Assembly: GCA_049968235.1 (NCBI GenBank)
Contig: JBMFRC010000013.1
Coordinates: 18,422 to 82,421 of the forward strand
Direction of reading: 5' to 3'
DNA length: 64,000 nt
Source of the DNA: Candidatus Hydrogenedens sp.
Lineage (GTDB): Bacteria > Hydrogenedentota > Hydrogenedentia > Hydrogenedentales > Hydrogenedentaceae
Shown here one piece after another: positions 1 through 64,000 of this stretch (its first letter is position 1; every line of letters starts with the position of its first letter). The position numbers and the translations under genes are program-made. Below the pieces are notes generated by a model, which searched no databases, was not told where the DNA came from, and saw nothing but the letters and a program-made list of their open reading frames with translations.

Positions 1-144
1 AATATCCTCACAAATACCGATATTAATAAATTTAGGAGGGGAAATTAATATTTTTATACCTACATATATTTTTATTATAATATTACCTGTGAATGTATCT
101 TCATAAAAGTTTTTTCCATTGATGTAATTAGAGGCTGGATATAT

Positions 145-648
145 ATGACATTTACAGAATTTTACAATCTTATTTACGGTCATTTTGAGGATAATTGGAA
201 AATCTATGCTATTATCCTTGCCTTTATGATACCAACTATCATTATTACTCGAAAATGGTCTCTTCCTGTAATTTTCTATACGATAGAGACCACAATTTAC
301 CTTGTTTTTATGCATATCATCGTCCATGTATTTGTTATTGTGGTTGTCTGGTTTAAAGTTAACACCAGTATGAGAGCCCTCCGTGAAGATGGTACCCCTG
401 CTGAAGTCCCTGATTGGGCAACCCCCCTTTATGATTTCTGGAATTTAGAAGCATATATCCCCAAGTGGATTTCCTATGTGGAAATTGCCTTTGCAGTAAC
501 TATTATTTTGCTTGTTATCTGGTTACGTCCACCTGTCCTAGGTCCCGTCAGGTCAAAAAGAGCAAAAAGAAGGATGAAAGAACAATCCGCTGTCCGCGAA
601 GAAATGGAAAAGAAGAAAGCCCGTTATATGGATGACATTATGCCATAA
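145..648 (+). CDS. hypothetical integral membrane protein (about 3 TM helices)
   Basis: ORF with AGAGG about 10 nt upstream; hydrophobic segments; no recognisable family. Confidence 0.4.
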   Translation: MTFTEFYNLIYGHFEDNWKIYAIILAFMIPTIIITRKWSLPVIFYTIETTIYLVFMHIIVHVFVIVVVWFKVNTSMRALREDGTPAEVPDWATPLYDFWNLEAYIPKWISYVEIAFAVTIILLVIWLRPPVLGPVRSKRAKRRMKEQSAVREEMEKKKARYMDDIMP

Positions 649-794
649 CCAGACAAACCAACCTTTGTAGCATTATTCGCATATTACCTTATCGCTTTAT
701 TTCTCTGTTATTGATTTTTGCTGGTGGACAAATTTATAATTAAGATATCACCATAAATAAAAACGAAGTTGAAGGGTTCTTTTTAAATTAAGAT

Positions 795-1271
795 ATGAAT
801 TCAGAAATTAAGAAAATTGAAGATAAAATATGGTCTTTAATAAACGAAAGTCATTCGGAAAAGGTATCCAAAACGGTTATTCGGCGGAAATTGAGCCGGC
901 AGGGATATAAACTTTCGGATATTGAAAGTGCTATAAACCGAGTTTGGGAAAAACGGAAGGGAGCAAAAGTAAAAAGGATAAGTAACATGAATTTACCCAG
1001 ATTAGTTCCAACGACCTTTTATCTCCCCGATAATGACCAATTAAAGTTAACGGATGAAGCATACTGTGCATTACAGAGGTTGCACTATTACCAGATGCTA
1101 TCACCGATAGATAGAATTATACTTCTTGAGCAGATAGATAATGTTCGTGGAAGAATAGATTTAGAAAAATTGGTAGAGATTATCGAAACAGTCCTTGCTG
1201 AACGCTATCCTGTTGAAAATTTGAAAATTATAATTGCTGTGGCGGTTGGAGATAATTCCATTTTCATGTAA
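795..1271 (+). CDS. hypothetical protein
   Basis: 158-aa ORF, no motif recognised. Confidence 0.35.
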   Translation: MNSEIKKIEDKIWSLINESHSEKVSKTVIRRKLSRQGYKLSDIESAINRVWEKRKGAKVKRISNMNLPRLVPTTFYLPDNDQLKLTDEAYCALQRLHYYQMLSPIDRIILLEQIDNVRGRIDLEKLVEIIETVLAERYPVENLKIIIAVAVGDNSIFM

Positions 1272-1591
1272 TTTTAACCTCTTTATCAAATCATTTGACC
1301 CCCTCTATATTCTCCCATCTGTTTAAATAAATAATGAAATATCTGAACAATTCGTGTAAGAGGTTAGGTTATAAGTTAACATGTTTTTACGAGATAAAAT
1401 CCCGATGAGAAATCAAAATACAAAGGTCTGTATCTTTACTTGTATCCATTTTATTTTTTATTTTCTGTCAGTTCTTCTATCTTTTTATTACCTATGCATA
1501 GTTCCCCTCTTACTCCCTTAATCCCCCATACATCCGTTTCAAATTATATGCAGTCATTAGCAAGAAATGATATACTCCTCTCTCTATGCAC

Positions 1592-1667
1592 CTCCGTGCC
1601 CTCCGTGGTGAAAAAAAATAAAAATATCTCCGTGCCTCTCCGTGGTGAGAAAAAAATACTTCACCAC
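1592..1667. repeat. imperfect direct repeats (CTCCGTGCC-CTCCGTGGTGA, two units about 36 bp apart, CTCCGTG motif four times) plus GTGGTGA/TCACCAC hairpin, in a convergent 562-bp intergenic region
   Basis: read directly from the sequence at 1592-1611 and 1628-1648; hairpin arms at 1642-1648 and 1661-1667. Confidence 0.5.
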
Positions 1668-1833
1668 AGCGAACACAGAGATACCCGGAGAAGAAAGGAA
1701 AGGATTTTTTCAATGCACAAAACACAAACTTCACCTTTACAACCCCCTATCTCAAATATGATTTTATCCTTGTAATGTGGCAGAAATTTTTTTAGGATAG
1801 GAAAGGGATTGTTTTAATTGCTTACCCGGGGGA

Positions 1834-3327
1834 TTATTTCTCTTCTCTGTTTTTGAAAAGATAGTCTGTCATAGATTGTTTATGTTGAAATAAGACTATA
1901 GGTCTATAGGCTACTCTTTTCCCACCGGAATAAGGGCTTTTATCTTCCTGAAAAGCGTCAGATGAATAGAATTTAAAAAGCAGGTCTATATCTAAGGGAG
2001 TATATAAAGATAAACATATCCCATGGTTGGATGATGGTTGTTCAAGCCATTGATTGGTAAAATCAGAAATGTTTATTTTTATCCATCCTGTCCGAAATGG
2101 TAATTCCCAGATATTGAGAGGGTCATCCGAAGTATGAATTGGGGTATTCCAATTTGTTTCTAAAGAAGGAATACCATCAATACCTTCAAACTCATCCGAA
2201 AGCCCATCTCCTTCTTCCCATACATCATTTATCTTTTGAACTTTTATACGAACAGGCTCAGACCCAATTCTTTTTATCTCTGCCAGATATAACCAGATAA
2301 TGGCTTCTTTCAAATCTTCCTTTTTCCATTCTTTCGGCAAATCAAATTGAATTAGAATTTCTCGTCTTTGATTTTGTTCTATCCCGAGTGTTAGGTAAGG
2401 TTCTTTACCTGCATTATTTTCTGGTTTTCCTTGTATGATGGTGGTATCGCGAATGGACTGGATAGGAATAAAATCATTATTCTTCCGGACATAAGGTGCA
2501 TATTCCAGACTATTCTGGATAAAATAATCTCCCACAATTTTTGCGAAATAAAATTTCATAAATGTACTTACCGCAGATGCATTATGGTCAATACCCCCGT
2601 AATAATAATCTTTGTAATGCTGATATACCCAGTTATGTTTTTGTTTCATTATGTAAAATTGGGTCATGGCAACAAGTGGTCCGGAGGCAAGATAGCCCTG
2701 TTCACGGGTACAGCCTGCTTTTAATTGTTCTAAAGTTACCTGTTTATTTATTTTCTGGAAGCATGACAATATCGTTTCAAAGGGCCAGAATAGTTGTAAG
2801 GGTATGGGAGGAACAATTTCCTTTTCTGCGAACAGAAAAATATCCGTAGAGAATTCTGCTTCTCCATGAGAAGTTCCTCCTTCTTCTCGTGCAGAGGTTA
2901 AGAAGGAACGATGCTTTGCTTCATCGAAGTGCCAGGGAATATCGGAAATATCATGCACAATCATCCCGAGAAAAAATGCCAACTCTTTCCGTGCTTCTGC
3001 AGGGGGTAATTGGGGAAGTTTTTGTTGCAATACTTCCACGTATGCGGTTATAAAAGGGTTCCAGTGGGAAGTTTCTGCACAATCGGGATTTATTTCTCCA
3101 TAGCCCCAATCAGGGAAGGAACAACCTGCATAGAAAGCGGGATATACTTCTTTATCTTTGAACAACTCTGCTAATTCAAGATACTGTTTTTCCCATTCCA
3201 TAATATATTTCTGAATAGCCTCCATGCCTATCTCTATATGAGCCCGAACACCAATGGCATCAGTCCTGATACATAGAAATAAACAGAGGAGAATGAATAA
3301 GTATATATTTCTGTTTTTCATTCGCAT
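1834..3327 (-). CDS. secreted zinc-dependent phospholipase C family protein with C-terminal extension
   Basis: N-terminal signal peptide; blocks GVRAHIEIG, ETSHWNPF and FFLGMIVHDISDIPWH align with the zinc-ligand blocks of Clostridium alpha-toxin / B. cereus PLC (H11, DHFWDP, HYFGDIDTPYH). Confidence 0.6.
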   Translation of the reverse strand: MRMKNRNIYLFILLCLFLCIRTDAIGVRAHIEIGMEAIQKYIMEWEKQYLELAELFKDKEVYPAFYAGCSFPDWGYGEINPDCAETSHWNPFITAYVEVLQQKLPQLPPAEARKELAFFLGMIVHDISDIPWHFDEAKHRSFLTSAREEGGTSHGEAEFSTDIFLFAEKEIVPPIPLQLFWPFETILSCFQKINKQVTLEQLKAGCTREQGYLASGPLVAMTQFYIMKQKHNWVYQHYKDYYYGGIDHNASAVSTFMKFYFAKIVGDYFIQNSLEYAPYVRKNNDFIPIQSIRDTTIIQGKPENNAGKEPYLTLGIEQNQRREILIQFDLPKEWKKEDLKEAIIWLYLAEIKRIGSEPVRIKVQKINDVWEEGDGLSDEFEGIDGIPSLETNWNTPIHTSDDPLNIWELPFRTGWIKINISDFTNQWLEQPSSNHGICLSLYTPLDIDLLFKFYSSDAFQEDKSPYSGGKRVAYRPIVLFQHKQSMTDYLFKNREEK

Positions 3328-3509
3328 ATTTTATTTCTACATAAAATAATTTTGTATATAAGACTACCTGTTTACCTTTTTAGTTTCCTTTTTGTTAAAA
3401 AAGAATAGGTAAAACGGATGACAACAGATAAAAAACATCTCCATATAAACGATACTTCATAGTTACAAATAGGCAATATTTTGCAAGGTAAATAATGATT
3501 AAAGAGTAT

Positions 3510-4670
3510 TTATGGAGGGGTAATTTTTCCTAAAACTACTGGATGAGATGCTCCTGTAACCTGTGGTATATTGGCAGGTGTTCCACATATGGTTTCATTC
3601 CCGAGGATAGCAAAAGAAAGTGCCTCACGCGAAGAGTTTGGTATTCCATATTGGTCACTTGTAAATACCGGAATGGGTGCCAGACTTTTTGATAGCCACT
3701 TATGTATGGTTCTATTTTTCGCACCACCACCACCAATAATAATATGGTCGATTGTATATTGAGTTTTCACAAATCTTTCATAAGCATCAACAATGGTTCG
3801 AACTACCATAGTTGTTACCGTAGCGACAAGGTCTTCTACTGGATATTCCTTACGACTGGCTAAAGCATCTCTTAAATAATTTTCTTCACTGAAATCGTCT
3901 CTACTGGCTGTTTTAGGCGGAACTTTAACAAAAAAGGGATGGTCTAATAAATATTCAAGAAATTCATCAATAACCTTTCCATGTCTTGCCATACGACCAT
4001 CACGGTCCATATTTTCCGCTCCGCGTGTAAGAAGACGGACTGTTGCATCGATAGCCATATTTCCCGGACCTGTATCGAAGGCGAAGATTTTTTGGAAATC
4101 CGGGTCTATCACCGCCATATTAGATATACCCCCAATATTTATACAAAGAATAGTGCGGTTAGACCTGCGGAAAAGTATCCAATCCGCATAGGGCATTAAA
4201 GGAGCTCCCTGTCCACCAGCTGCCATGTCGCGGGCTCGAAAATCTGAAACCACAGGCAGACCTGTTCGTTCCGCAATTACCGCAGGTTCTCCAATTTGAA
4301 GGATACCCGTTTTTGAGAAGGTTGGTGGAGCAAGGTGTGCAATGGTATGCCCGTGAGAAGATATTAAATCCACTTCAATATTCTGCTCTTTGGCTATCTT
4401 CATCATTTCCAGCGCCGCCTGTGCCAATAACTCTCCCAGTTGAAAATTTAATTGGCAAATTTCTCGGTCCGTTTTATGTTCTGACAACAAAGCCAACCGA
4501 AAATCTTCGTCATAGGGAAATGTATTCGAAGCAAGTAATCTCATTGCCATTTCCGGACCGGAACCTTTCAGACGGACTAACACCGCATCAATACCATCAC
4601 AAGAAGTACCGGAAGAAAGACCTATTATATAACGCGGTATTTTTTGCTGAAGTGCTCGCAAATCAAACAT
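3510..4670 (-). CDS. anmK: anhydro-N-acetylmuramic acid kinase
   Basis: N-terminus IIGLSSGTSCDGIDAVLV matches the AnmK signature GLMSGTSxDGID; 386 aa. Confidence 0.85.
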   Translation of the reverse strand: MFDLRALQQKIPRYIIGLSSGTSCDGIDAVLVRLKGSGPEMAMRLLASNTFPYDEDFRLALLSEHKTDREICQLNFQLGELLAQAALEMMKIAKEQNIEVDLISSHGHTIAHLAPPTFSKTGILQIGEPAVIAERTGLPVVSDFRARDMAAGGQGAPLMPYADWILFRRSNRTILCINIGGISNMAVIDPDFQKIFAFDTGPGNMAIDATVRLLTRGAENMDRDGRMARHGKVIDEFLEYLLDHPFFVKVPPKTASRDDFSEENYLRDALASRKEYPVEDLVATVTTMVVRTIVDAYERFVKTQYTIDHIIIGGGGAKNRTIHKWLSKSLAPIPVFTSDQYGIPNSSREALSFAILGNETICGTPANIPQVTGASHPVVLGKITPP

Positions 4671-4714
4671 AAATCACTTTACCTTATGTATAGATTCAAT
4701 TTATTTACATACTT

Positions 4715-4756
4715 ATTATATAATTTATTGACACCATTGTCAATAATAAATATTCT
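4715..4756. promoter_or_regulatory. back-to-back divergent sigma-70 promoters sharing a palindrome TTATTGACA-N4-TGTCAATAA (4725-4746); minus-strand -35 TTGACA / 17 nt / -10 TATAAT for anmK; plus-strand TTGACA / 17 nt / TATTCT for the dprA-like gene
   Basis: hexamers and spacing read directly from the sequence. Confidence 0.5.
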
Positions 4757-4803
4757 CTAAAAAACATTTATTTAAGATAATATATTAATAATAATGCTCT
4801 TTT

Positions 4804-5793
4804 ATGATTTATAGTTCCTTTTCATCAAAAAAGAATGCCTATTTTATAACTTCTCTCTGTTTATCCATTCTAAAAAAAACAAAGCAATCATGGAAAACAG
4901 TTCATTCACTACTTTCTATGGATGAAGAAAAAATACTCGATATTTTTAACAATCTGGAAAACATTAAACAACTCGATTATCAAAACATTCACATTTCAAA
5001 TATTATTTTTCAAGAAATATCCACAATTACCCCGAAAGATATAAAAGAAGCAGAACAATTATTAATTAAGGTGCAAACAGAAGGTTGGAATATCTCTTTT
5101 TATAATGCAAAATATTATCCCCAACAATGGCAATATTTACAGGGACAACCACCTCCATTGATATTTTTTAAAGGAACACTCGAATTAAATAACAACAACA
5201 CAGGTATTGCCGTAGTAGGAACTACACAACCTACTGTAAGATGTGTAGAAAAAGTTAAAGAATTAGTTAAGTTCATTATCGATACTGGTGCTTATCATAT
5301 TTCAGGGGGTGCTTTGGGTGTTGACCGAACAGGACATGACACAGCCCTTCTGCTGGGTGGCACAAGTCAGGCAATTCTTCCCTGTGGTATTTTTCATTAC
5401 ACCATTCCTTATTATTGGGAAGAGGCGATTAAACACGATAAAATGCAAGTCATTAGCCCATGGCTCCCTACTGCAAAATGGGAATCGCAACAAGCAGTCC
5501 GAAGAAATCTGTTCATTGCAGTTCTTGCTAAAATAGGATGTATTTTACAACCAACCCATGAAGGGGGAAGTCTGCGCGTTGCTCAAGATATATTGTCGCG
5601 TAATTTACCTGTGTTTATATACGAACCTCAGTATTACGCAAAAGTATTAAGACATCTCCCCCAGGTATTACCGCTTGTAAACGATGAAGGAACAATAAAC
5701 TTTACTTTGGTGGAACAAGCCATAATAAAAGTCAGAGATATAATAGAGGAATCACCGGGAAATTTATTTGATTTGTCGAACAGGTCAGGTTAA
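4804..5793 (+). CDS. dprA: DprA/Smf-family DNA processing protein
   Basis: central Rossmann-like block GIAVVGTTQPT...ISGGALGVDRTGHDTAL typical of DprA; the exact start is uncertain (no SD at 4804). Confidence 0.55.
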   Translation: MIYSSFSSKKNAYFITSLCLSILKKTKQSWKTVHSLLSMDEEKILDIFNNLENIKQLDYQNIHISNIIFQEISTITPKDIKEAEQLLIKVQTEGWNISFYNAKYYPQQWQYLQGQPPPLIFFKGTLELNNNNTGIAVVGTTQPTVRCVEKVKELVKFIIDTGAYHISGGALGVDRTGHDTALLLGGTSQAILPCGIFHYTIPYYWEEAIKHDKMQVISPWLPTAKWESQQAVRRNLFIAVLAKIGCILQPTHEGGSLRVAQDILSRNLPVFIYEPQYYAKVLRHLPQVLPLVNDEGTINFTLVEQAIIKVRDIIEESPGNLFDLSNRSG

Positions 5794-5818
5794 ATTAACC
5801 CTTCCAAATTTATTTAAC

Positions 5819-6565
5819 TTAAATACCTAATCTCTGTTTTAATAATTGTTCTGTCTTCTGGAATACTTCATCGGGTGTCCCATCTGCAGTAATCGTTAGC
5901 AACAATCCCTCTTTTTCATAATAATCCGCTAATGGGGCTGTGCTTTCTTCATAAGTTTTCAATCGCACCCGTATGGCTTCAGGTTGGTCATCTTCCCGCT
6001 GGAACAATTCACCACCACATTTATCGCAAACACCTTCTACCTTTGGAGGATTAAAGATAATATGAGCGGTGCCTTTACACTGTTTACAGGTCCTACGACC
6101 ACTCAAACGTTTTACGACTTCCTCGGTATCCAATACATAGTTCAAAACAACATCTAATTGGATATTTAATTCTGCTAATAATTCCTTTAATGCTTCTGCT
6201 TGATGTACTGTTCGGGGAAAACCATCCAGTAAAAAACCATATCCACTGCTCAAACAATTTTTTCGTTCCCGAACAAGGTTAATAACGGTATCATCGGATA
6301 CAAGTTTACCTGCTTTCATTGCAACCATTGCTTCTCGCATAGCAGGACTTAAGGATTCTTCAGGTGTATTTTTTGCTGCACGAAAAACATCACCTGTGGA
6401 TAATTGAACCGCTCCATATTTTTTGCTAAGATACTCCGCCTGCGTCCCCTTACCAATTCCCGGCGCCCCTAAAAGGACAATGTGCAAAGGGCGAGCAGGT
6501 TTGGGAAGTTCACTTTTACATTCTGTTCCATAAAGCCATGCGTTTATGACACCTTCATTTGCCAT
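5819..6565 (-). CDS. adk: adenylate kinase with 28-aa N-terminal extension and Zn-binding lid
   Basis: P-loop LLGAPGIGKGTQAEYL; lid CKQCKG...CDKCGG; strong SD CAGGAGGG 7 nt before the ATG. Confidence 0.9.
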   Translation of the reverse strand: MANEGVINAWLYGTECKSELPKPARPLHIVLLGAPGIGKGTQAEYLSKKYGAVQLSTGDVFRAAKNTPEESLSPAMREAMVAMKAGKLVSDDTVINLVRERKNCLSSGYGFLLDGFPRTVHQAEALKELLAELNIQLDVVLNYVLDTEEVVKRLSGRRTCKQCKGTAHIIFNPPKVEGVCDKCGGELFQREDDQPEAIRVRLKTYEESTAPLADYYEKEGLLLTITADGTPDEVFQKTEQLLKQRLGI

Positions 6566-6735
6566 AAGGATACCCTCCTGATTATTTAAGGTTTTATCTT
6601 TTATTAATTAATGGAATGTGTATTAGTATAACAAAAAAGAAACTTTCTTTCATTTTTAAAGTCTTTTTCTTGAATACTCATATAAGATTAAATATACTCA
6701 TAACAGGGGTAAACAAAACTATTATAAGGAGTGAA

Positions 6736-9405
6736 ATGATGAAAACAACAAAAAATTTATTAGGAACTTTACTCATTTGTGTAATTCTCATTCCATGGTA
6801 TAGTTTTGCAGAGATACTACCTCTGGAACAGAACTGGCAGGTCCAGACATCCCGAGGATTGAATCTCGAAGGGAATGTATTATCAACTACCAATTGTGTT
6901 ACAGATAGTTGGTATAAAACAAAAGTGCCCAATACGATTCTTGCGGTGCTTGAAGATAGTAACGTTTATCCCAATTTATATTATGGAACAAATTTGAAGA
7001 AAGTACCGGGCTATCAAGATGACCTCTGGTTAATTATGCCGGAGAATAGTCCTTTCCGTGACCCGTGGTGGTATCGAACAGAGTTTTCTGTCCCTGCAGA
7101 ATGGAACGGGATGGAATGCACACTTCATTTTGAAGGTATCAATTATGAGGCGGAAATTTGGTTGAATGGACAAAAGATAGCGGACCGCTCTGAAGTGCGT
7201 GGTATGTTTCGTCGGTTTGAATTTTCTGTCTCCCAAAATCTGAAATATGGCGAAAAAAACGCATTGGCAGTGAAAATTTATCCGCCGGGTCTTTTACCGT
7301 ATAAAGATTATGATACAAAACAGATAGAAGCAACTACGGGTTGGGATGACCATAATCCACAACCACCGGATTTGAATATGGGAATATGGCAACCTGTGTA
7401 TATAAAAACACAGGGAAGCATTGCGTTACGACACCCGTATGTTGAAACTCAATTGAACCTTCCTTCATTGGATTCTGCAGATTTGACTGTATCTGCATGG
7501 ATAACAAATATGAAGGGGCAAGAAGTAGAAGTTACTGTGAGAGGGACTATCGAAGACCGTGTTTTTGAACAGAATGTTAAATTAAATCCCGGGGAGAAAC
7601 GGGAAATTATTTTCAAGCCAGAGGAATATCCTGTCCTGCACGTTCGATCTCCTCGTATCTGGTGGCCCGCACCGTTAGGGGAACAGAATTTATATATTCT
7701 TTCTATGGAAGCAATTACTCAGGGGAAAGTTTCTGATACGGCACAAACCCGTTTTGGAATTCGGGACATTCGTACCGAACTGAACGAAGAAGATTGGCGT
7801 GTTTATTATGTCAACGGGGAAAAAATACTTATTCGGGGTGGAGCATGGATGACTTCTGATATGCTCCTCCGTCTTACTCGAACCCGATATGAAGCATTAA
7901 TTCGCTATGCAAAAGAAGCCGGACTGAATATGCTCCGTTCGGAAGGTTTCTCTATACGTGAAACAAATATATTCTATGACCTCTGTGATGAATATGGGGT
8001 TATGGTAACACAGCAAATTTTCGGTAGAACAATATTAGAAGAGGACCTGGCAATTCAATGTGTTGAAGATATGATGCTTCGTATTCGCAATCATCCAAGT
8101 CTGGTTCATTTCTTAGGACATGACGAAACCTTTCCATCTGAAAAATTAGATACTGCATATCAGGAACTGATTGCCCGACATCGTATCCACCGAACCTATC
8201 AGCCCCATTCCGGAACATTTGTAACAACAACGCGTCGCTCCACAGGAGGAACACGCACAGGCACACGAGAACTATGGACCTACGCAGGACCTTCTCATTA
8301 TTACCTGAGAACTCACGATGGAGCATGGGGATTCGCACAATCCGGAGGGATTGGCGGGATTATTGCAAGTCCTACCAGTTTAAGAGAGATGCTTCCTGCA
8401 GACCAACTCTGGCCTGCATTAGACACCGAAGCATGGTCATTCCACACAGTCATTCAAGGTGGAAGTTACTTCTACGCTTTGCGGGAGGCAATGAACAGTT
8501 GTTATGGTTCTGCAAAAGATTTCAATGACTTTTCAAGGAAAATAGAAGCCATGAACTTTAACAGTGCAAGAGGAATGTTTGAAGCATATGCAAGGAATAA
8601 ATATAAAGCCACAGGAATTACAACATGGAAATATAACACCGCCTGGCCCGCGAGTATAACCTGGCAATATGTGGACTGGTATCTTCGTCCAACATCCGCA
8701 TATTACGGCGCTAAGAAAGCGTGTGAGCCAATTCATGTTTTATATGCCTATGATGATGAGTGTGTATGGGTGGTAAATAGTTATCGAAAAGAAATAGCAA
8801 ATTTGCGACTATCCGCAGAAGCGTTTCATCTTAACGGAGGAACCTTCTGGTCTCAAACAAAAGATAACATTACAGTAAGCCCGGACGGGAAAACAAAGAT
8901 TTGTGAAGTAAATATCCCCGAAGAACAGCGGAGACCCATGTTTTTCCTTCGTCTCCAACTATTTGATGAAACGAATCACCTCATCTCCACAAATACCTAT
9001 TGGCTTTCAGCGACCCCGGATATTCCCGGTGTTAGCGGGCATAATCTTAAAGGAATTTTTTATACTCGACCCAAATCCAAAGCGGATTTTACAAAATTAA
9101 ACGAATTGGAGAAAACAAAAATACATATCCGAGGGGAAGAAATTTTAAAAACAGAGAAAGAGCGTATTTTTAAAGTTCATGTAAAGAATACGGGTAGTAA
9201 TATTGCATTTATGCTCATCCCTGAATTATATGCCCCTGATAAACCCGGTTATGAACTTCCACGAGTTTATTGGTCAGAAGGAGGGATTATCCTGCGTCCA
9301 TCTGAAGAAATTACGATACAGGCAAAAGTCCCACTGGATACCTTACCCGAAAAGATATCGCCTTTGTTCAACGTTCGTGGTTGGAATGTAGAACAAATAC
9401 AATAA
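6736..9405 (+). CDS. secreted glycoside hydrolase family 2 protein (beta-mannosidase / exo-glucosaminidase-like)
   Basis: start moved to ATG 6736 (AAGGAG SD at 6726-6731, signal peptide MMKTTKNLL...); GH2 sugar-binding and TIM-barrel blocks (LHFEGINYEAEIWLNGQKI...). Confidence 0.8.
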   Translation: MMKTTKNLLGTLLICVILIPWYSFAEILPLEQNWQVQTSRGLNLEGNVLSTTNCVTDSWYKTKVPNTILAVLEDSNVYPNLYYGTNLKKVPGYQDDLWLIMPENSPFRDPWWYRTEFSVPAEWNGMECTLHFEGINYEAEIWLNGQKIADRSEVRGMFRRFEFSVSQNLKYGEKNALAVKIYPPGLLPYKDYDTKQIEATTGWDDHNPQPPDLNMGIWQPVYIKTQGSIALRHPYVETQLNLPSLDSADLTVSAWITNMKGQEVEVTVRGTIEDRVFEQNVKLNPGEKREIIFKPEEYPVLHVRSPRIWWPAPLGEQNLYILSMEAITQGKVSDTAQTRFGIRDIRTELNEEDWRVYYVNGEKILIRGGAWMTSDMLLRLTRTRYEALIRYAKEAGLNMLRSEGFSIRETNIFYDLCDEYGVMVTQQIFGRTILEEDLAIQCVEDMMLRIRNHPSLVHFLGHDETFPSEKLDTAYQELIARHRIHRTYQPHSGTFVTTTRRSTGGTRTGTRELWTYAGPSHYYLRTHDGAWGFAQSGGIGGIIASPTSLREMLPADQLWPALDTEAWSFHTVIQGGSYFYALREAMNSCYGSAKDFNDFSRKIEAMNFNSARGMFEAYARNKYKATGITTWKYNTAWPASITWQYVDWYLRPTSAYYGAKKACEPIHVLYAYDDECVWVVNSYRKEIANLRLSAEAFHLNGGTFWSQTKDNITVSPDGKTKICEVNIPEEQRRPMFFLRLQLFDETNHLISTNTYWLSATPDIPGVSGHNLKGIFYTRPKSKADFTKLNELEKTKIHIRGEEILKTEKERIFKVHVKNTGSNIAFMLIPELYAPDKPGYELPRVYWSEGGIILRPSEEITIQAKVPLDTLPEKISPLFNVRGWNVEQIQ

Positions 9406-9533
9406 TAAAATCCGCAATCATTATCCCTGATAAGCCATAGAACAAATAAGAGTGATGAGATAGATAAAAAAGAATTTAAATCATTATCCATACATTACGA
9501 AGCATTTATATTACTTATCCAAAAGAGTTTCGT

Positions 9534-11045
9534 TTAGTACACTTCTATTTCTACCACTTGAAATAAGGATTGATGTGTGGAATTGTATGTAGGAACAATA
9601 CGCAAATAACGAGCAATCTGTGGTGAAATTATATCTATTTGCCAACCCCGATTTTCTCCCTCGGTTTTATCTACAACCGTTTTCCAGTTATGACCATCTT
9701 CAGAAAGGTCTATATGATATTGGTAATAACGCTCATCCAGATTGAAAAGTAATAACTGTATCCGATGAACCATTATATCTTTTGAGAAGTCCAGAATAAT
9801 TTCTCCGGGAATACCACAACAGCCAAACCCTGCTGTTCCTGAATAGTTCGTTATATCCCCATCAATCATCCATTCCGGATTTAAGGATGAACAAAAACCC
9901 ACATCCGGTTTTATTATTTTCGTGCCATTATCCCGGTAAGCATAGTTATTACCATTGCGGTCAGGAATTTTGTATTCAACCATCGGTGGTAAATAGGAAG
10001 GCGGTTGATATGTTCCATGAATGAAATATGCAATGTCACGATAAATACTCTTCAATCTATCATCTTCACTATGAGCCAATTTATAAATGGTATCATTTGC
10101 CTGATACCAGGCTATAGGCTTCTTTCCCCATTGAAAATATATCCCAGCCTGCAAATATTGTTGAAAGCGTAATTGATGCGTTTCGGATGTAAGAATCCTA
10201 TCATCCAGTTCCATTTCTACACTACATTGAAACTGTTGAATACGATAGCCTGCCAGAACAAGTCGTTTTTCACCTCCGTCTCCCTCAAAAAAATAATTGG
10301 GTTGAAGAAACATAAAATCAAAGTTGAGGTCTTTCCATAACCAAACATTGTTCCCTGTAAAATAGGGTATCCAGAAGAATTTTAATTTGTTGTTGTGAAT
10401 TATTTCCGCTACAGACTTTATTAGATTTTCCCTGCCTGATGGAATAGACTCTGCAAGGTAGTAAAATCCCATGAAGTTCAAATGCTCATAATTTTCATTA
10501 TGAATTTGGTAGCAGACATCATCGATATACCATTGTAATGCCTTTAAGGCATCTTCCGTTTTCCGAAAATTTAGTGGGACTTCAGAACCCGGTAATGTCC
10601 CAAAATTTATGCAGTTTATATCCGGTTCCGGAATTGTAATGATGATATTTATTTTGTTTTGTATTTTCCCTTCGTTTTTTATTTTGCCGACGCATTGATT
10701 GATAACATTAAGACATGATGTCCATCTAGTGATAAGCCATTTCCACTGCTCAATTGTTGTAATTTCCTGTTCCTTGTCGCCACCCCAGAAAAATTTCCCA
10801 TCCGAAGAACGATACTCAATCAAAAGAAAAGTATCAAACAAAGGAAAAGACTTTCCTGTTACGTTATCCATATAAATAAGATATGGTTCAAAATCTTCTG
10901 ACTGCCAATTCCTTCGTTGGTCTGAACCATAATAAATTAAACAAATATTCTTTATATTTTCCTCTCCATACAAATGATTACACAAAAAGAGAATTACGAT
11001 ATTTGTTATCAGGACAAATTTTATAATGATAACTTTTTCTTTCAC
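9534..11045 (-). CDS. secreted protein with C-terminal discoidin (F5/8 type C) domain
   Basis: signal peptide; C-terminal about 130 aa resembles a galactose-binding-like F5/8 domain; N-terminal domain unassigned. Confidence 0.5.
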   Translation of the reverse strand: MKEKVIIIKFVLITNIVILFLCNHLYGEENIKNICLIYYGSDQRRNWQSEDFEPYLIYMDNVTGKSFPLFDTFLLIEYRSSDGKFFWGGDKEQEITTIEQWKWLITRWTSCLNVINQCVGKIKNEGKIQNKINIIITIPEPDINCINFGTLPGSEVPLNFRKTEDALKALQWYIDDVCYQIHNENYEHLNFMGFYYLAESIPSGRENLIKSVAEIIHNNKLKFFWIPYFTGNNVWLWKDLNFDFMFLQPNYFFEGDGGEKRLVLAGYRIQQFQCSVEMELDDRILTSETHQLRFQQYLQAGIYFQWGKKPIAWYQANDTIYKLAHSEDDRLKSIYRDIAYFIHGTYQPPSYLPPMVEYKIPDRNGNNYAYRDNGTKIIKPDVGFCSSLNPEWMIDGDITNYSGTAGFGCCGIPGEIILDFSKDIMVHRIQLLLFNLDERYYQYHIDLSEDGHNWKTVVDKTEGENRGWQIDIISPQIARYLRIVPTYNSTHQSLFQVVEIEVY

Positions 11046-11317
11046 AGGTAAGGTCCCTTTATAAGAAAAAACAAAACAAAAAATATGTTTATACTTTGCA
11101 GTTATTATACTTACTTGATGCTTCTTTTATAAATCTTTGTTATTAATCCCGGAATAACATTAAAATATATAAAAATATTATTTACATCTTGACTTTTACA
11201 ATATATTGTGGTATTGTAATAATTTGCACTCTATATAATGTGATTTTTGCTATAATATTAAAAGTTTGAATATAGGAAGATAAATATTGAAAAGTAGAAC
11301 ATCATAAGGTTTAGGTT

Positions 11318-11590
11318 ATGTCACCTGATATTCTTGTTGAAGTGGGAAGAAAAGCTATCTGGATAACGCTAATGGTTTCTGCTCCAATGTTGCTTACAGG
11401 AATGTTGGTTGGGCTTCTTATCAGCATTCTGCAATCCGTAACGCAAATCCAGGAAATTACCCTAACATTTGTGCCAAAGATATTAGCAGTTTTTATTGTC
11501 TTCTTAATTGCAATACCGTGGATTTCAAGTGTACTGATTATTTTTACACAAGACCTATTTAATCAAATTCTCGAATTTTCTCGACTATGA
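11318..11590 (+). CDS. fliQ: flagellar biosynthetic protein FliQ
   Basis: 90-aa two-TM protein; operon context with fliR-flhB-flhA. Confidence 0.85.
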   Translation: MSPDILVEVGRKAIWITLMVSAPMLLTGMLVGLLISILQSVTQIQEITLTFVPKILAVFIVFLIAIPWISSVLIIFTQDLFNQILEFSRL

Positions 11591-11604
11591 AGGGTTAATT
11601 ATGG

Positions 11605-12399
11605 ATGGATGAATTTTTACCGACACAAATATTTGAAGTAGATGTTTTTTTGTTCTTCATCCTTGTATTGATGCGGGTATCGGGTCTTTTTGTTTCTATG
11701 CCGATTTTAGGGTCGCAGAATGTTCCCATGATGGTTAAGGCAGGATTAGCAGGTTTAATAGCAATTATCCTTGTTTCAACAATGTCTCCCTTACCCCAGG
11801 GGATTCCTCGTAGTTTTGGGGCATTTCTGGTTGTAGGTGCTTATGAATTTCTTATCGGTGTCGGGATAGGTTTCATTGTTACTCTGATGTTTTCGGCTGT
11901 CCAAATTGCCGGTGAAATCATGGACTTACAGAGTGGCTTTGGAATGATGAACATTTTCAATCCTGCTATGGAAACGCAGTTCCCTATTTTTGGTTTTTAT
12001 CTATTTATTCTCTGGGCAATGTTTTTCTTATGGATAAATGGTCATCTGGTTGTATTACAAATATTAGGGGATAGTTATAAAACGCTTCCTATAGGCTTGA
12101 TGGGGCGAATGGATAATAACTTCGGATGGGAAATAACCAAATGGGGACAAATAATGTTTATGTACGGTGTCCGTCTTGCTGGACCTATCATTGTAACAAT
12201 GATATTGGCATATGCAGTTATGGGAATATTAGGTAGGGCTATTCCTCAGATACATCTTTTAGTTATTGGCTTTCCCATTACCATTGGTTTGGGAATGATT
12301 GTTATAGGAATTTCTTTAGGTGTTTATATAGGTGTTTTCGAGGATATGGCACAGGAAATGGTTCGTGAAGTTCAACTATTTATACGAGGTTTAGGATAG
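11605..12399 (+). CDS. fliR: flagellar biosynthetic protein FliR
   Basis: 264-aa polytopic membrane protein immediately after fliQ. Confidence 0.8.
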   Translation: MDEFLPTQIFEVDVFLFFILVLMRVSGLFVSMPILGSQNVPMMVKAGLAGLIAIILVSTMSPLPQGIPRSFGAFLVVGAYEFLIGVGIGFIVTLMFSAVQIAGEIMDLQSGFGMMNIFNPAMETQFPIFGFYLFILWAMFFLWINGHLVVLQILGDSYKTLPIGLMGRMDNNFGWEITKWGQIMFMYGVRLAGPIIVTMILAYAVMGILGRAIPQIHLLVIGFPITIGLGMIVIGISLGVYIGVFEDMAQEMVREVQLFIRGLG

Positions 12400-12405
12400 T
12401 ATCTT

Positions 12406-13524
12406 ATGCCAGAAGATGTCGGAGGTGAAAAAGTATTTCCGCCTACTCCACGAAAAAAGGAGCGGGCTCGGGAAGAAGGTAATGTAACACGAAGTCAAGA
12501 ATTGACGTCTGCTATCGGCTTAAGTTCTGCTATGGTGGCATTATGGTTTATTGCACCTTTGACTTTTCAACATTTATTAAATGTAACAAAACATTACTTT
12601 GAGGAACCCTGGCAATCTATTTCTGATGCTTCTGAACTTCAATCTTTGATGCTGGAAGTTGGAATTTATATTGGGATAGGTGCTTTGCCTTATATCTTAA
12701 TTATGATGTCTGCAGGTCTGGCTATTGCTTACGCACAGGTGGGCTTACTCTGGACAGGAAAACCTCTTATTCCAAAATTAAATCGAATAAATCCTATTTC
12801 CGGGTTTAATCGGTTTTTTTCTCTACGGGCTTTATACGAGTTGGGGAAAAACATTGCGAAACTGGCTCTTTTATTGGTTATGGTTTATTATGCCCTTCGC
12901 AATCGCTGGACAGAACTCATCCTTCTTCCGAATTACTCTATCGTTGATATTTTATATGTTAGCGGTGAACTATTTCTTGCGGTATGGTGGCGTATAACTC
13001 TTGTTATGTTGGTTCTGGGTATAGCGGATTACGGATTTCAATGGTGGCAACGTGAACAGGATTTGCGTATGACAGTTCGTGAGATGCGGGAAGAAATGAA
13101 AGAGATGGAAGGAGACCCGGCAATAAAAAGACGTGTTCGTCAGATGCAACGGCAAATTGCTTATCAACGAATGTTACGAGAAGTACCCAAAGCAGATGTT
13201 ATCATAACGAACCCAACAGAATTTGCTGTTGCCTTACAATACGATATGAATACAATGCCTGCACCCATCGTGATAGCGAAAGGTGCGAGACTTATAGCCG
13301 ACCGAATCCGCGAAATTGCAGTTCGGCACCAGGTCCCGATTGTGCAGAAACCAGAACTTGCACGGACCTTGTATAAAACGGTTGAGGTCGGTCAAACCGT
13401 CCCTGAAAATTTATTCCGTGCAGTGGCGGAAGTATTAGCCTTCGTATATCGCATCGACCGCAGAGAGGAAAAGCAAAAAGAGCGTCAAGAATTTTTATTA
13501 AAAGAAAACCGTAAAACAGCATAG
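12406..13524 (+). CDS. flhB: flagellar export gate protein FlhB (autocleavage site variant NPTE)
   Basis: 4 TM helices plus cytoplasmic domain with NPTEFAVAL in place of the canonical NPTH. Confidence 0.85.
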   Translation: MPEDVGGEKVFPPTPRKKERAREEGNVTRSQELTSAIGLSSAMVALWFIAPLTFQHLLNVTKHYFEEPWQSISDASELQSLMLEVGIYIGIGALPYILIMMSAGLAIAYAQVGLLWTGKPLIPKLNRINPISGFNRFFSLRALYELGKNIAKLALLLVMVYYALRNRWTELILLPNYSIVDILYVSGELFLAVWWRITLVMLVLGIADYGFQWWQREQDLRMTVREMREEMKEMEGDPAIKRRVRQMQRQIAYQRMLREVPKADVIITNPTEFAVALQYDMNTMPAPIVIAKGARLIADRIREIAVRHQVPIVQKPELARTLYKTVEVGQTVPENLFRAVAEVLAFVYRIDRREEKQKERQEFLLKENRKTA

Positions 13525-13532
13525 GATAGGAT

Positions 13533-15629
13533 ATGGCGGTAGCACCGGCAACACGCGTTCAACCGACAAATCTCTGGAATCTGGCACGCAGTCCAGACAT
13601 CGCACTGGCTATCTGCGTTGTCGGAGTACTGGTAGTGCTTATTATTCCTATTCCAAAAGTACTGATGGATTTACTATTAACATTAAATATTTCTCTTTCT
13701 GTGGTAGTGCTTTTGTCTTCCATGTATCTGCAAAGGGCAGTTGATTTTTCAATTTTCCCGTCATTATTGCTCATTCTTACGCTATTCCGACTAAGTCTAA
13801 ATGTGGCTTCAACTCGATTAATTCTAGCTCAGGCAGATGCGGGTTCGGTCATTCGTGCTTTCGGAACTTTCGTTACTTATGGGAATATCTTTGTTGGTAT
13901 TGTAATTTTTATTATACTCGTTGTTATTCAGTTTGTTGTAATTACTCGAGGAGCAACGCGTATTTCGGAAGTTGCAGCACGGTTTACCTTAGATGCAATG
14001 CCCGGTAAACAGATGGGTGTTGACTCCGATTTAAATGCAGGACTCATAACAGAAGAACAGGCGAGACAACGGCGACATGACATTGAGAGGGAAGCAGACT
14101 TTTATGGAGCTATGGATGGTGCTACAAAATTTGTTCGTGGCGATGCTATAGCAGGGCTTATTATTACCATCATTAATATCTCCGTAGGGCTTGTCATTGG
14201 CGTGTTAATGAACGGTATGTCTTTAGCCGATGCGGCTCGGATATATACACAACTCACTATTGGTGATGGTCTGGTTTCGCAAATTCCTGCGTTGATGATT
14301 TCTACCGCAGCAGGTCTGGTTGTTACACGCACCGTGTCAGAAGAAACCAGTTTAGGTGCAGATTTTACTATTCAATTCAGTCGTTATCCACGAGCATTAG
14401 CCGTCTCTGCAGGTTTATTAGCACTTTTCGGTATCGTACCCGGTATGCCTTTTGGTCCGTTTATTATAGTTGCATTTGTGCTTGGATTTATTGCATATAT
14501 GTCCGTTCAGGTCCAAAGAGAAAAAGAAGCAAAAGCAAAACAAGAAGAGGAACTTACTAAAAAGGCAAAAGAGAAACCAGAAAGTCCCACAGAACGAGCG
14601 GAAGCATTATTAACTATCGACCCCATTAAGGTTGAATTGGGTTTTGCTCTTATAAAATTAGCAGACCGCTCTCAAGGAGGAGATTTGCTATCTCGCGTTC
14701 AAAAAATTCGTGAGCAGATGGCATTGCAAATGGGCTTTGTTGTTCCTGTTGTTCGCATTGTAGACAATCTTCTATTGAAGCCCAATCAATATAGTATTAA
14801 AATTCGTGAAGCAACGGTAGGTTCCTATGAATTACTTCCCGACCATTACCTCGCTATGAATCCCGGAATTGTTGATAAGAATATACAGGGGATTGAGACA
14901 ACGGAACCGGCTTTTGGGCTTCCGGCACTATGGGTCCCTGCAAGTCAGAAAGAACAGGCAGAAAGTGCGGGATATACCGTGGTAGAACCGTCTGCGGTGC
15001 TGGCAACACACCTTTCTGAAATTCTTTCTACCCATGCCGGGGAATTGTTAACCCGTGAAGAAGTGCAACGATTGTTAAAACTATTAAAACAGACTTCCCC
15101 CACTGTGGTCGATGAACTTATACCGAACATTCTCTCATATGGTGAAGTTCAGAAGGTATTGCAAAATTTACTTCGTGAACGAGTGTCTATTCGTAATCTC
15201 GAAGTTATATGTGAGGTTTTGTGTGATTATGGTCCGAGGACCAAAGATACCGATGTATTAACGGAGTATGTTCGTCATGCACTGGCGAGAACCATTTGTG
15301 CACCGCTTGTAGATGAAAACAATACACTGCGAATTGTTACGCTTTCTCCTGCATTGGAGCAGGAAATATTAGATGCTGTAAAAAGAAGTGAAGGAGGTGA
15401 ATATGTCCCTGTTTCGCCTCAGCGTTCACAACAGATTTGTGAAAATACAGCTAAAACTATTCAGCGTCTTGTGTTGGAAGGGTACGAACCTATCGTAGTT
15501 TGCACGGCTAATGTGCGCCGGTTTCTATACCGAATTTTAGAACGAAAATTACCTAAAGTTCGTGTTCTTTCGTATAATGAGATAGATAGCTCAGTTAAAG
15601 TCGAGATTGAAGGACAAATCGAAGTCTAA
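13533..15629 (+). CDS. flhA: flagellar export gate protein FlhA
   Basis: 698 aa, FHIPEP region (ITRGATRISEVAARFTLDAMPGKQM) and large cytoplasmic domain. Confidence 0.9.
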   Translation: MAVAPATRVQPTNLWNLARSPDIALAICVVGVLVVLIIPIPKVLMDLLLTLNISLSVVVLLSSMYLQRAVDFSIFPSLLLILTLFRLSLNVASTRLILAQADAGSVIRAFGTFVTYGNIFVGIVIFIILVVIQFVVITRGATRISEVAARFTLDAMPGKQMGVDSDLNAGLITEEQARQRRHDIEREADFYGAMDGATKFVRGDAIAGLIITIINISVGLVIGVLMNGMSLADAARIYTQLTIGDGLVSQIPALMISTAAGLVVTRTVSEETSLGADFTIQFSRYPRALAVSAGLLALFGIVPGMPFGPFIIVAFVLGFIAYMSVQVQREKEAKAKQEEELTKKAKEKPESPTERAEALLTIDPIKVELGFALIKLADRSQGGDLLSRVQKIREQMALQMGFVVPVVRIVDNLLLKPNQYSIKIREATVGSYELLPDHYLAMNPGIVDKNIQGIETTEPAFGLPALWVPASQKEQAESAGYTVVEPSAVLATHLSEILSTHAGELLTREEVQRLLKLLKQTSPTVVDELIPNILSYGEVQKVLQNLLRERVSIRNLEVICEVLCDYGPRTKDTDVLTEYVRHALARTICAPLVDENNTLRIVTLSPALEQEILDAVKRSEGGEYVPVSPQRSQQICENTAKTIQRLVLEGYEPIVVCTANVRRFLYRILERKLPKVRVLSYNEIDSSVKVEIEGQIEV

Positions 15630-16942
15630 TGGGAAATAAATTTTTAAAAATACGATGCAAACATTTAAGTGAGGTAGCCAACAAGATACATGAATTGTTC
15701 GGTCCACACGCCATCGTTGTTGGAACACAGGAAGTATATGAAAAAGGGATACGAGGCTGGTTCGGACAAAAAACTTATGAGGTAACTGTTTCCATACCGG
15801 AAACAAATGCGACAGAGGAACGAAAAAAATCTGTTATTGAAAAGAAATATCTCGAACATTCCGCTTCACCTGTTGTAGAGGATGAAACAAAGAAGAAAAA
15901 AATTGAAGAATTTGAGCGTATCATTCGTGAGACACAACAGCGATTGAAACAAAAACCTATCACGGAAGGGGAAAGCATAATTCCCCAGAAAGCAAAGGTT
16001 TCCGGCGAAACAGAAACACCTGTGCTTCCTTTCCCTAAAGAAAAATTACGAGAAGCACCTCCTCGAGAAGATATTGTAAAAGCATTACGAGAGATTAGGG
16101 AACTCTTACAGGTTATGTCCGTAGAAACTGCACCAACAGGAATACCTAATGAAACAATTCCCTTTTATAAAGACCTTGTCCAGCAGGGAATGTCTAAACG
16201 GTTATCTGCCGATTTGATACATACTGTCCTACAAAATATGAGTCCGGAACATGCACGCGACCCAAAAATATTTATTGAACGCCTGGCTCTGGAATTAAGA
16301 AAACGAATTGTTACCACCAACGGTATTCCGGTTTGTAGCGGTGTCCCACGATGGATTGTCTTTTGTGGTCCTACAGGCGTCGGGAAAACCACATCCCTTG
16401 CAAAAATATCCGCTCACTTTGCCATTCATGAAAAAGTGCGTGTAGCCCTTGCCTCCACAGATACCTATCGTGTTGGGGCAACCGAACAACTTAAAATTTA
16501 CGCACAAATAATTGGTGTCCCTCTAAAAATTATTGATGACAAGAAAACCGCATGGGAAACAATGCAGGAATACTCAAAATATGACCTGATATTTTTAGAC
16601 ACCGCCGGCAATAGTCCTTTCAATACACGACAAGTAAAGGAACTTCGCGAGATATTACAGATAATAAAACCCTATGAGACGATTCTTGTCCTGGGAGCAC
16701 ATACACCCTTAGAAGATTTGAGATACAGTGTTGCCGGTTTTTCTTCTCTCAATCCGACAAGTCTCGTTTTTACAAAACTGGATGAAACACGCCGTTTCGG
16801 CTCTATGTTAAGTTTAATTTTAGAAACAGGCTTGCCTGTGAGTTACCTTACACATGGACAAAATGTTCCGGATGATTTTACTCTGGCAACTCCGGGCGGA
16901 ATTGTTGAATTACTAATAGAAGGGAAAAGAAATCGTGGCTGA
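15629..16942 (+). CDS. flhF: flagellar biosynthesis SRP-type GTPase FlhF
   Basis: G1 GPTGVGKTT, DTAG, TKLDET motifs; TAATG overlap with flhA. Confidence 0.8.
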   Translation: MGNKFLKIRCKHLSEVANKIHELFGPHAIVVGTQEVYEKGIRGWFGQKTYEVTVSIPETNATEERKKSVIEKKYLEHSASPVVEDETKKKKIEEFERIIRETQQRLKQKPITEGESIIPQKAKVSGETETPVLPFPKEKLREAPPREDIVKALREIRELLQVMSVETAPTGIPNETIPFYKDLVQQGMSKRLSADLIHTVLQNMSPEHARDPKIFIERLALELRKRIVTTNGIPVCSGVPRWIVFCGPTGVGKTTSLAKISAHFAIHEKVRVALASTDTYRVGATEQLKIYAQIIGVPLKIIDDKKTAWETMQEYSKYDLIFLDTAGNSPFNTRQVKELREILQIIKPYETILVLGAHTPLEDLRYSVAGFSSLNPTSLVFTKLDETRRFGSMLSLILETGLPVSYLTHGQNVPDDFTLATPGGIVELLIEGKRNRG

Positions 16943-17807
16943 CCAGGCAGAAAAATTAAGGAAATTAGCAGGACAAACAAAAAAACAATGTCGTGTCATT
17001 GCCATTACCAGCGGTAAAGGCGGTGTTGGGAAAACCAGTGTCAGTGTGAATCTGGCTCTGGCTCTGGCAACACAGGGAGCCCGTGTCGTTCTTGTGGATA
17101 CCGATTTGGGGTTGGGCAATGTCGAGGTTTTAATGGGTCTGCACTCGTTTTACAATCTGGCTCATGTAATTGAAGGGACAAAAACCTTAGAAGAAGTAGT
17201 CATAAAAGCACCCTTAGGGCTGGAAGTAGTACCAGGTTCGTCGGGACTATCCCGCATTGCAGACCTTGTGGACCGTGACCGTGAACGATTAGTCGAAGCA
17301 CTAATGTCCCTTTGTGAACGAAGTGATTTCTTGCTTTTAGACACCATGGCAGGAATTGGGAAAAATACCGTTTCATTTTGCACCTCTGCTGATGAGGTGC
17401 TGTTAGTAACCACACCCGAACCCTCTTCGATTGTAGACGCTTACGCTATGCTAAAAACTATCCATTATCAGAGAAGCGATGCCGTTATAAAGTTGATTGT
17501 AAATATGGTACTGAACTCTGCACAGGCACAAGCAGTAGCAACTAAATTAACAAATGTGGCACAACAATATTTAGGGCGTGGTTTAATCTATCTCGGACAT
17601 ATTGTTCGTGATACTCATGTCAACCAATCCATTATGCAAAGTCAGCCCTTCTTTATTGCCTATCCAAATGCCTCTGCAAGTCGTTGTGTTGAAGCAGTAT
17701 CACAACGACTATTCTATCAAGCACCTGCTATAGAACCTAAAAAGAAATTGGGGTTCATGAAACGATTAGCACAGAACTTCGGCTGGGTTGTAGGTGGCGA
17801 AATATAG
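16935..17807 (+). CDS. flhG: MinD-like ATPase FlhG/FleN (GTG start)
   Basis: deviant Walker A SGKGGVGKTS; 8-nt overlap with flhF. Confidence 0.75.
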   Translation: MADQAEKLRKLAGQTKKQCRVIAITSGKGGVGKTSVSVNLALALATQGARVVLVDTDLGLGNVEVLMGLHSFYNLAHVIEGTKTLEEVVIKAPLGLEVVPGSSGLSRIADLVDRDRERLVEALMSLCERSDFLLLDTMAGIGKNTVSFCTSADEVLLVTTPEPSSIVDAYAMLKTIHYQRSDAVIKLIVNMVLNSAQAQAVATKLTNVAQQYLGRGLIYLGHIVRDTHVNQSIMQSQPFFIAYPNASASRCVEAVSQRLFYQAPAIEPKKKLGFMKRLAQNFGWVVGGEI

Positions 17808-17858
17808 AAGATCTGCTATCATAAAAAATCATGCACATAACAGGAAAGGATAGTTTTA

Positions 17859-19343
17859 ATGAAACGGTATTTTATTCGGCTCATTCAGATAACTTTAATT
17901 TTTATATTGATATTGGTTTTTATTATTCTCTTTAAAACAGAACAGGCACGATGGAAAAGAGCCATTCCTGTCCGTGAAAAAGAACCTCTTTCTTTAGCCC
18001 ATAAACAGGAATATGCCTATCGTCTGGCTAAGGCACTTACATTTAAAACAATTTCATATCAGGAGGAACAGAATAATAATTGGGATGAATATAAAAATTT
18101 TATCCATTACCTCGAAGAAACATTTCCACAGGTCCATTCAACCTTAAAAAAGGACATCGTTAACAAATATAGCCTATTATTTACCTGGGAGGGAAAAAAA
18201 CCATCACTTCCACCTGCATTGTTTTTAGCCCATTATGATGTGGTCCCCGTAGAAGAAGGAACAGAAAATCAATGGAAATATCCTCCTTTCGGTGGCATAG
18301 TTGCTGAGGAATATATCTGGGGACGAGGGGCAATTGATATGAAGTGTAATGTTATCGCTTTATTGGAAAGTGTGAATTACTGGATTCAACAGGGCTATCA
18401 ACCCGAAAGGACATTATTGTTCGCCTTCGGACATGATGAAGAAGTAGGAGGAAGAAACGGTGCCCAAAAAATAGCCGAATTCCTGAAAGAACGAGGCATA
18501 TCGCCGGAATTTAGTTTGGATGAAGGCATGGCAATTAATGAAGGAATTATTCCAGGAATAAACGGACCTGTCGCTCTTATTGGCATTGCAGAAAAAGGGT
18601 ATCTATCTCTGCAACTATCTGTGTCCACACAGGGGGGACATTCCTCTGCTCCATCGGCTGAAAGTTCTATAGGGATTCTTGCCTCCGCTATATGTAAGAT
18701 AGAACAAAACCGTATGCCTGCAAAATTAGTAGGACCTATTCGCTGGATGTTTGAAGACCTTTCCCCTTATATGAATTTCCCTATGCGTATGGTATGTTCC
18801 AATCTATGGTTATTTGATAGATTAATGACGCATGTCTTTGCAAGAATTCCCAGCGCCAATTCCGCAATTCGAACCACTTTCGCACCCACACTTTTCCACG
18901 CCGGTGAAAAAGAAAATGTTCTCCCCACGAATGCCTATGCTGTCGTCAATATTCGTATGCTCCCCGGTGATACCACCGAAAAAGTAACCGATTATACTCG
19001 TAAAGTGGTAAACGATAAGAGAATAGAAATAAAACAATTTTCACCTGAAAAAACCGATGAAGCCAGTCCTATATCCGACAGAAATGCAGAAGGATATAAA
19101 ACCATTGTAAAAACCATTCATGAAGTATGGGGAGATATCCCTGTTGCTAGTGCTTTAACCTTAGCAGGAACTGATTCTGTAAATTATGTTGGCGTGGTAA
19201 AAAATCTATATCGATTCCAGCCATTTAAGTTTACAAAAGAAGATATAAAACTTATTCATGCAACCAATGAACGCCTTCATATAGATAATTATATGAACGG
19301 AATAGAATTTTTTATCCGTCTCTTAAAAAATGTCGGTAAGTAA
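17859..19343 (+). CDS. membrane-anchored M20 family metallopeptidase
   Basis: N-terminal TM; LAHYDVVP, GRGAIDMKC, FGHDEEVGG blocks typical of M20/ArgE/DapE family. Confidence 0.7.
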   Translation: MKRYFIRLIQITLIFILILVFIILFKTEQARWKRAIPVREKEPLSLAHKQEYAYRLAKALTFKTISYQEEQNNNWDEYKNFIHYLEETFPQVHSTLKKDIVNKYSLLFTWEGKKPSLPPALFLAHYDVVPVEEGTENQWKYPPFGGIVAEEYIWGRGAIDMKCNVIALLESVNYWIQQGYQPERTLLFAFGHDEEVGGRNGAQKIAEFLKERGISPEFSLDEGMAINEGIIPGINGPVALIGIAEKGYLSLQLSVSTQGGHSSAPSAESSIGILASAICKIEQNRMPAKLVGPIRWMFEDLSPYMNFPMRMVCSNLWLFDRLMTHVFARIPSANSAIRTTFAPTLFHAGEKENVLPTNAYAVVNIRMLPGDTTEKVTDYTRKVVNDKRIEIKQFSPEKTDEASPISDRNAEGYKTIVKTIHEVWGDIPVASALTLAGTDSVNYVGVVKNLYRFQPFKFTKEDIKLIHATNERLHIDNYMNGIEFFIRLLKNVGK

Positions 19344-19460
19344 TTTTATACATTTCTACAAATTGAATTATTCAATGGGTTACTTTCATATTTGCATAGT
19401 CCACCACCATTCAGTAAAATGTTAAATCGAAAAGAAATAAACACAATAAGGAGAAATGTT

Positions 19461-20951
19461 ATGAAATATTTCTTGAACAAACAAAACCCGATGTTATTTT
19501 CTATTTCTTTGTTTTGTATTACAGTTCTGACACTAACTGCTTCCGCGAAGAATCTCGCAGAAGGTCTTGCTGATGTTAAGAATCATACCGCACACCGCAT
19601 ATCCAGTTATGACCGCACAGGTGGCAATGCGGATGGAATGCAGGAAAAACCCATTGCAATAGGTGAAACAAGAACATTAGCAAAAATTGAAGGGGCGGGA
19701 GCCATTACTCATATCTGGGTTACCATTTCAAGTAAGGATAAATACCACTTAAAAAATTTGGTATTGCGTATGTATTGGGATGATGAGACAACGCCTTCTG
19801 TGGAATCGCCTATTGGCGACTTCTTCGGACTTGGACACGGGCAATACTATACATTTAGCAGTTTTCCTATTCAGATTGGAACATCTAACGCACTCAATTG
19901 CTTCTGGTATATGCCCTTCGCAAAAGGAGCTCTTATTACTATCACCAATGAGGGGACCGATGTATGCGGTGCTTTTTATTATTACATTGATTACAATGAA
20001 TACGAATCTATTGATACACCTCTTCGTTTCCACGCACATTACAGACAGGAATATCCCTGCACGGAAGGTAAAAATTATACTTTCCTCGAAGCACAAGGGA
20101 TGGGACATTATGTTGGTGTGAGTTTATCCATTCACAATCGTGCCGATGGTTGGTGGGGGGAAGGCGATGATATGTTTTTTGTTGATGGTGAAAAAGAGCC
20201 CTCCTTGCATGGAACAGGTTCGGAGGATTATTTCTGCGGAGCATGGTGTTATGGTCCTGCTTTCAGTTATCTGTTCTTTGGCTGCCCTCTTCGTGGGGAA
20301 CATAAAAAAGGCGAGAAATGGAATGTGTATCGTTTCCATATACTCGACCCTATTCCTTTCAAAAAGTCCATCGTCGTAAATATAGAACATGGACATGCCA
20401 ATGACCGCTCTGATGATTTCAGTTCAGTAGCCTACTGGTATCAAACGGAACCGCATGTTCCCTTTGAACCGTTACCTCCTGCAGAAAAAAGGCTTCCGGA
20501 AAAAGTGGCTTCTCAGGCAATACATTTTGAGCCCGGTGCTTTTGAGTTAGAAGGGGGATTGGTCGCTTTCCAGAATGCCGATAATACAGTTGTAGAACAG
20601 GATTTAAGCGGTTTTGGAAATGAATGGAGCAATAACAAACAATTATGGTTTACACCGGAAGGTCCTAAAAATTACTCTACAACGGTAGATGTCCCTTCGG
20701 ACATGGCAGGAGAGAAGAAAGTAACACTCTGGTACACCAAAGCACCGGATTACGGACAAGTTCAATTGTGGGTTAACCAGCAAAAAGTGGCAGAATGGGA
20801 TGGTTATAATGAAGGGAAAGTAGTTCGTGCATCTATTCAGTTTCCCGTAAAATTAGTAGAAGGTCCAAATATCCTTGAATTGAGAATCGTTGGTAAGAAC
20901 GAAAAATCTACCAATTATATGGCAGGTTTGGATTGCATTAAAGTTGAATAA
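19461..20951 (+). CDS. secreted DUF2961 / GH172 family protein
   Basis: start moved to ATG 19461 (AAGGAG 8 nt upstream, signal peptide); blocks WGEGDDMFFVDGE and GTGSEDYF match my recollection of the DUF2961 signature. Confidence 0.55.
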   Translation: MKYFLNKQNPMLFSISLFCITVLTLTASAKNLAEGLADVKNHTAHRISSYDRTGGNADGMQEKPIAIGETRTLAKIEGAGAITHIWVTISSKDKYHLKNLVLRMYWDDETTPSVESPIGDFFGLGHGQYYTFSSFPIQIGTSNALNCFWYMPFAKGALITITNEGTDVCGAFYYYIDYNEYESIDTPLRFHAHYRQEYPCTEGKNYTFLEAQGMGHYVGVSLSIHNRADGWWGEGDDMFFVDGEKEPSLHGTGSEDYFCGAWCYGPAFSYLFFGCPLRGEHKKGEKWNVYRFHILDPIPFKKSIVVNIEHGHANDRSDDFSSVAYWYQTEPHVPFEPLPPAEKRLPEKVASQAIHFEPGAFELEGGLVAFQNADNTVVEQDLSGFGNEWSNNKQLWFTPEGPKNYSTTVDVPSDMAGEKKVTLWYTKAPDYGQVQLWVNQQKVAEWDGYNEGKVVRASIQFPVKLVEGPNILELRIVGKNEKSTNYMAGLDCIKVE

Positions 20952-20985
20952 TTTAAATTAAAAAGGTATTTTTTCATTCTTTTAG

Positions 20986-21006
20986 GGAAGATGCCCACTT
21001 CCTTTT
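20986..21006 (+). terminator. possible rho-independent terminator (GGAAG-loop-CTTCC-TTTT)
   Basis: short hairpin plus T-run 35 nt after the GH172 stop. Confidence 0.3.
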
Positions 21007-21039
21007 ACATGAATAATATGCTCTAATGAGGTTATTTCC

Positions 21040-21501
21040 ATGAGTAAAAAAAGGATAGTTGTTGCTGGTGGTGTAGTTGTTGATACACAAAATAGGGTAC
21101 TTCTATTAGAGCGTAATGTAGTTAGAAATAATAAATATATAAATGAGATACGTTTACCTAAAGGACATGTAGATAAGGGAGAAACACATGAAAAATGTGC
21201 CTGTAGAGAAGTAGGCGAAGAAAGCGGGTATTGGGAAACCGAGATTATTGCCGATTTAGGATACGACCTGAGTAAATTTAAATATCAAGGTAAAAATATT
21301 ATACGAATTGAGCATTATTTTCTTATGAAAACAGAACCTGACAATAAAGGAAATCCCTCACCTATGGGGGACGAGGAAGCCCTTTTCCATACTATCTGGG
21401 TCCCCTTAGATACAGCAGAAGCGATGATGACTTACCCATCGGAAAGACACTTCATCCGTCGTGCCAAAGAATGGCTAAAAAGTCAGACCAGAAAAGTCTG
21501 A
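21040..21501 (+). CDS. NUDIX hydrolase
   Basis: Nudix box GHVDKGETHEKCACREVGEESGY. Confidence 0.75.
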   Translation: MSKKRIVVAGGVVVDTQNRVLLLERNVVRNNKYINEIRLPKGHVDKGETHEKCACREVGEESGYWETEIIADLGYDLSKFKYQGKNIIRIEHYFLMKTEPDNKGNPSPMGDEEALFHTIWVPLDTAEAMMTYPSERHFIRRAKEWLKSQTRKV

Positions 21502-21523
21502 ACTGTCCTATCTGTTCGAACCA

Positions 21524-22414
21524 CTAAATTAAAACGCCATCTTCCCAGCCTAATTTAACCAGTTCTATACGGTTATCATCGGCATTTCCCAGATGATATT
21601 TGTCCTGTGCCACCTGTATGTGATGAGGAGAAACAGCGAAAGGTTGTTCATTACCAAAATATTGTAATCGTTTTGCTTTTAATATTCGTAATCCTGTGGC
21701 ATCACAAGCAACTGGATCCGTGCCAATAACCAACCCCTGATAGTTCCATGTATACTCCTTATTATAGTGATGCGGTCCTTTCCCATGAAACAACGGGGTA
21801 ATCATAACAAGAATATTAAGTCGTGTTTTCCCTTTAACAATCGGCAGATCCCATAATCCTGCCAAATTTGCGCACGAATCCGCATGCCAGGTTGGAGGTT
21901 TTTCAGAAAACATAATGTAATTTTTCAACAGACTGCCAACACCTGCCCAATGATGTGTCCGCATGGGACGAACATTAATTAATGCAGTACTATTCTGGAA
22001 AATAGGATTTCGTAACACTCCACGGTCATCAACGGAAACTTTATCCGATGGCACCCCTGCCGATAGCACTCTGGTTTTTAAAATATCTTCCAGTTCGACA
22101 GGAGTACGAGGTGGCCCCGATACATTGCTTTTAATACCTACAATATCTTCAGGCTTAATTACCTTCTTCCAGGCTTCTTCAGGGGTAGTTGTTTGAAATA
22201 GATTTTTCACACCTTCATCAACCATTTTTTCCAGAACGGTTTTATTGATATTTCCATCTGCGTCCAGCAAATCCTTATCCCGTATAAGAACAACACGGGA
22301 TTTTTCTCCTGCTTGCGGAGATTGTGACTCGGAACTATAATGTGGTATGCCAAACAAGAATGCCGTGCCTAAGGCTCCTGTCTGTAAAAACTTTCTGCGA
22401 CTCGTTTTAATCAT
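21524..22414 (-). CDS. Tat-signal secreted protein of unknown function
   Basis: N-terminal SRRKFLQTGALGTAFLFG twin-arginine motif; family not recognised. Confidence 0.5.
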   Translation of the reverse strand: MIKTSRRKFLQTGALGTAFLFGIPHYSSESQSPQAGEKSRVVLIRDKDLLDADGNINKTVLEKMVDEGVKNLFQTTTPEEAWKKVIKPEDIVGIKSNVSGPPRTPVELEDILKTRVLSAGVPSDKVSVDDRGVLRNPIFQNSTALINVRPMRTHHWAGVGSLLKNYIMFSEKPPTWHADSCANLAGLWDLPIVKGKTRLNILVMITPLFHGKGPHHYNKEYTWNYQGLVIGTDPVACDATGLRILKAKRLQYFGNEQPFAVSPHHIQVAQDKYHLGNADDNRIELVKLGWEDGVLI

Positions 22415-22425
22415 AATTCTGGCTC

Positions 22426-23367
22426 CTATCGTTTTATCCTTGTTTCTATATCTTTAACATATAAGTCTGCAGTCTCTCTTTTCTTCCAATCGATAATCAA
22501 TATAAGATATTTATCACGGGAATGTATAAGTATCGAATTAAAGCCAAATTTCTTACTTCTTTCCTCTTTGCCCATTTCCTTTTCAGATTTATCAATAAAA
22601 TTTTTAAAATTTTGACCGACAAGCAAAGCCTTTTTCTTATCCTTATAACGAACAAGGATTATTTGAAACCGTTCATCCTGTTCAGGTAGAAAATAGCGAA
22701 CTAAAATTCCTTCTGTATCCTTGCCCAACTGCAATATATTTTCATCTGTGATGAAAAAGTGCACCTTTAAAAGGTCATAATCCTTAAAATAATGCACATG
22801 ACTTTTAACCTGTCCTTTTTCAGGGAGCAGATGTATAATTTCAGGTGGATTTCCTTTTTTGGGTATTTGATGGTCAATTATTTTGCCTAACTCCATTACT
22901 GTCTGATTTATCTCCGGAGAATCGCCCATTCCTACAATGGATATGAAATAACGGTCCTTCCAGAAAGCAAGTGAATTATTCATTCCTTCCGACTCAACCC
23001 CTAAACCCACATCTTTCTGGTCACGAATGTCATGATGATAGGCACCATACGCTAATGCGGAATTGCCCATATCAAAAATATCCATAAAAATCTCTACTTG
23101 CTGAGGATTAGACCAGCGATAAGCCAACACCTCTCTTACACCTAAGGAACGATAAACTTCTGCATTCCCATCGATATAATCGTATAACGTTTCCGAATCA
23201 TAACGGTCCGGATTTGTCTTTTCTAATTTCCATTGATTTACATTTTCCGGAAAAGAAAATACTATTGTTTCTTGTGTATTTTTATTTGTTGAATTCATAG
23301 TGGCACATGAAATACCTAAACATAGACATAAACAAACCATACATATTTCTATCTTTATTATATGCAT
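22426..23367 (-). CDS. hypothetical secreted/lipoprotein
   Basis: hydrophobic Cys-containing N-terminus; 11-nt gap to the downstream Tat protein suggests co-transcription. Confidence 0.45.
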   Translation of the reverse strand: MHIIKIEICMVCLCLCLGISCATMNSTNKNTQETIVFSFPENVNQWKLEKTNPDRYDSETLYDYIDGNAEVYRSLGVREVLAYRWSNPQQVEIFMDIFDMGNSALAYGAYHHDIRDQKDVGLGVESEGMNNSLAFWKDRYFISIVGMGDSPEINQTVMELGKIIDHQIPKKGNPPEIIHLLPEKGQVKSHVHYFKDYDLLKVHFFITDENILQLGKDTEGILVRYFLPEQDERFQIILVRYKDKKKALLVGQNFKNFIDKSEKEMGKEERSKKFGFNSILIHSRDKYLILIIDWKKRETADLYVKDIETRIKR

Positions 23368-23672
23368 TCACACAAACTTCCTAAAAAATTTATCTTGTGT
23401 CATTATACATCAATTCTTTAATTTTATAAAAGGAATCTGTTTCCCTAAAATTAAAATGAACATTATTTAATAACAATTTTTTATTGCATGAAGAATAAAT
23501 AAGAAATAGAAAGAAGGGAAAGAATTCTTATTAACACACATTACGATTGAGCGAATTTGTGGTTTATCATATAAAGTATTATTTAACTACCGTTCGGTAC
23601 TTTTTTAATAATACCTTATATTTCATTACAAATAAAATGGTAAACTTTCAACGAATTACCTGGAAATACAAA

Positions 23673-24050
23673 TTATTTAGCAAACTGCATATCTGAATAT
23701 GTATTATCATATAGATTGTTTCGGAACTTGGTCCCATATTCCTGTTCATACCAGGAATTAAACACATGGGCATACTTGATTATCCAGTCGTATGTAGCTT
23801 CAGTTCTAACATTTCTCCCCTGCTTTTCAGATTCAATCCATATATGTTTTTCTATCTCCTGTTTCTGGAGAATATTTTTGTGCAAGACCTTGATGTGATT
23901 CGGTGAAAATTCACATAAGTACCTTATCATTTCATCAATTATGTAGTTTTCAAGGGGGAAATTAAAAAACTGGCGAAGATTACATAAGAATAGTTCACGA
24001 TTACAACCTACGGATAAGAATGCTCTACCGTAACAACATTCACTATCCAT
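23673..24050 (-). CDS. hypothetical small Cys-rich protein in AT-rich islet
   Basis: 125-aa ORF flanked by about 300 and 170 nt AT-rich non-coding DNA. Confidence 0.3.
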   Translation of the reverse strand: MDSECCYGRAFLSVGCNRELFLCNLRQFFNFPLENYIIDEMIRYLCEFSPNHIKVLHKNILQKQEIEKHIWIESEKQGRNVRTEATYDWIIKYAHVFNSWYEQEYGTKFRNNLYDNTYSDMQFAK

Positions 24051-24223
24051 AAAACATACTCCTTTATAAAAAATAACATTATGAAAACATATATATAATC
24101 TATCAAAATTTTATACTAAATTCAACATTATTTGTCAACAATTATCAATAAATTTTTCCCATACTTTTGGTTAATTTTGTATTATTTCTATAAGTCGTTG
24201 ATATACCGCATATTATAACATTT

Positions 24224-25798
24224 CTATTGATGTGTCGTTTTTATAATTTTACTGTCGAGTTCTGCTATCCCTGCAATTTTTAACCGCCCTTTGTTAAGAC
24301 TTATTGTGATTTTGATTTTTTTGAATAACTTAATTTTATTGAATAAATCATTTATTTTTTCCGGGTTTTGAAATTGTAATACATTTGATTCCATTAGAAC
24401 TGCGACTGCATTGTTAATTTCTGTAATAAGTTTTTCCGGTTTCACCTGTAGAATCAATGAATAATTACCTTCAGATAAGGTGTTCTTATTTTTTATATGT
24501 TCTATTATCTGATTTTGTAATTCTCGGTTATTCGCAAATAGCAAAGAATCTTCTGCACACTGGATATGTAAATCTGTCTGAGAACTACCAATAAGAGGGA
24601 CAATATATTCATTGGAATTGGGAGAAGAAAGAGCCTTATTTTTCTCTCCAAGAACAATGATGGTAGGGTCGATAATTGCTTGAACAATATCTTCGCACAT
24701 ATTGGGGTTTGTTTTTGCAATAACACAATATCTGGGTATAAAGGGAATAATTTCATCTGTATAAAAAGAATCTACCGCAATATAAAACTCATTATTAACA
24801 AAAGGAGAAAAAGATTTTAACCAGTCTGCAAAGGGAATTTCTGTTGGATTGGTAAAGGGTTGTATAAGACTGGCTTTTGGTATGGTTTCAAAAGCACGGA
24901 GCCATGTTTTAATCGGTACACCTGTGTTAATAGAACAAGAAAAAAGTGTATCTACAGGTTCCTGTAAGGGGGATGAGACAACTTCCGAAAGTAAAATTGT
25001 CCACGGTGTTTCCATATCCGGAGTTATTTGTGTTTCACATTTAAGTCCCAATTGGTCTCTTGTTAAGGCAAGATAGAAATAAATTTGAGAAAAGAGTCCC
25101 TGAAAATCCTCATGTTGAGGTGTGAAAGTTCCCCATGCTAAATGCCTTTCCTGATTCCTCATGAGTTCAGCAGTGATGACTGTCTCTGTTTTTTTGTCTC
25201 CCTTTTGTGTTATGGATTGCACCAGTGTTTCGCGATTGGGTGATAAGAGCAGGACCCTTCCCTTACGTGCATAATATAATTTCTGTTCCGGTAGGTACCG
25301 CAGATTTAGACCACCTGCCCAATCTACTTCTATAGGCTGTGTCCATGAATAAAGTTTTTCAATAACACAACCAATGCATGATAGCCGAACAATTAACAGG
25401 GCATCTTCAAATGTTTTCAGGTCGTTCACAGAAAAATAGAAAAAGTCATAAATAAGATGTTTTATTACCCATAAAGGTATTCGTTGTTGGTCAGATAACA
25501 ATTTCTTTACTTCAAGTATCATTGAAGAAGGTTCTGCCAATTCCCAGAGAGGAGAGGCTATAAGGGTCTGGTAATTCTGCATAATTTGTGGACTGAAAAC
25601 TTGAAAGGCAGGTGCATTAGGAATAAATCGTTCCACAGGATATATATCTCTTGTTGACCATGTGAACCAGACGAAGAAAAGGAAAATAATCAGGGTAAAT
25701 AACTTCAATAAAAACTTTAAAAAACTTTTTTTAGGTCTTCGCCTTCGCATACCAGATACACGATATACACGCATAGTTTCACTCATAAAAATAATCAA
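24224..25798 (-). CDS. membrane-anchored hypothetical protein (N-terminal TM, large extracytoplasmic domain)
   Basis: Arg-rich stretch then one TM helix; ATGA overlap with upstream ceramidase-fusion gene. Confidence 0.5.
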   Translation of the reverse strand: MIIFMSETMRVYRVSGMRRRRPKKSFLKFLLKLFTLIIFLFFVWFTWSTRDIYPVERFIPNAPAFQVFSPQIMQNYQTLIASPLWELAEPSSMILEVKKLLSDQQRIPLWVIKHLIYDFFYFSVNDLKTFEDALLIVRLSCIGCVIEKLYSWTQPIEVDWAGGLNLRYLPEQKLYYARKGRVLLLSPNRETLVQSITQKGDKKTETVITAELMRNQERHLAWGTFTPQHEDFQGLFSQIYFYLALTRDQLGLKCETQITPDMETPWTILLSEVVSSPLQEPVDTLFSCSINTGVPIKTWLRAFETIPKASLIQPFTNPTEIPFADWLKSFSPFVNNEFYIAVDSFYTDEIIPFIPRYCVIAKTNPNMCEDIVQAIIDPTIIVLGEKNKALSSPNSNEYIVPLIGSSQTDLHIQCAEDSLLFANNRELQNQIIEHIKNKNTLSEGNYSLILQVKPEKLITEINNAVAVLMESNVLQFQNPEKINDLFNKIKLFKKIKITISLNKGRLKIAGIAELDSKIIKTTHQ

Positions 25799-28167
25799 AT
25801 CCCTGATTCTATGGATATAAATTCTGAAGGCTTTCCTTCATTATCTCTGACTGATAGCCAGACTTTATTTTCCGTCGGTTCAAAGATTACACTTAAACGA
25901 CTATTCCCATTCCATATTTGGGAAGGAGAACTATCTTGATTATCGGAAGATGTCATAATCGTTTTGAGTTCTTCCGGACTAATAATCCGTTCATCTTCTA
26001 TTTTTTTTATGAGATTTGAATATCTTTTTACAGTAGATTCCGAGGCAGTTGCAATGGAACCACAACCCAATAAGATACCCTGTTTAGAAAGGTCCTGAGC
26101 AATAGTATCTTCCGGTTTGAGCGAAGGGAATAGTAATGCAGACCATTTCCCTTTATTATCCTTCCCTGCAAGGAGTACATGGTATGCTTGTGGGATAATT
26201 ATTTTAGATATTTCTTCCACTGCCGACTCGAGGGTATTACATGTAGATAAAATATGTTTCATTGTAAATTCAGGACCCGGCGTATCCTCCGATAGATTTG
26301 TTTTTATAGAGGCATCCCGAGTTATAGACAAAACGATACCAGATTGATTCATCCCACATAGGGTTCCATCAAACCATGGAAAACCAATCTCAATAAAATT
26401 TACTCCATGGACAGGTTTATGTCGGAATATAACCGGCAATTCATTTATTGCCCAATCAACCGTATGAGCAATAAGAATATCCTTTGCTCCTGCTCGTTCT
26501 CCCAAAATAGCAACAGCGGTGCATAAGGGCGTATCAAATAGCGGATTATAAGATTGAGCATTCTGTATATTTATAGCATTTTGAAGAAGCCAGATTTTAT
26601 CGAACGGCATTTCCGCACCATCAGATATGCCTATGAGTTCATCTACTATTTCTGGATGCAATTTCTTTGCCCATGGTCGGATGCTAATTGCCATAGCAGG
26701 CAAGATTAAAGAACTAATATTTATCCATGATGATGGGATGAAGGAAAAGAAACCCTGTTCTGGCAGGTATCGTCCCTCCAGTATAGGTCTTTGTATTAAT
26801 TCATCAAATCGCTTCTGAATCTGCTCCTTTGAAAATTGTCCCCTTGCCGAACCTCTTTCGTAAGAAGTCCCCGATAGATTTATAATGGAAATGGAACCTA
26901 TCTTATCGATTTGAGGAATATCCACGGGAGTAATCTGTAATTCCGGCTTTTCTATTCCTATTAAAGATAAACATGTATTCAAGACCCACTTTTCTGCCTG
27001 AGGCCCAAAAAAATGAGCTCCTGCCTCGTATGTTTTATCAAAAAGGAGATGTTTCGGTACAAAATACACCAGATAATCATTTGCCAGACCCACTGTGAAA
27101 TGTGCTTTAAATCCTGCCTCTAACGCATGTTCACGAAGTTGGAGTGCGTATTCCACACACACTTCTCCGGGGAAAAAGGAAATAGCCAAACCATTTACCT
27201 GGAGTGAATGGAACAGTACCTTTTCCGGGAAAAAGGTCGCTATACTTATGGGTAGAGGTATTTCTTTTGCTGTTAATTTTAATTTTGCATCGGAAAGAGG
27301 AACACTTTTCTGTGCTTCATAAACACGCCGTGCCAAAATCCTCCCTACTTTTTCAGTTCGAGCCCAGCCGGAACTTTGTTCGGGGGCTTGAATAGTCTGG
27401 TTCCCTTCTGCACCGTTCAGAAAGAATGGGACACAACCCGGTGAAGATAACTGTTCTATTTCAAGATAGTAATATCCCGGATAATCGGAAGAGAAGGAAT
27501 AAAAATCCTCATCCCCAATGGATGTGGGATGCCCTGCCATATTGGCAATTATTGCAATCTCATTCCCGTTTGCATCTTCAATCACAATAAAACCAATTTG
27601 CGGGTCCATCGGACCTACCGGATAACGGCGATTGCAGGTTAAATCGTTTTGCTGAATACTCCCATACCCCAATACAGCATTTTGTGCTTTCTCTTTTGCA
27701 TCGCGAAGTGCCTGACTGATAATACGTGCTGTGCGTTCTACAAGTTCGGGGATATATCTGCCAGAGACAAAGCGGATAGGATAATTTTTGCACATTCCCC
27801 CAAAACCATTGTGGGTATGGGTCGCAGTCATAATAATATTTTGTGACGGGAAATTTTCAGGTGCCATAATAATAACTTTTTCTCGCAGTTCTCGGTCAAT
27901 AACACACAAATCCAAACTAACGAGAAATAGTTCTGTTTCATCATCTGCAAGATAAAGGACATGCGCCCACAAGGGGTCATGAACTGCTCTCGCTCCTTTT
28001 CCTAATCTCGCACCATAACCATTCAGAGGAACACCTAAATCCGGGGTAATTTCAACTTTAACCGCTCCTGCTTTAAGAGCCTCCGTACAAAATGGATAAA
28101 ATAACAGCAAAGAAAATATAAAACAGATAATAAAGACTTTATTTAAAAAGATACTCTGCTTTTTCAT
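25795..28167 (-). CDS. secreted fusion protein: neutral/alkaline ceramidase N-domain plus C45 (isopenicillin-N acyltransferase-like) Ntn-hydrolase domain
   Basis: N-terminal half has the ceramidase Zn block TATHTHNGFGG and GYGARLG; C-terminal about 360 aa begins GTSYERGSARGQ...(compare IAT GTPFEIGYEHGS) and carries the Cys nucleophile context PLCTAVAIL (IAT DGCTTAYC). Confidence 0.65.
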   Translation of the reverse strand: MKKQSIFLNKVFIICFIFSLLLFYPFCTEALKAGAVKVEITPDLGVPLNGYGARLGKGARAVHDPLWAHVLYLADDETELFLVSLDLCVIDRELREKVIIMAPENFPSQNIIMTATHTHNGFGGMCKNYPIRFVSGRYIPELVERTARIISQALRDAKEKAQNAVLGYGSIQQNDLTCNRRYPVGPMDPQIGFIVIEDANGNEIAIIANMAGHPTSIGDEDFYSFSSDYPGYYYLEIEQLSSPGCVPFFLNGAEGNQTIQAPEQSSGWARTEKVGRILARRVYEAQKSVPLSDAKLKLTAKEIPLPISIATFFPEKVLFHSLQVNGLAISFFPGEVCVEYALQLREHALEAGFKAHFTVGLANDYLVYFVPKHLLFDKTYEAGAHFFGPQAEKWVLNTCLSLIGIEKPELQITPVDIPQIDKIGSISIINLSGTSYERGSARGQFSKEQIQKRFDELIQRPILEGRYLPEQGFFSFIPSSWINISSLILPAMAISIRPWAKKLHPEIVDELIGISDGAEMPFDKIWLLQNAINIQNAQSYNPLFDTPLCTAVAILGERAGAKDILIAHTVDWAINELPVIFRHKPVHGVNFIEIGFPWFDGTLCGMNQSGIVLSITRDASIKTNLSEDTPGPEFTMKHILSTCNTLESAVEEISKIIIPQAYHVLLAGKDNKGKWSALLFPSLKPEDTIAQDLSKQGILLGCGSIATASESTVKRYSNLIKKIEDERIISPEELKTIMTSSDNQDSSPSQIWNGNSRLSVIFEPTENKVWLSVRDNEGKPSEFISIESGI

Positions 28168-28297
28168 AATAATTTCTCATATCTATAATCTCTTATTGTA
28201 TCACTGATGATAAGCAATAAGCGACTATATTACAGATGAAACAAATTCGCGAGAAAGATGCCCAACCGTCAACAGATTATCTTTTTATTAGCCTACA

Positions 28298-28705
28298 TTA
28301 ATGATGATGATTACATGTCAAACCCTCTTCATGCTTCAAAGAACCTTGAAGAAAAAGAGTAAGGGCTGTTTTTATATCTTTTTCTGATGTGATTATCGTT
28401 CTTATATTAGCAGACTCGAATCTGCTTTTCATCCCGTATCCCATTCCACCCGCAATTACCACATCAATATTCGCAAATCTTTGTGCTACTTGTTCGTGCG
28501 TATCTATAGAATGATTATGCTCATGGGAATGCGGTTGTGAATGTTCTGAATCATGAGAATGTTGGGCATGCCCGGTAATTGTATTCGGGATATACTCTTC
28601 ATTTACGATATTACCGTTCTCAATCTCGACAATTAAAAAACCTTTCGTTCGCCCAAAATGTGCTGAAATTGTTTTTTTATTATTTGTTGGAATAACAACT
28701 TTCAT
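28298..28705 (-). CDS. NifX/NifB-C-like (dinitrogenase FeMo-cofactor biosynthesis fold, PF02579-like) protein with His-rich insert and C-terminal CNHHH
   Basis: MKVVIPTNNKK..AHFGRTKGFLIVEI and ..IDVVIAGGMGYGM blocks; insert HAQHSHDSEHSQPHSHEHNHS. Confidence 0.6.
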   Translation of the reverse strand: MKVVIPTNNKKTISAHFGRTKGFLIVEIENGNIVNEEYIPNTITGHAQHSHDSEHSQPHSHEHNHSIDTHEQVAQRFANIDVVIAGGMGYGMKSRFESANIRTIITSEKDIKTALTLFLQGSLKHEEGLTCNHHH

Positions 28706-28738
28706 AATAGTTCCTCTCGAATTTCAGATTAGTAATTT

Positions 28739-29065
28739 TTACAGTTCTATGTTTTTCACCTTTGAAGCATGCAGGATGTTCCCTCTGGAACTGCGATAAA
28801 ATGCATGGGGTCCTCTACCACAGCGACATGGACCGATATAAGTCCATTCGGAAGATTCTGTTGTTTCGTTCGACAAATTGCTTTCCGGTGGGTTATCTGC
28901 TGGATTGTTCGGAGACATCCATCTCCAACCTTGACGATAATAACCCGGTGAAGATAATCCGGGGGTCGGACTGTTAGTAGACATCCATCTCCGACCTTGA
29001 CCACCACCGAAACGGAATTGTCCACGATTATTAAATGAATTAGCAAAATTTCTTTGGGTTCTCAT
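28739..29065 (-). CDS. small Arg/Gly/Pro-rich protein with internal tandem repeat (RRWMSTNSP / WRWMSPNNP) and CRCGRGPH motif
   Basis: AAGGAG SD 8 nt before the ATG; DNA-level direct repeat GACATCCATCTCC(A/G)ACCTTGAC about 75 bp apart; overlapping alternative-frame ORFs reflect low complexity. Confidence 0.45.
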   Translation of the reverse strand: MRTQRNFANSFNNRGQFRFGGGQGRRWMSTNSPTPGLSSPGYYRQGWRWMSPNNPADNPPESNLSNETTESSEWTYIGPCRCGRGPHAFYRSSRGNILHASKVKNIEL

Positions 29066-29089
29066 TGTTAATCTCCTTATTATTAAAGT

Positions 29090-29485
29090 TCATTGTTTAC
29101 TTTCATTTTTATTCCGGTCTGATTCTAAAAAATAAGCCTTCTGTTTACAATGCCTATGGCAATGTCTACCACCACCACGCTCCTTCTGTCTGCAAACAAA
29201 ATTGACAGGTCCCCCCATTATCCGAATGGGCTTCCCCTCTACAATAGCACCAACAATCTTCCTGCGTGCCTGCTCAATGATTCGTGAAAATGTGGGGCGT
29301 GAGACTCCCATTTCTTGCCCCGCTTCTTCATGATACATTCCCAAATAATCAGCGAGACGGAGTGCTTCAAACTCATCCAGAGAAAGCACTACTGGCTCTC
29401 TTTCCATTCCTCCCTGTTCACAAGGAATGAATTCCTTAACGGGCGGGCATGCATTCAATCTTCGGGAACAATAGGGTCTTGCCAT
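29090..29485 (-). CDS. DUF134 (UPF0251) family predicted DNA-binding protein with Cys/His-rich C-terminal tail
   Basis: Cys-containing N-terminal block (YCSRRLNACPP...FIPCEQ) plus sigma-70 region-4-like HTH (LSLDEFEALRLADYLGMYHEEAGQEMGVSRPTFSRIIEQARRKI) typical of DUF134; tail CRQKERGGGRHCHRHC. Confidence 0.6.
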   Translation of the reverse strand: MARPYCSRRLNACPPVKEFIPCEQGGMEREPVVLSLDEFEALRLADYLGMYHEEAGQEMGVSRPTFSRIIEQARRKIVGAIVEGKPIRIMGGPVNFVCRQKERGGGRHCHRHCKQKAYFLESDRNKNESKQ

Positions 29486-29514
29486 TATAATTCCTTTTTA
29501 ATTTTCACGATTCA

Positions 29515-29536
29515 TTATGAACATATGTTCATAATT
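29515..29536. promoter_or_regulatory. perfect 22-bp palindrome ATTATGAACATATGTTCATAAT, 30 nt upstream of the DUF134 gene and in the divergent aceE control region
   Basis: read directly; the sequence equals its own reverse complement. Confidence 0.6.
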
Positions 29537-29694
29537 ATAACGCAGTTTCGTAGCAAAAGTAAACAAAAATAACTAATTTTTTAGAAAGATACTCAAAAAA
29601 AAAAAAATAAATTAATCAATTAATTTGTTAGTATAATTGGATAATTAACATGGAATATTTAGTAAAATAAAAAAAAACAGAGGGGACGCTATTT

Positions 29695-32388
29695 ATGAGT
29701 AGTTCTGATTATAAAAATGAGATGCAAGAACAAATCAGTGCAATGACTTTTCCGGATGAAGAATGGATTGATGCATTAAAAGCCTATCTGGAAGAACGAG
29801 GTCCTCAGGCAACAGCAAAGTTGATTCGAAGACTTCAGGATTATACTTACCTTTTAGGTATTCGCAAGCCCTGCCCCGCAACTACGCCGTATGTTAATTC
29901 CATTCCTGTATCGGAACAGCCGGAATATCCAGGTAATCGTGAATTAGAACGAATTATTAAATCATATATCCGCTGGAATGCAATGGCAATGGTAGTTCGT
30001 GCAAACCGCGAAGCAGATGGTATTGGGGGGCATATATCTACTTATGCTTCTGTAGCCACCCTATATGAAGTAGGATTTAACCATTTTTTCAAGGCACGAA
30101 CTGAAGACTACGGTGGTGATTTAATTTATTTTCAGGGACATGCTTCACCGGGAATATATGCACGAGCTTACTTAGAGGGACGGCTTTCCGAGAATGACCT
30201 AAAAAACTTTCGACGCGAATTAAATAAAGGAGGAGGCTTGCCGTCATATCCACATCCACGACTTATGCCGGGATTCTGGCAATTCCCAACCGTTTCTATG
30301 GGACTGGGTCCTATTATGGCAATATATCAGGCACGGTTTAACAAATATTTAGAGAATCGGGGTTTGAAGCCTAAAAATGGTGGATATGTTTGGGCATTTT
30401 TGGGAGATGGCGAGACCGATGAGCCGGAAACATTAGGTGCTATTGGTTTAGCCAGTCGCGAGAAATTAGATAACCTAATTTTCGTCATCAACTGTAACTT
30501 ACAACGTTTAGATGGTCCTGTTCGTGGCAATGGAAAAATTATACAGGAGTTGGAAGCCATATTCCGCGGAGCAGGCTGGAATGTAATTAAAGTGGTTTGG
30601 GGTAGTGATTGGGACCCGCTATTTGAGAAGGATGAACATGGTTTATTGGTAAACGCATTAGGGGATATTGTTGATGGTGAGTATCAGAAATTTTCTGTTT
30701 CATCCGGGGAATATATTCGCAAAAAAATGATAGAACATGAACCGCGTCTGGCTCCGTATCTCGAACAGGTTTCAGATATTCAATTACGCCAATTGCGTAG
30801 GGGTGGACATGACCCGGTAAAGGTATATTCTGCGTATTATCATGCGTTACAAACACAAGGGACTCCTACGGTAATATTGGCAAAGACAATCAAAGGATAT
30901 GGACTTGGTGAAAGTGGCGAAGGGAAGAATATAACCCATCAACAAAAGAAACTCAATGAAGATGAACTACGCGAATTTCGGGCTCGCTTCGGGATTCCTG
31001 TCTCCGATGATGAGATTGCCTTCGCCCCGTTTTGTAAACCACCGGAAGACCATCCCGCTATGATATACCTCCAGGAACGACGCAAGGCATTAGGCGGGTA
31101 TTTGCCCCATCGCGATGTATTGGCACCGCCTTTACCTGCACCTGAAAACGAGCTGTTTGATGAGTTTTATAAAGGGACACCTCGTCCCGTCTCCACAACG
31201 ATGGCATTTGTTTCTATTTTACGAAAATTATTACAACATGAACGGATTGGCAAATTAATCGTTCCTATTGTGCCAGACGAAGCACGCACTTTCGGTATGG
31301 AAGGATTATTCCGTCAAATAGGAATTTATTCTTCGCAAGGACAAAAATACGAACCTGTAGATTCCGAATCGGTTCTGTATTACAAAGAAACAACAGATGG
31401 GCAAATCCTTGAAGAAGGGATTTCAGAAGCAGGTTCAATGGCTTCTTTTATTTCTGCAGGAACCGCTTATGCCAGTCATGGAATTAATACCATTCCTTTT
31501 TTCATCTTCTATTCTATGTTCGGATTTCAGCGGATTGGTGATTTAATCTGGGCATCTGCAGATATGAAAGTACGTGGATTTCTCGTAGGTGGCACTGCGG
31601 GCAGAACAACCCTTGCCGGGGAAGGTCTGCAACATCAGGATGGACACAGTCACCTCCTCGCTATGTCTGTTCCCTGCCTTCGTGCATATGACCCCGCGTA
31701 CGCCTACGAAATAGCCATTATTGTGCAGGAAGGCATTCGTAGCATGTATGAAAAGCAGGAACCGGTATTTTATTATTTAACTGTGGGCAATGAAAACTAC
31801 ACCATGCCACCTATCCCGGCGGGGAAAAAAATACGCGATGGGATTATTAAAGGTTTATATCTACTTCGACCTTCTTCCTTAAAAAAATCAAAAATGAAAG
31901 TAAATTTATTAGGCAGTGGTTCATTACTTAATGAAGCACTAAAAGCACAGTTCGTTCTCGAAGAGGAATTTAATATCTCTGCAGATGTATGGAGTGCCAC
32001 GAGTTATAAAATGCTCCGTGAAAATGCCCTGGAAACAGAACGCTGGAATCAGCTACATCCAATATCTACCAAAAAAATTCCGTATGTAACCGAATGCCTG
32101 AACAACAATGCACATGCAACCATTGCCGTTTCCGATTATGTAAAACTTGTTCCGGACAGTATATCCCGATGGGTTCCGCAAAGGTTTATATCCTTAGGAA
32201 CAGATGGTTTTGGGCGTTCCGATACACGAGAAGCCCTGCGACATTACTTTGAGGTAGATAGCCGGTATATCATACTATCTGCCCTGTCTGCACTGGCTCA
32301 AGATAAGAAAATAGATACAAATATCGTAAAAAAATACATGCGGTCCGCAGATATACCTGCAAATAAAAAGTCTCCTATGGACTTATAA
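29695..32388 (+). CDS. aceE: pyruvate dehydrogenase E1 component, homodimeric type
   Basis: 897 aa; ThDP-binding GDGE..N block (FLGDGETDEPE...NCN) and overall AceE architecture; GAGGGGA SD. Confidence 0.9.
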   Translation: MSSSDYKNEMQEQISAMTFPDEEWIDALKAYLEERGPQATAKLIRRLQDYTYLLGIRKPCPATTPYVNSIPVSEQPEYPGNRELERIIKSYIRWNAMAMVVRANREADGIGGHISTYASVATLYEVGFNHFFKARTEDYGGDLIYFQGHASPGIYARAYLEGRLSENDLKNFRRELNKGGGLPSYPHPRLMPGFWQFPTVSMGLGPIMAIYQARFNKYLENRGLKPKNGGYVWAFLGDGETDEPETLGAIGLASREKLDNLIFVINCNLQRLDGPVRGNGKIIQELEAIFRGAGWNVIKVVWGSDWDPLFEKDEHGLLVNALGDIVDGEYQKFSVSSGEYIRKKMIEHEPRLAPYLEQVSDIQLRQLRRGGHDPVKVYSAYYHALQTQGTPTVILAKTIKGYGLGESGEGKNITHQQKKLNEDELREFRARFGIPVSDDEIAFAPFCKPPEDHPAMIYLQERRKALGGYLPHRDVLAPPLPAPENELFDEFYKGTPRPVSTTMAFVSILRKLLQHERIGKLIVPIVPDEARTFGMEGLFRQIGIYSSQGQKYEPVDSESVLYYKETTDGQILEEGISEAGSMASFISAGTAYASHGINTIPFFIFYSMFGFQRIGDLIWASADMKVRGFLVGGTAGRTTLAGEGLQHQDGHSHLLAMSVPCLRAYDPAYAYEIAIIVQEGIRSMYEKQEPVFYYLTVGNENYTMPPIPAGKKIRDGIIKGLYLLRPSSLKKSKMKVNLLGSGSLLNEALKAQFVLEEEFNISADVWSATSYKMLRENALETERWNQLHPISTKKIPYVTECLNNNAHATIAVSDYVKLVPDSISRWVPQRFISLGTDGFGRSDTREALRHYFEVDSRYIILSALSALAQDKKIDTNIVKKYMRSADIPANKKSPMDL

Positions 32389-32413
32389 CACATAATTAAA
32401 GAAGGAATAGACC

Positions 32414-33739
32414 ATGCCAAAGGAATTCCGATTACCCTCGCTGGGGGAAAATGTTGCAGAAGCAACTATTGGTAAGATTTTAGTAAAGGTTGGAGATATT
32501 ATCCGTAAAGGACAGACTGTCTTGGAAATTGAAACGGATAAAGCGGTGGCAGAAATACCCTCTTCGCAGGAGGGTAAAATACTAGAAATCCATGTGAAGG
32601 AAGGGCAAAAAGTAAAGCCCGGCATCTTAATTTTTACTATAGAGGAGATAACAGGGACGAGCACACCACCTCCTGAGCCTGTTTCTACACCTGAAGGGGG
32701 AAAAGTATCTCCACCAAAACAAGAAAGGCTTGTTTCTCCTCTTGTCGAAAAACCTGTGCCATTACGACCTTCTTCAGTTTCGGTAGTCGCAAGTCAAAAA
32801 GCAACATCGAATATTCCCATTTTGGCTTCCCCATCGGTTCGTAGATTGGCACGCGAATTAGGAGTTTCACTTGAAGAAGTCCCTGCATCGGACACGTCCG
32901 GAAAAATCTCTACGGAAGATGTTATTGCGTATCATAAGAGAAAGACAGAAAATATAGCGATAGTGGAAACGGAGATAAGCCATGATATGCCCACATCTGA
33001 ATCTGCAGAAGAGATAGATATATCATCTTCCAAAGATTCCTGGGGACCTGTGGTTATTGAACCGATGAGTACCATTCGCAAAAAAACCGCGGAACAAATG
33101 ATGCGTAGTTGGTCTGCTCCACACGTAACCCATTTTGATAAAGCGAATATAACGCAATTGGAAGAACTCCGTGAGGCATGGTCAAAGAAAATTCAATCCG
33201 CCGGCGGTAGATTAAGCGTACTCATTTTTACATTGAAAGTCGTTGCCGAAGCATTAAAAAAATTCCCAAAGTTTAATACCAGCATTGACCTCGAAAAAGA
33301 ACAAATTATCTATAAAAAATATTATCATATCGGTGTTGCGGTTGATACAGAATACGGACTTCTGGTTCCTGTCCTGCGAAATGTGGATAAGAAGTCAATT
33401 AAAGAACTTTCTATTGAACTCCCAAAATTAGCGGAGAAAGCCCGACAACGGAAATTAACTTTAGAAGAATTGCAGGGTGCCACATTCACTATAAGTAATT
33501 TAGGCGGTTTAGGGGGTACTGGCTTTACACCGATTATAAATGCGCCACAGGTGGCTATTTTGGGGATGTCCCGTTCCAGTATGGAACCTATATACCAAAA
33601 TGGTAGTTTTATTCCACAACTCATGCTACCTTTAAGTTTGTCGTATGACCATCGTGTTATCGATGGAGCAGAGTCCGCTCGTTTTGTTCGCTGGATTTGT
33701 AATGCTCTTGAAAATCCATGGAATATATTTCTTGAATAA
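32414..33739 (+). CDS. aceF: dihydrolipoamide acetyltransferase E2
   Basis: single lipoyl domain (EIETDKAVAEIPS), Pro/Ser linker, E3-binding domain, catalytic DHRVIDGA. Confidence 0.85.
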   Translation: MPKEFRLPSLGENVAEATIGKILVKVGDIIRKGQTVLEIETDKAVAEIPSSQEGKILEIHVKEGQKVKPGILIFTIEEITGTSTPPPEPVSTPEGGKVSPPKQERLVSPLVEKPVPLRPSSVSVVASQKATSNIPILASPSVRRLARELGVSLEEVPASDTSGKISTEDVIAYHKRKTENIAIVETEISHDMPTSESAEEIDISSSKDSWGPVVIEPMSTIRKKTAEQMMRSWSAPHVTHFDKANITQLEELREAWSKKIQSAGGRLSVLIFTLKVVAEALKKFPKFNTSIDLEKEQIIYKKYYHIGVAVDTEYGLLVPVLRNVDKKSIKELSIELPKLAEKARQRKLTLEELQGATFTISNLGGLGGTGFTPIINAPQVAILGMSRSSMEPIYQNGSFIPQLMLPLSLSYDHRVIDGAESARFVRWICNALENPWNIFLE

Positions 33740-33767
33740 TTAAGAATTACAAACAGAAGGAGGTCTT

Positions 33768-35195
33768 ATGCCCGAAGTAATTCAAACACAGGTTGCAGTC
33801 ATTGGTGCAGGTCCGGGTGGTTATGGATGCGCCTTTATGTGTGCCGATTTAGGACTACAAACGGTTCTTATCGATGTAGAAAAGAATCCAGGCGGGACAT
33901 GCCTCTATCGAGGTTGTATCCCAACAAAATCTTTACTCCACATATCTCATGTAATTTCCAATGCGTTAGAGGCAAAAAAATTTGGCGTTCACTTCCAGAA
34001 ACCAAAATTAGATATTAATGAAATACGAAAAAATGTGCAGGGTGTCGTCGAACACTTAACCGGTGGTTTGGGTCAACTAACGAAGTTACGAAATATTAAT
34101 TATGTTCAGGGACGAGCCAGTTTCCTGGATTCAAACACATTAGAAGTTTTCTTGATGGATGGTCGAGAATTACGTATCCATGCAGAATATACTGTCATTT
34201 CTGCTGGTTCGAGACCCGCCTTATTTGGACAACCTATTGATTCGCCAGATATTATGAATTCCAATACTGCTATCAACATAGAGGATATACCCGAACGATT
34301 ACTGGTTATTGGTGGTGGATATATCGGGCTGGAATTAGGTACTGTTTATGCCACTTTAGGCTCTGAAGTAACACTCGTGGAGGTTACTGATGGACTACTC
34401 CCCGGTGTTGACCGTGATTTAGTGCGTCCTTTAGAAAAACATTTAGAAAATGTTATATATCAAATCCATTTAAAAACACTGGTCAAACAATTAAAACCGC
34501 AAAAGAAAGGTATTTCTGTTGAACTGGAAGGTGCGGAAATAAAAAAAACACAACAGATTTTTGATAAGGTTCTTGTATCAGTTGGCAGAAAACCCAATAG
34601 TAGCGGTTTAGGTTTAAAAAATACAAATGTGTCTGTGGACGAAAAAGGATTTATCCGTGTTGACGAACAAAGACACACAACTGACCCCTATATCTTTGCC
34701 ATTGGCGATGTTGCAGGAGGACCTATGTTAGCCCATAAAGCAACACATGAGGGACGAGTTGTTGCAGAGGTCATCTCCGGCAAGAATGTCGCCTTTGAAC
34801 CGCAAGCTATCCCTGCTGTTGTTTTCACTGACCCTGAAATTGCGTGGTGTGGACTTACCGAAGAACAAGCACGCTCAAAAAATATACCCGTTCAAGTATC
34901 AAGATTCCCATGGTCTGCTTCTGGCAGAGCCATGACAATGTTCCGTGGGGAGGGATTGACAAAACTCATAACCCATGCAGAAACACAACAAATTCTCGGT
35001 TTCGGTATCGTCGGAGCCAATGCTGGTGAACTTATCGGTGAAGCTACATTGGCTATTGAGATGGGTGCGACGCTCGAAGACCTCGACTTAACCATACACC
35101 CGCATCCTACTCTCAGTGAAACCATCATGGAATCTGCAGGTGCTTTACTCGGTAAAAGTACCCATGTTTACCGCAAACCCCAACGAAAAGAATAA
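33768..35195 (+). CDS. lpdA: dihydrolipoyl dehydrogenase E3
   Basis: FAD GAGPGG, redox-active GGTCLYRGCIPTK, C-terminal HPHPTLSE. Confidence 0.9.
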   Translation: MPEVIQTQVAVIGAGPGGYGCAFMCADLGLQTVLIDVEKNPGGTCLYRGCIPTKSLLHISHVISNALEAKKFGVHFQKPKLDINEIRKNVQGVVEHLTGGLGQLTKLRNINYVQGRASFLDSNTLEVFLMDGRELRIHAEYTVISAGSRPALFGQPIDSPDIMNSNTAINIEDIPERLLVIGGGYIGLELGTVYATLGSEVTLVEVTDGLLPGVDRDLVRPLEKHLENVIYQIHLKTLVKQLKPQKKGISVELEGAEIKKTQQIFDKVLVSVGRKPNSSGLGLKNTNVSVDEKGFIRVDEQRHTTDPYIFAIGDVAGGPMLAHKATHEGRVVAEVISGKNVAFEPQAIPAVVFTDPEIAWCGLTEEQARSKNIPVQVSRFPWSASGRAMTMFRGEGLTKLITHAETQQILGFGIVGANAGELIGEATLAIEMGATLEDLDLTIHPHPTLSETIMESAGALLGKSTHVYRKPQRKE

Positions 35196-35211
35196 ACTCC
35201 GGACAAATTGA

Positions 35212-35733
35212 CTATCCTTCATTATCGTTCATCTTATCTTCCTCATCAGGTCTTTTTATATACGTATCAATCCCATATTTATCATAAACATTAAAAATCT
35301 CCTCGCAAAACTGTATAATCCGCATATCACTTTTCTCTTTTGCTTCATTATAAAGCCTTATTATAAACCGTTTCCCAAACTCCGTTTGAGAATAATTCTT
35401 CTTTAAATAATTATTCACCGAACATAATGTTTGTCCATTTTCAACAGAATTTGTCCCTCCTTTATCCAGCGGAATCCTATGGTCCACATGTATCTCCACA
35501 CCATCTTCCCTACCCCTTACACAAACCACACAACGATAATTGTCCCTCTCAAATATTTCTTCCTTCACTGAATCAGTAAATTCAAATAACTCCCTTTTCT
35601 GAACCAAATCGGGGTCATATTTATAGACCCCTTTTTTTTCCTTTATTAGCCACCCACTTTGATGTAATTTTCGAATCCCCCACCAGGGATCTCTCGGTTT
35701 TCTCCCATACAACTTTTTATATTGTTCTTCCAC
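35212..35733 (-). CDS. HNH endonuclease (possible restriction-endonuclease remnant of an R-M pair)
   Basis: CVVC..HVDHRIP..NGQTLC HNH motif; adjacent to disrupted MTase. Confidence 0.65.
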   Translation of the reverse strand: MEEQYKKLYGRKPRDPWWGIRKLHQSGWLIKEKKGVYKYDPDLVQKRELFEFTDSVKEEIFERDNYRCVVCVRGREDGVEIHVDHRIPLDKGGTNSVENGQTLCSVNNYLKKNYSQTEFGKRFIIRLYNEAKEKSDMRIIQFCEEIFNVYDKYGIDTYIKRPDEEDKMNDNEG

Positions 35734-35834
35734 CTAATCTACAACGGGTCCATGAGATAATTATTTTTTCGGATGAGAAATAAAATATTCCATTATCAGG
35801 TCTTCAATACTAATATACTTCGACTCTTCCACTT

Positions 35835-36637
35835 CTATTCAGCCTTCCTTACCATATCGAACCTTAACTGGTCAATCTCTACCTCTTTTAACAACCGTTG
35901 TTTTGCTATTTTGCAATAGTTTTCATCTATTTCAATACCAATTCCTTTCCTATTCGTTGTGGCACATGCAAGAAGAGTTGTCCCGCTTCCTAAAAAGGGG
36001 TCTAATACCGTATCCCCGACAAAAGTAAACAATTTAATACATCGTCTTGGCAATTCAAGTGGAAACGGTGCCGGATGACCAATTCTCGTTTTGCTTTCTC
36101 CCATAAAAGTCCAAAACCCATTGGTCCACTGGACAAATTCATCTTTTGTTATGTCTGACTCTCCACTTCCACTTGTTTTTTTCCAATTATTTTTATACAG
36201 CACTGCTATCATTTCCACAGGAGCAATTACATACGGTGCCGAAGCAGATAACCATGAACCCCATGCGGTTCTTCAGGAAATATTTTGTTCATTCCAAACA
36301 ATTGCAGAATGGTATTTATAACCTATCTTTTTTGCGATAGTTATTACATCCGCAAATACACTTTGCTGTCCACCTTTGTTCTTATCCAATGGAATATTTA
36401 AACAAAACCTTCCGTCTCCTTTTAATACTCTATACGCTTTATCAAGCCAATTTGCCGTAAATGCCAGATATTCTTTATACGAAACTGTATCGTTATATGA
36501 ATTATAACTAATATCTACATTATACGGAGGGGAAGTTATAATCAAATCGATAGAATTCTCTTCAACACAATCCGTTACCAGGAAATCTGCATTGTAAATC
36601 TGCAGATTATTTCTTTCAAAATAAGTTTTTCTTTCAT
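35835..36637 (-). pseudogene. beta-class (N6A/N4C) DNA methyltransferase, disrupted by a -1 frameshift in an A5 tract (36626-36630) and an in-frame TGA (36273-36275)
   Basis: true start ATG 36637 with GAGGTG SD; motif IV DLIITSPPY precedes motif I DPFLGSGTT; frames reconstructed by hand. Confidence 0.6.
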
Positions 36638-36776
36638 GCTAAACACACCTCAAATCATTATTAACACAATCATACCATTATAATACCCCTTTTAACTTGC
36701 CTATACAAAATATTTACCTACCCGATGTATTGCTTCCTATTTACTATCATCTCATTTTCTTGTATCCCATTTTACT

Positions 36777-38924
36777 TTATTTATTTTCTGCAATCCTTTT
36801 TACTTTATCCGGCAATTTTTCTCTGTATTTGTCGGTGTATAGTCCGATTTGAGCAAAGGGGATGGGGTCGAAATTAAATCCTGATGTGATTAATATATCT
36901 TTATTTATCTCAAAATTTCCCTGTGTGAATTGAGGAAATAAGGCGTCGTCGTTATTAACTAGATTATCCTCGAAAATAATTTGGGATGCTTCCATTTTTC
37001 TCATGACTTCGTTGCATTTCCAGAATATATTTCTTCTCACGGTATTCTTATTTCTGTCCTCATAAATGTTTACTATTTCCGGATATTTTTGAACATACAA
37101 GTTGTAATCTATATCGGGCTTATTAAGGGCATCATTCACAATGTTTCTCCATTCTTCTTCGGTGCAGGTCTGAAAAGTAACGCCAATAAAACAATCCGCA
37201 AAGATATTATTTTCTATCAGGTTATCCTTACCTCCATTTACCTGAACGCCACCGAAAATGCCCTCCTTAGCACATGCTTTATAAAACACATTCCCGTAAA
37301 TCTTCACACCTGAGATAGGAAAATCCAGCCGAACTCCTCCCTGTAAAGGCAGACCAGGCTTGTCCCAATTCCCGATATGATGCCAGTAGTTGTAGCGATA
37401 TATCATACCGCGATAAGTGGGATTCCCATAACTATCCAAGCCACCCTGGTCATCTGATTCCTGAACCACATCGCAAACCTCATTATATTCAACAAGAATA
37501 TCATTTCCATCCATACGGAAAGCACTGCTCGGATTCTTATGCACAAAATTATGGGAAATCACATGTCCTACACCTTCTCCATACACCGCTGGTTTGTAAG
37601 TATGGTCAACACGGGCTAAATCATAAAAATAGCAGTTATCTACTTTGAACCCACTTGAGGTTAACGTTTTACGGTTACCCCCTTTCAAAAATACACCCCC
37701 TTTCCCTAAAGTCTCGAAGTCACAAGATTGGACACAATGGTTTTTTCCTCCATCTACGGCAACCCCATAGCCTCCACTCTGGCTAAAAGAACAACCCAAT
37801 ATTCGGATATCCTCTCCCTCAAAAATCTCTATTAGATTTCCAGAACTCAGTTTAAAATGTAATCCTTCTACATAGATATGGCTCGCATCTTCAAATGTAA
37901 ACATGGGTCCCTCAAACCATGAAAACTCAATAACTGCTCCATCCATATTTGCGGGCGGATAAAAATATAGGAGCATATTTTCCCTATCCAGATACCATTC
38001 ACCGGGCTGGTCCAATTCACACAATAGGTTAAGAGCATAAAATCTTGCCCCTTCCTTATACCCATAAGCCGAAGCAGATTGAGCCAATTTTATTTCCCTT
38101 TTATCCAGGTCAATCGAACCTATATATTCATAAGAATCCGACCAATCGTAATGCCAATATCCATGCAATAGAACATTAGGCTCATTTACCCAATTTTGAA
38201 GTGGGCAGTTCTCTACTTTGATTTTTACATTTGTCATTGTAGAAAATCCCGGTAATCGTTCAACAGTCTCTCCTTCTACTCCCGCAACATGAAGGAAACC
38301 CTCATTGGGATACCTTGCTAATGTCATAGCCTGCCCATTGAAAAATATCTCTACATATGGGAAAGCGGTATATCCTTTATAACCGCGGTCCTTCTGACGT
38401 AATTCCAGATTTCCAAATCCACCTAACTTCAACGGAGGGAGAGATTTTAATCCATACTCTTTCATATCTGCCACATAAAGTTTCTCCCATATTTCCTTTT
38501 TAATCCTACCTGAGGCATCTACTTCTCTCATCTTCTTAAAATTCTTTATCTAAATTCCACCGCTGATTATGTTTTCTGATTTATCTTCTGTGGTAATAAT
38601 AATCGGTTTCCCTTCTTCTCCACTATGCTCTTTTGTAAAAACTACTCTATCGGTTATTTTATATTCCCCTTTTTGCAGGACAATTTTTACCCCTTTTTCT
38701 GGGAATTTACCATTCTTTTTCAGTCCACCTATATAATTCAGGACTTCTTGAAATGTATTAAAAGATACCCCTTTATCAAATGCTTCCTTGTTATCATTTA
38801 CAGGCAAAACGCGGATTCTTTTTTGATAGGATAGTTCAGAGGCATACAGGAAATATCCATTTCCCATAAGAAAAAGTGCACAAACCCAGAGCACACCAAA
38901 ACGAAAAATATCCTTCGGCTTCAT
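36777..38924 (-). pseudogene. secreted right-handed parallel beta-helix (pectate-lyase fold) protein interrupted by a single in-frame TAG (38550-38552)
   Basis: the 124-aa signal-peptide ORF and the 584-aa beta-helix ORF are in the same frame, separated by TAG plus 6 sense codons; no SD for the second part. Confidence 0.5.
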
Positions 38925-39022
38925 AATCCATCCTTTACAAATTGCTTATTATAAATTTATGGTATCCATAACAAATCATCCTCTTTCATTATTTTCCCAT
39001 GTCGCAAATAACTGAGAACTTG

Positions 39023-39946
39023 CTATCTCTTACCTTTTATAAATTCTACCGTTTGGGTCAAACCTGTTTTAAGGTCAGTTTTGGGTTGCCAGCCTAAAAT
39101 TTGATATGCTTTCTCACCTGTAATAAAGATAGTTTGCACTTCACCGGGACGTAACGGTGCTAATTCCGGTTCTTCGTTATACCCTACAACCTTGGCAATA
39201 ATATCAAAGATTTCGCGGACTGTCGTCCCTTTTGCCGAACCTAAATTCACTGTTTCATTTACTCCCTTTTCCAGCCCTAATAAAAACGCTCGTGCTATAT
39301 CCTTCACAAAGACATAGTCGCGTTTGGGTGTGCCATAACCATACAAAACGGGTTTTTTCCCTTTCAACATAAGACCGGTAAGTATGGAACAAACACCGGC
39401 TTCCCCTTCGGGGCTCTGCCTCGGTCCATATACATTCGGTAATCGCAAAATAAGATAGTTCAGACCATGAAGTCGTTGATACAAACCTAAATAATGTTCA
39501 AAGGATAACTTACTTGTCCCATAGGGGGACATCGGTTTGGGGAAATAAGTTTCTGGCACAGGTAAAAGTTCCGATTCACCATATATAGCCCCACCTGTAG
39601 ACGAAAAAATAAATTTACTTACACCATATTTCACAGCATTATTTAACAGATTAATCCCACCTAATATGTTTACTTTTGCGTCAAATATCGGGTCTGTTAC
39701 ACTTTTTCGAACATCAATTTGAGCTGCTAAATGTGCCACAAAATCTGGACGAAATTCGTTAAATACCATATCCATTTGCTCTGAACATACATCCATTTCG
39801 ATAAACTTCGCTTTCGTATTTAAATTTTCAAGTTTCCCTGAACTTAAGTTATCAACAACAAGTACCTCGTGTTGATTTTCGAGCAATATATCTACCACAT
39901 GCGAGCCAATAAACCCTGCTCCACCTGTAACTATTACTTTTGACAT
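39023..39946 (-). CDS. NAD-dependent epimerase/dehydratase (UDP-sugar 4-epimerase/decarboxylase family)
   Basis: VTGGAGFIGSHV Rossmann motif and YGTSK catalytic Tyr-x3-Lys. Confidence 0.8.
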   Translation of the reverse strand: MSKVIVTGGAGFIGSHVVDILLENQHEVLVVDNLSSGKLENLNTKAKFIEMDVCSEQMDMVFNEFRPDFVAHLAAQIDVRKSVTDPIFDAKVNILGGINLLNNAVKYGVSKFIFSSTGGAIYGESELLPVPETYFPKPMSPYGTSKLSFEHYLGLYQRLHGLNYLILRLPNVYGPRQSPEGEAGVCSILTGLMLKGKKPVLYGYGTPKRDYVFVKDIARAFLLGLEKGVNETVNLGSAKGTTVREIFDIIAKVVGYNEEPELAPLRPGEVQTIFITGEKAYQILGWQPKTDLKTGLTQTVEFIKGKR

Positions 39947-40312
39947 AAGTAAACCTTTCTTTTTACAAAATTGCTGGATAAAATGAAATTAGATAATACC
40001 AAAAATATCTATTTATTTTCACAGAACATACTAAATACTCCACCCACAATAGATATTTTTTATATAGGTAATTTACCCATGATACTAATAAAACACAAAT
40101 TGTGGAAATATGAATAAAGAGCAAATTATAAAAAGATAATGCTAAAATCGTTGGGTTTCCTTAACAATATAAATAATTGGGTTAAAAATCAGTAGCCAAG
40201 GGAAGTGATGTTTGTAATAAGGTATATGGATTGAGAAAAATGCGTGTTTTGGTCGTATAGGTATCTATAACATCTTTTTCATTATTGTGTTATTGGGGAA
40301 ATATATCTCTAC

Positions 40313-41455
40313 TTATTTCTCGATGGAGTCGATGGTCCCGGCACCTAATACGATATCGTTATCATAGAAAACTGCGGTTTGTCCCGGGGTAATTGCGGAT
40401 TGGGGTTCATCGAAAATAACATGGACGATTTTTCCATAGTCATCAACTTTTTCTAATTGTGCGGATGCAGGTTCATGGCGTAATCGTATCTTGCAGTGAA
40501 TTTTCATAGGTGTTTCGGGCACATCAGGAATGGAAACCCAATTGCAATCTATAACTTTCATGGTTTGTTTTAATAGAGCAGATTTACGACCTACAATAAC
40601 ACGGTTGTGAATGGGGTCCAATCCGACAACATAATACGGTTCACCGGCTCCCCCTATTCCCAGACCTTTGCGTTGACCAATGGTGTAATGGATAATTCCG
40701 TGATGTTTTCCTAAAACATGTCCCTGCTCATCCATAATATCTCCTTCTTTCACTTCATCTTCTTGAAATAGCACATCGTATTTATTGCTCTCTAAAAAAT
40801 CCTGACTTTCACTTTGTTCGGCAAGTTCTGGGAAGCCCGCGTTTCGTGCTAAAATTCGGATTTGTGTCTTGGTCAAATTGCCTAATGGGAAAACAATCTT
40901 TTTCAATTGTTCTTGTTGTAACATAGCCAGGAAATAACTCTGGTCTTTTTCTAAATCTACACCACGGAGCAATAAATATCGATTTTGCACAGGGTCAAAA
41001 TGGACACGGGCATAATGTCCCGTTGCAAAATAGTCAAAGGGGATACCCGCTTTTTGTGCTCGTTCTATCAGAAATCCGAATTTTATTGTGCGATTACAAC
41101 GAACGCACGGATTGGGTGTTCTACCGGAGAGATATTCCTGACGAAAATATTCTAATACTGCTTTATTGTATTCATCTGCGAGTCGGATAACATAAAAGGG
41201 AATTTCTAATCGTTTTGCGACGGATTGTGCCATTGCAATTTCCTGTTCTTCACCGGGACCGAAACATCCTTTTACACCAGTATCCTGCAATGGGAACCGA
41301 TTATCCCATAGAGACATAGTCAAACCGATAACTTCGCATCCCCGCCGTTTCAATAGCCAGACCGCCATAGAAGAATCCACTCCACCACTCATCCCTACCG
41401 CTACTTTTGCTCCTGGCGAAGGTAGTAAGTCTAATATTTGCTCCGCAAATTCCAC
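40313..41455 (-). CDS. mnmA: tRNA-specific 2-thiouridylase MnmA (GTG start)
   Basis: PP-loop VAVGMSGGVDSS, catalytic Cys positions; 380 aa. Confidence 0.9.
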   Translation of the reverse strand: MEFAEQILDLLPSPGAKVAVGMSGGVDSSMAVWLLKRRGCEVIGLTMSLWDNRFPLQDTGVKGCFGPGEEQEIAMAQSVAKRLEIPFYVIRLADEYNKAVLEYFRQEYLSGRTPNPCVRCNRTIKFGFLIERAQKAGIPFDYFATGHYARVHFDPVQNRYLLLRGVDLEKDQSYFLAMLQQEQLKKIVFPLGNLTKTQIRILARNAGFPELAEQSESQDFLESNKYDVLFQEDEVKEGDIMDEQGHVLGKHHGIIHYTIGQRKGLGIGGAGEPYYVVGLDPIHNRVIVGRKSALLKQTMKVIDCNWVSIPDVPETPMKIHCKIRLRHEPASAQLEKVDDYGKIVHVIFDEPQSAITPGQTAVFYDNDIVLGAGTIDSIEK

Positions 41456-41685
41456 TATTTCATTGCCCTTATAATTTTTTATTCAACGGATGAAATATTA
41501 TAAAAGGATATTTCTGAAAACACTAATTCTTCTTTTAAAAGTTTTTGCATACTCTAACCTTAATATAAAATAGGAACCCATAACCTCCGCTTTTACTACT
41601 TAAAGAACAAATAAATCTTATAAACATTCGCACATAATGTTTTTGGGGACATAAAAAATCTACTATTGTGGGGATTGTAAAAAAA

Positions 41686-41762
41686 TGGTGGGCGGTGCAG
41701 GACTCGAACCTGCGACCCCCTGCGTGTAAAGCAGATGCTCTAACCAGCTGAGCTAACCGCCC
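41686..41762 (-). tRNA. tRNA-Val (anticodon TAC), CCA encoded
   Basis: cloverleaf folded by hand: acceptor GGGCGGT/ACCGCCC, D-arm GCTC-AGCTGGTTA-GAGC, anticodon stem TCTGC/GCAGG with loop TTTACAC, T-arm GCAGG-TTCGAGT-CCTGC. Confidence 0.85.
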
Positions 41763-41880
41763 CTATTTACCCTAATAGGGACTAATATATTATCAAAATA
41801 AAAATACTGTTATCAATTTTCATAATTGTATTATTTCATTTTCCAGATTGAAAATAGCATATAGATAGAAGTTATCAATG

Positions 41881-43272
41881 TTACTCAGAAGGAGAAATCA
41901 TTTTGTAGGGGTTAACAATCTGGTCAAATTCTTGTTCCGTGATTAAGCCTGTTTTTAGTGCTTCTTCTTTGAGGGTAGTACCGTTTTTATGTGCATTACG
42001 GGCGATTTGAGCGGAAACTTCATAGCCAAGTTTTCTATTTAGTGCAGTTACTAACATTAATGAATTTTGAAGGTAGTATGCTAATTTTTTGCGGTTAGGC
42101 TGGAGACCGTTCAAGCAATTTTGAGTAAAGGACTGGCATGCATCGGATAGAAGATGTATAGATTGAAGGATATTATAGATAATCACAGGTTTGTAAACAT
42201 TGAGTTCAAATTGTCCTGATGAACCAGCAATGTTAATAGCTACATCATTTCCTATTACTTGAGCACATACCATTGTCATCATTTCGCATTGAGTTGGATT
42301 AACTTTACCGGGCATAATGGAGGAGCCGGGTTCGTTCTCTGGGAGGAACAATTCTGCAAGGCCACAACGAGGACCGCTTCCCATCAGTCGAATATCATTG
42401 GCAATTTTCATGCAGGAACAAGCGATTGTTTTTAATATACCGGAAAGCATAACCAGGGCATCATGTCCTGCTAATGCTTCAAATTTATTTTCTGCGGGTC
42501 GGAAAGGTTGTTGGGTTAATTCTGCAATATAAGCAACTGCTTTTTCTGCGAAACCTACGGGGGCATTTAATCCTGTCCCGACAGCAGTTCCACCCAATGC
42601 CAATTCATACAGGTCTTTTAAGGATAATTGTATACGATTCATATCTTGTTCGATTTGTCGTGCATAACCGGAGAATTCCTGTCCTAAGGTAATTGGTGTT
42701 GCATCCATCATGTGTGTTCTGCCTGTTTTCACTAAATCTTTGTATTCTTCGGATTTGCGGGCAAGTGATTTATAAAATTCGTCCAGTGCAGGAAGCAAAC
42801 GGTTACTCAATTCCAGAACTGTTGCTACATGCATTGCTGTTGGGAACACATCATTTGAGGATTGAGACATATTTACATGGTCATTGGGATGAATCGGTTT
42901 TTTTGTGCTATGAGGTGAACCTAAAATTTCATTAGCACGTGTTGATATAACTTCATTCACATTCATATTTGTTTGCGTTCCACTTCCTGTCTGCCAGACA
43001 TGCAGAGGAAACTGGTCGTCCCATTTTCCTGTGAGGATTTCATCAACCACAGTAGTGATAATTTCGCAATATTCCGATTTAAGTAAACCGAGGTCATGAT
43101 TCGCCTTTGCACAGGCTTTCTTTATAAGTGCCAATGCATATACAACCTCCATAGGCATTTTTTCTTTGCCCACAGAAAAAAATTGAAGTGAACGAACCGT
43201 CTGACTACCGTAGTAGGCATCAAGAGGCACTTGAACTTCACCCAATGCATCTTTCTCTATACGAAATTCCAT
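41881..43272 (-). CDS. fumC: class II fumarate hydratase
   Basis: signature GSSIMPGKVNPTQCE. Confidence 0.85.
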   Translation of the reverse strand: MEFRIEKDALGEVQVPLDAYYGSQTVRSLQFFSVGKEKMPMEVVYALALIKKACAKANHDLGLLKSEYCEIITTVVDEILTGKWDDQFPLHVWQTGSGTQTNMNVNEVISTRANEILGSPHSTKKPIHPNDHVNMSQSSNDVFPTAMHVATVLELSNRLLPALDEFYKSLARKSEEYKDLVKTGRTHMMDATPITLGQEFSGYARQIEQDMNRIQLSLKDLYELALGGTAVGTGLNAPVGFAEKAVAYIAELTQQPFRPAENKFEALAGHDALVMLSGILKTIACSCMKIANDIRLMGSGPRCGLAELFLPENEPGSSIMPGKVNPTQCEMMTMVCAQVIGNDVAINIAGSSGQFELNVYKPVIIYNILQSIHLLSDACQSFTQNCLNGLQPNRKKLAYYLQNSLMLVTALNRKLGYEVSAQIARNAHKNGTTLKEEALKTGLITEQEFDQIVNPYKMISPSE

Positions 43273-43429
43273 CCTTTTATCCCTTTATTTGATTGAATAA
43301 TTTATACTTCTTATCTATTTTACTTCAATGCTGTATGACGAATAAATCTTTTTGTAGAACTTATAGAGGAGGTGTCTATGCTTTTTTGTAAAAGAGAAGT
43401 TTTAATTGAATGTGTATAAATAAAGTAAA

Positions 43430-43458
43430 GGCACGGGGAAGTTTCGTTTCCCTGTGCC
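43430..43458 (-). terminator. rho-independent terminator downstream of the Hsp20 operon
   Basis: minus-strand RNA GGCACAGGGAA-loop-UUCCCCGUGCC followed by UUUACUUUAUUUAU. Confidence 0.55.
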
Positions 43459-43508
43459 CTTGTCCATGTTGTAATGCGGTGTAGTATTAATACGAACCTG
43501 TGTAGATA

Positions 43509-44000
43509 TTATCCGACTTTAATCTGGATACGGTGTGCTTTTGCAGATTCGCTCTTGGGCAGACGAATCTGTAAGACACCGTTTTTGTAATTTGCCTCGG
43601 CTTTCTCAGCGATAATCTCACAAGGCAAAGGAATAACGCGGGAGAAAGAACCATATTGACATTCCGCATAATAGTATGAACGGTCTTTCTTTTCCTGCTG
43701 GAATTTCTTTTCACCCCGCAGGATAAGTCTCTGCCCTTGAAGCTCAACCTTAAAATCGTTTTCAGATAAGCCGGGCATTTCTGCGTTAATAATAACTTCG
43801 TCATTGTTTTCTTCGACATCCACCGCAGGGAATGTAGTGGTATTAAACCAGTCGAAGAAAACAGGTTCATGCGTGAGCCAATTCCCCGAGTCCTTACGGG
43901 TTGTTAAGAAACGGTCAAACCAATTGTTGAGGGTTTGACGCAAATCATTTATCTTTTCTTTTATCTGGATAGGGACTAATGTGTTACGCATAAACCTCAC
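43509..44000 (-). CDS. Hsp20/alpha-crystallin family small heat shock protein (3rd of 3)
   Basis: alpha-crystallin domain, C-terminal I-x-I (IQIKV). Confidence 0.8.
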   Translation of the reverse strand: MRFMRNTLVPIQIKEKINDLRQTLNNWFDRFLTTRKDSGNWLTHEPVFFDWFNTTTFPAVDVEENNDEVIINAEMPGLSENDFKVELQGQRLILRGEKKFQQEKKDRSYYYAECQYGSFSRVIPLPCEIIAEKAEANYKNGVLQIRLPKSESAKAHRIQIKVG

Positions 44001-44056
44001 CTCCTTTTATTGTTCAAGTGGGCAGATTCGTTGTATGCGAACCTGCCCTTTTATTA

Positions 44057-44455
44057 TTAACTAACGGTAATCGGTATTTGTTTGGGTTTGGCTTCTTCTT
44101 TCTTGGGTAAGTGGATAATTAATACACCATTTTTCATTTCAGCCTTGATTTTCTCCTGGTCCGTCTTATCGCTTAACTGGAACTGACGGAAGTAAGGATA
44201 TAGGTCAAATTCCTGATAAGTCAGGTCGACATTCAAATTACTTTTTGCACCTGCTTTAATAGTCAGAATGTCGTTCTCCACCTGAATCTGGACATCCTCT
44301 TTCTGGACACCGGGCAAATCTGCGATGACAGTTAAGCCCTCGGCGGTTTCAAAGATGTCCACAGGTGGTCGGAGTGTCTTTGAACTGTCCCGTGTATCGG
44401 GAACATGTTTGGATTGTGTCTTGACGGGAATTGTTGTTTCTTTCATAGCCAACAC
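44057..44455 (-). CDS. Hsp20/alpha-crystallin family small heat shock protein (2nd of 3)
   Basis: alpha-crystallin domain. Confidence 0.8.
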   Translation of the reverse strand: MLAMKETTIPVKTQSKHVPDTRDSSKTLRPPVDIFETAEGLTVIADLPGVQKEDVQIQVENDILTIKAGAKSNLNVDLTYQEFDLYPYFRQFQLSDKTDQEKIKAEMKNGVLIIHLPKKEEAKPKQIPITVS

Positions 44456-44475
44456 CTCCTTTTTGTTATGGGTTA

Positions 44476-44940
44476 TTATTTTACACTTATTGATATTTGT
44501 TTGGGTTTTGCGGATTCGGCTTTAGGTAGAGTTAACAGAAGAATACCGTTCTTATACTCTGCTTTTACTTTGTCAGCATCTACTTCGACAGGAAGTGATA
44601 ATGTGCGGATAAATTTACCAGCACCACGCTCATTGCGATGGAATGCCTCCGGTTTTACATCCTTTATTGCAGGTTTCTCTCCTGCAATACGCACGGTATT
44701 ATTCAGCACGGAGACTTCCAACGACTCAGGGTCAATACCCGGAGCCAATGCCTCCACATAAACATTATCCTTATCCTCTGCAAGATTGACAAGAGGATAA
44801 GAGCGAGTGGAGACACCCGGCAAGAACGAGAAACGGAATGACGGGATGTCCCAGACATCCTCATTGAAAATACGGAACAAATCATCCATCTCGCGTCTGA
44901 GTTGCTCTAACTCTTGAATTGGGTCCCACCATCTTCTCAT
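44476..44940 (-). CDS. Hsp20/alpha-crystallin family small heat shock protein (1st of 3)
   Basis: alpha-crystallin domain; AAGGAGGT SD. Confidence 0.8.
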   Translation of the reverse strand: MRRWWDPIQELEQLRREMDDLFRIFNEDVWDIPSFRFSFLPGVSTRSYPLVNLAEDKDNVYVEALAPGIDPESLEVSVLNNTVRIAGEKPAIKDVKPEAFHRNERGAGKFIRTLSLPVEVDADKVKAEYKNGILLLTLPKAESAKPKQISISVK

Positions 44941-45005
44941 AGGTCATACCTCCTTTGGTTAAGGTTTACTTTTTTTCTATGTTATTCAATTTTCATATTG
45001 AATTT

Positions 45006-45021
45006 AGCAAACAGCATGCCA
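45006..45021 (-). promoter_or_regulatory. sigma-54 (-24/-12) promoter TGGCATG-N4-TTGCT driving the Hsp20 trio
   Basis: minus-strand TGGCATGCTGTTTGCT; GG and GC elements at the canonical 10-nt spacing, about 65 nt upstream of the first Hsp20 ATG. Confidence 0.55.
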
Positions 45022-45093
45022 GGTCGTAATGAACAAAAATCAATTGAAAATATGAAGGTTTATGCAGACCGTTCCTAAGACAAAAACGCTCCT

Positions 45094-45131
45094 GTTTCAT
45101 TTCTTTGCTGAAAAATGAAACATTCGTTTCA
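45094..45131. promoter_or_regulatory. candidate enhancer/UAS: overlapping inverted repeats GTTTCATT...AATGAAAC and TGAAAC-N4-GTTTCA about 75-125 nt upstream of the sigma-54 -24 element
   Basis: read directly from the sequence; position is typical of bEBP binding sites. Confidence 0.4.
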
Positions 45132-45290
45132 CTATGCTACGAAAAACCATGCCCAACCCTGGCTGATTTGTCCGACCTGTATGACCCTAAACTTAACTAC
45201 AAGATTTTAAATACAATGCAAAATATGTTATCATATGTATAATCCCTCTAAATTTATCCCATTCAGCAATATAAATCAGGTGTTTTTTTT

Positions 45291-45644
45291 ATGTGGTATC
45301 GTTCTATTCCAATTATTTTGTTGATATTATCCAATCTGTTCATGACTTACGCATGGTATGGACACTTAAAAGATTTAAAAAACAAACCTTTGTTTATGGC
45401 AATTGTATTCAGTTGGTGTGTGGCATTTTTTGAGTATTGTCTGCAAGTTCCTGCCAACCGTATCGGATTTCAGTTCCTAAATTTAAGTCAGTTAAAAGTT
45501 CTTCAAGAAGTAATTACAATGATTGTGTTTGCTATATTTTCTGTCGTATATATGAAAGAGCAAATCCGCATGGATTTTGTATGGGCATCATTATGTCTGG
45601 TCGGTGCTGTATATTTTATGTTCCGCGGTATGTTCGTTCATTAA
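45291..45644 (+). CDS. small DMT-superfamily membrane protein (DUF486-like)
   Basis: 117 aa, 4 TM helices. Confidence 0.5.
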   Translation: MWYRSIPIILLILSNLFMTYAWYGHLKDLKNKPLFMAIVFSWCVAFFEYCLQVPANRIGFQFLNLSQLKVLQEVITMIVFAIFSVVYMKEQIRMDFVWASLCLVGAVYFMFRGMFVH

Positions 45645-46414
45645 TCTGCAAGATTATCCCATACGGATAGAAAAGGAGATTGCTGGAGGATATCCAGGAC
45701 GCCTAAAATGTCGGGGTAGGGAGAGATGTAATCGGCGTATTCTTTTATTTCTTTATGTGCATTGGCAGGGCACGCAAAGAAACCTACCTGTTCTCGAATA
45801 GCCATATCACCTAAGGTATCTCCAATTCCTACTGCTTCATTTCGGTTCGAACCTAATTCGTTCAATATAATCTTTATGGCTTCACCTTTATTGACGCCGG
45901 CAAGTGAAATATTTAAGTAGTAGTGGCTCGGTTGAATAACTAATTCCGGTCCTCCCTGTTGTTTAACAAAATCGTTGATTGCATCTATCATTTCCTGAAA
46001 CAATTCTGGTTTCTGGCTAAACAAAGAAAGTTGTGCCTCTTTACCAAACTGATAAATAACTTCGGGTTGGCTGGGTAAAAGTTTTTTTTCTATAAACCCC
46101 CTCAGATTGCGTAATCTCTGGATTTTCTCTGGCGTTACGCCGGGACCGAATCGTGATAAATTGTCCTTTAAGGTGTATATCACTGCACCATTTTCACATA
46201 CAAGGGGAGCTCGCAAATCAAAAATTTTTGCCCATACTTCTACATACGGCTGAGGTCTGCCTGTGCATAGAATTAATGGCACAGGATAAAAATTGTTTCT
46301 CTTCCTTTCATAAAAAAACTCGGCTAATTGTTTAAAGGTTTCCCAATCCCATGCTTCTGAGGTTTCCGGAGAGAGACAACCATCAATATCACTTACTATC
46401 CAGCGATAACTCAC
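45641..46414 (-). CDS. HAD-IIB family sugar-phosphate phosphatase-like hydrolase
   Basis: motif I VSDIDGCL, motif IV GIGDTLGDMAI. Confidence 0.65.
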   Translation of the reverse strand: MSYRWIVSDIDGCLSPETSEAWDWETFKQLAEFFYERKRNNFYPVPLILCTGRPQPYVEVWAKIFDLRAPLVCENGAVIYTLKDNLSRFGPGVTPEKIQRLRNLRGFIEKKLLPSQPEVIYQFGKEAQLSLFSQKPELFQEMIDAINDFVKQQGGPELVIQPSHYYLNISLAGVNKGEAIKIILNELGSNRNEAVGIGDTLGDMAIREQVGFFACPANAHKEIKEYADYISPYPDILGVLDILQQSPFLSVWDNLAD

Positions 46415-46480
46415 AAAAAGACTCCTTCTTTATTTTTTTATGATAAACATCTGTAAAAACGATAAACGGATTGTCGTTTT

Positions 46481-46882
46481 TCACTTAATTCTTTGTCTAA
46501 ATTTATTGGATATACTAACAATAATAACGGATAGTATACCAATGATAAAGTAAAATACAACGGAAGGGAAACACAGCATCTCAAAGTCACTACCATTTGC
46601 AAAGTTAAAGAATCGGACAGACATATAGGATTCCATTAAAATTGAATTTCTAATTACTAATAGATCGCTAACTACATAGGAGCCGATAAGAACAAAGAAT
46701 TTTCCCCAAAGTCTAAATTGGTTCCAGAGATTAGTTTTCGCATTTAGAAATCCCAAAGTAAATGTGAATATACCGATGATAATAGAGGCTCCAAAATATC
46801 TAATATACGAGGAGAGATAAACAGGAATAGGAAATATAAATAAAATAAATGGATGATAAAGAAGGCAATAAACCATCCCCAC
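46481..46882 (-). CDS. hypothetical integral membrane protein
   Basis: 133 aa, 4 hydrophobic helices. Confidence 0.4.
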   Translation of the reverse strand: MGMVYCLLYHPFILFIFPIPVYLSSYIRYFGASIIIGIFTFTLGFLNAKTNLWNQFRLWGKFFVLIGSYVVSDLLVIRNSILMESYMSVRFFNFANGSDFEMLCFPSVVFYFIIGILSVIIVSISNKFRQRIK

Positions 46883-46999
46883 ATTATCATAATAAAATAA
46901 AAACCGGGATTTCAGATATAGTTCATCATTATTATTTAGGAAATTCTTTAACTAAAAGTGGAATTCTCTGTCAGGTTAAGAGATTTTTGGGGGATTTAT

Positions 47000-47449
47000 T
47001 TATGGTATTGGTAAGAATGGAAACCACTGTTTAAAAAATTCAATGGCTTCTGGATCATGTTCTGTTGCGGAGATAACATATTTGCCATACGCACCACCGC
47101 CAAAAGCATAATACCCGAATGCGCCACCACCTATGGCTATAATTCCTATCACTGCACCACCTATGACAACAGCACCGACACCGAAACCACCCATTGCGAT
47201 AATACCCAGAGAAAGGCCACCTATAGAGATAATGCCGATAGATACCCCACCGAATGTAACAATACCAACAGCCAGTCCACCAATAGCAATCCAGCCTCTG
47301 GCAACATCACCGATAGCAATAATGCCGTTAGCATAACCTCGTATTTCATTCTTCTCTAAATCAGGACCAATAGCAATAGTAATCAGTGGAAGCCCGAAAA
47401 CAGTTATGTTTGACTGCTTACGAATACCTTGGAGCATTTTCTTTCCCAT
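47000..47449 (-). CDS. glycine-zipper repeat protein (seven 10-residue x3GxxxxGG repeats)
   Basis: AAGGAAA SD; repeat region encoded by a 30-bp tandem DNA repeat. Confidence 0.5.
   Translation of the reverse strand: MGKKMLQGIRKQSNITVFGLPLITIAIGPDLEKNEIRGYANGIIAIGDVARGWIAIGGLAVGIVTFGGVSIGIISIGGLSLGIIAMGGFGVGAVVIGGAVIGIIAIGGGAFGYYAFGGGAYGKYVISATEHDPEAIEFFKQWFPFLPIP
47084..47338. repeat. about 30-bp in-frame tandem repeat (about 7-8 units) encoding the xxxGxxxxGG decapeptide repeats
   Basis: the repetitive DNA leaves long ORFs open in several frames on both strands (47057-47359, 47133-47336). Confidence 0.55.
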
Positions 47450-47563
47450 ATTTTTCCTTTATTTACTATACACTAATTATAACCTATAAGGTGCAGGTTA
47501 TCAAGAATTTTTTTTGGATGGTGATTAAATAATTTTTAATGAAACTATTGGAACGGATTTTAC

Positions 47564-48274
47564 TCACTCCTGCTGACAGAAAAGGAATGAAACCCAAGAA
47601 CATAAATCGTCAATAGTTCCTAGGGTATACAATGATGTTATGAAAGGTATAGATTCGAAAGGGGCATTAATACCATAAGTATCCATTATCAATGTCTGGA
47701 ATGCATAGGTCTGAACTACGAGTGTAGATAATGAATCTATTAGCCCTTGAATTTGAGGTTCCTGGTCGGAACGAAATGTGAGCATAGGCGTAGTAGTGTA
47801 ACCGCAGAGTTTTTCCGGAGTTTCTTCTACCTGCCAGTTGTTCATCAAAGACAACCAATAAGACCATATCTCCCAATATTCTTGTTCGCTCACTTCTCCG
47901 CAGGTTGTCTCACTGCATAATTTCGTTGTCCACTCACTAACGGGGATAGGTCCATCCTGTATGGACAGGTCTATAATACAGACATTCCCTTCGACATTTA
48001 TAACGACCGCATGATGATAGGGCCAATAAACATGTATGGGTTCGTTGGGAAAAGTAATATCATTTGTTGATATAAAATTCTGAAACACAATCAGAGGACC
48101 CGTAATGTTTATGGATGCCACATCTATATACGGTTGAGCGAGTACTTGCTGAATTTTTGTTTCTGTCAAGTCATTCGTGTCAAGTATCACATCCGTTTCG
48201 GGAATAGGGTCGGGCGTCGAAGCAATTAAATATTGCAATAAAAGGCTTCGCTCCTGACAGGACTGGTTTATCAT
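47564..48274 (-). CDS. hypothetical protein; the frame stays open upstream to 48481 and probably forms the C-terminal part of a frameshifted PASTA lipoprotein gene
   Basis: hand translation shows no stop in this frame from 48481 to 48274, overlapping the 3-prime end of the PASTA ORF. Confidence 0.4.
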   Translation of the reverse strand: MINQSCQERSLLLQYLIASTPDPIPETDVILDTNDLTETKIQQVLAQPYIDVASINITGPLIVFQNFISTNDITFPNEPIHVYWPYHHAVVINVEGNVCIIDLSIQDGPIPVSEWTTKLCSETTCGEVSEQEYWEIWSYWLSLMNNWQVEETPEKLCGYTTTPMLTFRSDQEPQIQGLIDSLSTLVVQTYAFQTLIMDTYGINAPFESIPFITSLYTLGTIDDLCSWVSFLFCQQE

Positions 48275-48411
48275 GGACCACGCTATTGGGACAAGAATTC
48301 CATCTTCAGAACGAATTTTTGCCTTTCTTACATAACTTGCGACACGAGTTGCTTTTTCACGGGTAATTGGATGCAGTCCGTAAGGGTTGGGCTTCCTGCC
48401 CAGGGAAATGG

Positions 48412-48849
48412 TTATATTAACTTTACTCCCAAAAATAACTTTGGTCCCAAATTTAGGCTCTGAGGATAAATATCTGAAAACTCACGAGAAATAGTTCCCA
48501 CTTTCAGAGAAGATTGATGAAGTATATCGATACCATCTTTTTGTGTTATTCCGATGATATACGGAACACTAACTTTATCTGAACCTCGAGAAATTACAAG
48601 TGTGACTTTTATTCCTTCATCTACCTTTGAACCACCAGCGGGGTCCTGACTTATTACATGGTTCTCAGCAACATCATCCGAATACATATACATTACGGAT
48701 ATAGAATAAAAACCTGCAGACCGAATTTCATCCATAGCCATACTTTCCGGATAACCAACAACATTTGGAAGTGTAATGATTTTGGGGCAGGCAGAACAAA
48801 GAACACACATAACTATCAGGAGAAAAAACTGTTTAATGTATTTATTCAT
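48412..48849 (-). CDS. lipoprotein with two PASTA domains (possibly truncated by a frameshift)
   Basis: lipobox LCSAC; two blocks resembling PASTA (PNVVGYPESMAMDEIRSAGF..., VSVPYIIGITQKDGIDILHQSSLKVG...). Confidence 0.5.
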   Translation of the reverse strand: MNKYIKQFFLLIVMCVLCSACPKIITLPNVVGYPESMAMDEIRSAGFYSISVMYMYSDDVAENHVISQDPAGGSKVDEGIKVTLVISRGSDKVSVPYIIGITQKDGIDILHQSSLKVGTISREFSDIYPQSLNLGPKLFLGVKLI

Positions 48850-48974
48850 GTTATATTACCCCATTAATCTATATTTTTCAGATTTATATATTGTAATATT
48901 AATTAACTATAATATTACAATATTTTAATGTTTTGTTATATTTTTTTGATATACAAGAATAGAAAAGGAAGGTT

Positions 48975-49772
48975 ATGAATTGTTCCGTTTGCAATAAAAA
49001 TCAGCCAGTTGCAAAATGTTCTTTTTGTGGTGGTGTAATATGTAGAACTTGCGGGATTTTGTGTCCTTCCTGTAAAAAGCCTATATGCAGGTCGCATCTG
49101 ATTCGGTTACCCGACGGTAAAATTGCGTGCCGTTTATGTGCAGTCCCAGAACAGATATTGTCATCTCCAAAGACAGCAGGAACGCAAAAAATTTCTCATC
49201 CACCAATTATCTCTGAAAAGAAGGAAGAGAAAGTATCTCTTAGTTTTGAGGATTTAATGTCCGAGATGGGCGATATTCGTATTAAAATTTCAGACGAGTC
49301 CAATGGAGAAAAAAGACCTGAGGATAAAAAAGGCTTGATAGGGGCCACAGAAGAGATTATGGAAAAAGAAACGATAAAAGACCCCTTTTCTGTAAGTGCG
49401 GGACCTCAAGAAAAAGAAGATACTGCTCCTGTTGGTTATAAACACTTAAAACGGAAACCCAGTGATGACCCTAATGAATTTCGAATATTGACAGCAAGTT
49501 CCCCAAAACCAACGCCCATGTGGGTAAGTGGATTAATAAGTGCAATTTTAGCAGTTATACTTTCTATCCCTCTTGTGAAAAATAGTCAATCCCCGTTTTT
49601 CCCGTCTTTTTTTTCTTATTCTGTAATCCTCTTATCTGGAGGTTCTGCTTTCTGGAACGGGTATGGTCTGTTTTGGACAGAGGATAATGCTTTTAATAGG
49701 CTGATGTGTATCCCGGGAATAATTCTGGCATTTATTGCAATTGGAATAGGAATTTTCTTCGGTTTAAGATAA
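48975..49772 (+). CDS. membrane protein with N-terminal Cys-rich double zinc-ribbon
   Basis: CSVC..CSFCGGVICRTCGILCPSCKKPICRSH...CRLC followed by a low-complexity linker and 3 TM helices. Confidence 0.5.
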   Translation: MNCSVCNKNQPVAKCSFCGGVICRTCGILCPSCKKPICRSHLIRLPDGKIACRLCAVPEQILSSPKTAGTQKISHPPIISEKKEEKVSLSFEDLMSEMGDIRIKISDESNGEKRPEDKKGLIGATEEIMEKETIKDPFSVSAGPQEKEDTAPVGYKHLKRKPSDDPNEFRILTASSPKPTPMWVSGLISAILAVILSIPLVKNSQSPFFPSFFSYSVILLSGGSAFWNGYGLFWTEDNAFNRLMCIPGIILAFIAIGIGIFFGLR

Positions 49773-49783
49773 GGATTTATATT

Positions 49784-49888
49784 ATGGACATAGGTCAAAT
49801 TATTCAATTTTTAATTGACTATAAGTGGACAATTGCGGTTCTGATACCCGTAGTATTAGCTATCATTATTGTAAAAATTCGCGGATAA
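49784..49888 (+). CDS. possible 34-aa single-TM peptide
   Basis: AAGGA SD 8 nt upstream of ATG; MDIGQIIQFLIDYKWTIAVLIPVVLAIIIVKIRG. Confidence 0.25.
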   Translation: MDIGQIIQFLIDYKWTIAVLIPVVLAIIIVKIRG

Positions 49889-49992
49889 TTCTTTTTTATT
49901 ATATATTAGTGCAAATATTTCCTTATTTTTTTGTTATTTGTTATTTATTTGTTTTACAATCATTTCAAATTGTTTATGAGGAGAGTTTATTG

Positions 49993-50652
49993 ATGCAAAA
50001 TTTTATTTTTGCCATTATTGTAATGGCATTTTTCTTATTAATGTGTTTATATGGTGAATATACAAAGAAACCATGGACACGCGCAGTTGGTAAAATGATG
50101 GCGTCCAATTGTTTTTTATACATAGCCTTTTCTACATATTGGTTTTACGATGTGCCGGATTCTCTCTATTTAACAATGGTATGGATTATAATCGGACTGG
50201 TGTGTTCCTGGTGGGGCGATTTATTTTTATTATCAAGAAATTCTGCAATTTTTCTATTAGGATTGGCTTCCTTCTGGTTAGCCCATGTATGTTATATCCT
50301 TGCATTCTTCTTTGCTCAAGTGGATTGGTATCTTACAATTTCTGCTATGGCTATATCTACCGTGCCTGCAATAGCCATTGCCTTCTGGCTAAACCCCAAT
50401 CTTGGCACCATGCGAATCCCTGTGTATATGTATATGATAATTATTAGTTGCATGGTATCGTTTGCAATAGGGGCATGGGCGTATGGAGGTTTGTGGAATT
50501 TCCCCATAGGAGCGATTATTTTTTATGCATCGGATATATTTGTTGCCCGTGACCGATTTAAGACTGCGGATAAATGGAATTTTCTAATTGGAGGTCCCTT
50601 ATATTTTTTAGGTCAGGTATTTTTAGCCTCTACTCCCCTCTGGGCAAACTGA
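49993..50652 (+). CDS. YhhN-family (lysoplasmalogenase-like) membrane protein
   Basis: start moved to ATG 49993 (GAGGAG SD); WWGDLFLL and FWLAHVCYILAF blocks. Confidence 0.6.
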   Translation: MQNFIFAIIVMAFFLLMCLYGEYTKKPWTRAVGKMMASNCFLYIAFSTYWFYDVPDSLYLTMVWIIIGLVCSWWGDLFLLSRNSAIFLLGLASFWLAHVCYILAFFFAQVDWYLTISAMAISTVPAIAIAFWLNPNLGTMRIPVYMYMIIISCMVSFAIGAWAYGGLWNFPIGAIIFYASDIFVARDRFKTADKWNFLIGGPLYFLGQVFLASTPLWAN

Positions 50653-50703
50653 TGTAATACAGTGATAGGATAATAATCATCTAAAGAATAAAGGAGATAA
50701 AGT

Positions 50704-51501
50704 ATGCGAATTTGTGTGGCAGGTGCGTTAGGTAAGATGGGTCGAAGAATACTAGAAGTTTCCGGCTGGGAAGATGATATTCAGGTGTGCGGAGCTTTTG
50801 ACTTGCCCGAATCTGCCGGAAAAATTATTTCTTATGGTGGAGAAAAATCGACACCCAAAGAAATCACCTTAGGAAGTAATGCTAAGATAGAATTGCAGAA
50901 AGCAGATGTGTTGATAGATTTTACACAACCTTCTTCTTCACTTCAACATGCAGAGATTGCTTATCATTTGCGAAAAGGGATTGTGATTGGTACAACAGGC
51001 TTATCTGCGGAGCAAGAGCAGACTTTACGACGATATGCACAGAAGATACCTATTGTATATGCCCCTAATATGAGTGTAGGTGTAAATTTACTTTTCCGAT
51101 TAGTGAAAGAAGTTTCAGAGTGTTTGGGATTGGATTACAATGTAGAGATTGTGGAAATTCACCATAATCAAAAGAAAGACAGTCCCAGTGGAACTGCCTT
51201 ACGATTGGCAAAAGAAGTAGCAGATGGATTGAAATTAAATCTTCAAACGCAAGCGGTATATGGCAGAGAAGGGGTCATTGGACCGAGAAAGAAAGATGAA
51301 ATTGGTGTAATGGCAGTTCGTGGTGGAGATGTTGTAGGAGAACATACCGTTTATTTTATTGGACATGGAGAACGATTACAATTGACCCATATAGCACATA
51401 ATCGTGATAACTTTGCCCGGGGTGCTGTCCGTGCAGCACGATATGTTTATTCCCACAACCCCGGTCTCTATGACATGATGAATGTCTTAGGGTTTAGATA
51501 G
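50704..51501 (+). CDS. dapB: 4-hydroxy-tetrahydrodipicolinate reductase
   Basis: EIVEIHHNQKKDSPSGTAL signature. Confidence 0.9.
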   Translation: MRICVAGALGKMGRRILEVSGWEDDIQVCGAFDLPESAGKIISYGGEKSTPKEITLGSNAKIELQKADVLIDFTQPSSSLQHAEIAYHLRKGIVIGTTGLSAEQEQTLRRYAQKIPIVYAPNMSVGVNLLFRLVKEVSECLGLDYNVEIVEIHHNQKKDSPSGTALRLAKEVADGLKLNLQTQAVYGREGVIGPRKKDEIGVMAVRGGDVVGEHTVYFIGHGERLQLTHIAHNRDNFARGAVRAARYVYSHNPGLYDMMNVLGFR

Positions 51502-51874
51502 AACTCTCATTCCTGAGATACATTCCGAACATACTTAATAAAATGTTATCTTATACCATTTAAACTTTCACTTTGTACACGGACATAGATAGGATATATT
51601 TCCTTCACAAATCTATAAACATCCCCTCCTTTGGCTTTTCCATTTCTATTACTGCTCTTTCTTTCTTCTTTTGTAAAAAATTGTAAAACACTTTTTCTCA
51701 TTGGGTTCAAGTTTATCCTCAATATCTTTCTTGTTAAACTGTAGAATACAATTTCTCTAATGTGTGTTAACAAAATATAGAATGCAAAAACTGATGTGAT
51801 AATAAATTTTTGTGTTAAAACATAATATACCTGATACAGGTATTAATTCCTGGTTTTGAGGAATACATGTCTTT

Positions 51875-54766
51875 TCATGGTTTCTTTTTTGTAGGGGGAA
51901 TGATGAGTTTTTGCCCTATCTGGAGAGTTGATTGGGATGTTAATTGATTGGCTTCTAATAAAGCATTTAACGAAATCCCATATTTCTTACTAATGATATA
52001 AGGATTATCACCTTTTTCAACAGTATGTATTAAAGGCTCTGAGTTTTTTTGCTCTTCACCAGGTTTTGTTTCTGTTGTTTGTTCCTTTTGCTCTTTCTTT
52101 TCAATGGATTGTTTCTGCGTTTTTTCAGATTTTGGGGAGGGTATTTTTAATTCCTGTCCGGCTCGTAGTTTTGTAGGGTCTTTAATATTGTTATATTCCA
52201 TAAGTTTTTGAACAGATATACCAAATTTTTTAGATATTACCGCAGGGGTATCTCCCGGATTAAGTTTGTAAATTTGAATTTCTTCTGTAGTGGATGTCTC
52301 TTGAACTGTATTATCCGTTTCAGGAGTGGAAATAGATGTTGGGTGTTTTGCAAGTGCTTTCTCAGCAATTTCTTCTTTTTTAGGTGTAGATGGTTCTGCT
52401 GCTTTTTCCCCTTCCTGGGGTTTGGCTCCGGGAACTTTTAGTTTTTGACCTATTTTAAGTTTTGACTTTTCTGTCAAATCATTTGTTTTGAGTAATTCTG
52501 CTGTGGTTACACCTAACTTTTTAGCAATTAATCCGGGATAGTCTCCAGCCTGAACAATATATTCTGTTCCTTCCCATTTGGGTGTAGGTGTCGGGGTAGA
52601 TGTAGATGAAGTAATCGGTTTGGCTTCTTCCTCTTTCTGTTTTCTTGCAATCTGAATTTTATAGACTTTTCCTGCTTTTAATGTTGCCCCTTTACGGACA
52701 CCGTTCCACGAGCAAAATTCATCTTCTGTAATACCATAGAGTTTGCAAATAGAAGAGATTGTTTCGCCTCGTTTTACAGTATGTTCCAGAGGTCCGGTAG
52801 GTTTGAGTATGGTTCCTTCTTCTTTCGGGACTTGAGATGTTTCCGGTTTTGCTGGCTTTATAGGAGTTGGAGGAGGAACGGATGGTGGAGTTGTCGTTTC
52901 TTCTTTTTTGGCTATTACTGTTGTGGCGGGTGGTGTGGCTTTGTTTATATCATTTGTCATAGGGTTTTGTCGAAGGAATTCCAGAGATTGGGCTCGACTT
53001 TCTGCCAAATATGCTAATCCTACCGCTTCAATTCGTTTGCCATTAGATGTAATTTTCCCTGCACGGTCAATAAGTTGGTGGACTTCTTCTAATATCCAGT
53101 TTGCGCGGTAATCTTTTTCTGAAGAAGAGGAAGAACCTGTTAGATATTCGGTGATTCGTTCTTCACTACGGGTAAGAATGTCCAAAAGTGGTTCACGGAA
53201 AGGTTCTCCTCGATATTGTTCTGTAATACAGACGCATCGTAAGAAATTAGAAAGTTTTGCTATAAAAAGTCTTTTTTGAGCCTGTGCTTCATAGGTATCG
53301 AATTTTTGTCCTTCCAGATGGGGCAATTCACGAAACAGATTTAATACATGAACACGATTTTGATTGTTTTTGGGGTCCTGTGCTATTACCTTCAATGCTT
53401 CTGAAATTACGGGAGTTCTCAAAAAGGAAAATTCATTGCGATTCATTTCCCCTGCTATAGATTTCAACTCATTAACCGCAGTAGCGTAAAGCACCTCATA
53501 AGCATTGCCTATCAGGTATTGGGGAGAAGGTTTATCATCTAAAACCAAAGTATTATCATTTATTTGTGGAAGTGTAGAAGGATTTCCGTAACTGTCGAAA
53601 AATTGTGTGGTGGCAAGCCCTTCTCCTGAAAAATTTAGAGATCCCGTTCCCCAGAAAATCATTATCCAGTGCGAAAGTGCATAGTAAACGAAAGCATTTG
53701 TTGTTTCGGAACGACTATACCAACCTAAAGGTTCCACCCCATCTGTCCACACTCGCGTAGTTCCACATAAAAATGAAAATAGTTGCGAAATATTTCCATC
53801 TTTTACCAGTATAGAATAGGGAAGTGTGATTGTCCGAGCCCCCGCATACTTCGCAATCCATATTTGTTGTATTTGTTCTACAGGGTTGGAAGAAATATTT
53901 TCTGAATTGAACCGTAAAGAAAAAGGTGTCCCTTCTCCTCTGTGTAAAAAGATTGTATCTCTTAATTGTTTTAAATCTTCCACTGTAAAGGAATGCCCAC
54001 ACCAGGAAACTTCATTGATTATCTCTTCCGGTACGGAATAGAGAATCTCGGGTAAAGTTTCGATATTGGAAATGGATGCCCGAAAAACTGCTATTCCTTT
54101 CGTTTTCCGGACTCGTGCAAAGAAATTTATAAGTTGTTCAGAAGTATAGTTTCCCGCAATCTCCCAGACACTAACCAATTCCCCTAATTTGCTATTTAAG
54201 TCTTCAAAAATATCTATAGGGGAAGGATTTTTATTCACATCGAAAACAATCGTAACTCGACAACCAAAAGAAATCGCTTTTTTTACTTGTTCGACAAGGT
54301 TCGGAAAAGTGCTGTCAAAAGATACCTCTTTAATACCTTGCATTTGTGCAAGATATAACCCGGCTCCATCCGGGTTGTGTAGAACGAAAGGAGGAGCAAT
54401 TGCCTTATCCGTATTCCTATCCATTCTACAAAAAGGTATTTCCCAATTATGCATCTCGTTTTTGTATTTAATTGAAATATTTGAAATAAAATATCCACGA
54501 TTAGCAGGTAGGTCTGCTACAGTTACCCAAAACTTTCCATTCAGGTAAGTAGAGGGTTTGTTGGGCTGTAATTGAGTGAGGGTTTCTCCATCAGGCTTTG
54601 CAATCGTAATGAGCATATCAAAGGGAGTATTGGGAGGACCTGAAACACTGACAATAAGAGGTTCATTTGTATAGGTTATTGGCAAGACCTGGTCAGGAGC
54701 CAGAGTTACTTCAAAAGGTGGTGTAGAGAAAATTGCTAATATGCATAATATAACAAAAGATGACAT
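51875..54766 (-). CDS. large secreted/anchored protein with four C-terminal LysM peptidoglycan-binding repeats
   Basis: four approximately 45-aa LysM units (HTVKRGETISSICKLYGI..., YIVQAGDYPGLIAKKLGV..., etc.) separated by Pro/Thr/Lys-rich linkers; N-terminal 600 aa unassigned. Confidence 0.7.
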   Translation of the reverse strand: MSSFVILCILAIFSTPPFEVTLAPDQVLPITYTNEPLIVSVSGPPNTPFDMLITIAKPDGETLTQLQPNKPSTYLNGKFWVTVADLPANRGYFISNISIKYKNEMHNWEIPFCRMDRNTDKAIAPPFVLHNPDGAGLYLAQMQGIKEVSFDSTFPNLVEQVKKAISFGCRVTIVFDVNKNPSPIDIFEDLNSKLGELVSVWEIAGNYTSEQLINFFARVRKTKGIAVFRASISNIETLPEILYSVPEEIINEVSWCGHSFTVEDLKQLRDTIFLHRGEGTPFSLRFNSENISSNPVEQIQQIWIAKYAGARTITLPYSILVKDGNISQLFSFLCGTTRVWTDGVEPLGWYSRSETTNAFVYYALSHWIMIFWGTGSLNFSGEGLATTQFFDSYGNPSTLPQINDNTLVLDDKPSPQYLIGNAYEVLYATAVNELKSIAGEMNRNEFSFLRTPVISEALKVIAQDPKNNQNRVHVLNLFRELPHLEGQKFDTYEAQAQKRLFIAKLSNFLRCVCITEQYRGEPFREPLLDILTRSEERITEYLTGSSSSSEKDYRANWILEEVHQLIDRAGKITSNGKRIEAVGLAYLAESRAQSLEFLRQNPMTNDINKATPPATTVIAKKEETTTPPSVPPPTPIKPAKPETSQVPKEEGTILKPTGPLEHTVKRGETISSICKLYGITEDEFCSWNGVRKGATLKAGKVYKIQIARKQKEEEAKPITSSTSTPTPTPKWEGTEYIVQAGDYPGLIAKKLGVTTAELLKTNDLTEKSKLKIGQKLKVPGAKPQEGEKAAEPSTPKKEEIAEKALAKHPTSISTPETDNTVQETSTTEEIQIYKLNPGDTPAVISKKFGISVQKLMEYNNIKDPTKLRAGQELKIPSPKSEKTQKQSIEKKEQKEQTTETKPGEEQKNSEPLIHTVEKGDNPYIISKKYGISLNALLEANQLTSQSTLQIGQKLIIPPTKKKP

Positions 54767-54776
54767 GAATAATTCC

Positions 54777-55391
54777 TTAATATTCTCCTACAAAAGGATT
54801 GTATTTTCGTTCCTCTCCTATGGTAGTTGCAGGTCCATGACCCGGGTAAACAACCGTATCATCCGGTAAGAGAAATAATTTTTCTTTTATAGACGATATT
54901 AATGTTTCAAAATCTCCACCGGGCAGGTCAGTCCTTCCAATGGAGCCCTGAAAAAGGACATCACCGACAAAAACAAAGCCATCTCCTTTAAGGGAGATAT
55001 GTCCCGGTGCGTGTCCCGGAGTGTATAGCACTTTCACTTTTAAGTTGCCCACTTGAATTTCATCCCCCTCTTGTAAATATCCATCTGGCGGAGGAGATGC
55101 CTGGAAAGGGACTCCAAATAAAAGTGCCTGCTGTCCCAATGTTTGCAGGACAACCTCACTTTCCGGATGCATCAATAAAGGTGCAGATGTAGTCCTGCAA
55201 ATACTGGCATTGCCCCCACAGTGGTCAATATGGCAATGAGTATTTATAACTGCTTTTACTTTTAGTTTTTCTAAATCCTTAATTAACCGTAAGTTACTTT
55301 CACCGGGGTCTATAACAATGGCTTCTCCATTATCAATTAGAATATAAGTATTCACTAAAAATGGCGTAATTTCATATACTTTAACTTCCAA
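54777..55391 (-). CDS. MBL-fold metallo-hydrolase (glyoxalase II-like)
   Basis: HCHIDHCGG motif. Confidence 0.75.
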   Translation of the reverse strand: MEVKVYEITPFLVNTYILIDNGEAIVIDPGESNLRLIKDLEKLKVKAVINTHCHIDHCGGNASICRTTSAPLLMHPESEVVLQTLGQQALLFGVPFQASPPPDGYLQEGDEIQVGNLKVKVLYTPGHAPGHISLKGDGFVFVGDVLFQGSIGRTDLPGGDFETLISSIKEKLFLLPDDTVVYPGHGPATTIGEERKYNPFVGEY

Positions 55392-55443
55392 AGTAAAACT
55401 CCTTATATTTTTTATCTTTTTATATTATATTGAAAATATGAAA

Positions 55444-57462
55444 TCAATATAAATTTAATTTAATTTTATTCAAAGTATTGATGATAAGGTTTCTGATTTG
55501 TATTTCTCCCTCTGAAGTAAGGATAAATAACGGAGGGACTTCTTGTTGTGAGTCTAATCCCAAATGGATACGATAATTTCCCTGATTGGCTCGCGAATGT
55601 TCCGCTTCACCGATAATACGCAATTTTGACACCTTTCCCTTTGTTTTACACAAAACCTGGGTAGTAAAGGCATGTGGATTCCCTTTCGGTCCTTGAAGTT
55701 CTAAAGTTATCCAGTTACCGATGTTGCTTGTGTTTTTCAGAAAACTGAGATACCACCAATCACCATAACCTGATGGATTATCTCCTTTAATGCGGTAGCC
55801 CAACATAACATCTTGCTTACCATCGTTATCTACATCGAAACTTTGAACACGGGCGTCACTCATTTCTGTTAGAGGAATGTGTGTTAACGTCAACAAATCC
55901 ATTTTCTCGAAGGTTCTACCTTGATGATTTAAAAAGATACCCTCCGGAATAGAGATTAATTCGTCATATCCATCGTTATTCAGGTCAGCCCAACATACCC
56001 AGATAGATATTGGTGGCAATTGGAAATCTTCAGGATTTAACCACTCAAATGTAGTATTTCCTCTGTGTCGGAATACAAAAATTTTATGGTCTGGTTGATT
56101 GGCAAAGAGAAATTCCATACTTCCATCATTGTTAAAATCGCATGGAGCAAGGAAAGAGGGAAGCAACTCTATATTTTCCGTTCCCTCAACAAATTGTTTT
56201 TGGAACTGTTTCCCTTGTTGATTTATAAAGATAGTCAGTTTTTTATTGTAGAAAGATATTAAATCCGCATAACCGTCATTATTCATATCGAACCAGAAAA
56301 TAGGTTGGTCTCCTTGAATATCCAATCCATAATCCATAGCACATTCTTTGTATATATTCTCTTTATCTTCTTTCCGGAACAATCGGCAGAACTCATTTCG
56401 GGCACAGAGAATAAATAATTCAAGGTTATCATCATTATCAATATTTACCCAACATGATTTTCTTGTTCCACAACTACAATTTTCCAGTCCACTTGTGTCA
56501 TAAACGTTCTCAAACCTGTTTCCATGAACATTTAGAAATAGTTGGTCTTTCATTTTTTTTCGTAAATGGTCATATTCAGGACTACCCCGCAGTCCACCCC
56601 TGCCTGAAAAAACATCTATTTTCCCATCTGCGTTTATGTCCGCCCAACTATAACTGTGTCTATCGAAGGTATTTAAGGTAAAAGTATGTCCCGAAGGGGA
56701 TATTTTTGCCGGACCTATATATATTTTATTTAAGGGGAATGTATTTGAGACTGTAAACTGTGTAGAAATAGCAGGGCGGTCAATATCAATCACAACAAGG
56801 GCTTCGTGTTCCATATTCAGTTTATATTGGGTTAATCCTGCAGATTTCTCGTCTTCTTGCGTTTGAATTTTGCTGATACTGACATTTCCTTTTGTCTCAA
56901 TTGTTTCTGTTCGAGTATGAGGGACTATCACTTCAATTTGTAGTGGAACTGTATCTCGGGACAATTCTATGTAATAAATATGAACTTTATGCCAGAGATA
57001 GAATATATATAAGCCTCTTTCTACTATTTTATGGGGTGCAATACTACACGCAAAATCAGGAATATCAGGTTGTAATCCTAAATTCAATTCCAGAATAGCA
57101 TTTTCAAAAGTTACTTCTCCGCGGTTTAAAAGAATAGAAGGACGGAAATTACAATTACTGGAAAATATATCGAGAAGCCCATCCTGATTTATATCTGCAA
57201 CACCGAAGTCAAATAATTGATACCGATGTATGGGAATGGAGACAGGCTCAAACTGAAAAGGTTCTTTTTTAAGGGTTAAAAAGAAAAGTTCATAGCGAGG
57301 TAATCCTGTTTCATCTAAGGATGATGGATGTCCTAATAAAATCTGGGGATTTACAGGTTCCTCTTTATTAAAAATGGAAAGGAAGGAATCTTCAAAAAAA
57401 ACAAATAGCCCGATACCTATGAAAAAGAGAAGAATACAGGCTACAACTAATCGTAAGATCAC
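55444..57462 (-). CDS. membrane-anchored FG-GAP repeat / ASPIC-UnbV (CRTAC1-like) protein
   Basis: repeated D-x-N/D-x-DG-x-x-D calcium-binding FG-GAP-like units; C-terminal block ending RIHLGLD. Confidence 0.6.
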   Translation of the reverse strand: MILRLVVACILLFFIGIGLFVFFEDSFLSIFNKEEPVNPQILLGHPSSLDETGLPRYELFFLTLKKEPFQFEPVSIPIHRYQLFDFGVADINQDGLLDIFSSNCNFRPSILLNRGEVTFENAILELNLGLQPDIPDFACSIAPHKIVERGLYIFYLWHKVHIYYIELSRDTVPLQIEVIVPHTRTETIETKGNVSISKIQTQEDEKSAGLTQYKLNMEHEALVVIDIDRPAISTQFTVSNTFPLNKIYIGPAKISPSGHTFTLNTFDRHSYSWADINADGKIDVFSGRGGLRGSPEYDHLRKKMKDQLFLNVHGNRFENVYDTSGLENCSCGTRKSCWVNIDNDDNLELFILCARNEFCRLFRKEDKENIYKECAMDYGLDIQGDQPIFWFDMNNDGYADLISFYNKKLTIFINQQGKQFQKQFVEGTENIELLPSFLAPCDFNNDGSMEFLFANQPDHKIFVFRHRGNTTFEWLNPEDFQLPPISIWVCWADLNNDGYDELISIPEGIFLNHQGRTFEKMDLLTLTHIPLTEMSDARVQSFDVDNDGKQDVMLGYRIKGDNPSGYGDWWYLSFLKNTSNIGNWITLELQGPKGNPHAFTTQVLCKTKGKVSKLRIIGEAEHSRANQGNYRIHLGLDSQQEVPPLFILTSEGEIQIRNLIINTLNKIKLNLY

Positions 57463-57548
57463 TTAAACTTCCTTTTTTATATTCATTTTATTTTATCGTA
57501 TTATATCATTCAACAGTGTAAATATGAACCGTAAAAGGGTAATTTGCT

Positions 57549-58037
57549 ATGAAAAAGAAGAAAGACATTACAGGAAAAGTAAAAGTTATTCGCAATTTTA
57601 AGCCTCAGGGGAAAACACTCCCGTTCAAAGGTCCCGAAGCAATAGAAAGTAACTGCCTGGAATGCTTTGAATATGAATATAAGACTACTGAGTCAGGTAG
57701 AAATATGGAAATTGTTTCTATGACCGATGAATTTACTTCTGTTTGTCCATTTTCTGGGTTGCCCGATTTTGCGAAGGTAACGATTCGTTATGTTCCAGAC
57801 CGATACTGTCTTGAACTGCGGTCACTAAAATATTACCTTTTATCGTATCGCGATGTAGGGATCTGGTATGAACATTTAGTTAATCGCATGTTAGAAGACC
57901 TTGTTTTTGCATGTAGACCCCGAAAAATGACCGTAGTAATCGAATGTAATCCACGGGGTGGAATTGCCAGCACTGTTTCTGCAAGTTATGATGCGGAGAC
58001 GATGGGTAGTCCTGAAAAATGGAAAGGATACTATTAA
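57549..58037 (+). CDS. queF: NADPH-dependent 7-cyano-7-deazaguanine reductase
   Basis: catalytic Cys in VCPFSGLPDFA and QueF motif LELRSLKYYLLSYR. Confidence 0.85.
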   Translation: MKKKKDITGKVKVIRNFKPQGKTLPFKGPEAIESNCLECFEYEYKTTESGRNMEIVSMTDEFTSVCPFSGLPDFAKVTIRYVPDRYCLELRSLKYYLLSYRDVGIWYEHLVNRMLEDLVFACRPRKMTVVIECNPRGGIASTVSASYDAETMGSPEKWKGYY

Positions 58038-58081
58038 ATTTGTTAGACCACTCTACCCCTTCTACATAGTCGAAGTACTTA

Positions 58082-59131
58082 TTATAAGTTTCTCTTAAAA
58101 AACTTTAACATCGGTTCTACGGCAATTTCATGCCCTCCATGATGAATAACCAATTCTGCTTTCTCCTCTGCATTAAACACTTTATACAATGGTATTATTT
58201 CTGCCCATGCTTTTTGTGCTAAGGACGGTGGAAACTGGTCCGGAGGTTCTTTTTCGCCGTTCTGGCATTGTAAAGCACGAGGAGGTATCAAACCATAAAT
58301 GTCCGGGAAATCTACCAACTCACGTAACCCTTCAAATTTCCAGCACAAGCAATGATTTTTCTCCATCTGGTCCATGTAAGTAAGAAAGCCACAAACTACC
58401 ACCGCCTGAATTCGAGTATCCATCGCCCCCAACCACATTGCCATTTCTCCACCCAATGATAATCCCGTACATCCTATACGATTTTTATCTACAAAGGGGA
58501 GCGTTTCCAGGTAATCTACACAACGCATCAGGTCCCATAATCGCTCTCCCATTAATGTTCGGTCTTTCTCATAGACCTCGTGCTGCCCTATATCTGTCGT
58601 TATTACTACAAACCCATTCTGTACCAATATCTTGCCAAATTCGTGATAGGGCGAAGGCTCTTTTTCAAAAGCGGTATACCGATTTCCCCCATGACCGTGA
58701 ATGCATACAATTGCAGGATATTTGTTCGCTTCTTCATGAGAAGGCGTAGCAAGACAAATATACATTTGTCTATGTGAGGTACTCTGTGCCTCTATTTCTT
58801 CTAACTTCCACTTTGGATTCTCCTCTTTTTTTATTTGCTTTACATCAAAAGACAGCGGTCTCGAATCAGGAAGGGATAAACGTTGTGATAATTCGTGCCG
58901 AACTTTGCTCTGCCATGAAATAATACTTTCCTGCCCAGTAGACAATTCCGGAATTTTCAACTTACGCAGTGGCTTATCTTCTGCATATGAAGAATTTGTG
59001 GACGTGGTCGGAATAAAGGAAATAACTATTACCATATATAAAAAAAACGGGATATGAAAACCTGAAAGTGTTTTATTTCGTTCTTTTTTTATCATGTTAA
59101 TTTTTTCCTTTATTTGAGTATAAAATGCCAT
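58082..59131 (-). CDS. secreted alpha/beta hydrolase (dienelactone hydrolase / acetyl esterase-like)
   Basis: nucleophile elbow GLSLGG, HGHGG oxyanion region. Confidence 0.6.
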   Translation of the reverse strand: MAFYTQIKEKINMIKKERNKTLSGFHIPFFLYMVIVISFIPTTSTNSSYAEDKPLRKLKIPELSTGQESIISWQSKVRHELSQRLSLPDSRPLSFDVKQIKKEENPKWKLEEIEAQSTSHRQMYICLATPSHEEANKYPAIVCIHGHGGNRYTAFEKEPSPYHEFGKILVQNGFVVITTDIGQHEVYEKDRTLMGERLWDLMRCVDYLETLPFVDKNRIGCTGLSLGGEMAMWLGAMDTRIQAVVVCGFLTYMDQMEKNHCLCWKFEGLRELVDFPDIYGLIPPRALQCQNGEKEPPDQFPPSLAQKAWAEIIPLYKVFNAEEKAELVIHHGGHEIAVEPMLKFFKRNL

Positions 59132-59234
59132 TTATGATACATTTATTGTTCAATTAGCAAAATCGCATTTTGCAATTATGTTTGTTTCTCAATCAATTTA
59201 ACTGGAATTTTTAAAGTATAAAAGGTCTCAGTCT

Positions 59235-61163
59235 ATGATTCAAGATTTAATGAGGAAACACCGTCGTGCTGTTTTATTATTTGTAGTTCTTGTAATTGCG
59301 GTGCCATTTGTTTTGTTTTTTGGTATGCCGGGAAAATACCGTTCGTCAACACCGGAGTTTAATGATAATCCGATAGCGACTGTTGCGAATTTACCTGTAT
59401 TGGAGAGTGAATTCCGCCGAAATTTAAATATGCTCATTCAGCAAAGGTCAACACCGGATAAACCCGCATCAATAGAAGAATTAGAGAAAAATGGCGAAAC
59501 AGAGAAGATTTTACAACAGATGATAGATTCAAACTTGATAACTTTAGAAGAGCAAAAACGGAATTTTAAAGTGGACCGTAGTCTGCTTATTGAACAGATG
59601 CAGAAGTGGTCCCAATTCCGCACGGAAGATGGTAAACTCGACCGTGAAGCGTGGAATGCATGGGTCGAAACTAATAAGGGAAAGATTAATTGGAATGAGA
59701 TTTATACAGACCTTCAAAAATCCATATCGCGTCAGGTTTTTATGAATGCAATTCTGGCACCTGCTCGTTTCGATCCCACAACAATTGATAAAAAAGTAAT
59801 GAATAATTTCACACATATCCGCATCAAATATGCAAAGATTGCCCCACCGATAGAAATAAAAGATGAGGAACTGGCTAAATACTTCGAAGAGAATAAAGAA
59901 ACCTATCGTGACCCGGATACACTGGTGGCAGAAGCCGTAAAAATCTCTTTAGTTCCACCTGTTCCCGATAAGGCTATCGAAGCTTATAATAAAGCCAAAG
60001 AGGGTGCAGATTTTGCGGAACTAGCAAATACCTATTCGGACCAAAAAAGTCAACCGGGAGGTGATTTAGGATGGCAATCACAACGGGAAACGGAACCTCC
60101 CCATCGACAGGTCTTGTTCTCCTTAAAGGTTGGTGAGGTAAACGAACCGGTATATACCTTCGGTGCTTATTATATATTCAAAGTGGAAGAAGAACGCACA
60201 AATCCAGATACGGGTGCCCGTGAAATTCATGCTCGCCAGATTATGATTCGTACCTCGCTAAGTGATGAAGAAAAGAAACAAAAGGAAGAACAGGCAAAAG
60301 AGATAGCCCAAAAAGCCAATGAAGAAAAGACACTTGAAAAGGTATCTCAGGAAAAGGGATTGGAAATTGTTAAAATTGGTCCCTTTACTAAAGAATCAAA
60401 ATCCATCGAGGGATTGAACCAATTTGATATATACTCATTCCGTAGTGCGTTTATAACACCGGAAAAGGATTCGGAGTATCAGACAATTACCGCAAGAGAC
60501 AATATATTTGTTGCAAAAGTCTTAGAACGAACTAAAGGAGAAATTCCCCCACTTGAAAAGGTGCGTGAGCGTGTAGAGAAAGATTATACAAACATGGTAA
60601 AACTCCAGGATGATTACAAGAAGAAAGTCGAAGAAATTTCCAACAAAATAAAAACAGAAGCAAAATCAATTGATGATCTGCCCGGGTTATTCCCCGATTT
60701 GAAGATTGAAATTAAAGAGACGGCAAAATCCTTTACAGCCAAAGATTACCTTTTCCAGGAAGGTCTGATGATTTCACCGGAAACTATATTCAACGAATTG
60801 GAAGGTAAAGATATTGGCGCTCTTGTAGGCCCTATTAAAGATTTCAGTAATGAACATTATTTCGTGCAATTATTAGAGCGAACATTGCCTACGGATGCAG
60901 ATAAACCTAAAATGGAAGAAGATAAGAAAAATATGCGAGATATGGACATTCGTATGGCTCAGAATGAAATATTAGAAGACTATCGCCTTTATTTGCGCGA
61001 AAAAGCAATGAAAAGTGGTGTACCTATAAAAATAAATCAGCAATTGATTGCTTCTATATTAGGTAAAGATAAAGAAGCAGAAAAGAAAGAAAAACAGGAC
61101 GGGAAAGCCCCTTCTCATCCCGCTAATGATTTGCAAAAATTAAATACTCTTATCGGGGATTGA
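59235..61163 (+). CDS. membrane-anchored PpiD/SurA-like parvulin-type peptidyl-prolyl isomerase
   Basis: N-terminal TM; parvulin block FAELANTYSDQKSQPGGDLGW. Confidence 0.65.
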   Translation: MIQDLMRKHRRAVLLFVVLVIAVPFVLFFGMPGKYRSSTPEFNDNPIATVANLPVLESEFRRNLNMLIQQRSTPDKPASIEELEKNGETEKILQQMIDSNLITLEEQKRNFKVDRSLLIEQMQKWSQFRTEDGKLDREAWNAWVETNKGKINWNEIYTDLQKSISRQVFMNAILAPARFDPTTIDKKVMNNFTHIRIKYAKIAPPIEIKDEELAKYFEENKETYRDPDTLVAEAVKISLVPPVPDKAIEAYNKAKEGADFAELANTYSDQKSQPGGDLGWQSQRETEPPHRQVLFSLKVGEVNEPVYTFGAYYIFKVEEERTNPDTGAREIHARQIMIRTSLSDEEKKQKEEQAKEIAQKANEEKTLEKVSQEKGLEIVKIGPFTKESKSIEGLNQFDIYSFRSAFITPEKDSEYQTITARDNIFVAKVLERTKGEIPPLEKVRERVEKDYTNMVKLQDDYKKKVEEISNKIKTEAKSIDDLPGLFPDLKIEIKETAKSFTAKDYLFQEGLMISPETIFNELEGKDIGALVGPIKDFSNEHYFVQLLERTLPTDADKPKMEEDKKNMRDMDIRMAQNEILEDYRLYLREKAMKSGVPIKINQQLIASILGKDKEAEKKEKQDGKAPSHPANDLQKLNTLIGD

Positions 61164-61299
61164 GACAATTCTTGTTGAGTTATACAGGTTAGGTAAGTCC
61201 GATTTGTTTAAGGTGTCTGTCCTTACTGATAATTTCTCTCCTCAAACAGTTTGTAATAAAAATCTTTTTTGATTGTTTCATGTTATATAATATATTTAT

Positions 61300-62223
61300 A
61301 TGACATGGTATCAAGTATTTTATAGTGAAAAAAAAGGTTTTACCCTGATTGAGTTGCTGGTCGTTATTGCCATCATTGCAATTCTGGCTGGTATTCTTTT
61401 ACCTGCCTTATCCCGTGCCCGCGAAGCAAGCAGACGCTCTTCCTGTGCAAACAATTTGAAACAGATTGGCTTATCCCTAATTATGTATGCCAACGAAAGC
61501 AAAGGGAATTTCTATCCCCCTATTAAAGCAATAAAGACCCCCTGGACGGAGAATGCAATCCCCTGTAGCGTGGTAAATACAGAAGAATCATTTTTTGAAC
61601 CAAAATGGATGTATCCAGAATATCTGTCTGATTTGAACATATTGATTTGCCCTTCGGATATTGACCGCTCTATTGCATTGGGTCCAGGGGGTTGGATTAA
61701 TCAAGAAACCGATGAACCCGATTTATGCAAAATCAATGACATTTCATATAGCTACCTAGGCTGGGTAGTCATTCCATCACTTTATTTAATCCCCAACGGA
61801 AATGAACAGGCACCTGACCCACGCACAGAGATTGAAGGGGCCTTTGTTACTGTATTCCGTGAGATGCTGGATGAAGCATCGAACGCACCCCTTAATTCCG
61901 TTGCGAAGATATACGACCGTGATTTGCCTTTTTATCCATTTTATCCCGGTGATACTCAAAAACGAGTGGTATATCGTTTAAGAGATGGCGTGGAAAGGTT
62001 CTTGAATTTCAGTACCTCTACAACAGGAATCCCGATAATATGGGATAATTTATTCAAAAAAGGAGAAGGCGAAGAGTATAATACACCCATGTTAAATCAT
62101 CAGCCCGGCGGAGGAAATGTTTTATATCTTGACGGACATGTTGAATTCATCCGTTATCCATACCAATTCCCTTATACCCACGTATGGTTAACAGTATGCA
62201 ATCAAATGAATGGCTTCCATTAG
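61300..62223 (+). CDS. prepilin-type N-terminal cleavage/methylation domain protein of the DUF1559 (H-X9-DG) family
   Basis: [25 protein letters not shown] pilin-like N-terminus; C-terminal [14 protein letters not shown]. Confidence 0.7.
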
Positions 62224-62297
62224 GGAACTTAAAATTACCAGGAGTGTTTATTATTATCAGATTGCCATACAAAAAAAATGGTTAGAAGGAAAAGAAT

Positions 62298-63764
62298 ATG
62301 AAAAACATGTCGCGTCGTGAGTTTGTGCAGAGAATTTCAGCCTTCAGCATAGGTTCATTTATACTTTCGCAAACGGCTTTTCCTGATGGAAACAAAAAGA
62401 AGAAACATAGTCGCCCCAATTTTATTGTCATATTAGCGGATGACCTCGGAGCAAAGGAACTATCTTGCTATGGGAATAAAGAAATACACACACCCAACTT
62501 AGACCGTATGGCACAGGAAGGTGTGAAGTTTGAAACTTGCTATGCTACACCAATTTGTCATCCGACACGAGTTATGCTGTTAACAGGACAGTATGGGTGT
62601 CATAATGGAATCTATAATTTTGCTAATATGCGAGGTGGAGCGGAGCCTAACAGTGATATAGAAGACATTGCAAAAAGTCATAGAACCTTTATTAATCTGC
62701 TGAAAGAAGCAGGCTATGCAACTGCCATGTCCGGCAAATGGCAACTTTCCGGTAAACTTCCCAAACTTATTTTTGAATGCGGATTTGACGAATATTGCAC
62801 ATGGGCATATAAAGAATATATACCGCCGGATGTTCAATATACAAGTGGATTTGAAGGTGATGGTAAATATGCCCGCTATTGGCACCCATCCATCGTCCGC
62901 AATGGGGAATATGTCCCTACAAAACCTGATGACTATGGACCAGATATACATAACCAATTCGTTATTGATTTTATAAACCGCCATAAAGACCAACTGTTTG
63001 TGGTTTATTATCCGACCTGTTTGACCCATGCACCACATCTACCAACACCCGATTCCAAGAAAGAAGGAGATGATTTAACAAAGAATGATAAACGGAACTT
63101 CAAAGCCGATGTAGAATATCTGGATAAATTAATGGGCAAACTATTGCAGGAAATTGAGAAAGCAGAACTGAAGGAAAAAACCATCGTTATTTTCACAGGA
63201 GATAATGGCACAGGTGGAGCAGGAAAAGGTGAACCTACGGAATTGGGGGCACGTGTACCCATGATAATCTGGGGACCGGGCTATGTCAAACAACAGGGTA
63301 GTGTAATGGAACTGACCGACCTATCTGATATTCTCCCAACACTATGCGATTGGGCTGGTGTCTCCATACCCAAGGACAAACCTATTGATGGCGTATCGTT
63401 AGTGCCATTTTTAACAGGAAAAAGCAAGTCGACTCGTGAGTGGATATTCAGTTTTATTGCAGACCGTCGCATTTTGCGGACAAAACATTGGTTATTAGAA
63501 GACAATTCGCCTCTCCATTATGGAAAACTTTTTGACTGCGGTGACAGTCGCGACGGAACTGGCTATAAAAAAGTAACAAATTCCGATGACCCCGAAGTTA
63601 TCAAAGCCAAAGAATATTTCAACCAACTATTAGAAAAACTTCCCGCTCCTAAATTAGACCACGAAGGTCCCCCCACAGAAAAGAAAAAAGGACGAAGAAA
63701 CAAACAAGAACGAAAAGAAAATAAAACTAACAAGAGAACAAAGATAAATACTTCGACTACATAA
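62298..63764 (+). CDS. Tat-exported formylglycine-dependent sulfatase
   Basis: SRREFVQR twin-arginine signal; sulfatase signature CHPTR within YATPICHPTRVMLLTGQY. Confidence 0.8.
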   Translation: MKNMSRREFVQRISAFSIGSFILSQTAFPDGNKKKKHSRPNFIVILADDLGAKELSCYGNKEIHTPNLDRMAQEGVKFETCYATPICHPTRVMLLTGQYGCHNGIYNFANMRGGAEPNSDIEDIAKSHRTFINLLKEAGYATAMSGKWQLSGKLPKLIFECGFDEYCTWAYKEYIPPDVQYTSGFEGDGKYARYWHPSIVRNGEYVPTKPDDYGPDIHNQFVIDFINRHKDQLFVVYYPTCLTHAPHLPTPDSKKEGDDLTKNDKRNFKADVEYLDKLMGKLLQEIEKAELKEKTIVIFTGDNGTGGAGKGEPTELGARVPMIIWGPGYVKQQGSVMELTDLSDILPTLCDWAGVSIPKDKPIDGVSLVPFLTGKSKSTREWIFSFIADRRILRTKHWLLEDNSPLHYGKLFDCGDSRDGTGYKKVTNSDDPEVIKAKEYFNQLLEKLPAPKLDHEGPPTEKKKGRRNKQERKENKTNKRTKINTSTT

Positions 63765-64000
63765 AGCCATCATTTTGTATGCTTCCACAGAATATAATTT
63801 GAAAGAACAAAAGAGGTCCTAAAAGGGTAAAGATTTTTGCATACCTCTCTACCATTTCAATAACCAAGATTTGTTGGTCAACAGCCATTGTTTGTAAAGG
63901 TAATTAAATGAGAAATTTCCATTTATACCCATCAGATGTGTCCAAACTGTCCGATAAAATCCGACTTCCCTCCCCACTACTAAAAAATGATAGAAAGTCC

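What the first reader, a model, noticed from the sequence alone, without database searches (positions are those of the whole stretch)
43430..45131. Three tandem Hsp20 genes under a near-consensus sigma-54 promoter with an upstream TGAAAC inverted-repeat element
The minus strand carries TGGCATG-N4-TTGCT with exact GG/GC spacing about 65 nt before the first of three consecutive alpha-crystallin genes (gaps 20 and 56 nt). About 75-125 nt further upstream lie interlocking inverted repeats (GTTTCATT...AATGAAAC; TGAAAC-ATTC-GTTTCA), located where bacterial enhancer-binding proteins bind. Sigma-54 control of sHSPs is known for E. coli ibpB, but a triple sHSP array with a dedicated UAS suggests a stress regulon with a specific activator, which is not encoded in this window. 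An 11-bp hairpin (GGGCAGGUUCG/CGAAUCUGCCC) precedes a perfect AAGGAGGTGA SD between gene 2 and gene 3 and could be a processing or stability element. The operon ends in a clean terminator at 43430-43458.
Basis: partly seen in the sequence, partly recalled or inferred. Interest (0 to 1): 0.55.

Follow-up and report, generated by a model that had tools for sequence, protein, structure and literature searches.

The report
Sigma-54-controlled triple small heat-shock operon
An uncultured Hydrogenedentota bacterium carries an operon of three small heat-shock chaperone genes that appears to be switched on by the alternative sigma factor sigma-54 and a distant activator-binding site, which extends a known kind of stress control to a new phylum.

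Summary
Three distinct Hsp20 genes lie in tandem on the minus strand. Upstream are TGGCATG-N4-TTGCT (11 of 12 consensus positions) and a perfect TGAAAC-N4-GTTTCA palindrome.

Comparison supports the sigma-54 reading:
- The window is Hydrogenedentota (96% aa identity to Ca. Hydrogenedens terephthalaticus).
- All 13 related loci fetched keep the three-gene order and the -24/-12 element; 11 keep the palindrome.
- The palindrome sits 93-94 nt from TGGCA in every locus that has it, while the promoter-to-ATG distance varies from 68 to 95 nt.
- In 234 kb of Hydrogenedentota DNA, every strong sigma-54 match and every palindrome match lies at this operon.
- Cyanobacterial and Thermaceae hsp20 loci show no such promoter.

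The hairpin between genes 2 and 3 is kept by compensatory changes and has no U-tract, so it is more likely a stability, processing or attenuation element than a terminator. No known RNA thermometer was found.

No activator or rpoN gene lies in the window or in any flank. Presence of rpoN in the genome could not be tested.

Sigma-54 control of chaperone genes is already known: E. coli ibpB, mapped promoters in Flavobacterium, predictions in Planctomycetota. This is a new member of a known kind, of modest interest.

The parts
45116..45131 (-). Upstream activator-type site: the perfect palindrome TGAAAC-GAAT-GTTTCA, centred about -128 from the inferred transcription start.
   Evidence: It is unique in the window, with 0 of 100 shuffles giving a match. 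It is conserved as TG[A/C]AAC-N4-GTTT[C/T]A in 11 of 13 related loci, always 93-94 nt upstream of TGGCA. All matches in 234 kb of Hydrogenedentota DNA lie at this operon.
45094..45099 (-). Additional TGAAAC half-site, 32 nt downstream of the start of the palindrome (about -101).
   Evidence: Read from the sequence. It is kept as TGAAAC, TGCAAC or TGGGAC in most loci but not in the L005 and L007 lineages.
45006..45021 (-). Sigma-54-type promoter TGGCATG-CTGT-TTGCT, with GG at -25/-24 and GC at -13/-12.
   Evidence: It is the only match in the window with at most 1 mismatch. TGGCA..N..TTGC is invariant in all 14 loci. All 11 matches scoring at least 11 of 12 in 234 kb lie upstream of hsp20 in the right orientation. 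No cyanobacterial or Thermaceae hsp20 locus scores above 9 of 12.
44985..44995 (-). Conserved block TGAAAATTGAA at the inferred transcription start (+1 is about 44995, inferred). Its function is unknown.
   Evidence: It is conserved in 13 of 14 loci; L093 differs. The start position is inferred from the usual sigma-54 geometry and has not been mapped.
44941..44995 (-). Inferred 5' UTR of about 55 nt. It is A-rich and mostly unstructured, with the Shine-Dalgarno sequence AAAGGAGG.
   Evidence: Folding shows only a weak 4-5 bp helix (CCUU/AAGG) touching the Shine-Dalgarno sequence, and that helix is not conserved in L004-L006. There is no Rfam thermometer match.
44476..44940 (-). hsp20 gene 1 (154 aa). 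The C-terminus ends ...ISISVK, an IXI motif.
   Evidence: Pfam HSP20 at 2.2e-21. Orthologues are 76-96% identical in L001-L007.
44057..44446 (-). hsp20 gene 2 (129 aa from the ATG, with a short N-terminal arm). The C-terminus ends ...IPITVS.
   Evidence: Pfam HSP20 at 1.3e-21. The ATG lies 8 nt after GGAGG and is conserved.
44020..44048 (-). Intercistronic hairpin (11 bp stem, 7-nt loop, -19.4 kcal/mol) starting 8 nt after the gene 2 stop. No U-tract follows it.
   Evidence: A hairpin is present in all 14 loci at -12.5 to -27 kcal/mol. 88% of cells are paired against 24-47% for slid controls, and 6 of 10 pairs show compensatory changes.
43509..43991 (-). hsp20 gene 3 (160 aa from the ATG). The C-terminus ends ...IQIKVG.
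   Evidence: Pfam HSP20 at 6.1e-21. Orthologues are 65-93% identical.
43473..43498 (-). Conserved, predicted single-stranded 3' UTR block GGTTCGTATTAATACTACACCGCATT. Its function is unknown.
   Evidence: It is unique in the window. It is conserved in most related loci whatever the downstream gene, and absent in L002 and L101. Indels of 3 and 5 nt rule out coding.
43417..43459 (-). Intrinsic-terminator-like hairpin plus T-rich tail that ends the operon.
   Evidence: Folded. An equivalent strong hairpin plus T-run follows gene 3 in every related locus, with different sequences. The strict consensus scan did not call it.

Best explanation
This is a three-gene small heat-shock protein operon (h1-h2-h3) of a Hydrogenedentota bacterium. 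It is transcribed from a sigma-54-dependent promoter.

Proposed mechanism:
- RNA polymerase carrying sigma-54 sits in a closed complex on TGGCATG-N4-TTGCT.
- An AAA+ enhancer-binding protein encoded elsewhere in the genome binds as a dimer to the palindrome TGAAAC-N4-GTTTCA, centred about 128 nt upstream of the start. It probably also uses the extra TGAAAC half-site.
- The protein assembles into an oligomer, reaches the promoter by looping the A/T-rich spacer, and uses ATP to open the promoter.
- The transcript has a short, unstructured leader, so control is mainly at transcription.
- A stable hairpin just after gene 2, with no U-tract, most likely protects or partly ends the h1-h2 segment, so that genes 1 and 2 are made in excess over gene 3.
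- A true terminator follows gene 3.

What is shown: the sequence elements, their conservation, their fixed spacing and their exclusive association with this operon.

What is inferred: sigma-54 dependence, activator binding, the start site, the inducing signal (presumably heat or protein-damage stress) and the role of the hairpin.
For: Promoter
- It matches 11 of 12 consensus positions with exact GG-N10-GC spacing and is unique in the window.
- It is invariant in 14 of 14 Hydrogenedentota-type loci although the flanking intergenic sequence has diverged.
- All 11 strong matches in 234 kb lie upstream of h1 in the right orientation.
- hsp20 loci from cyanobacteria (about 19) and Thermaceae (4) have no match of 10 of 12 or better, whereas 7 of 7 Hydrogenedentota, 5 of 5 Riflebacteria-type and 6 Planctomycetota loci do. 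These two control groups lack sigma-54 to my knowledge.

Palindrome
- It is unique in the window.
- It is conserved in 12 of the 14 loci, representing 8 distinct lineages. The gap to TGGCA is 93-94 nt in every one, while the promoter-to-ATG distance ranges from 68 to 95 nt.
- The L006 variant sits 83 nt away, one helical turn less.
- It stays with hsp20 when the upstream gene differs.

Other promoters and leader control
- No convincing sigma-70 promoter lies near h1.
- No RNA thermometer was found.

Hairpin
- Covariation and presence in all 14 loci.

Precedents
- The E. coli ibpB sigma-54 promoter (PMC2831329).
- Mapped sigma-54 promoters at groESL, dnaK, grpE-dnaJ, htpG, clpB and lon in Flavobacterium psychrophilum (PMC9723704).
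- Predicted enrichment of sigma-54 promoters at IbpA-type and other chaperone genes in Planctomycetota and Bacteroidota (PMC12316311).
- NorR-annotated sigma-54 activators reported in most Hydrogenedentota genomes (PMC10866078).
Against: - Neither rpoN nor any activator gene was seen in the window, in about 170 kb of related flanks, or in the roughly 8 kb of extra sequence beyond the start of the window that one of the two end look-ups added. Presence of sigma-54 in this genome is therefore inferred, not shown.
- No start site or expression data exist.
- Two divergent relatives, L004 and L006, keep the promoter but have a rearranged upstream repeat (GTTTCA-N3-TGAAAA, or N6 spacing). The exact recognition rule is therefore uncertain.
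- Only one full palindrome plus a half-site is present, where many activators use two or more full sites.
- The inducing signal is a guess based on the gene products.
Confidence: 0.8

Rival explanations
1. The palindrome is an operator for a classical heat-shock repressor (in the manner of HrcA/CIRCE, HspR/HAIR or CtsR). The operon is read from an ordinary sigma-70-type promoter, and the -24/-12 match is coincidental.
For: Heat-shock operons in many bacteria are controlled by a repressor bound to an inverted repeat. A single match with at most 1 mismatch in 64 kb is not rare by itself (expectation 0.35).
Against: - The palindrome lies about 110-125 nt upstream of the -24 element, too far to block a promoter near the gene.
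- No good sigma-70 promoter lies between it and h1. Three weak hits were found where shuffles give a mean of 6, and none is close to h1.
- GG and GC are invariant in 14 loci, with fixed spacing between palindrome and promoter.
- Control phyla without sigma-54 lack the motif.
Confidence: 0.05
2. The palindrome regulates the divergent neighbour, a DMT-superfamily DUF486 membrane protein at 45291-45644 (+), and not the hsp20 operon.
For: The palindrome lies in a shared 350-nt divergent intergenic region, 160-175 nt from the neighbour's ATG. A sigma-70-like site with a TG extension at 45206-45234 (+) could be that gene's promoter.
Against: In L093, L125 and L146 the upstream neighbour is a different gene, or lies in the same orientation, yet the palindrome is kept at 93-94 nt from the hsp20 promoter.
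Confidence: 0.03
3. Expression is controlled mainly after transcription, by an RNA thermometer in the leader or by the intercistronic hairpin acting as a temperature-sensitive block.
For: Many bacterial sHSP genes carry ROSE, fourU or related thermometers (my own knowledge). A small CCUU/AAGG helix can touch the h1 Shine-Dalgarno sequence in some loci.
Against: - No Rfam family matches.
- The leader is A-rich and essentially unstructured, and the small helix is absent in L004-L006.
- The h2-h3 hairpin never includes the h3 Shine-Dalgarno sequence.
Confidence: 0.07
4. The hairpin after gene 2 is a leaky transcription terminator, a relic of an ancestral two-gene h1-h2 operon, and not an RNA stabiliser or processing site.
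For: In Riflebacteria-type, Desulfuromonadales and Pirellulales loci the operon consists of h1-h2 only. The stem is GC-rich and lies directly after the stop codon.
Against: None of the 14 loci has a U-tract after the stem; the downstream sequence is A-rich. This rival concerns one part only and is compatible with the main explanation.
Confidence: 0.3

Closest known systems
E. coli ibpAB: the sigma-54 promoter in front of ibpB (Kuczynska-Wisnik 2001, as cited and used as a ChIP control in PMC2831329)
   Same: A small heat-shock gene in a tandem sHSP operon is preceded by a -24/-12 promoter bound by sigma-54 holoenzyme.
   Different: - In E. coli the sigma-54 promoter is internal and secondary to a sigma-32 promoter, matches the consensus less well (TGGTAAATGGTTTGCT), and I know of no assigned activator site.
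- Here it is the only recognisable promoter, lies in front of the whole operon, and has a conserved palindrome at a fixed distance.
- The proteins are not IbpA/IbpB orthologues: NCBIfam scores are 22-26 bits against cut-offs of 207-212.
Sigma-54-dependent protein-quality-control genes of Bacteroidota (Flavobacterium psychrophilum SM4 promoters, PMC9723704)
   Same: Chaperone and protease genes have mapped transcription starts behind -24/-12 promoters, and the activator is unlinked and unidentified.
   Different: - A different phylum.
- The table as read lists groESL, lon, dnaK, grpE-dnaJ, htpG and clpB, not an hsp20 operon.
- I saw no upstream site described there.
- Here only the sHSP operon could be examined, so a wider regulon is not shown.
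Predicted sigma-54 promoters at IbpA-type (COG0071), GroEL/ES, GrpE and DnaJ/K genes in Planctomycetota and Bacteroidota (PMC12316311)
   Same: The same association of sigma-54 promoters with small heat-shock genes. My own scan finds it again in Planctomycetota loci L017, L019, L020, L032, L043 and L044.
   Different: Hydrogenedentota, Riflebacteria and Omnitrophota do not appear in that study or its supplements. That survey scored promoters only, without upstream sites or operon anatomy.
Two-component sHSP systems such as IbpA/IbpB (my own knowledge)
   Same: Divergent sHSP paralogues are encoded side by side and presumably work together. The h1-h2 pair is conserved across several phyla.
   Different: There are three paralogues here, in a fixed order, and they are unrelated to the enterobacterial duplication. 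Co-operation among them is inferred only from conserved linkage.
PspF/psp phage-shock system (my own knowledge)
   Same: A stress operon devoted to protein or membrane damage, driven by sigma-54 and one dedicated activator bound at an upstream site.
   Different: pspF lies next to its target and is controlled by PspA. Here no activator is linked and the sensing mechanism is unknown.

Membership tests
sigma-54-dependent promoter | GG and GC dinucleotides exactly 10 nt apart within TGGCAC-N5-TTGCW | tested here: met
   TGGCATGCTGTTTGCT matches 11 of 12 positions.
sigma-54-dependent promoter | The element is conserved in orthologous positions and is specific to lineages that have sigma-54 | tested here: met
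   It is present in 14 of 14 Hydrogenedentota-type loci. All strong matches in 234 kb lie at this operon. No match of 10 of 12 or better occurs in cyanobacterial or Thermaceae hsp20 loci.
sigma-54-dependent promoter | The genome encodes sigma-54 (rpoN) | not testable with these tools
   No RpoN box was found in the window or in any locus held. The only indirect evidence is NorR-annotated activators reported in Hydrogenedentota genomes (PMC10866078).
sigma-54-dependent promoter | Transcription starts about 11-12 nt downstream of the GC dinucleotide and needs an activator ATPase | not testable with these tools
   This needs 5' end mapping and genetics.
enhancer-binding-protein upstream activating site | An inverted repeat about 80-150 nt upstream of the promoter, conserved and in a fixed helical phase | tested here: met
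   The palindrome is centred about -128. The gap is 93-94 nt in 12 of 12 loci that have it, and 83 nt in L006.
enhancer-binding-protein upstream activating site | Bound by a sigma-54 activator | not testable with these tools
   No activator was identified. Those near hsp20 in L008 and L017 are 5-7 kb away and are unrelated in their N-terminal domains.
small heat-shock protein (alpha-crystallin, Hsp20) | Alpha-crystallin domain above the Pfam threshold | tested here: met
   PF00011 scores 75-77 bits against a cut-off of 20.8 for all three proteins.
small heat-shock protein (alpha-crystallin, Hsp20) | C-terminal I-X-I/V oligomerisation motif | tested here: met
   Read from the translations: ISI, IPI and IQI near the C-termini.
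IbpA / IbpB equivalogs | Score above the NCBIfam equivalog cut-off | tested here: not met
   22-26 bits against cut-offs of 207-212.
known RNA thermometers (ROSE, fourU, other Rfam families) | Covariance-model match, or a conserved helix that sequesters the Shine-Dalgarno sequence | tested here: not met
   There is no Rfam match at gathering score or at E up to 5, apart from a spurious 25-bit rli47 hit. No conserved helix covers the Shine-Dalgarno sequence.
intrinsic terminator (after gene 3) | GC-rich stem-loop followed by a U-run | tested here: met
   Shown by folding, and conserved as a structure in all related loci. The strict scan missed it because of one mismatch in the stem.
intrinsic terminator (hairpin after gene 2) | A U-run after the stem | tested here: not met
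   The sequence after the stem is A-rich in all 14 loci.

The most novel reading that the evidence does not exclude
Hydrogenedentota, and perhaps Riflebacteria, Omnitrophota and Planctomycetota, may use sigma-54 with a still unknown, unlinked stress-sensing activator as their switch for an ancient multi-paralogue sHSP module.

In addition, the conserved single-stranded block in the 3' UTR, followed by the terminator, could be released as a heat-induced small regulatory RNA derived from the 3' UTR. That would couple the chaperone operon to a post-transcriptional regulon.
Probability: 0.15. Interest if true: 0.55.

Novelty: new member of a known kind. Interest (0 to 1): 0.3.

Why it matters
It adds a candidate phylum with no cultured model to the growing list of lineages in which sigma-54, and not a sigma-32-type factor or a repressor, drives chaperone genes.

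It also gives a concrete, testable cis-element: a 16-bp palindrome at a fixed 93-94 nt from the promoter. This could be used to fish out the unknown stress-sensing activator, which to my knowledge has not been identified in Bacteroidota or Planctomycetota either.

The conserved h1-h2(-h3) order across phyla suggests a multi-component sHSP system worth biochemical study. None of this overturns current understanding.

Tried and rejected
1. RNA thermometer: Rfam at gathering score and at permissive thresholds, plus folding of eight leaders, found nothing conserved.

2. Activator or rpoN nearby:
- A motif scan (GAFTGA, RpoN box) of the window and of all 160 or so loci gave hits only in L008, L017 and L065, none next to hsp20.
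- Pfam on all large window ORFs found none.

3. The L008 and L017 activators as a common heat-shock activator: they align only over the AAA+ and HTH parts, and their N-terminal domains are unrelated. One looks NtrC-like and the other does not. Rejected.

4. Regulon discovery:
- A metagenome scan for palindrome plus promoter with a 75-105 nt gap gave 97 hits.
- The only recurrent low-GC hits were hsp20 operons. The rest look like chance or unrelated systems.
- The scan could not see regulon members with other spacings or with degenerate sites.

5. Extending the window by looking up its end proteins: this gave only a 3.6-kb contig and a 30-kb contig, with no regulator.

6. Other sigma-54 promoters in the window, including upstream of the flagellar export operon: none.

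7. Targets of the conserved 3' UTR block within the window: none.

8. The 3' UTR block as coding read-through: rejected because of 3- and 5-nt indels between relatives.

9. Literature searches for rpoN in Hydrogenedentes or Hydrogenedentota: nothing direct.

10. A shared upstream motif across phyla: Riflebacteria-type loci have a different GC-rich palindrome and other lineages show no common site.
Full report
**What is there**

On the minus strand between 45131 and 43417 the window carries a compact unit. In order it contains:
- a perfect palindrome TGAAAC-GAAT-GTTTCA (45131-45116);
- a further TGAAAC (45099-45094);
- the motif TGGCATG-CTGT-TTGCT (45021-45006);
- a leader of about 55 nt;
- three Hsp20 genes (44940-44476, 44446-44057, 43991-43509);
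- a terminator-like hairpin with a T-rich tail (about 43459-43417).

All three proteins hit Pfam HSP20 far above threshold. They end in I-X-I motifs and are only 31-37% identical to each other. They are therefore old paralogues, not recent copies.

With the conserved ATG starts the gaps are 29 and 65 nt.

**Is it more than chance?**

The promoter motif is the only match in the window with at most one mismatch to the sigma-54 consensus. The expectation is 0.35 per 64 kb on both strands. Scaled to one 350-nt intergenic region in one orientation, that is about 0.001 (my own scaling). The palindrome never occurred in 100 shuffles. The combined pattern of promoter plus palindrome also has an expectation of zero.

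**Origin**

A scan of species-representative genomes with gene 1 found its best matches in Candidatus Hydrogenedens terephthalaticus (96% aa identity) and other Hydrogenedentota MAGs.

Two of the loci, L004 and L007, are labelled Nitrospirales. They carry the same operon at about 80% identity, so I treat them as the same lineage. The window has 38% G+C.

**Comparative test of the promoter and the upstream site**

I collected 13 further Hydrogenedentota-type loci: seven from genomes (L001-L007) and six from a metagenome scan (L093, L096, L101, L125, L145, L146). Together with the window they represent about ten distinct lineages.
- All keep the order h1-h2-h3.
- All keep TGGCA-N6-TTGC, although the surrounding intergenic DNA has diverged to near-random.
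- Twelve of the 14 loci keep the palindrome as TG[A/C]AAC-N4-GTTT[C/T]A.
- In every one of those 12 the distance from the palindrome to TGGCA is 93 or 94 nt, whereas the promoter-to-ATG distance ranges from 68 to 95 nt across the 14 loci.
- L006 has a variant repeat 83 nt away, one helical turn less. L004 has a rearranged repeat (GTTTCA-N3-TGAAAA).
- The palindrome stays with the operon where the upstream neighbour is a different gene. This rules out a role dedicated to the divergent DUF486 gene.
- In 234 kb of Hydrogenedentota DNA, on both strands, all 11 matches of at least 11 of 12 to the sigma-54 consensus lie upstream of h1 in the correct orientation. All palindrome matches lie there too.

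As a control I scored the best GG-N10-GC match upstream of hsp20 in all 80 genome loci.
- Hydrogenedentota: 7 of 7 score 10-12 of 12.
- Riflebacteria/Ozemobacter type: 5 of 5.
- Planctomycetota: 6 loci.
- Zixibacteria: 1 locus.
- None of about 19 cyanobacterial and 4 Thermaceae loci exceeds 9. Those two groups are known to lack sigma-54 (my own knowledge).

**What it is not**
- No convincing sigma-70-type promoter precedes h1.
- No Rfam family, and so no known RNA thermometer, matches the region.
- The leaders are A-rich and unstructured, and only a weak, non-conserved 4-bp helix touches the Shine-Dalgarno sequence.

**The activator and sigma-54 itself**

No ORF with a GAFTGA loop or an RpoN box exists in the window. 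Pfam on all large ORFs shows none. The flanks of the 13 related loci have none either.

Activators lie 5-7 kb from hsp20 in a Desulfuromonadales locus and a Phycisphaerae locus. They share only the AAA+ and HTH parts, so they do not point to a common regulator.

I could not scan a whole Hydrogenedentota genome, so rpoN remains unverified. The only support is a genome survey stating that all but one of the Hydrogenedentota and Sumerlaeota representatives encode a NorR-annotated regulator, which is a sigma-54 activator family (PMC10866078).

A metagenome-wide scan for palindrome plus promoter with a 75-105 nt gap returned 97 places. The only recurrent hits with this lineage's composition were hsp20 operons. 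Within that search space the circuit looks dedicated to this operon and does not look like a broad regulon.

**The intercistronic hairpin**

A stable stem-loop (-12.5 to -27 kcal/mol) starts 6-10 nt after the h2 stop in all 14 loci. It leaves the h3 Shine-Dalgarno sequence free.

The stems differ in sequence but not in pairing. Examples are GGGCAGGTTCG/CGAATCTGCCC in the window, GGGACAGTCC/GGACTGTCCC in L004 and GGGGATAGTCT/AGACTATCCCC in L006. On the alignment 88% of cells pair, against 24-47% when the partner is slid, and 6 of 10 pairs show changes on both sides.

No U-run follows in any locus. I therefore read it as an RNA-level element: a barrier to 3' exonucleases, a processing site, or a weak attenuator. 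Any of these would raise h1 and h2 relative to h3. This fits the observation that several other phyla have only the h1-h2 pair. The function is inferred.

**Comparison with what is known**

- E. coli ibpB has a sigma-54 promoter that binds the holoenzyme (PMC2831329).
- In Flavobacterium psychrophilum, mapped starts place -24/-12 promoters in front of groESL, lon, dnaK, grpE-dnaJ, htpG and clpB, with unidentified activators (PMC9723704).
- A 2025 survey predicts enrichment of sigma-54 promoters at IbpA-type, GroEL/ES, GrpE and DnaJ/K genes in Planctomycetota and Bacteroidota (PMC12316311). It does not cover Hydrogenedentota.

The present case is therefore a new member of a known kind. It does add several things:
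- a defined upstream site with fixed phasing;
- a sole promoter in front of the whole operon, not an internal secondary one;
- a three-paralogue operon whose order is shared with Omnitrophota, Phycisphaerae, Calditrichota-type and Syntrophobacteraceae loci;
- two conserved RNA-level features.

The proteins are generic Hsp20s, not IbpA/IbpB orthologues.

**Unexplained leftovers**

- A block TGAAAATTGAA at the inferred start site is conserved in 13 of 14 loci.
- A 26-nt block in the 3' UTR (43498-43473) is predicted to be single-stranded. It is conserved in most loci whatever the downstream gene and is followed by the terminator. This arrangement resembles small RNAs derived from 3' UTRs. I found no target in the window and have no expression data.

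**Verdict**

The sigma-54 and activator-site interpretation is well supported by phylogenetic footprinting, but remains untested experimentally and lacks direct evidence for rpoN. Novelty is modest and interest is 0.3.

Noticed in passing
window 43473-43498 (-): A 26-nt block in the 3' UTR (GGTTCGTATTAATACTACACCGCATT) lies between the gene 3 stop and the terminator. It is predicted to be single-stranded. It is conserved in most related loci whatever gene follows, and is absent in L002 and L101. The layout resembles a small RNA derived from a 3' UTR.
   Followed up: partly
window 44985-44995 (-): The block TGAAAATTGAA lies exactly at the inferred transcription start. It is conserved in 13 of 14 loci, including the divergent L004 and L006, but not in L093. 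No structure or known motif explains it.
   Followed up: partly
L008-L014, L016, L017, L019-L021 (hsp20 at about 10001 in most): The h1-h2 pair, and in Omnitrophota, Phycisphaerae, a Caldithrix-labelled MAG and Syntrophobacteraceae the h1-h2-h3 triple, is kept in the same order across phyla. In many of these loci it lies behind a sigma-54-type promoter. This looks like an old multi-paralogue sHSP module.
   Followed up: partly
L010-L013, about 62-85 nt upstream of TGGCAC: Riflebacteria/Ozemobacter-type loci carry a different, GC-rich palindrome (GACGTCGC-N2-GCGACGTC) upstream of the sigma-54 promoter of their h1-h2 operon. The upstream site is therefore lineage-specific.
   Followed up: partly
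L085, L088, L090, L117, L120, L128, L148 (peat metagenome contigs): A recurrent pair, TGCAACTTCCGTTTCA followed 97-98 nt later by TTGGCATTCTGTTTGC, lies upstream of small lipoprotein-like ORFs in contigs of 53-60% G+C. It is probably an unrelated sigma-54 circuit with a similar half-site.
   Followed up: no
L102, L112, L155 (and L095): Marine contigs share TGCAACGAATGTTTTA followed 83 nt later by TTGGCACGATATTTGC, upstream of a conserved 62-aa ORF (MIEKNIEWEINTT...).
   Followed up: no
L004 and L007: These MAG contigs are labelled 'uncultured Nitrospirales' but carry the Hydrogenedentota-type operon at about 80% aa identity, with the same promoter and hairpin anatomy. The taxonomic labels may be wrong, or the contigs may be mis-binned.
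   Followed up: no
window about 11320-17807 (+): A flagellar export cluster: FliQ/FliR/FlhB (by identity to L179), FlhA (FHIPEP), an FlhF-like SRP GTPase and a MinD/FlhG-like ATPase. It is preceded by an AT-rich region with a sigma-70-like promoter and no sigma-54 promoter.
   Followed up: partly
window 29695-35195 (+): A complete pyruvate/2-oxoacid dehydrogenase complex (E1, E2, E3). An HNH endonuclease ORF lies next to it at 35212-35733 (-).
   Followed up: no
window 44411-44485 (-): A 25-bit match to the Listeria sRNA rli47 model (gathering score 200) lies across the end of gene 1 and the start of gene 2. It is spurious.
   Followed up: yes
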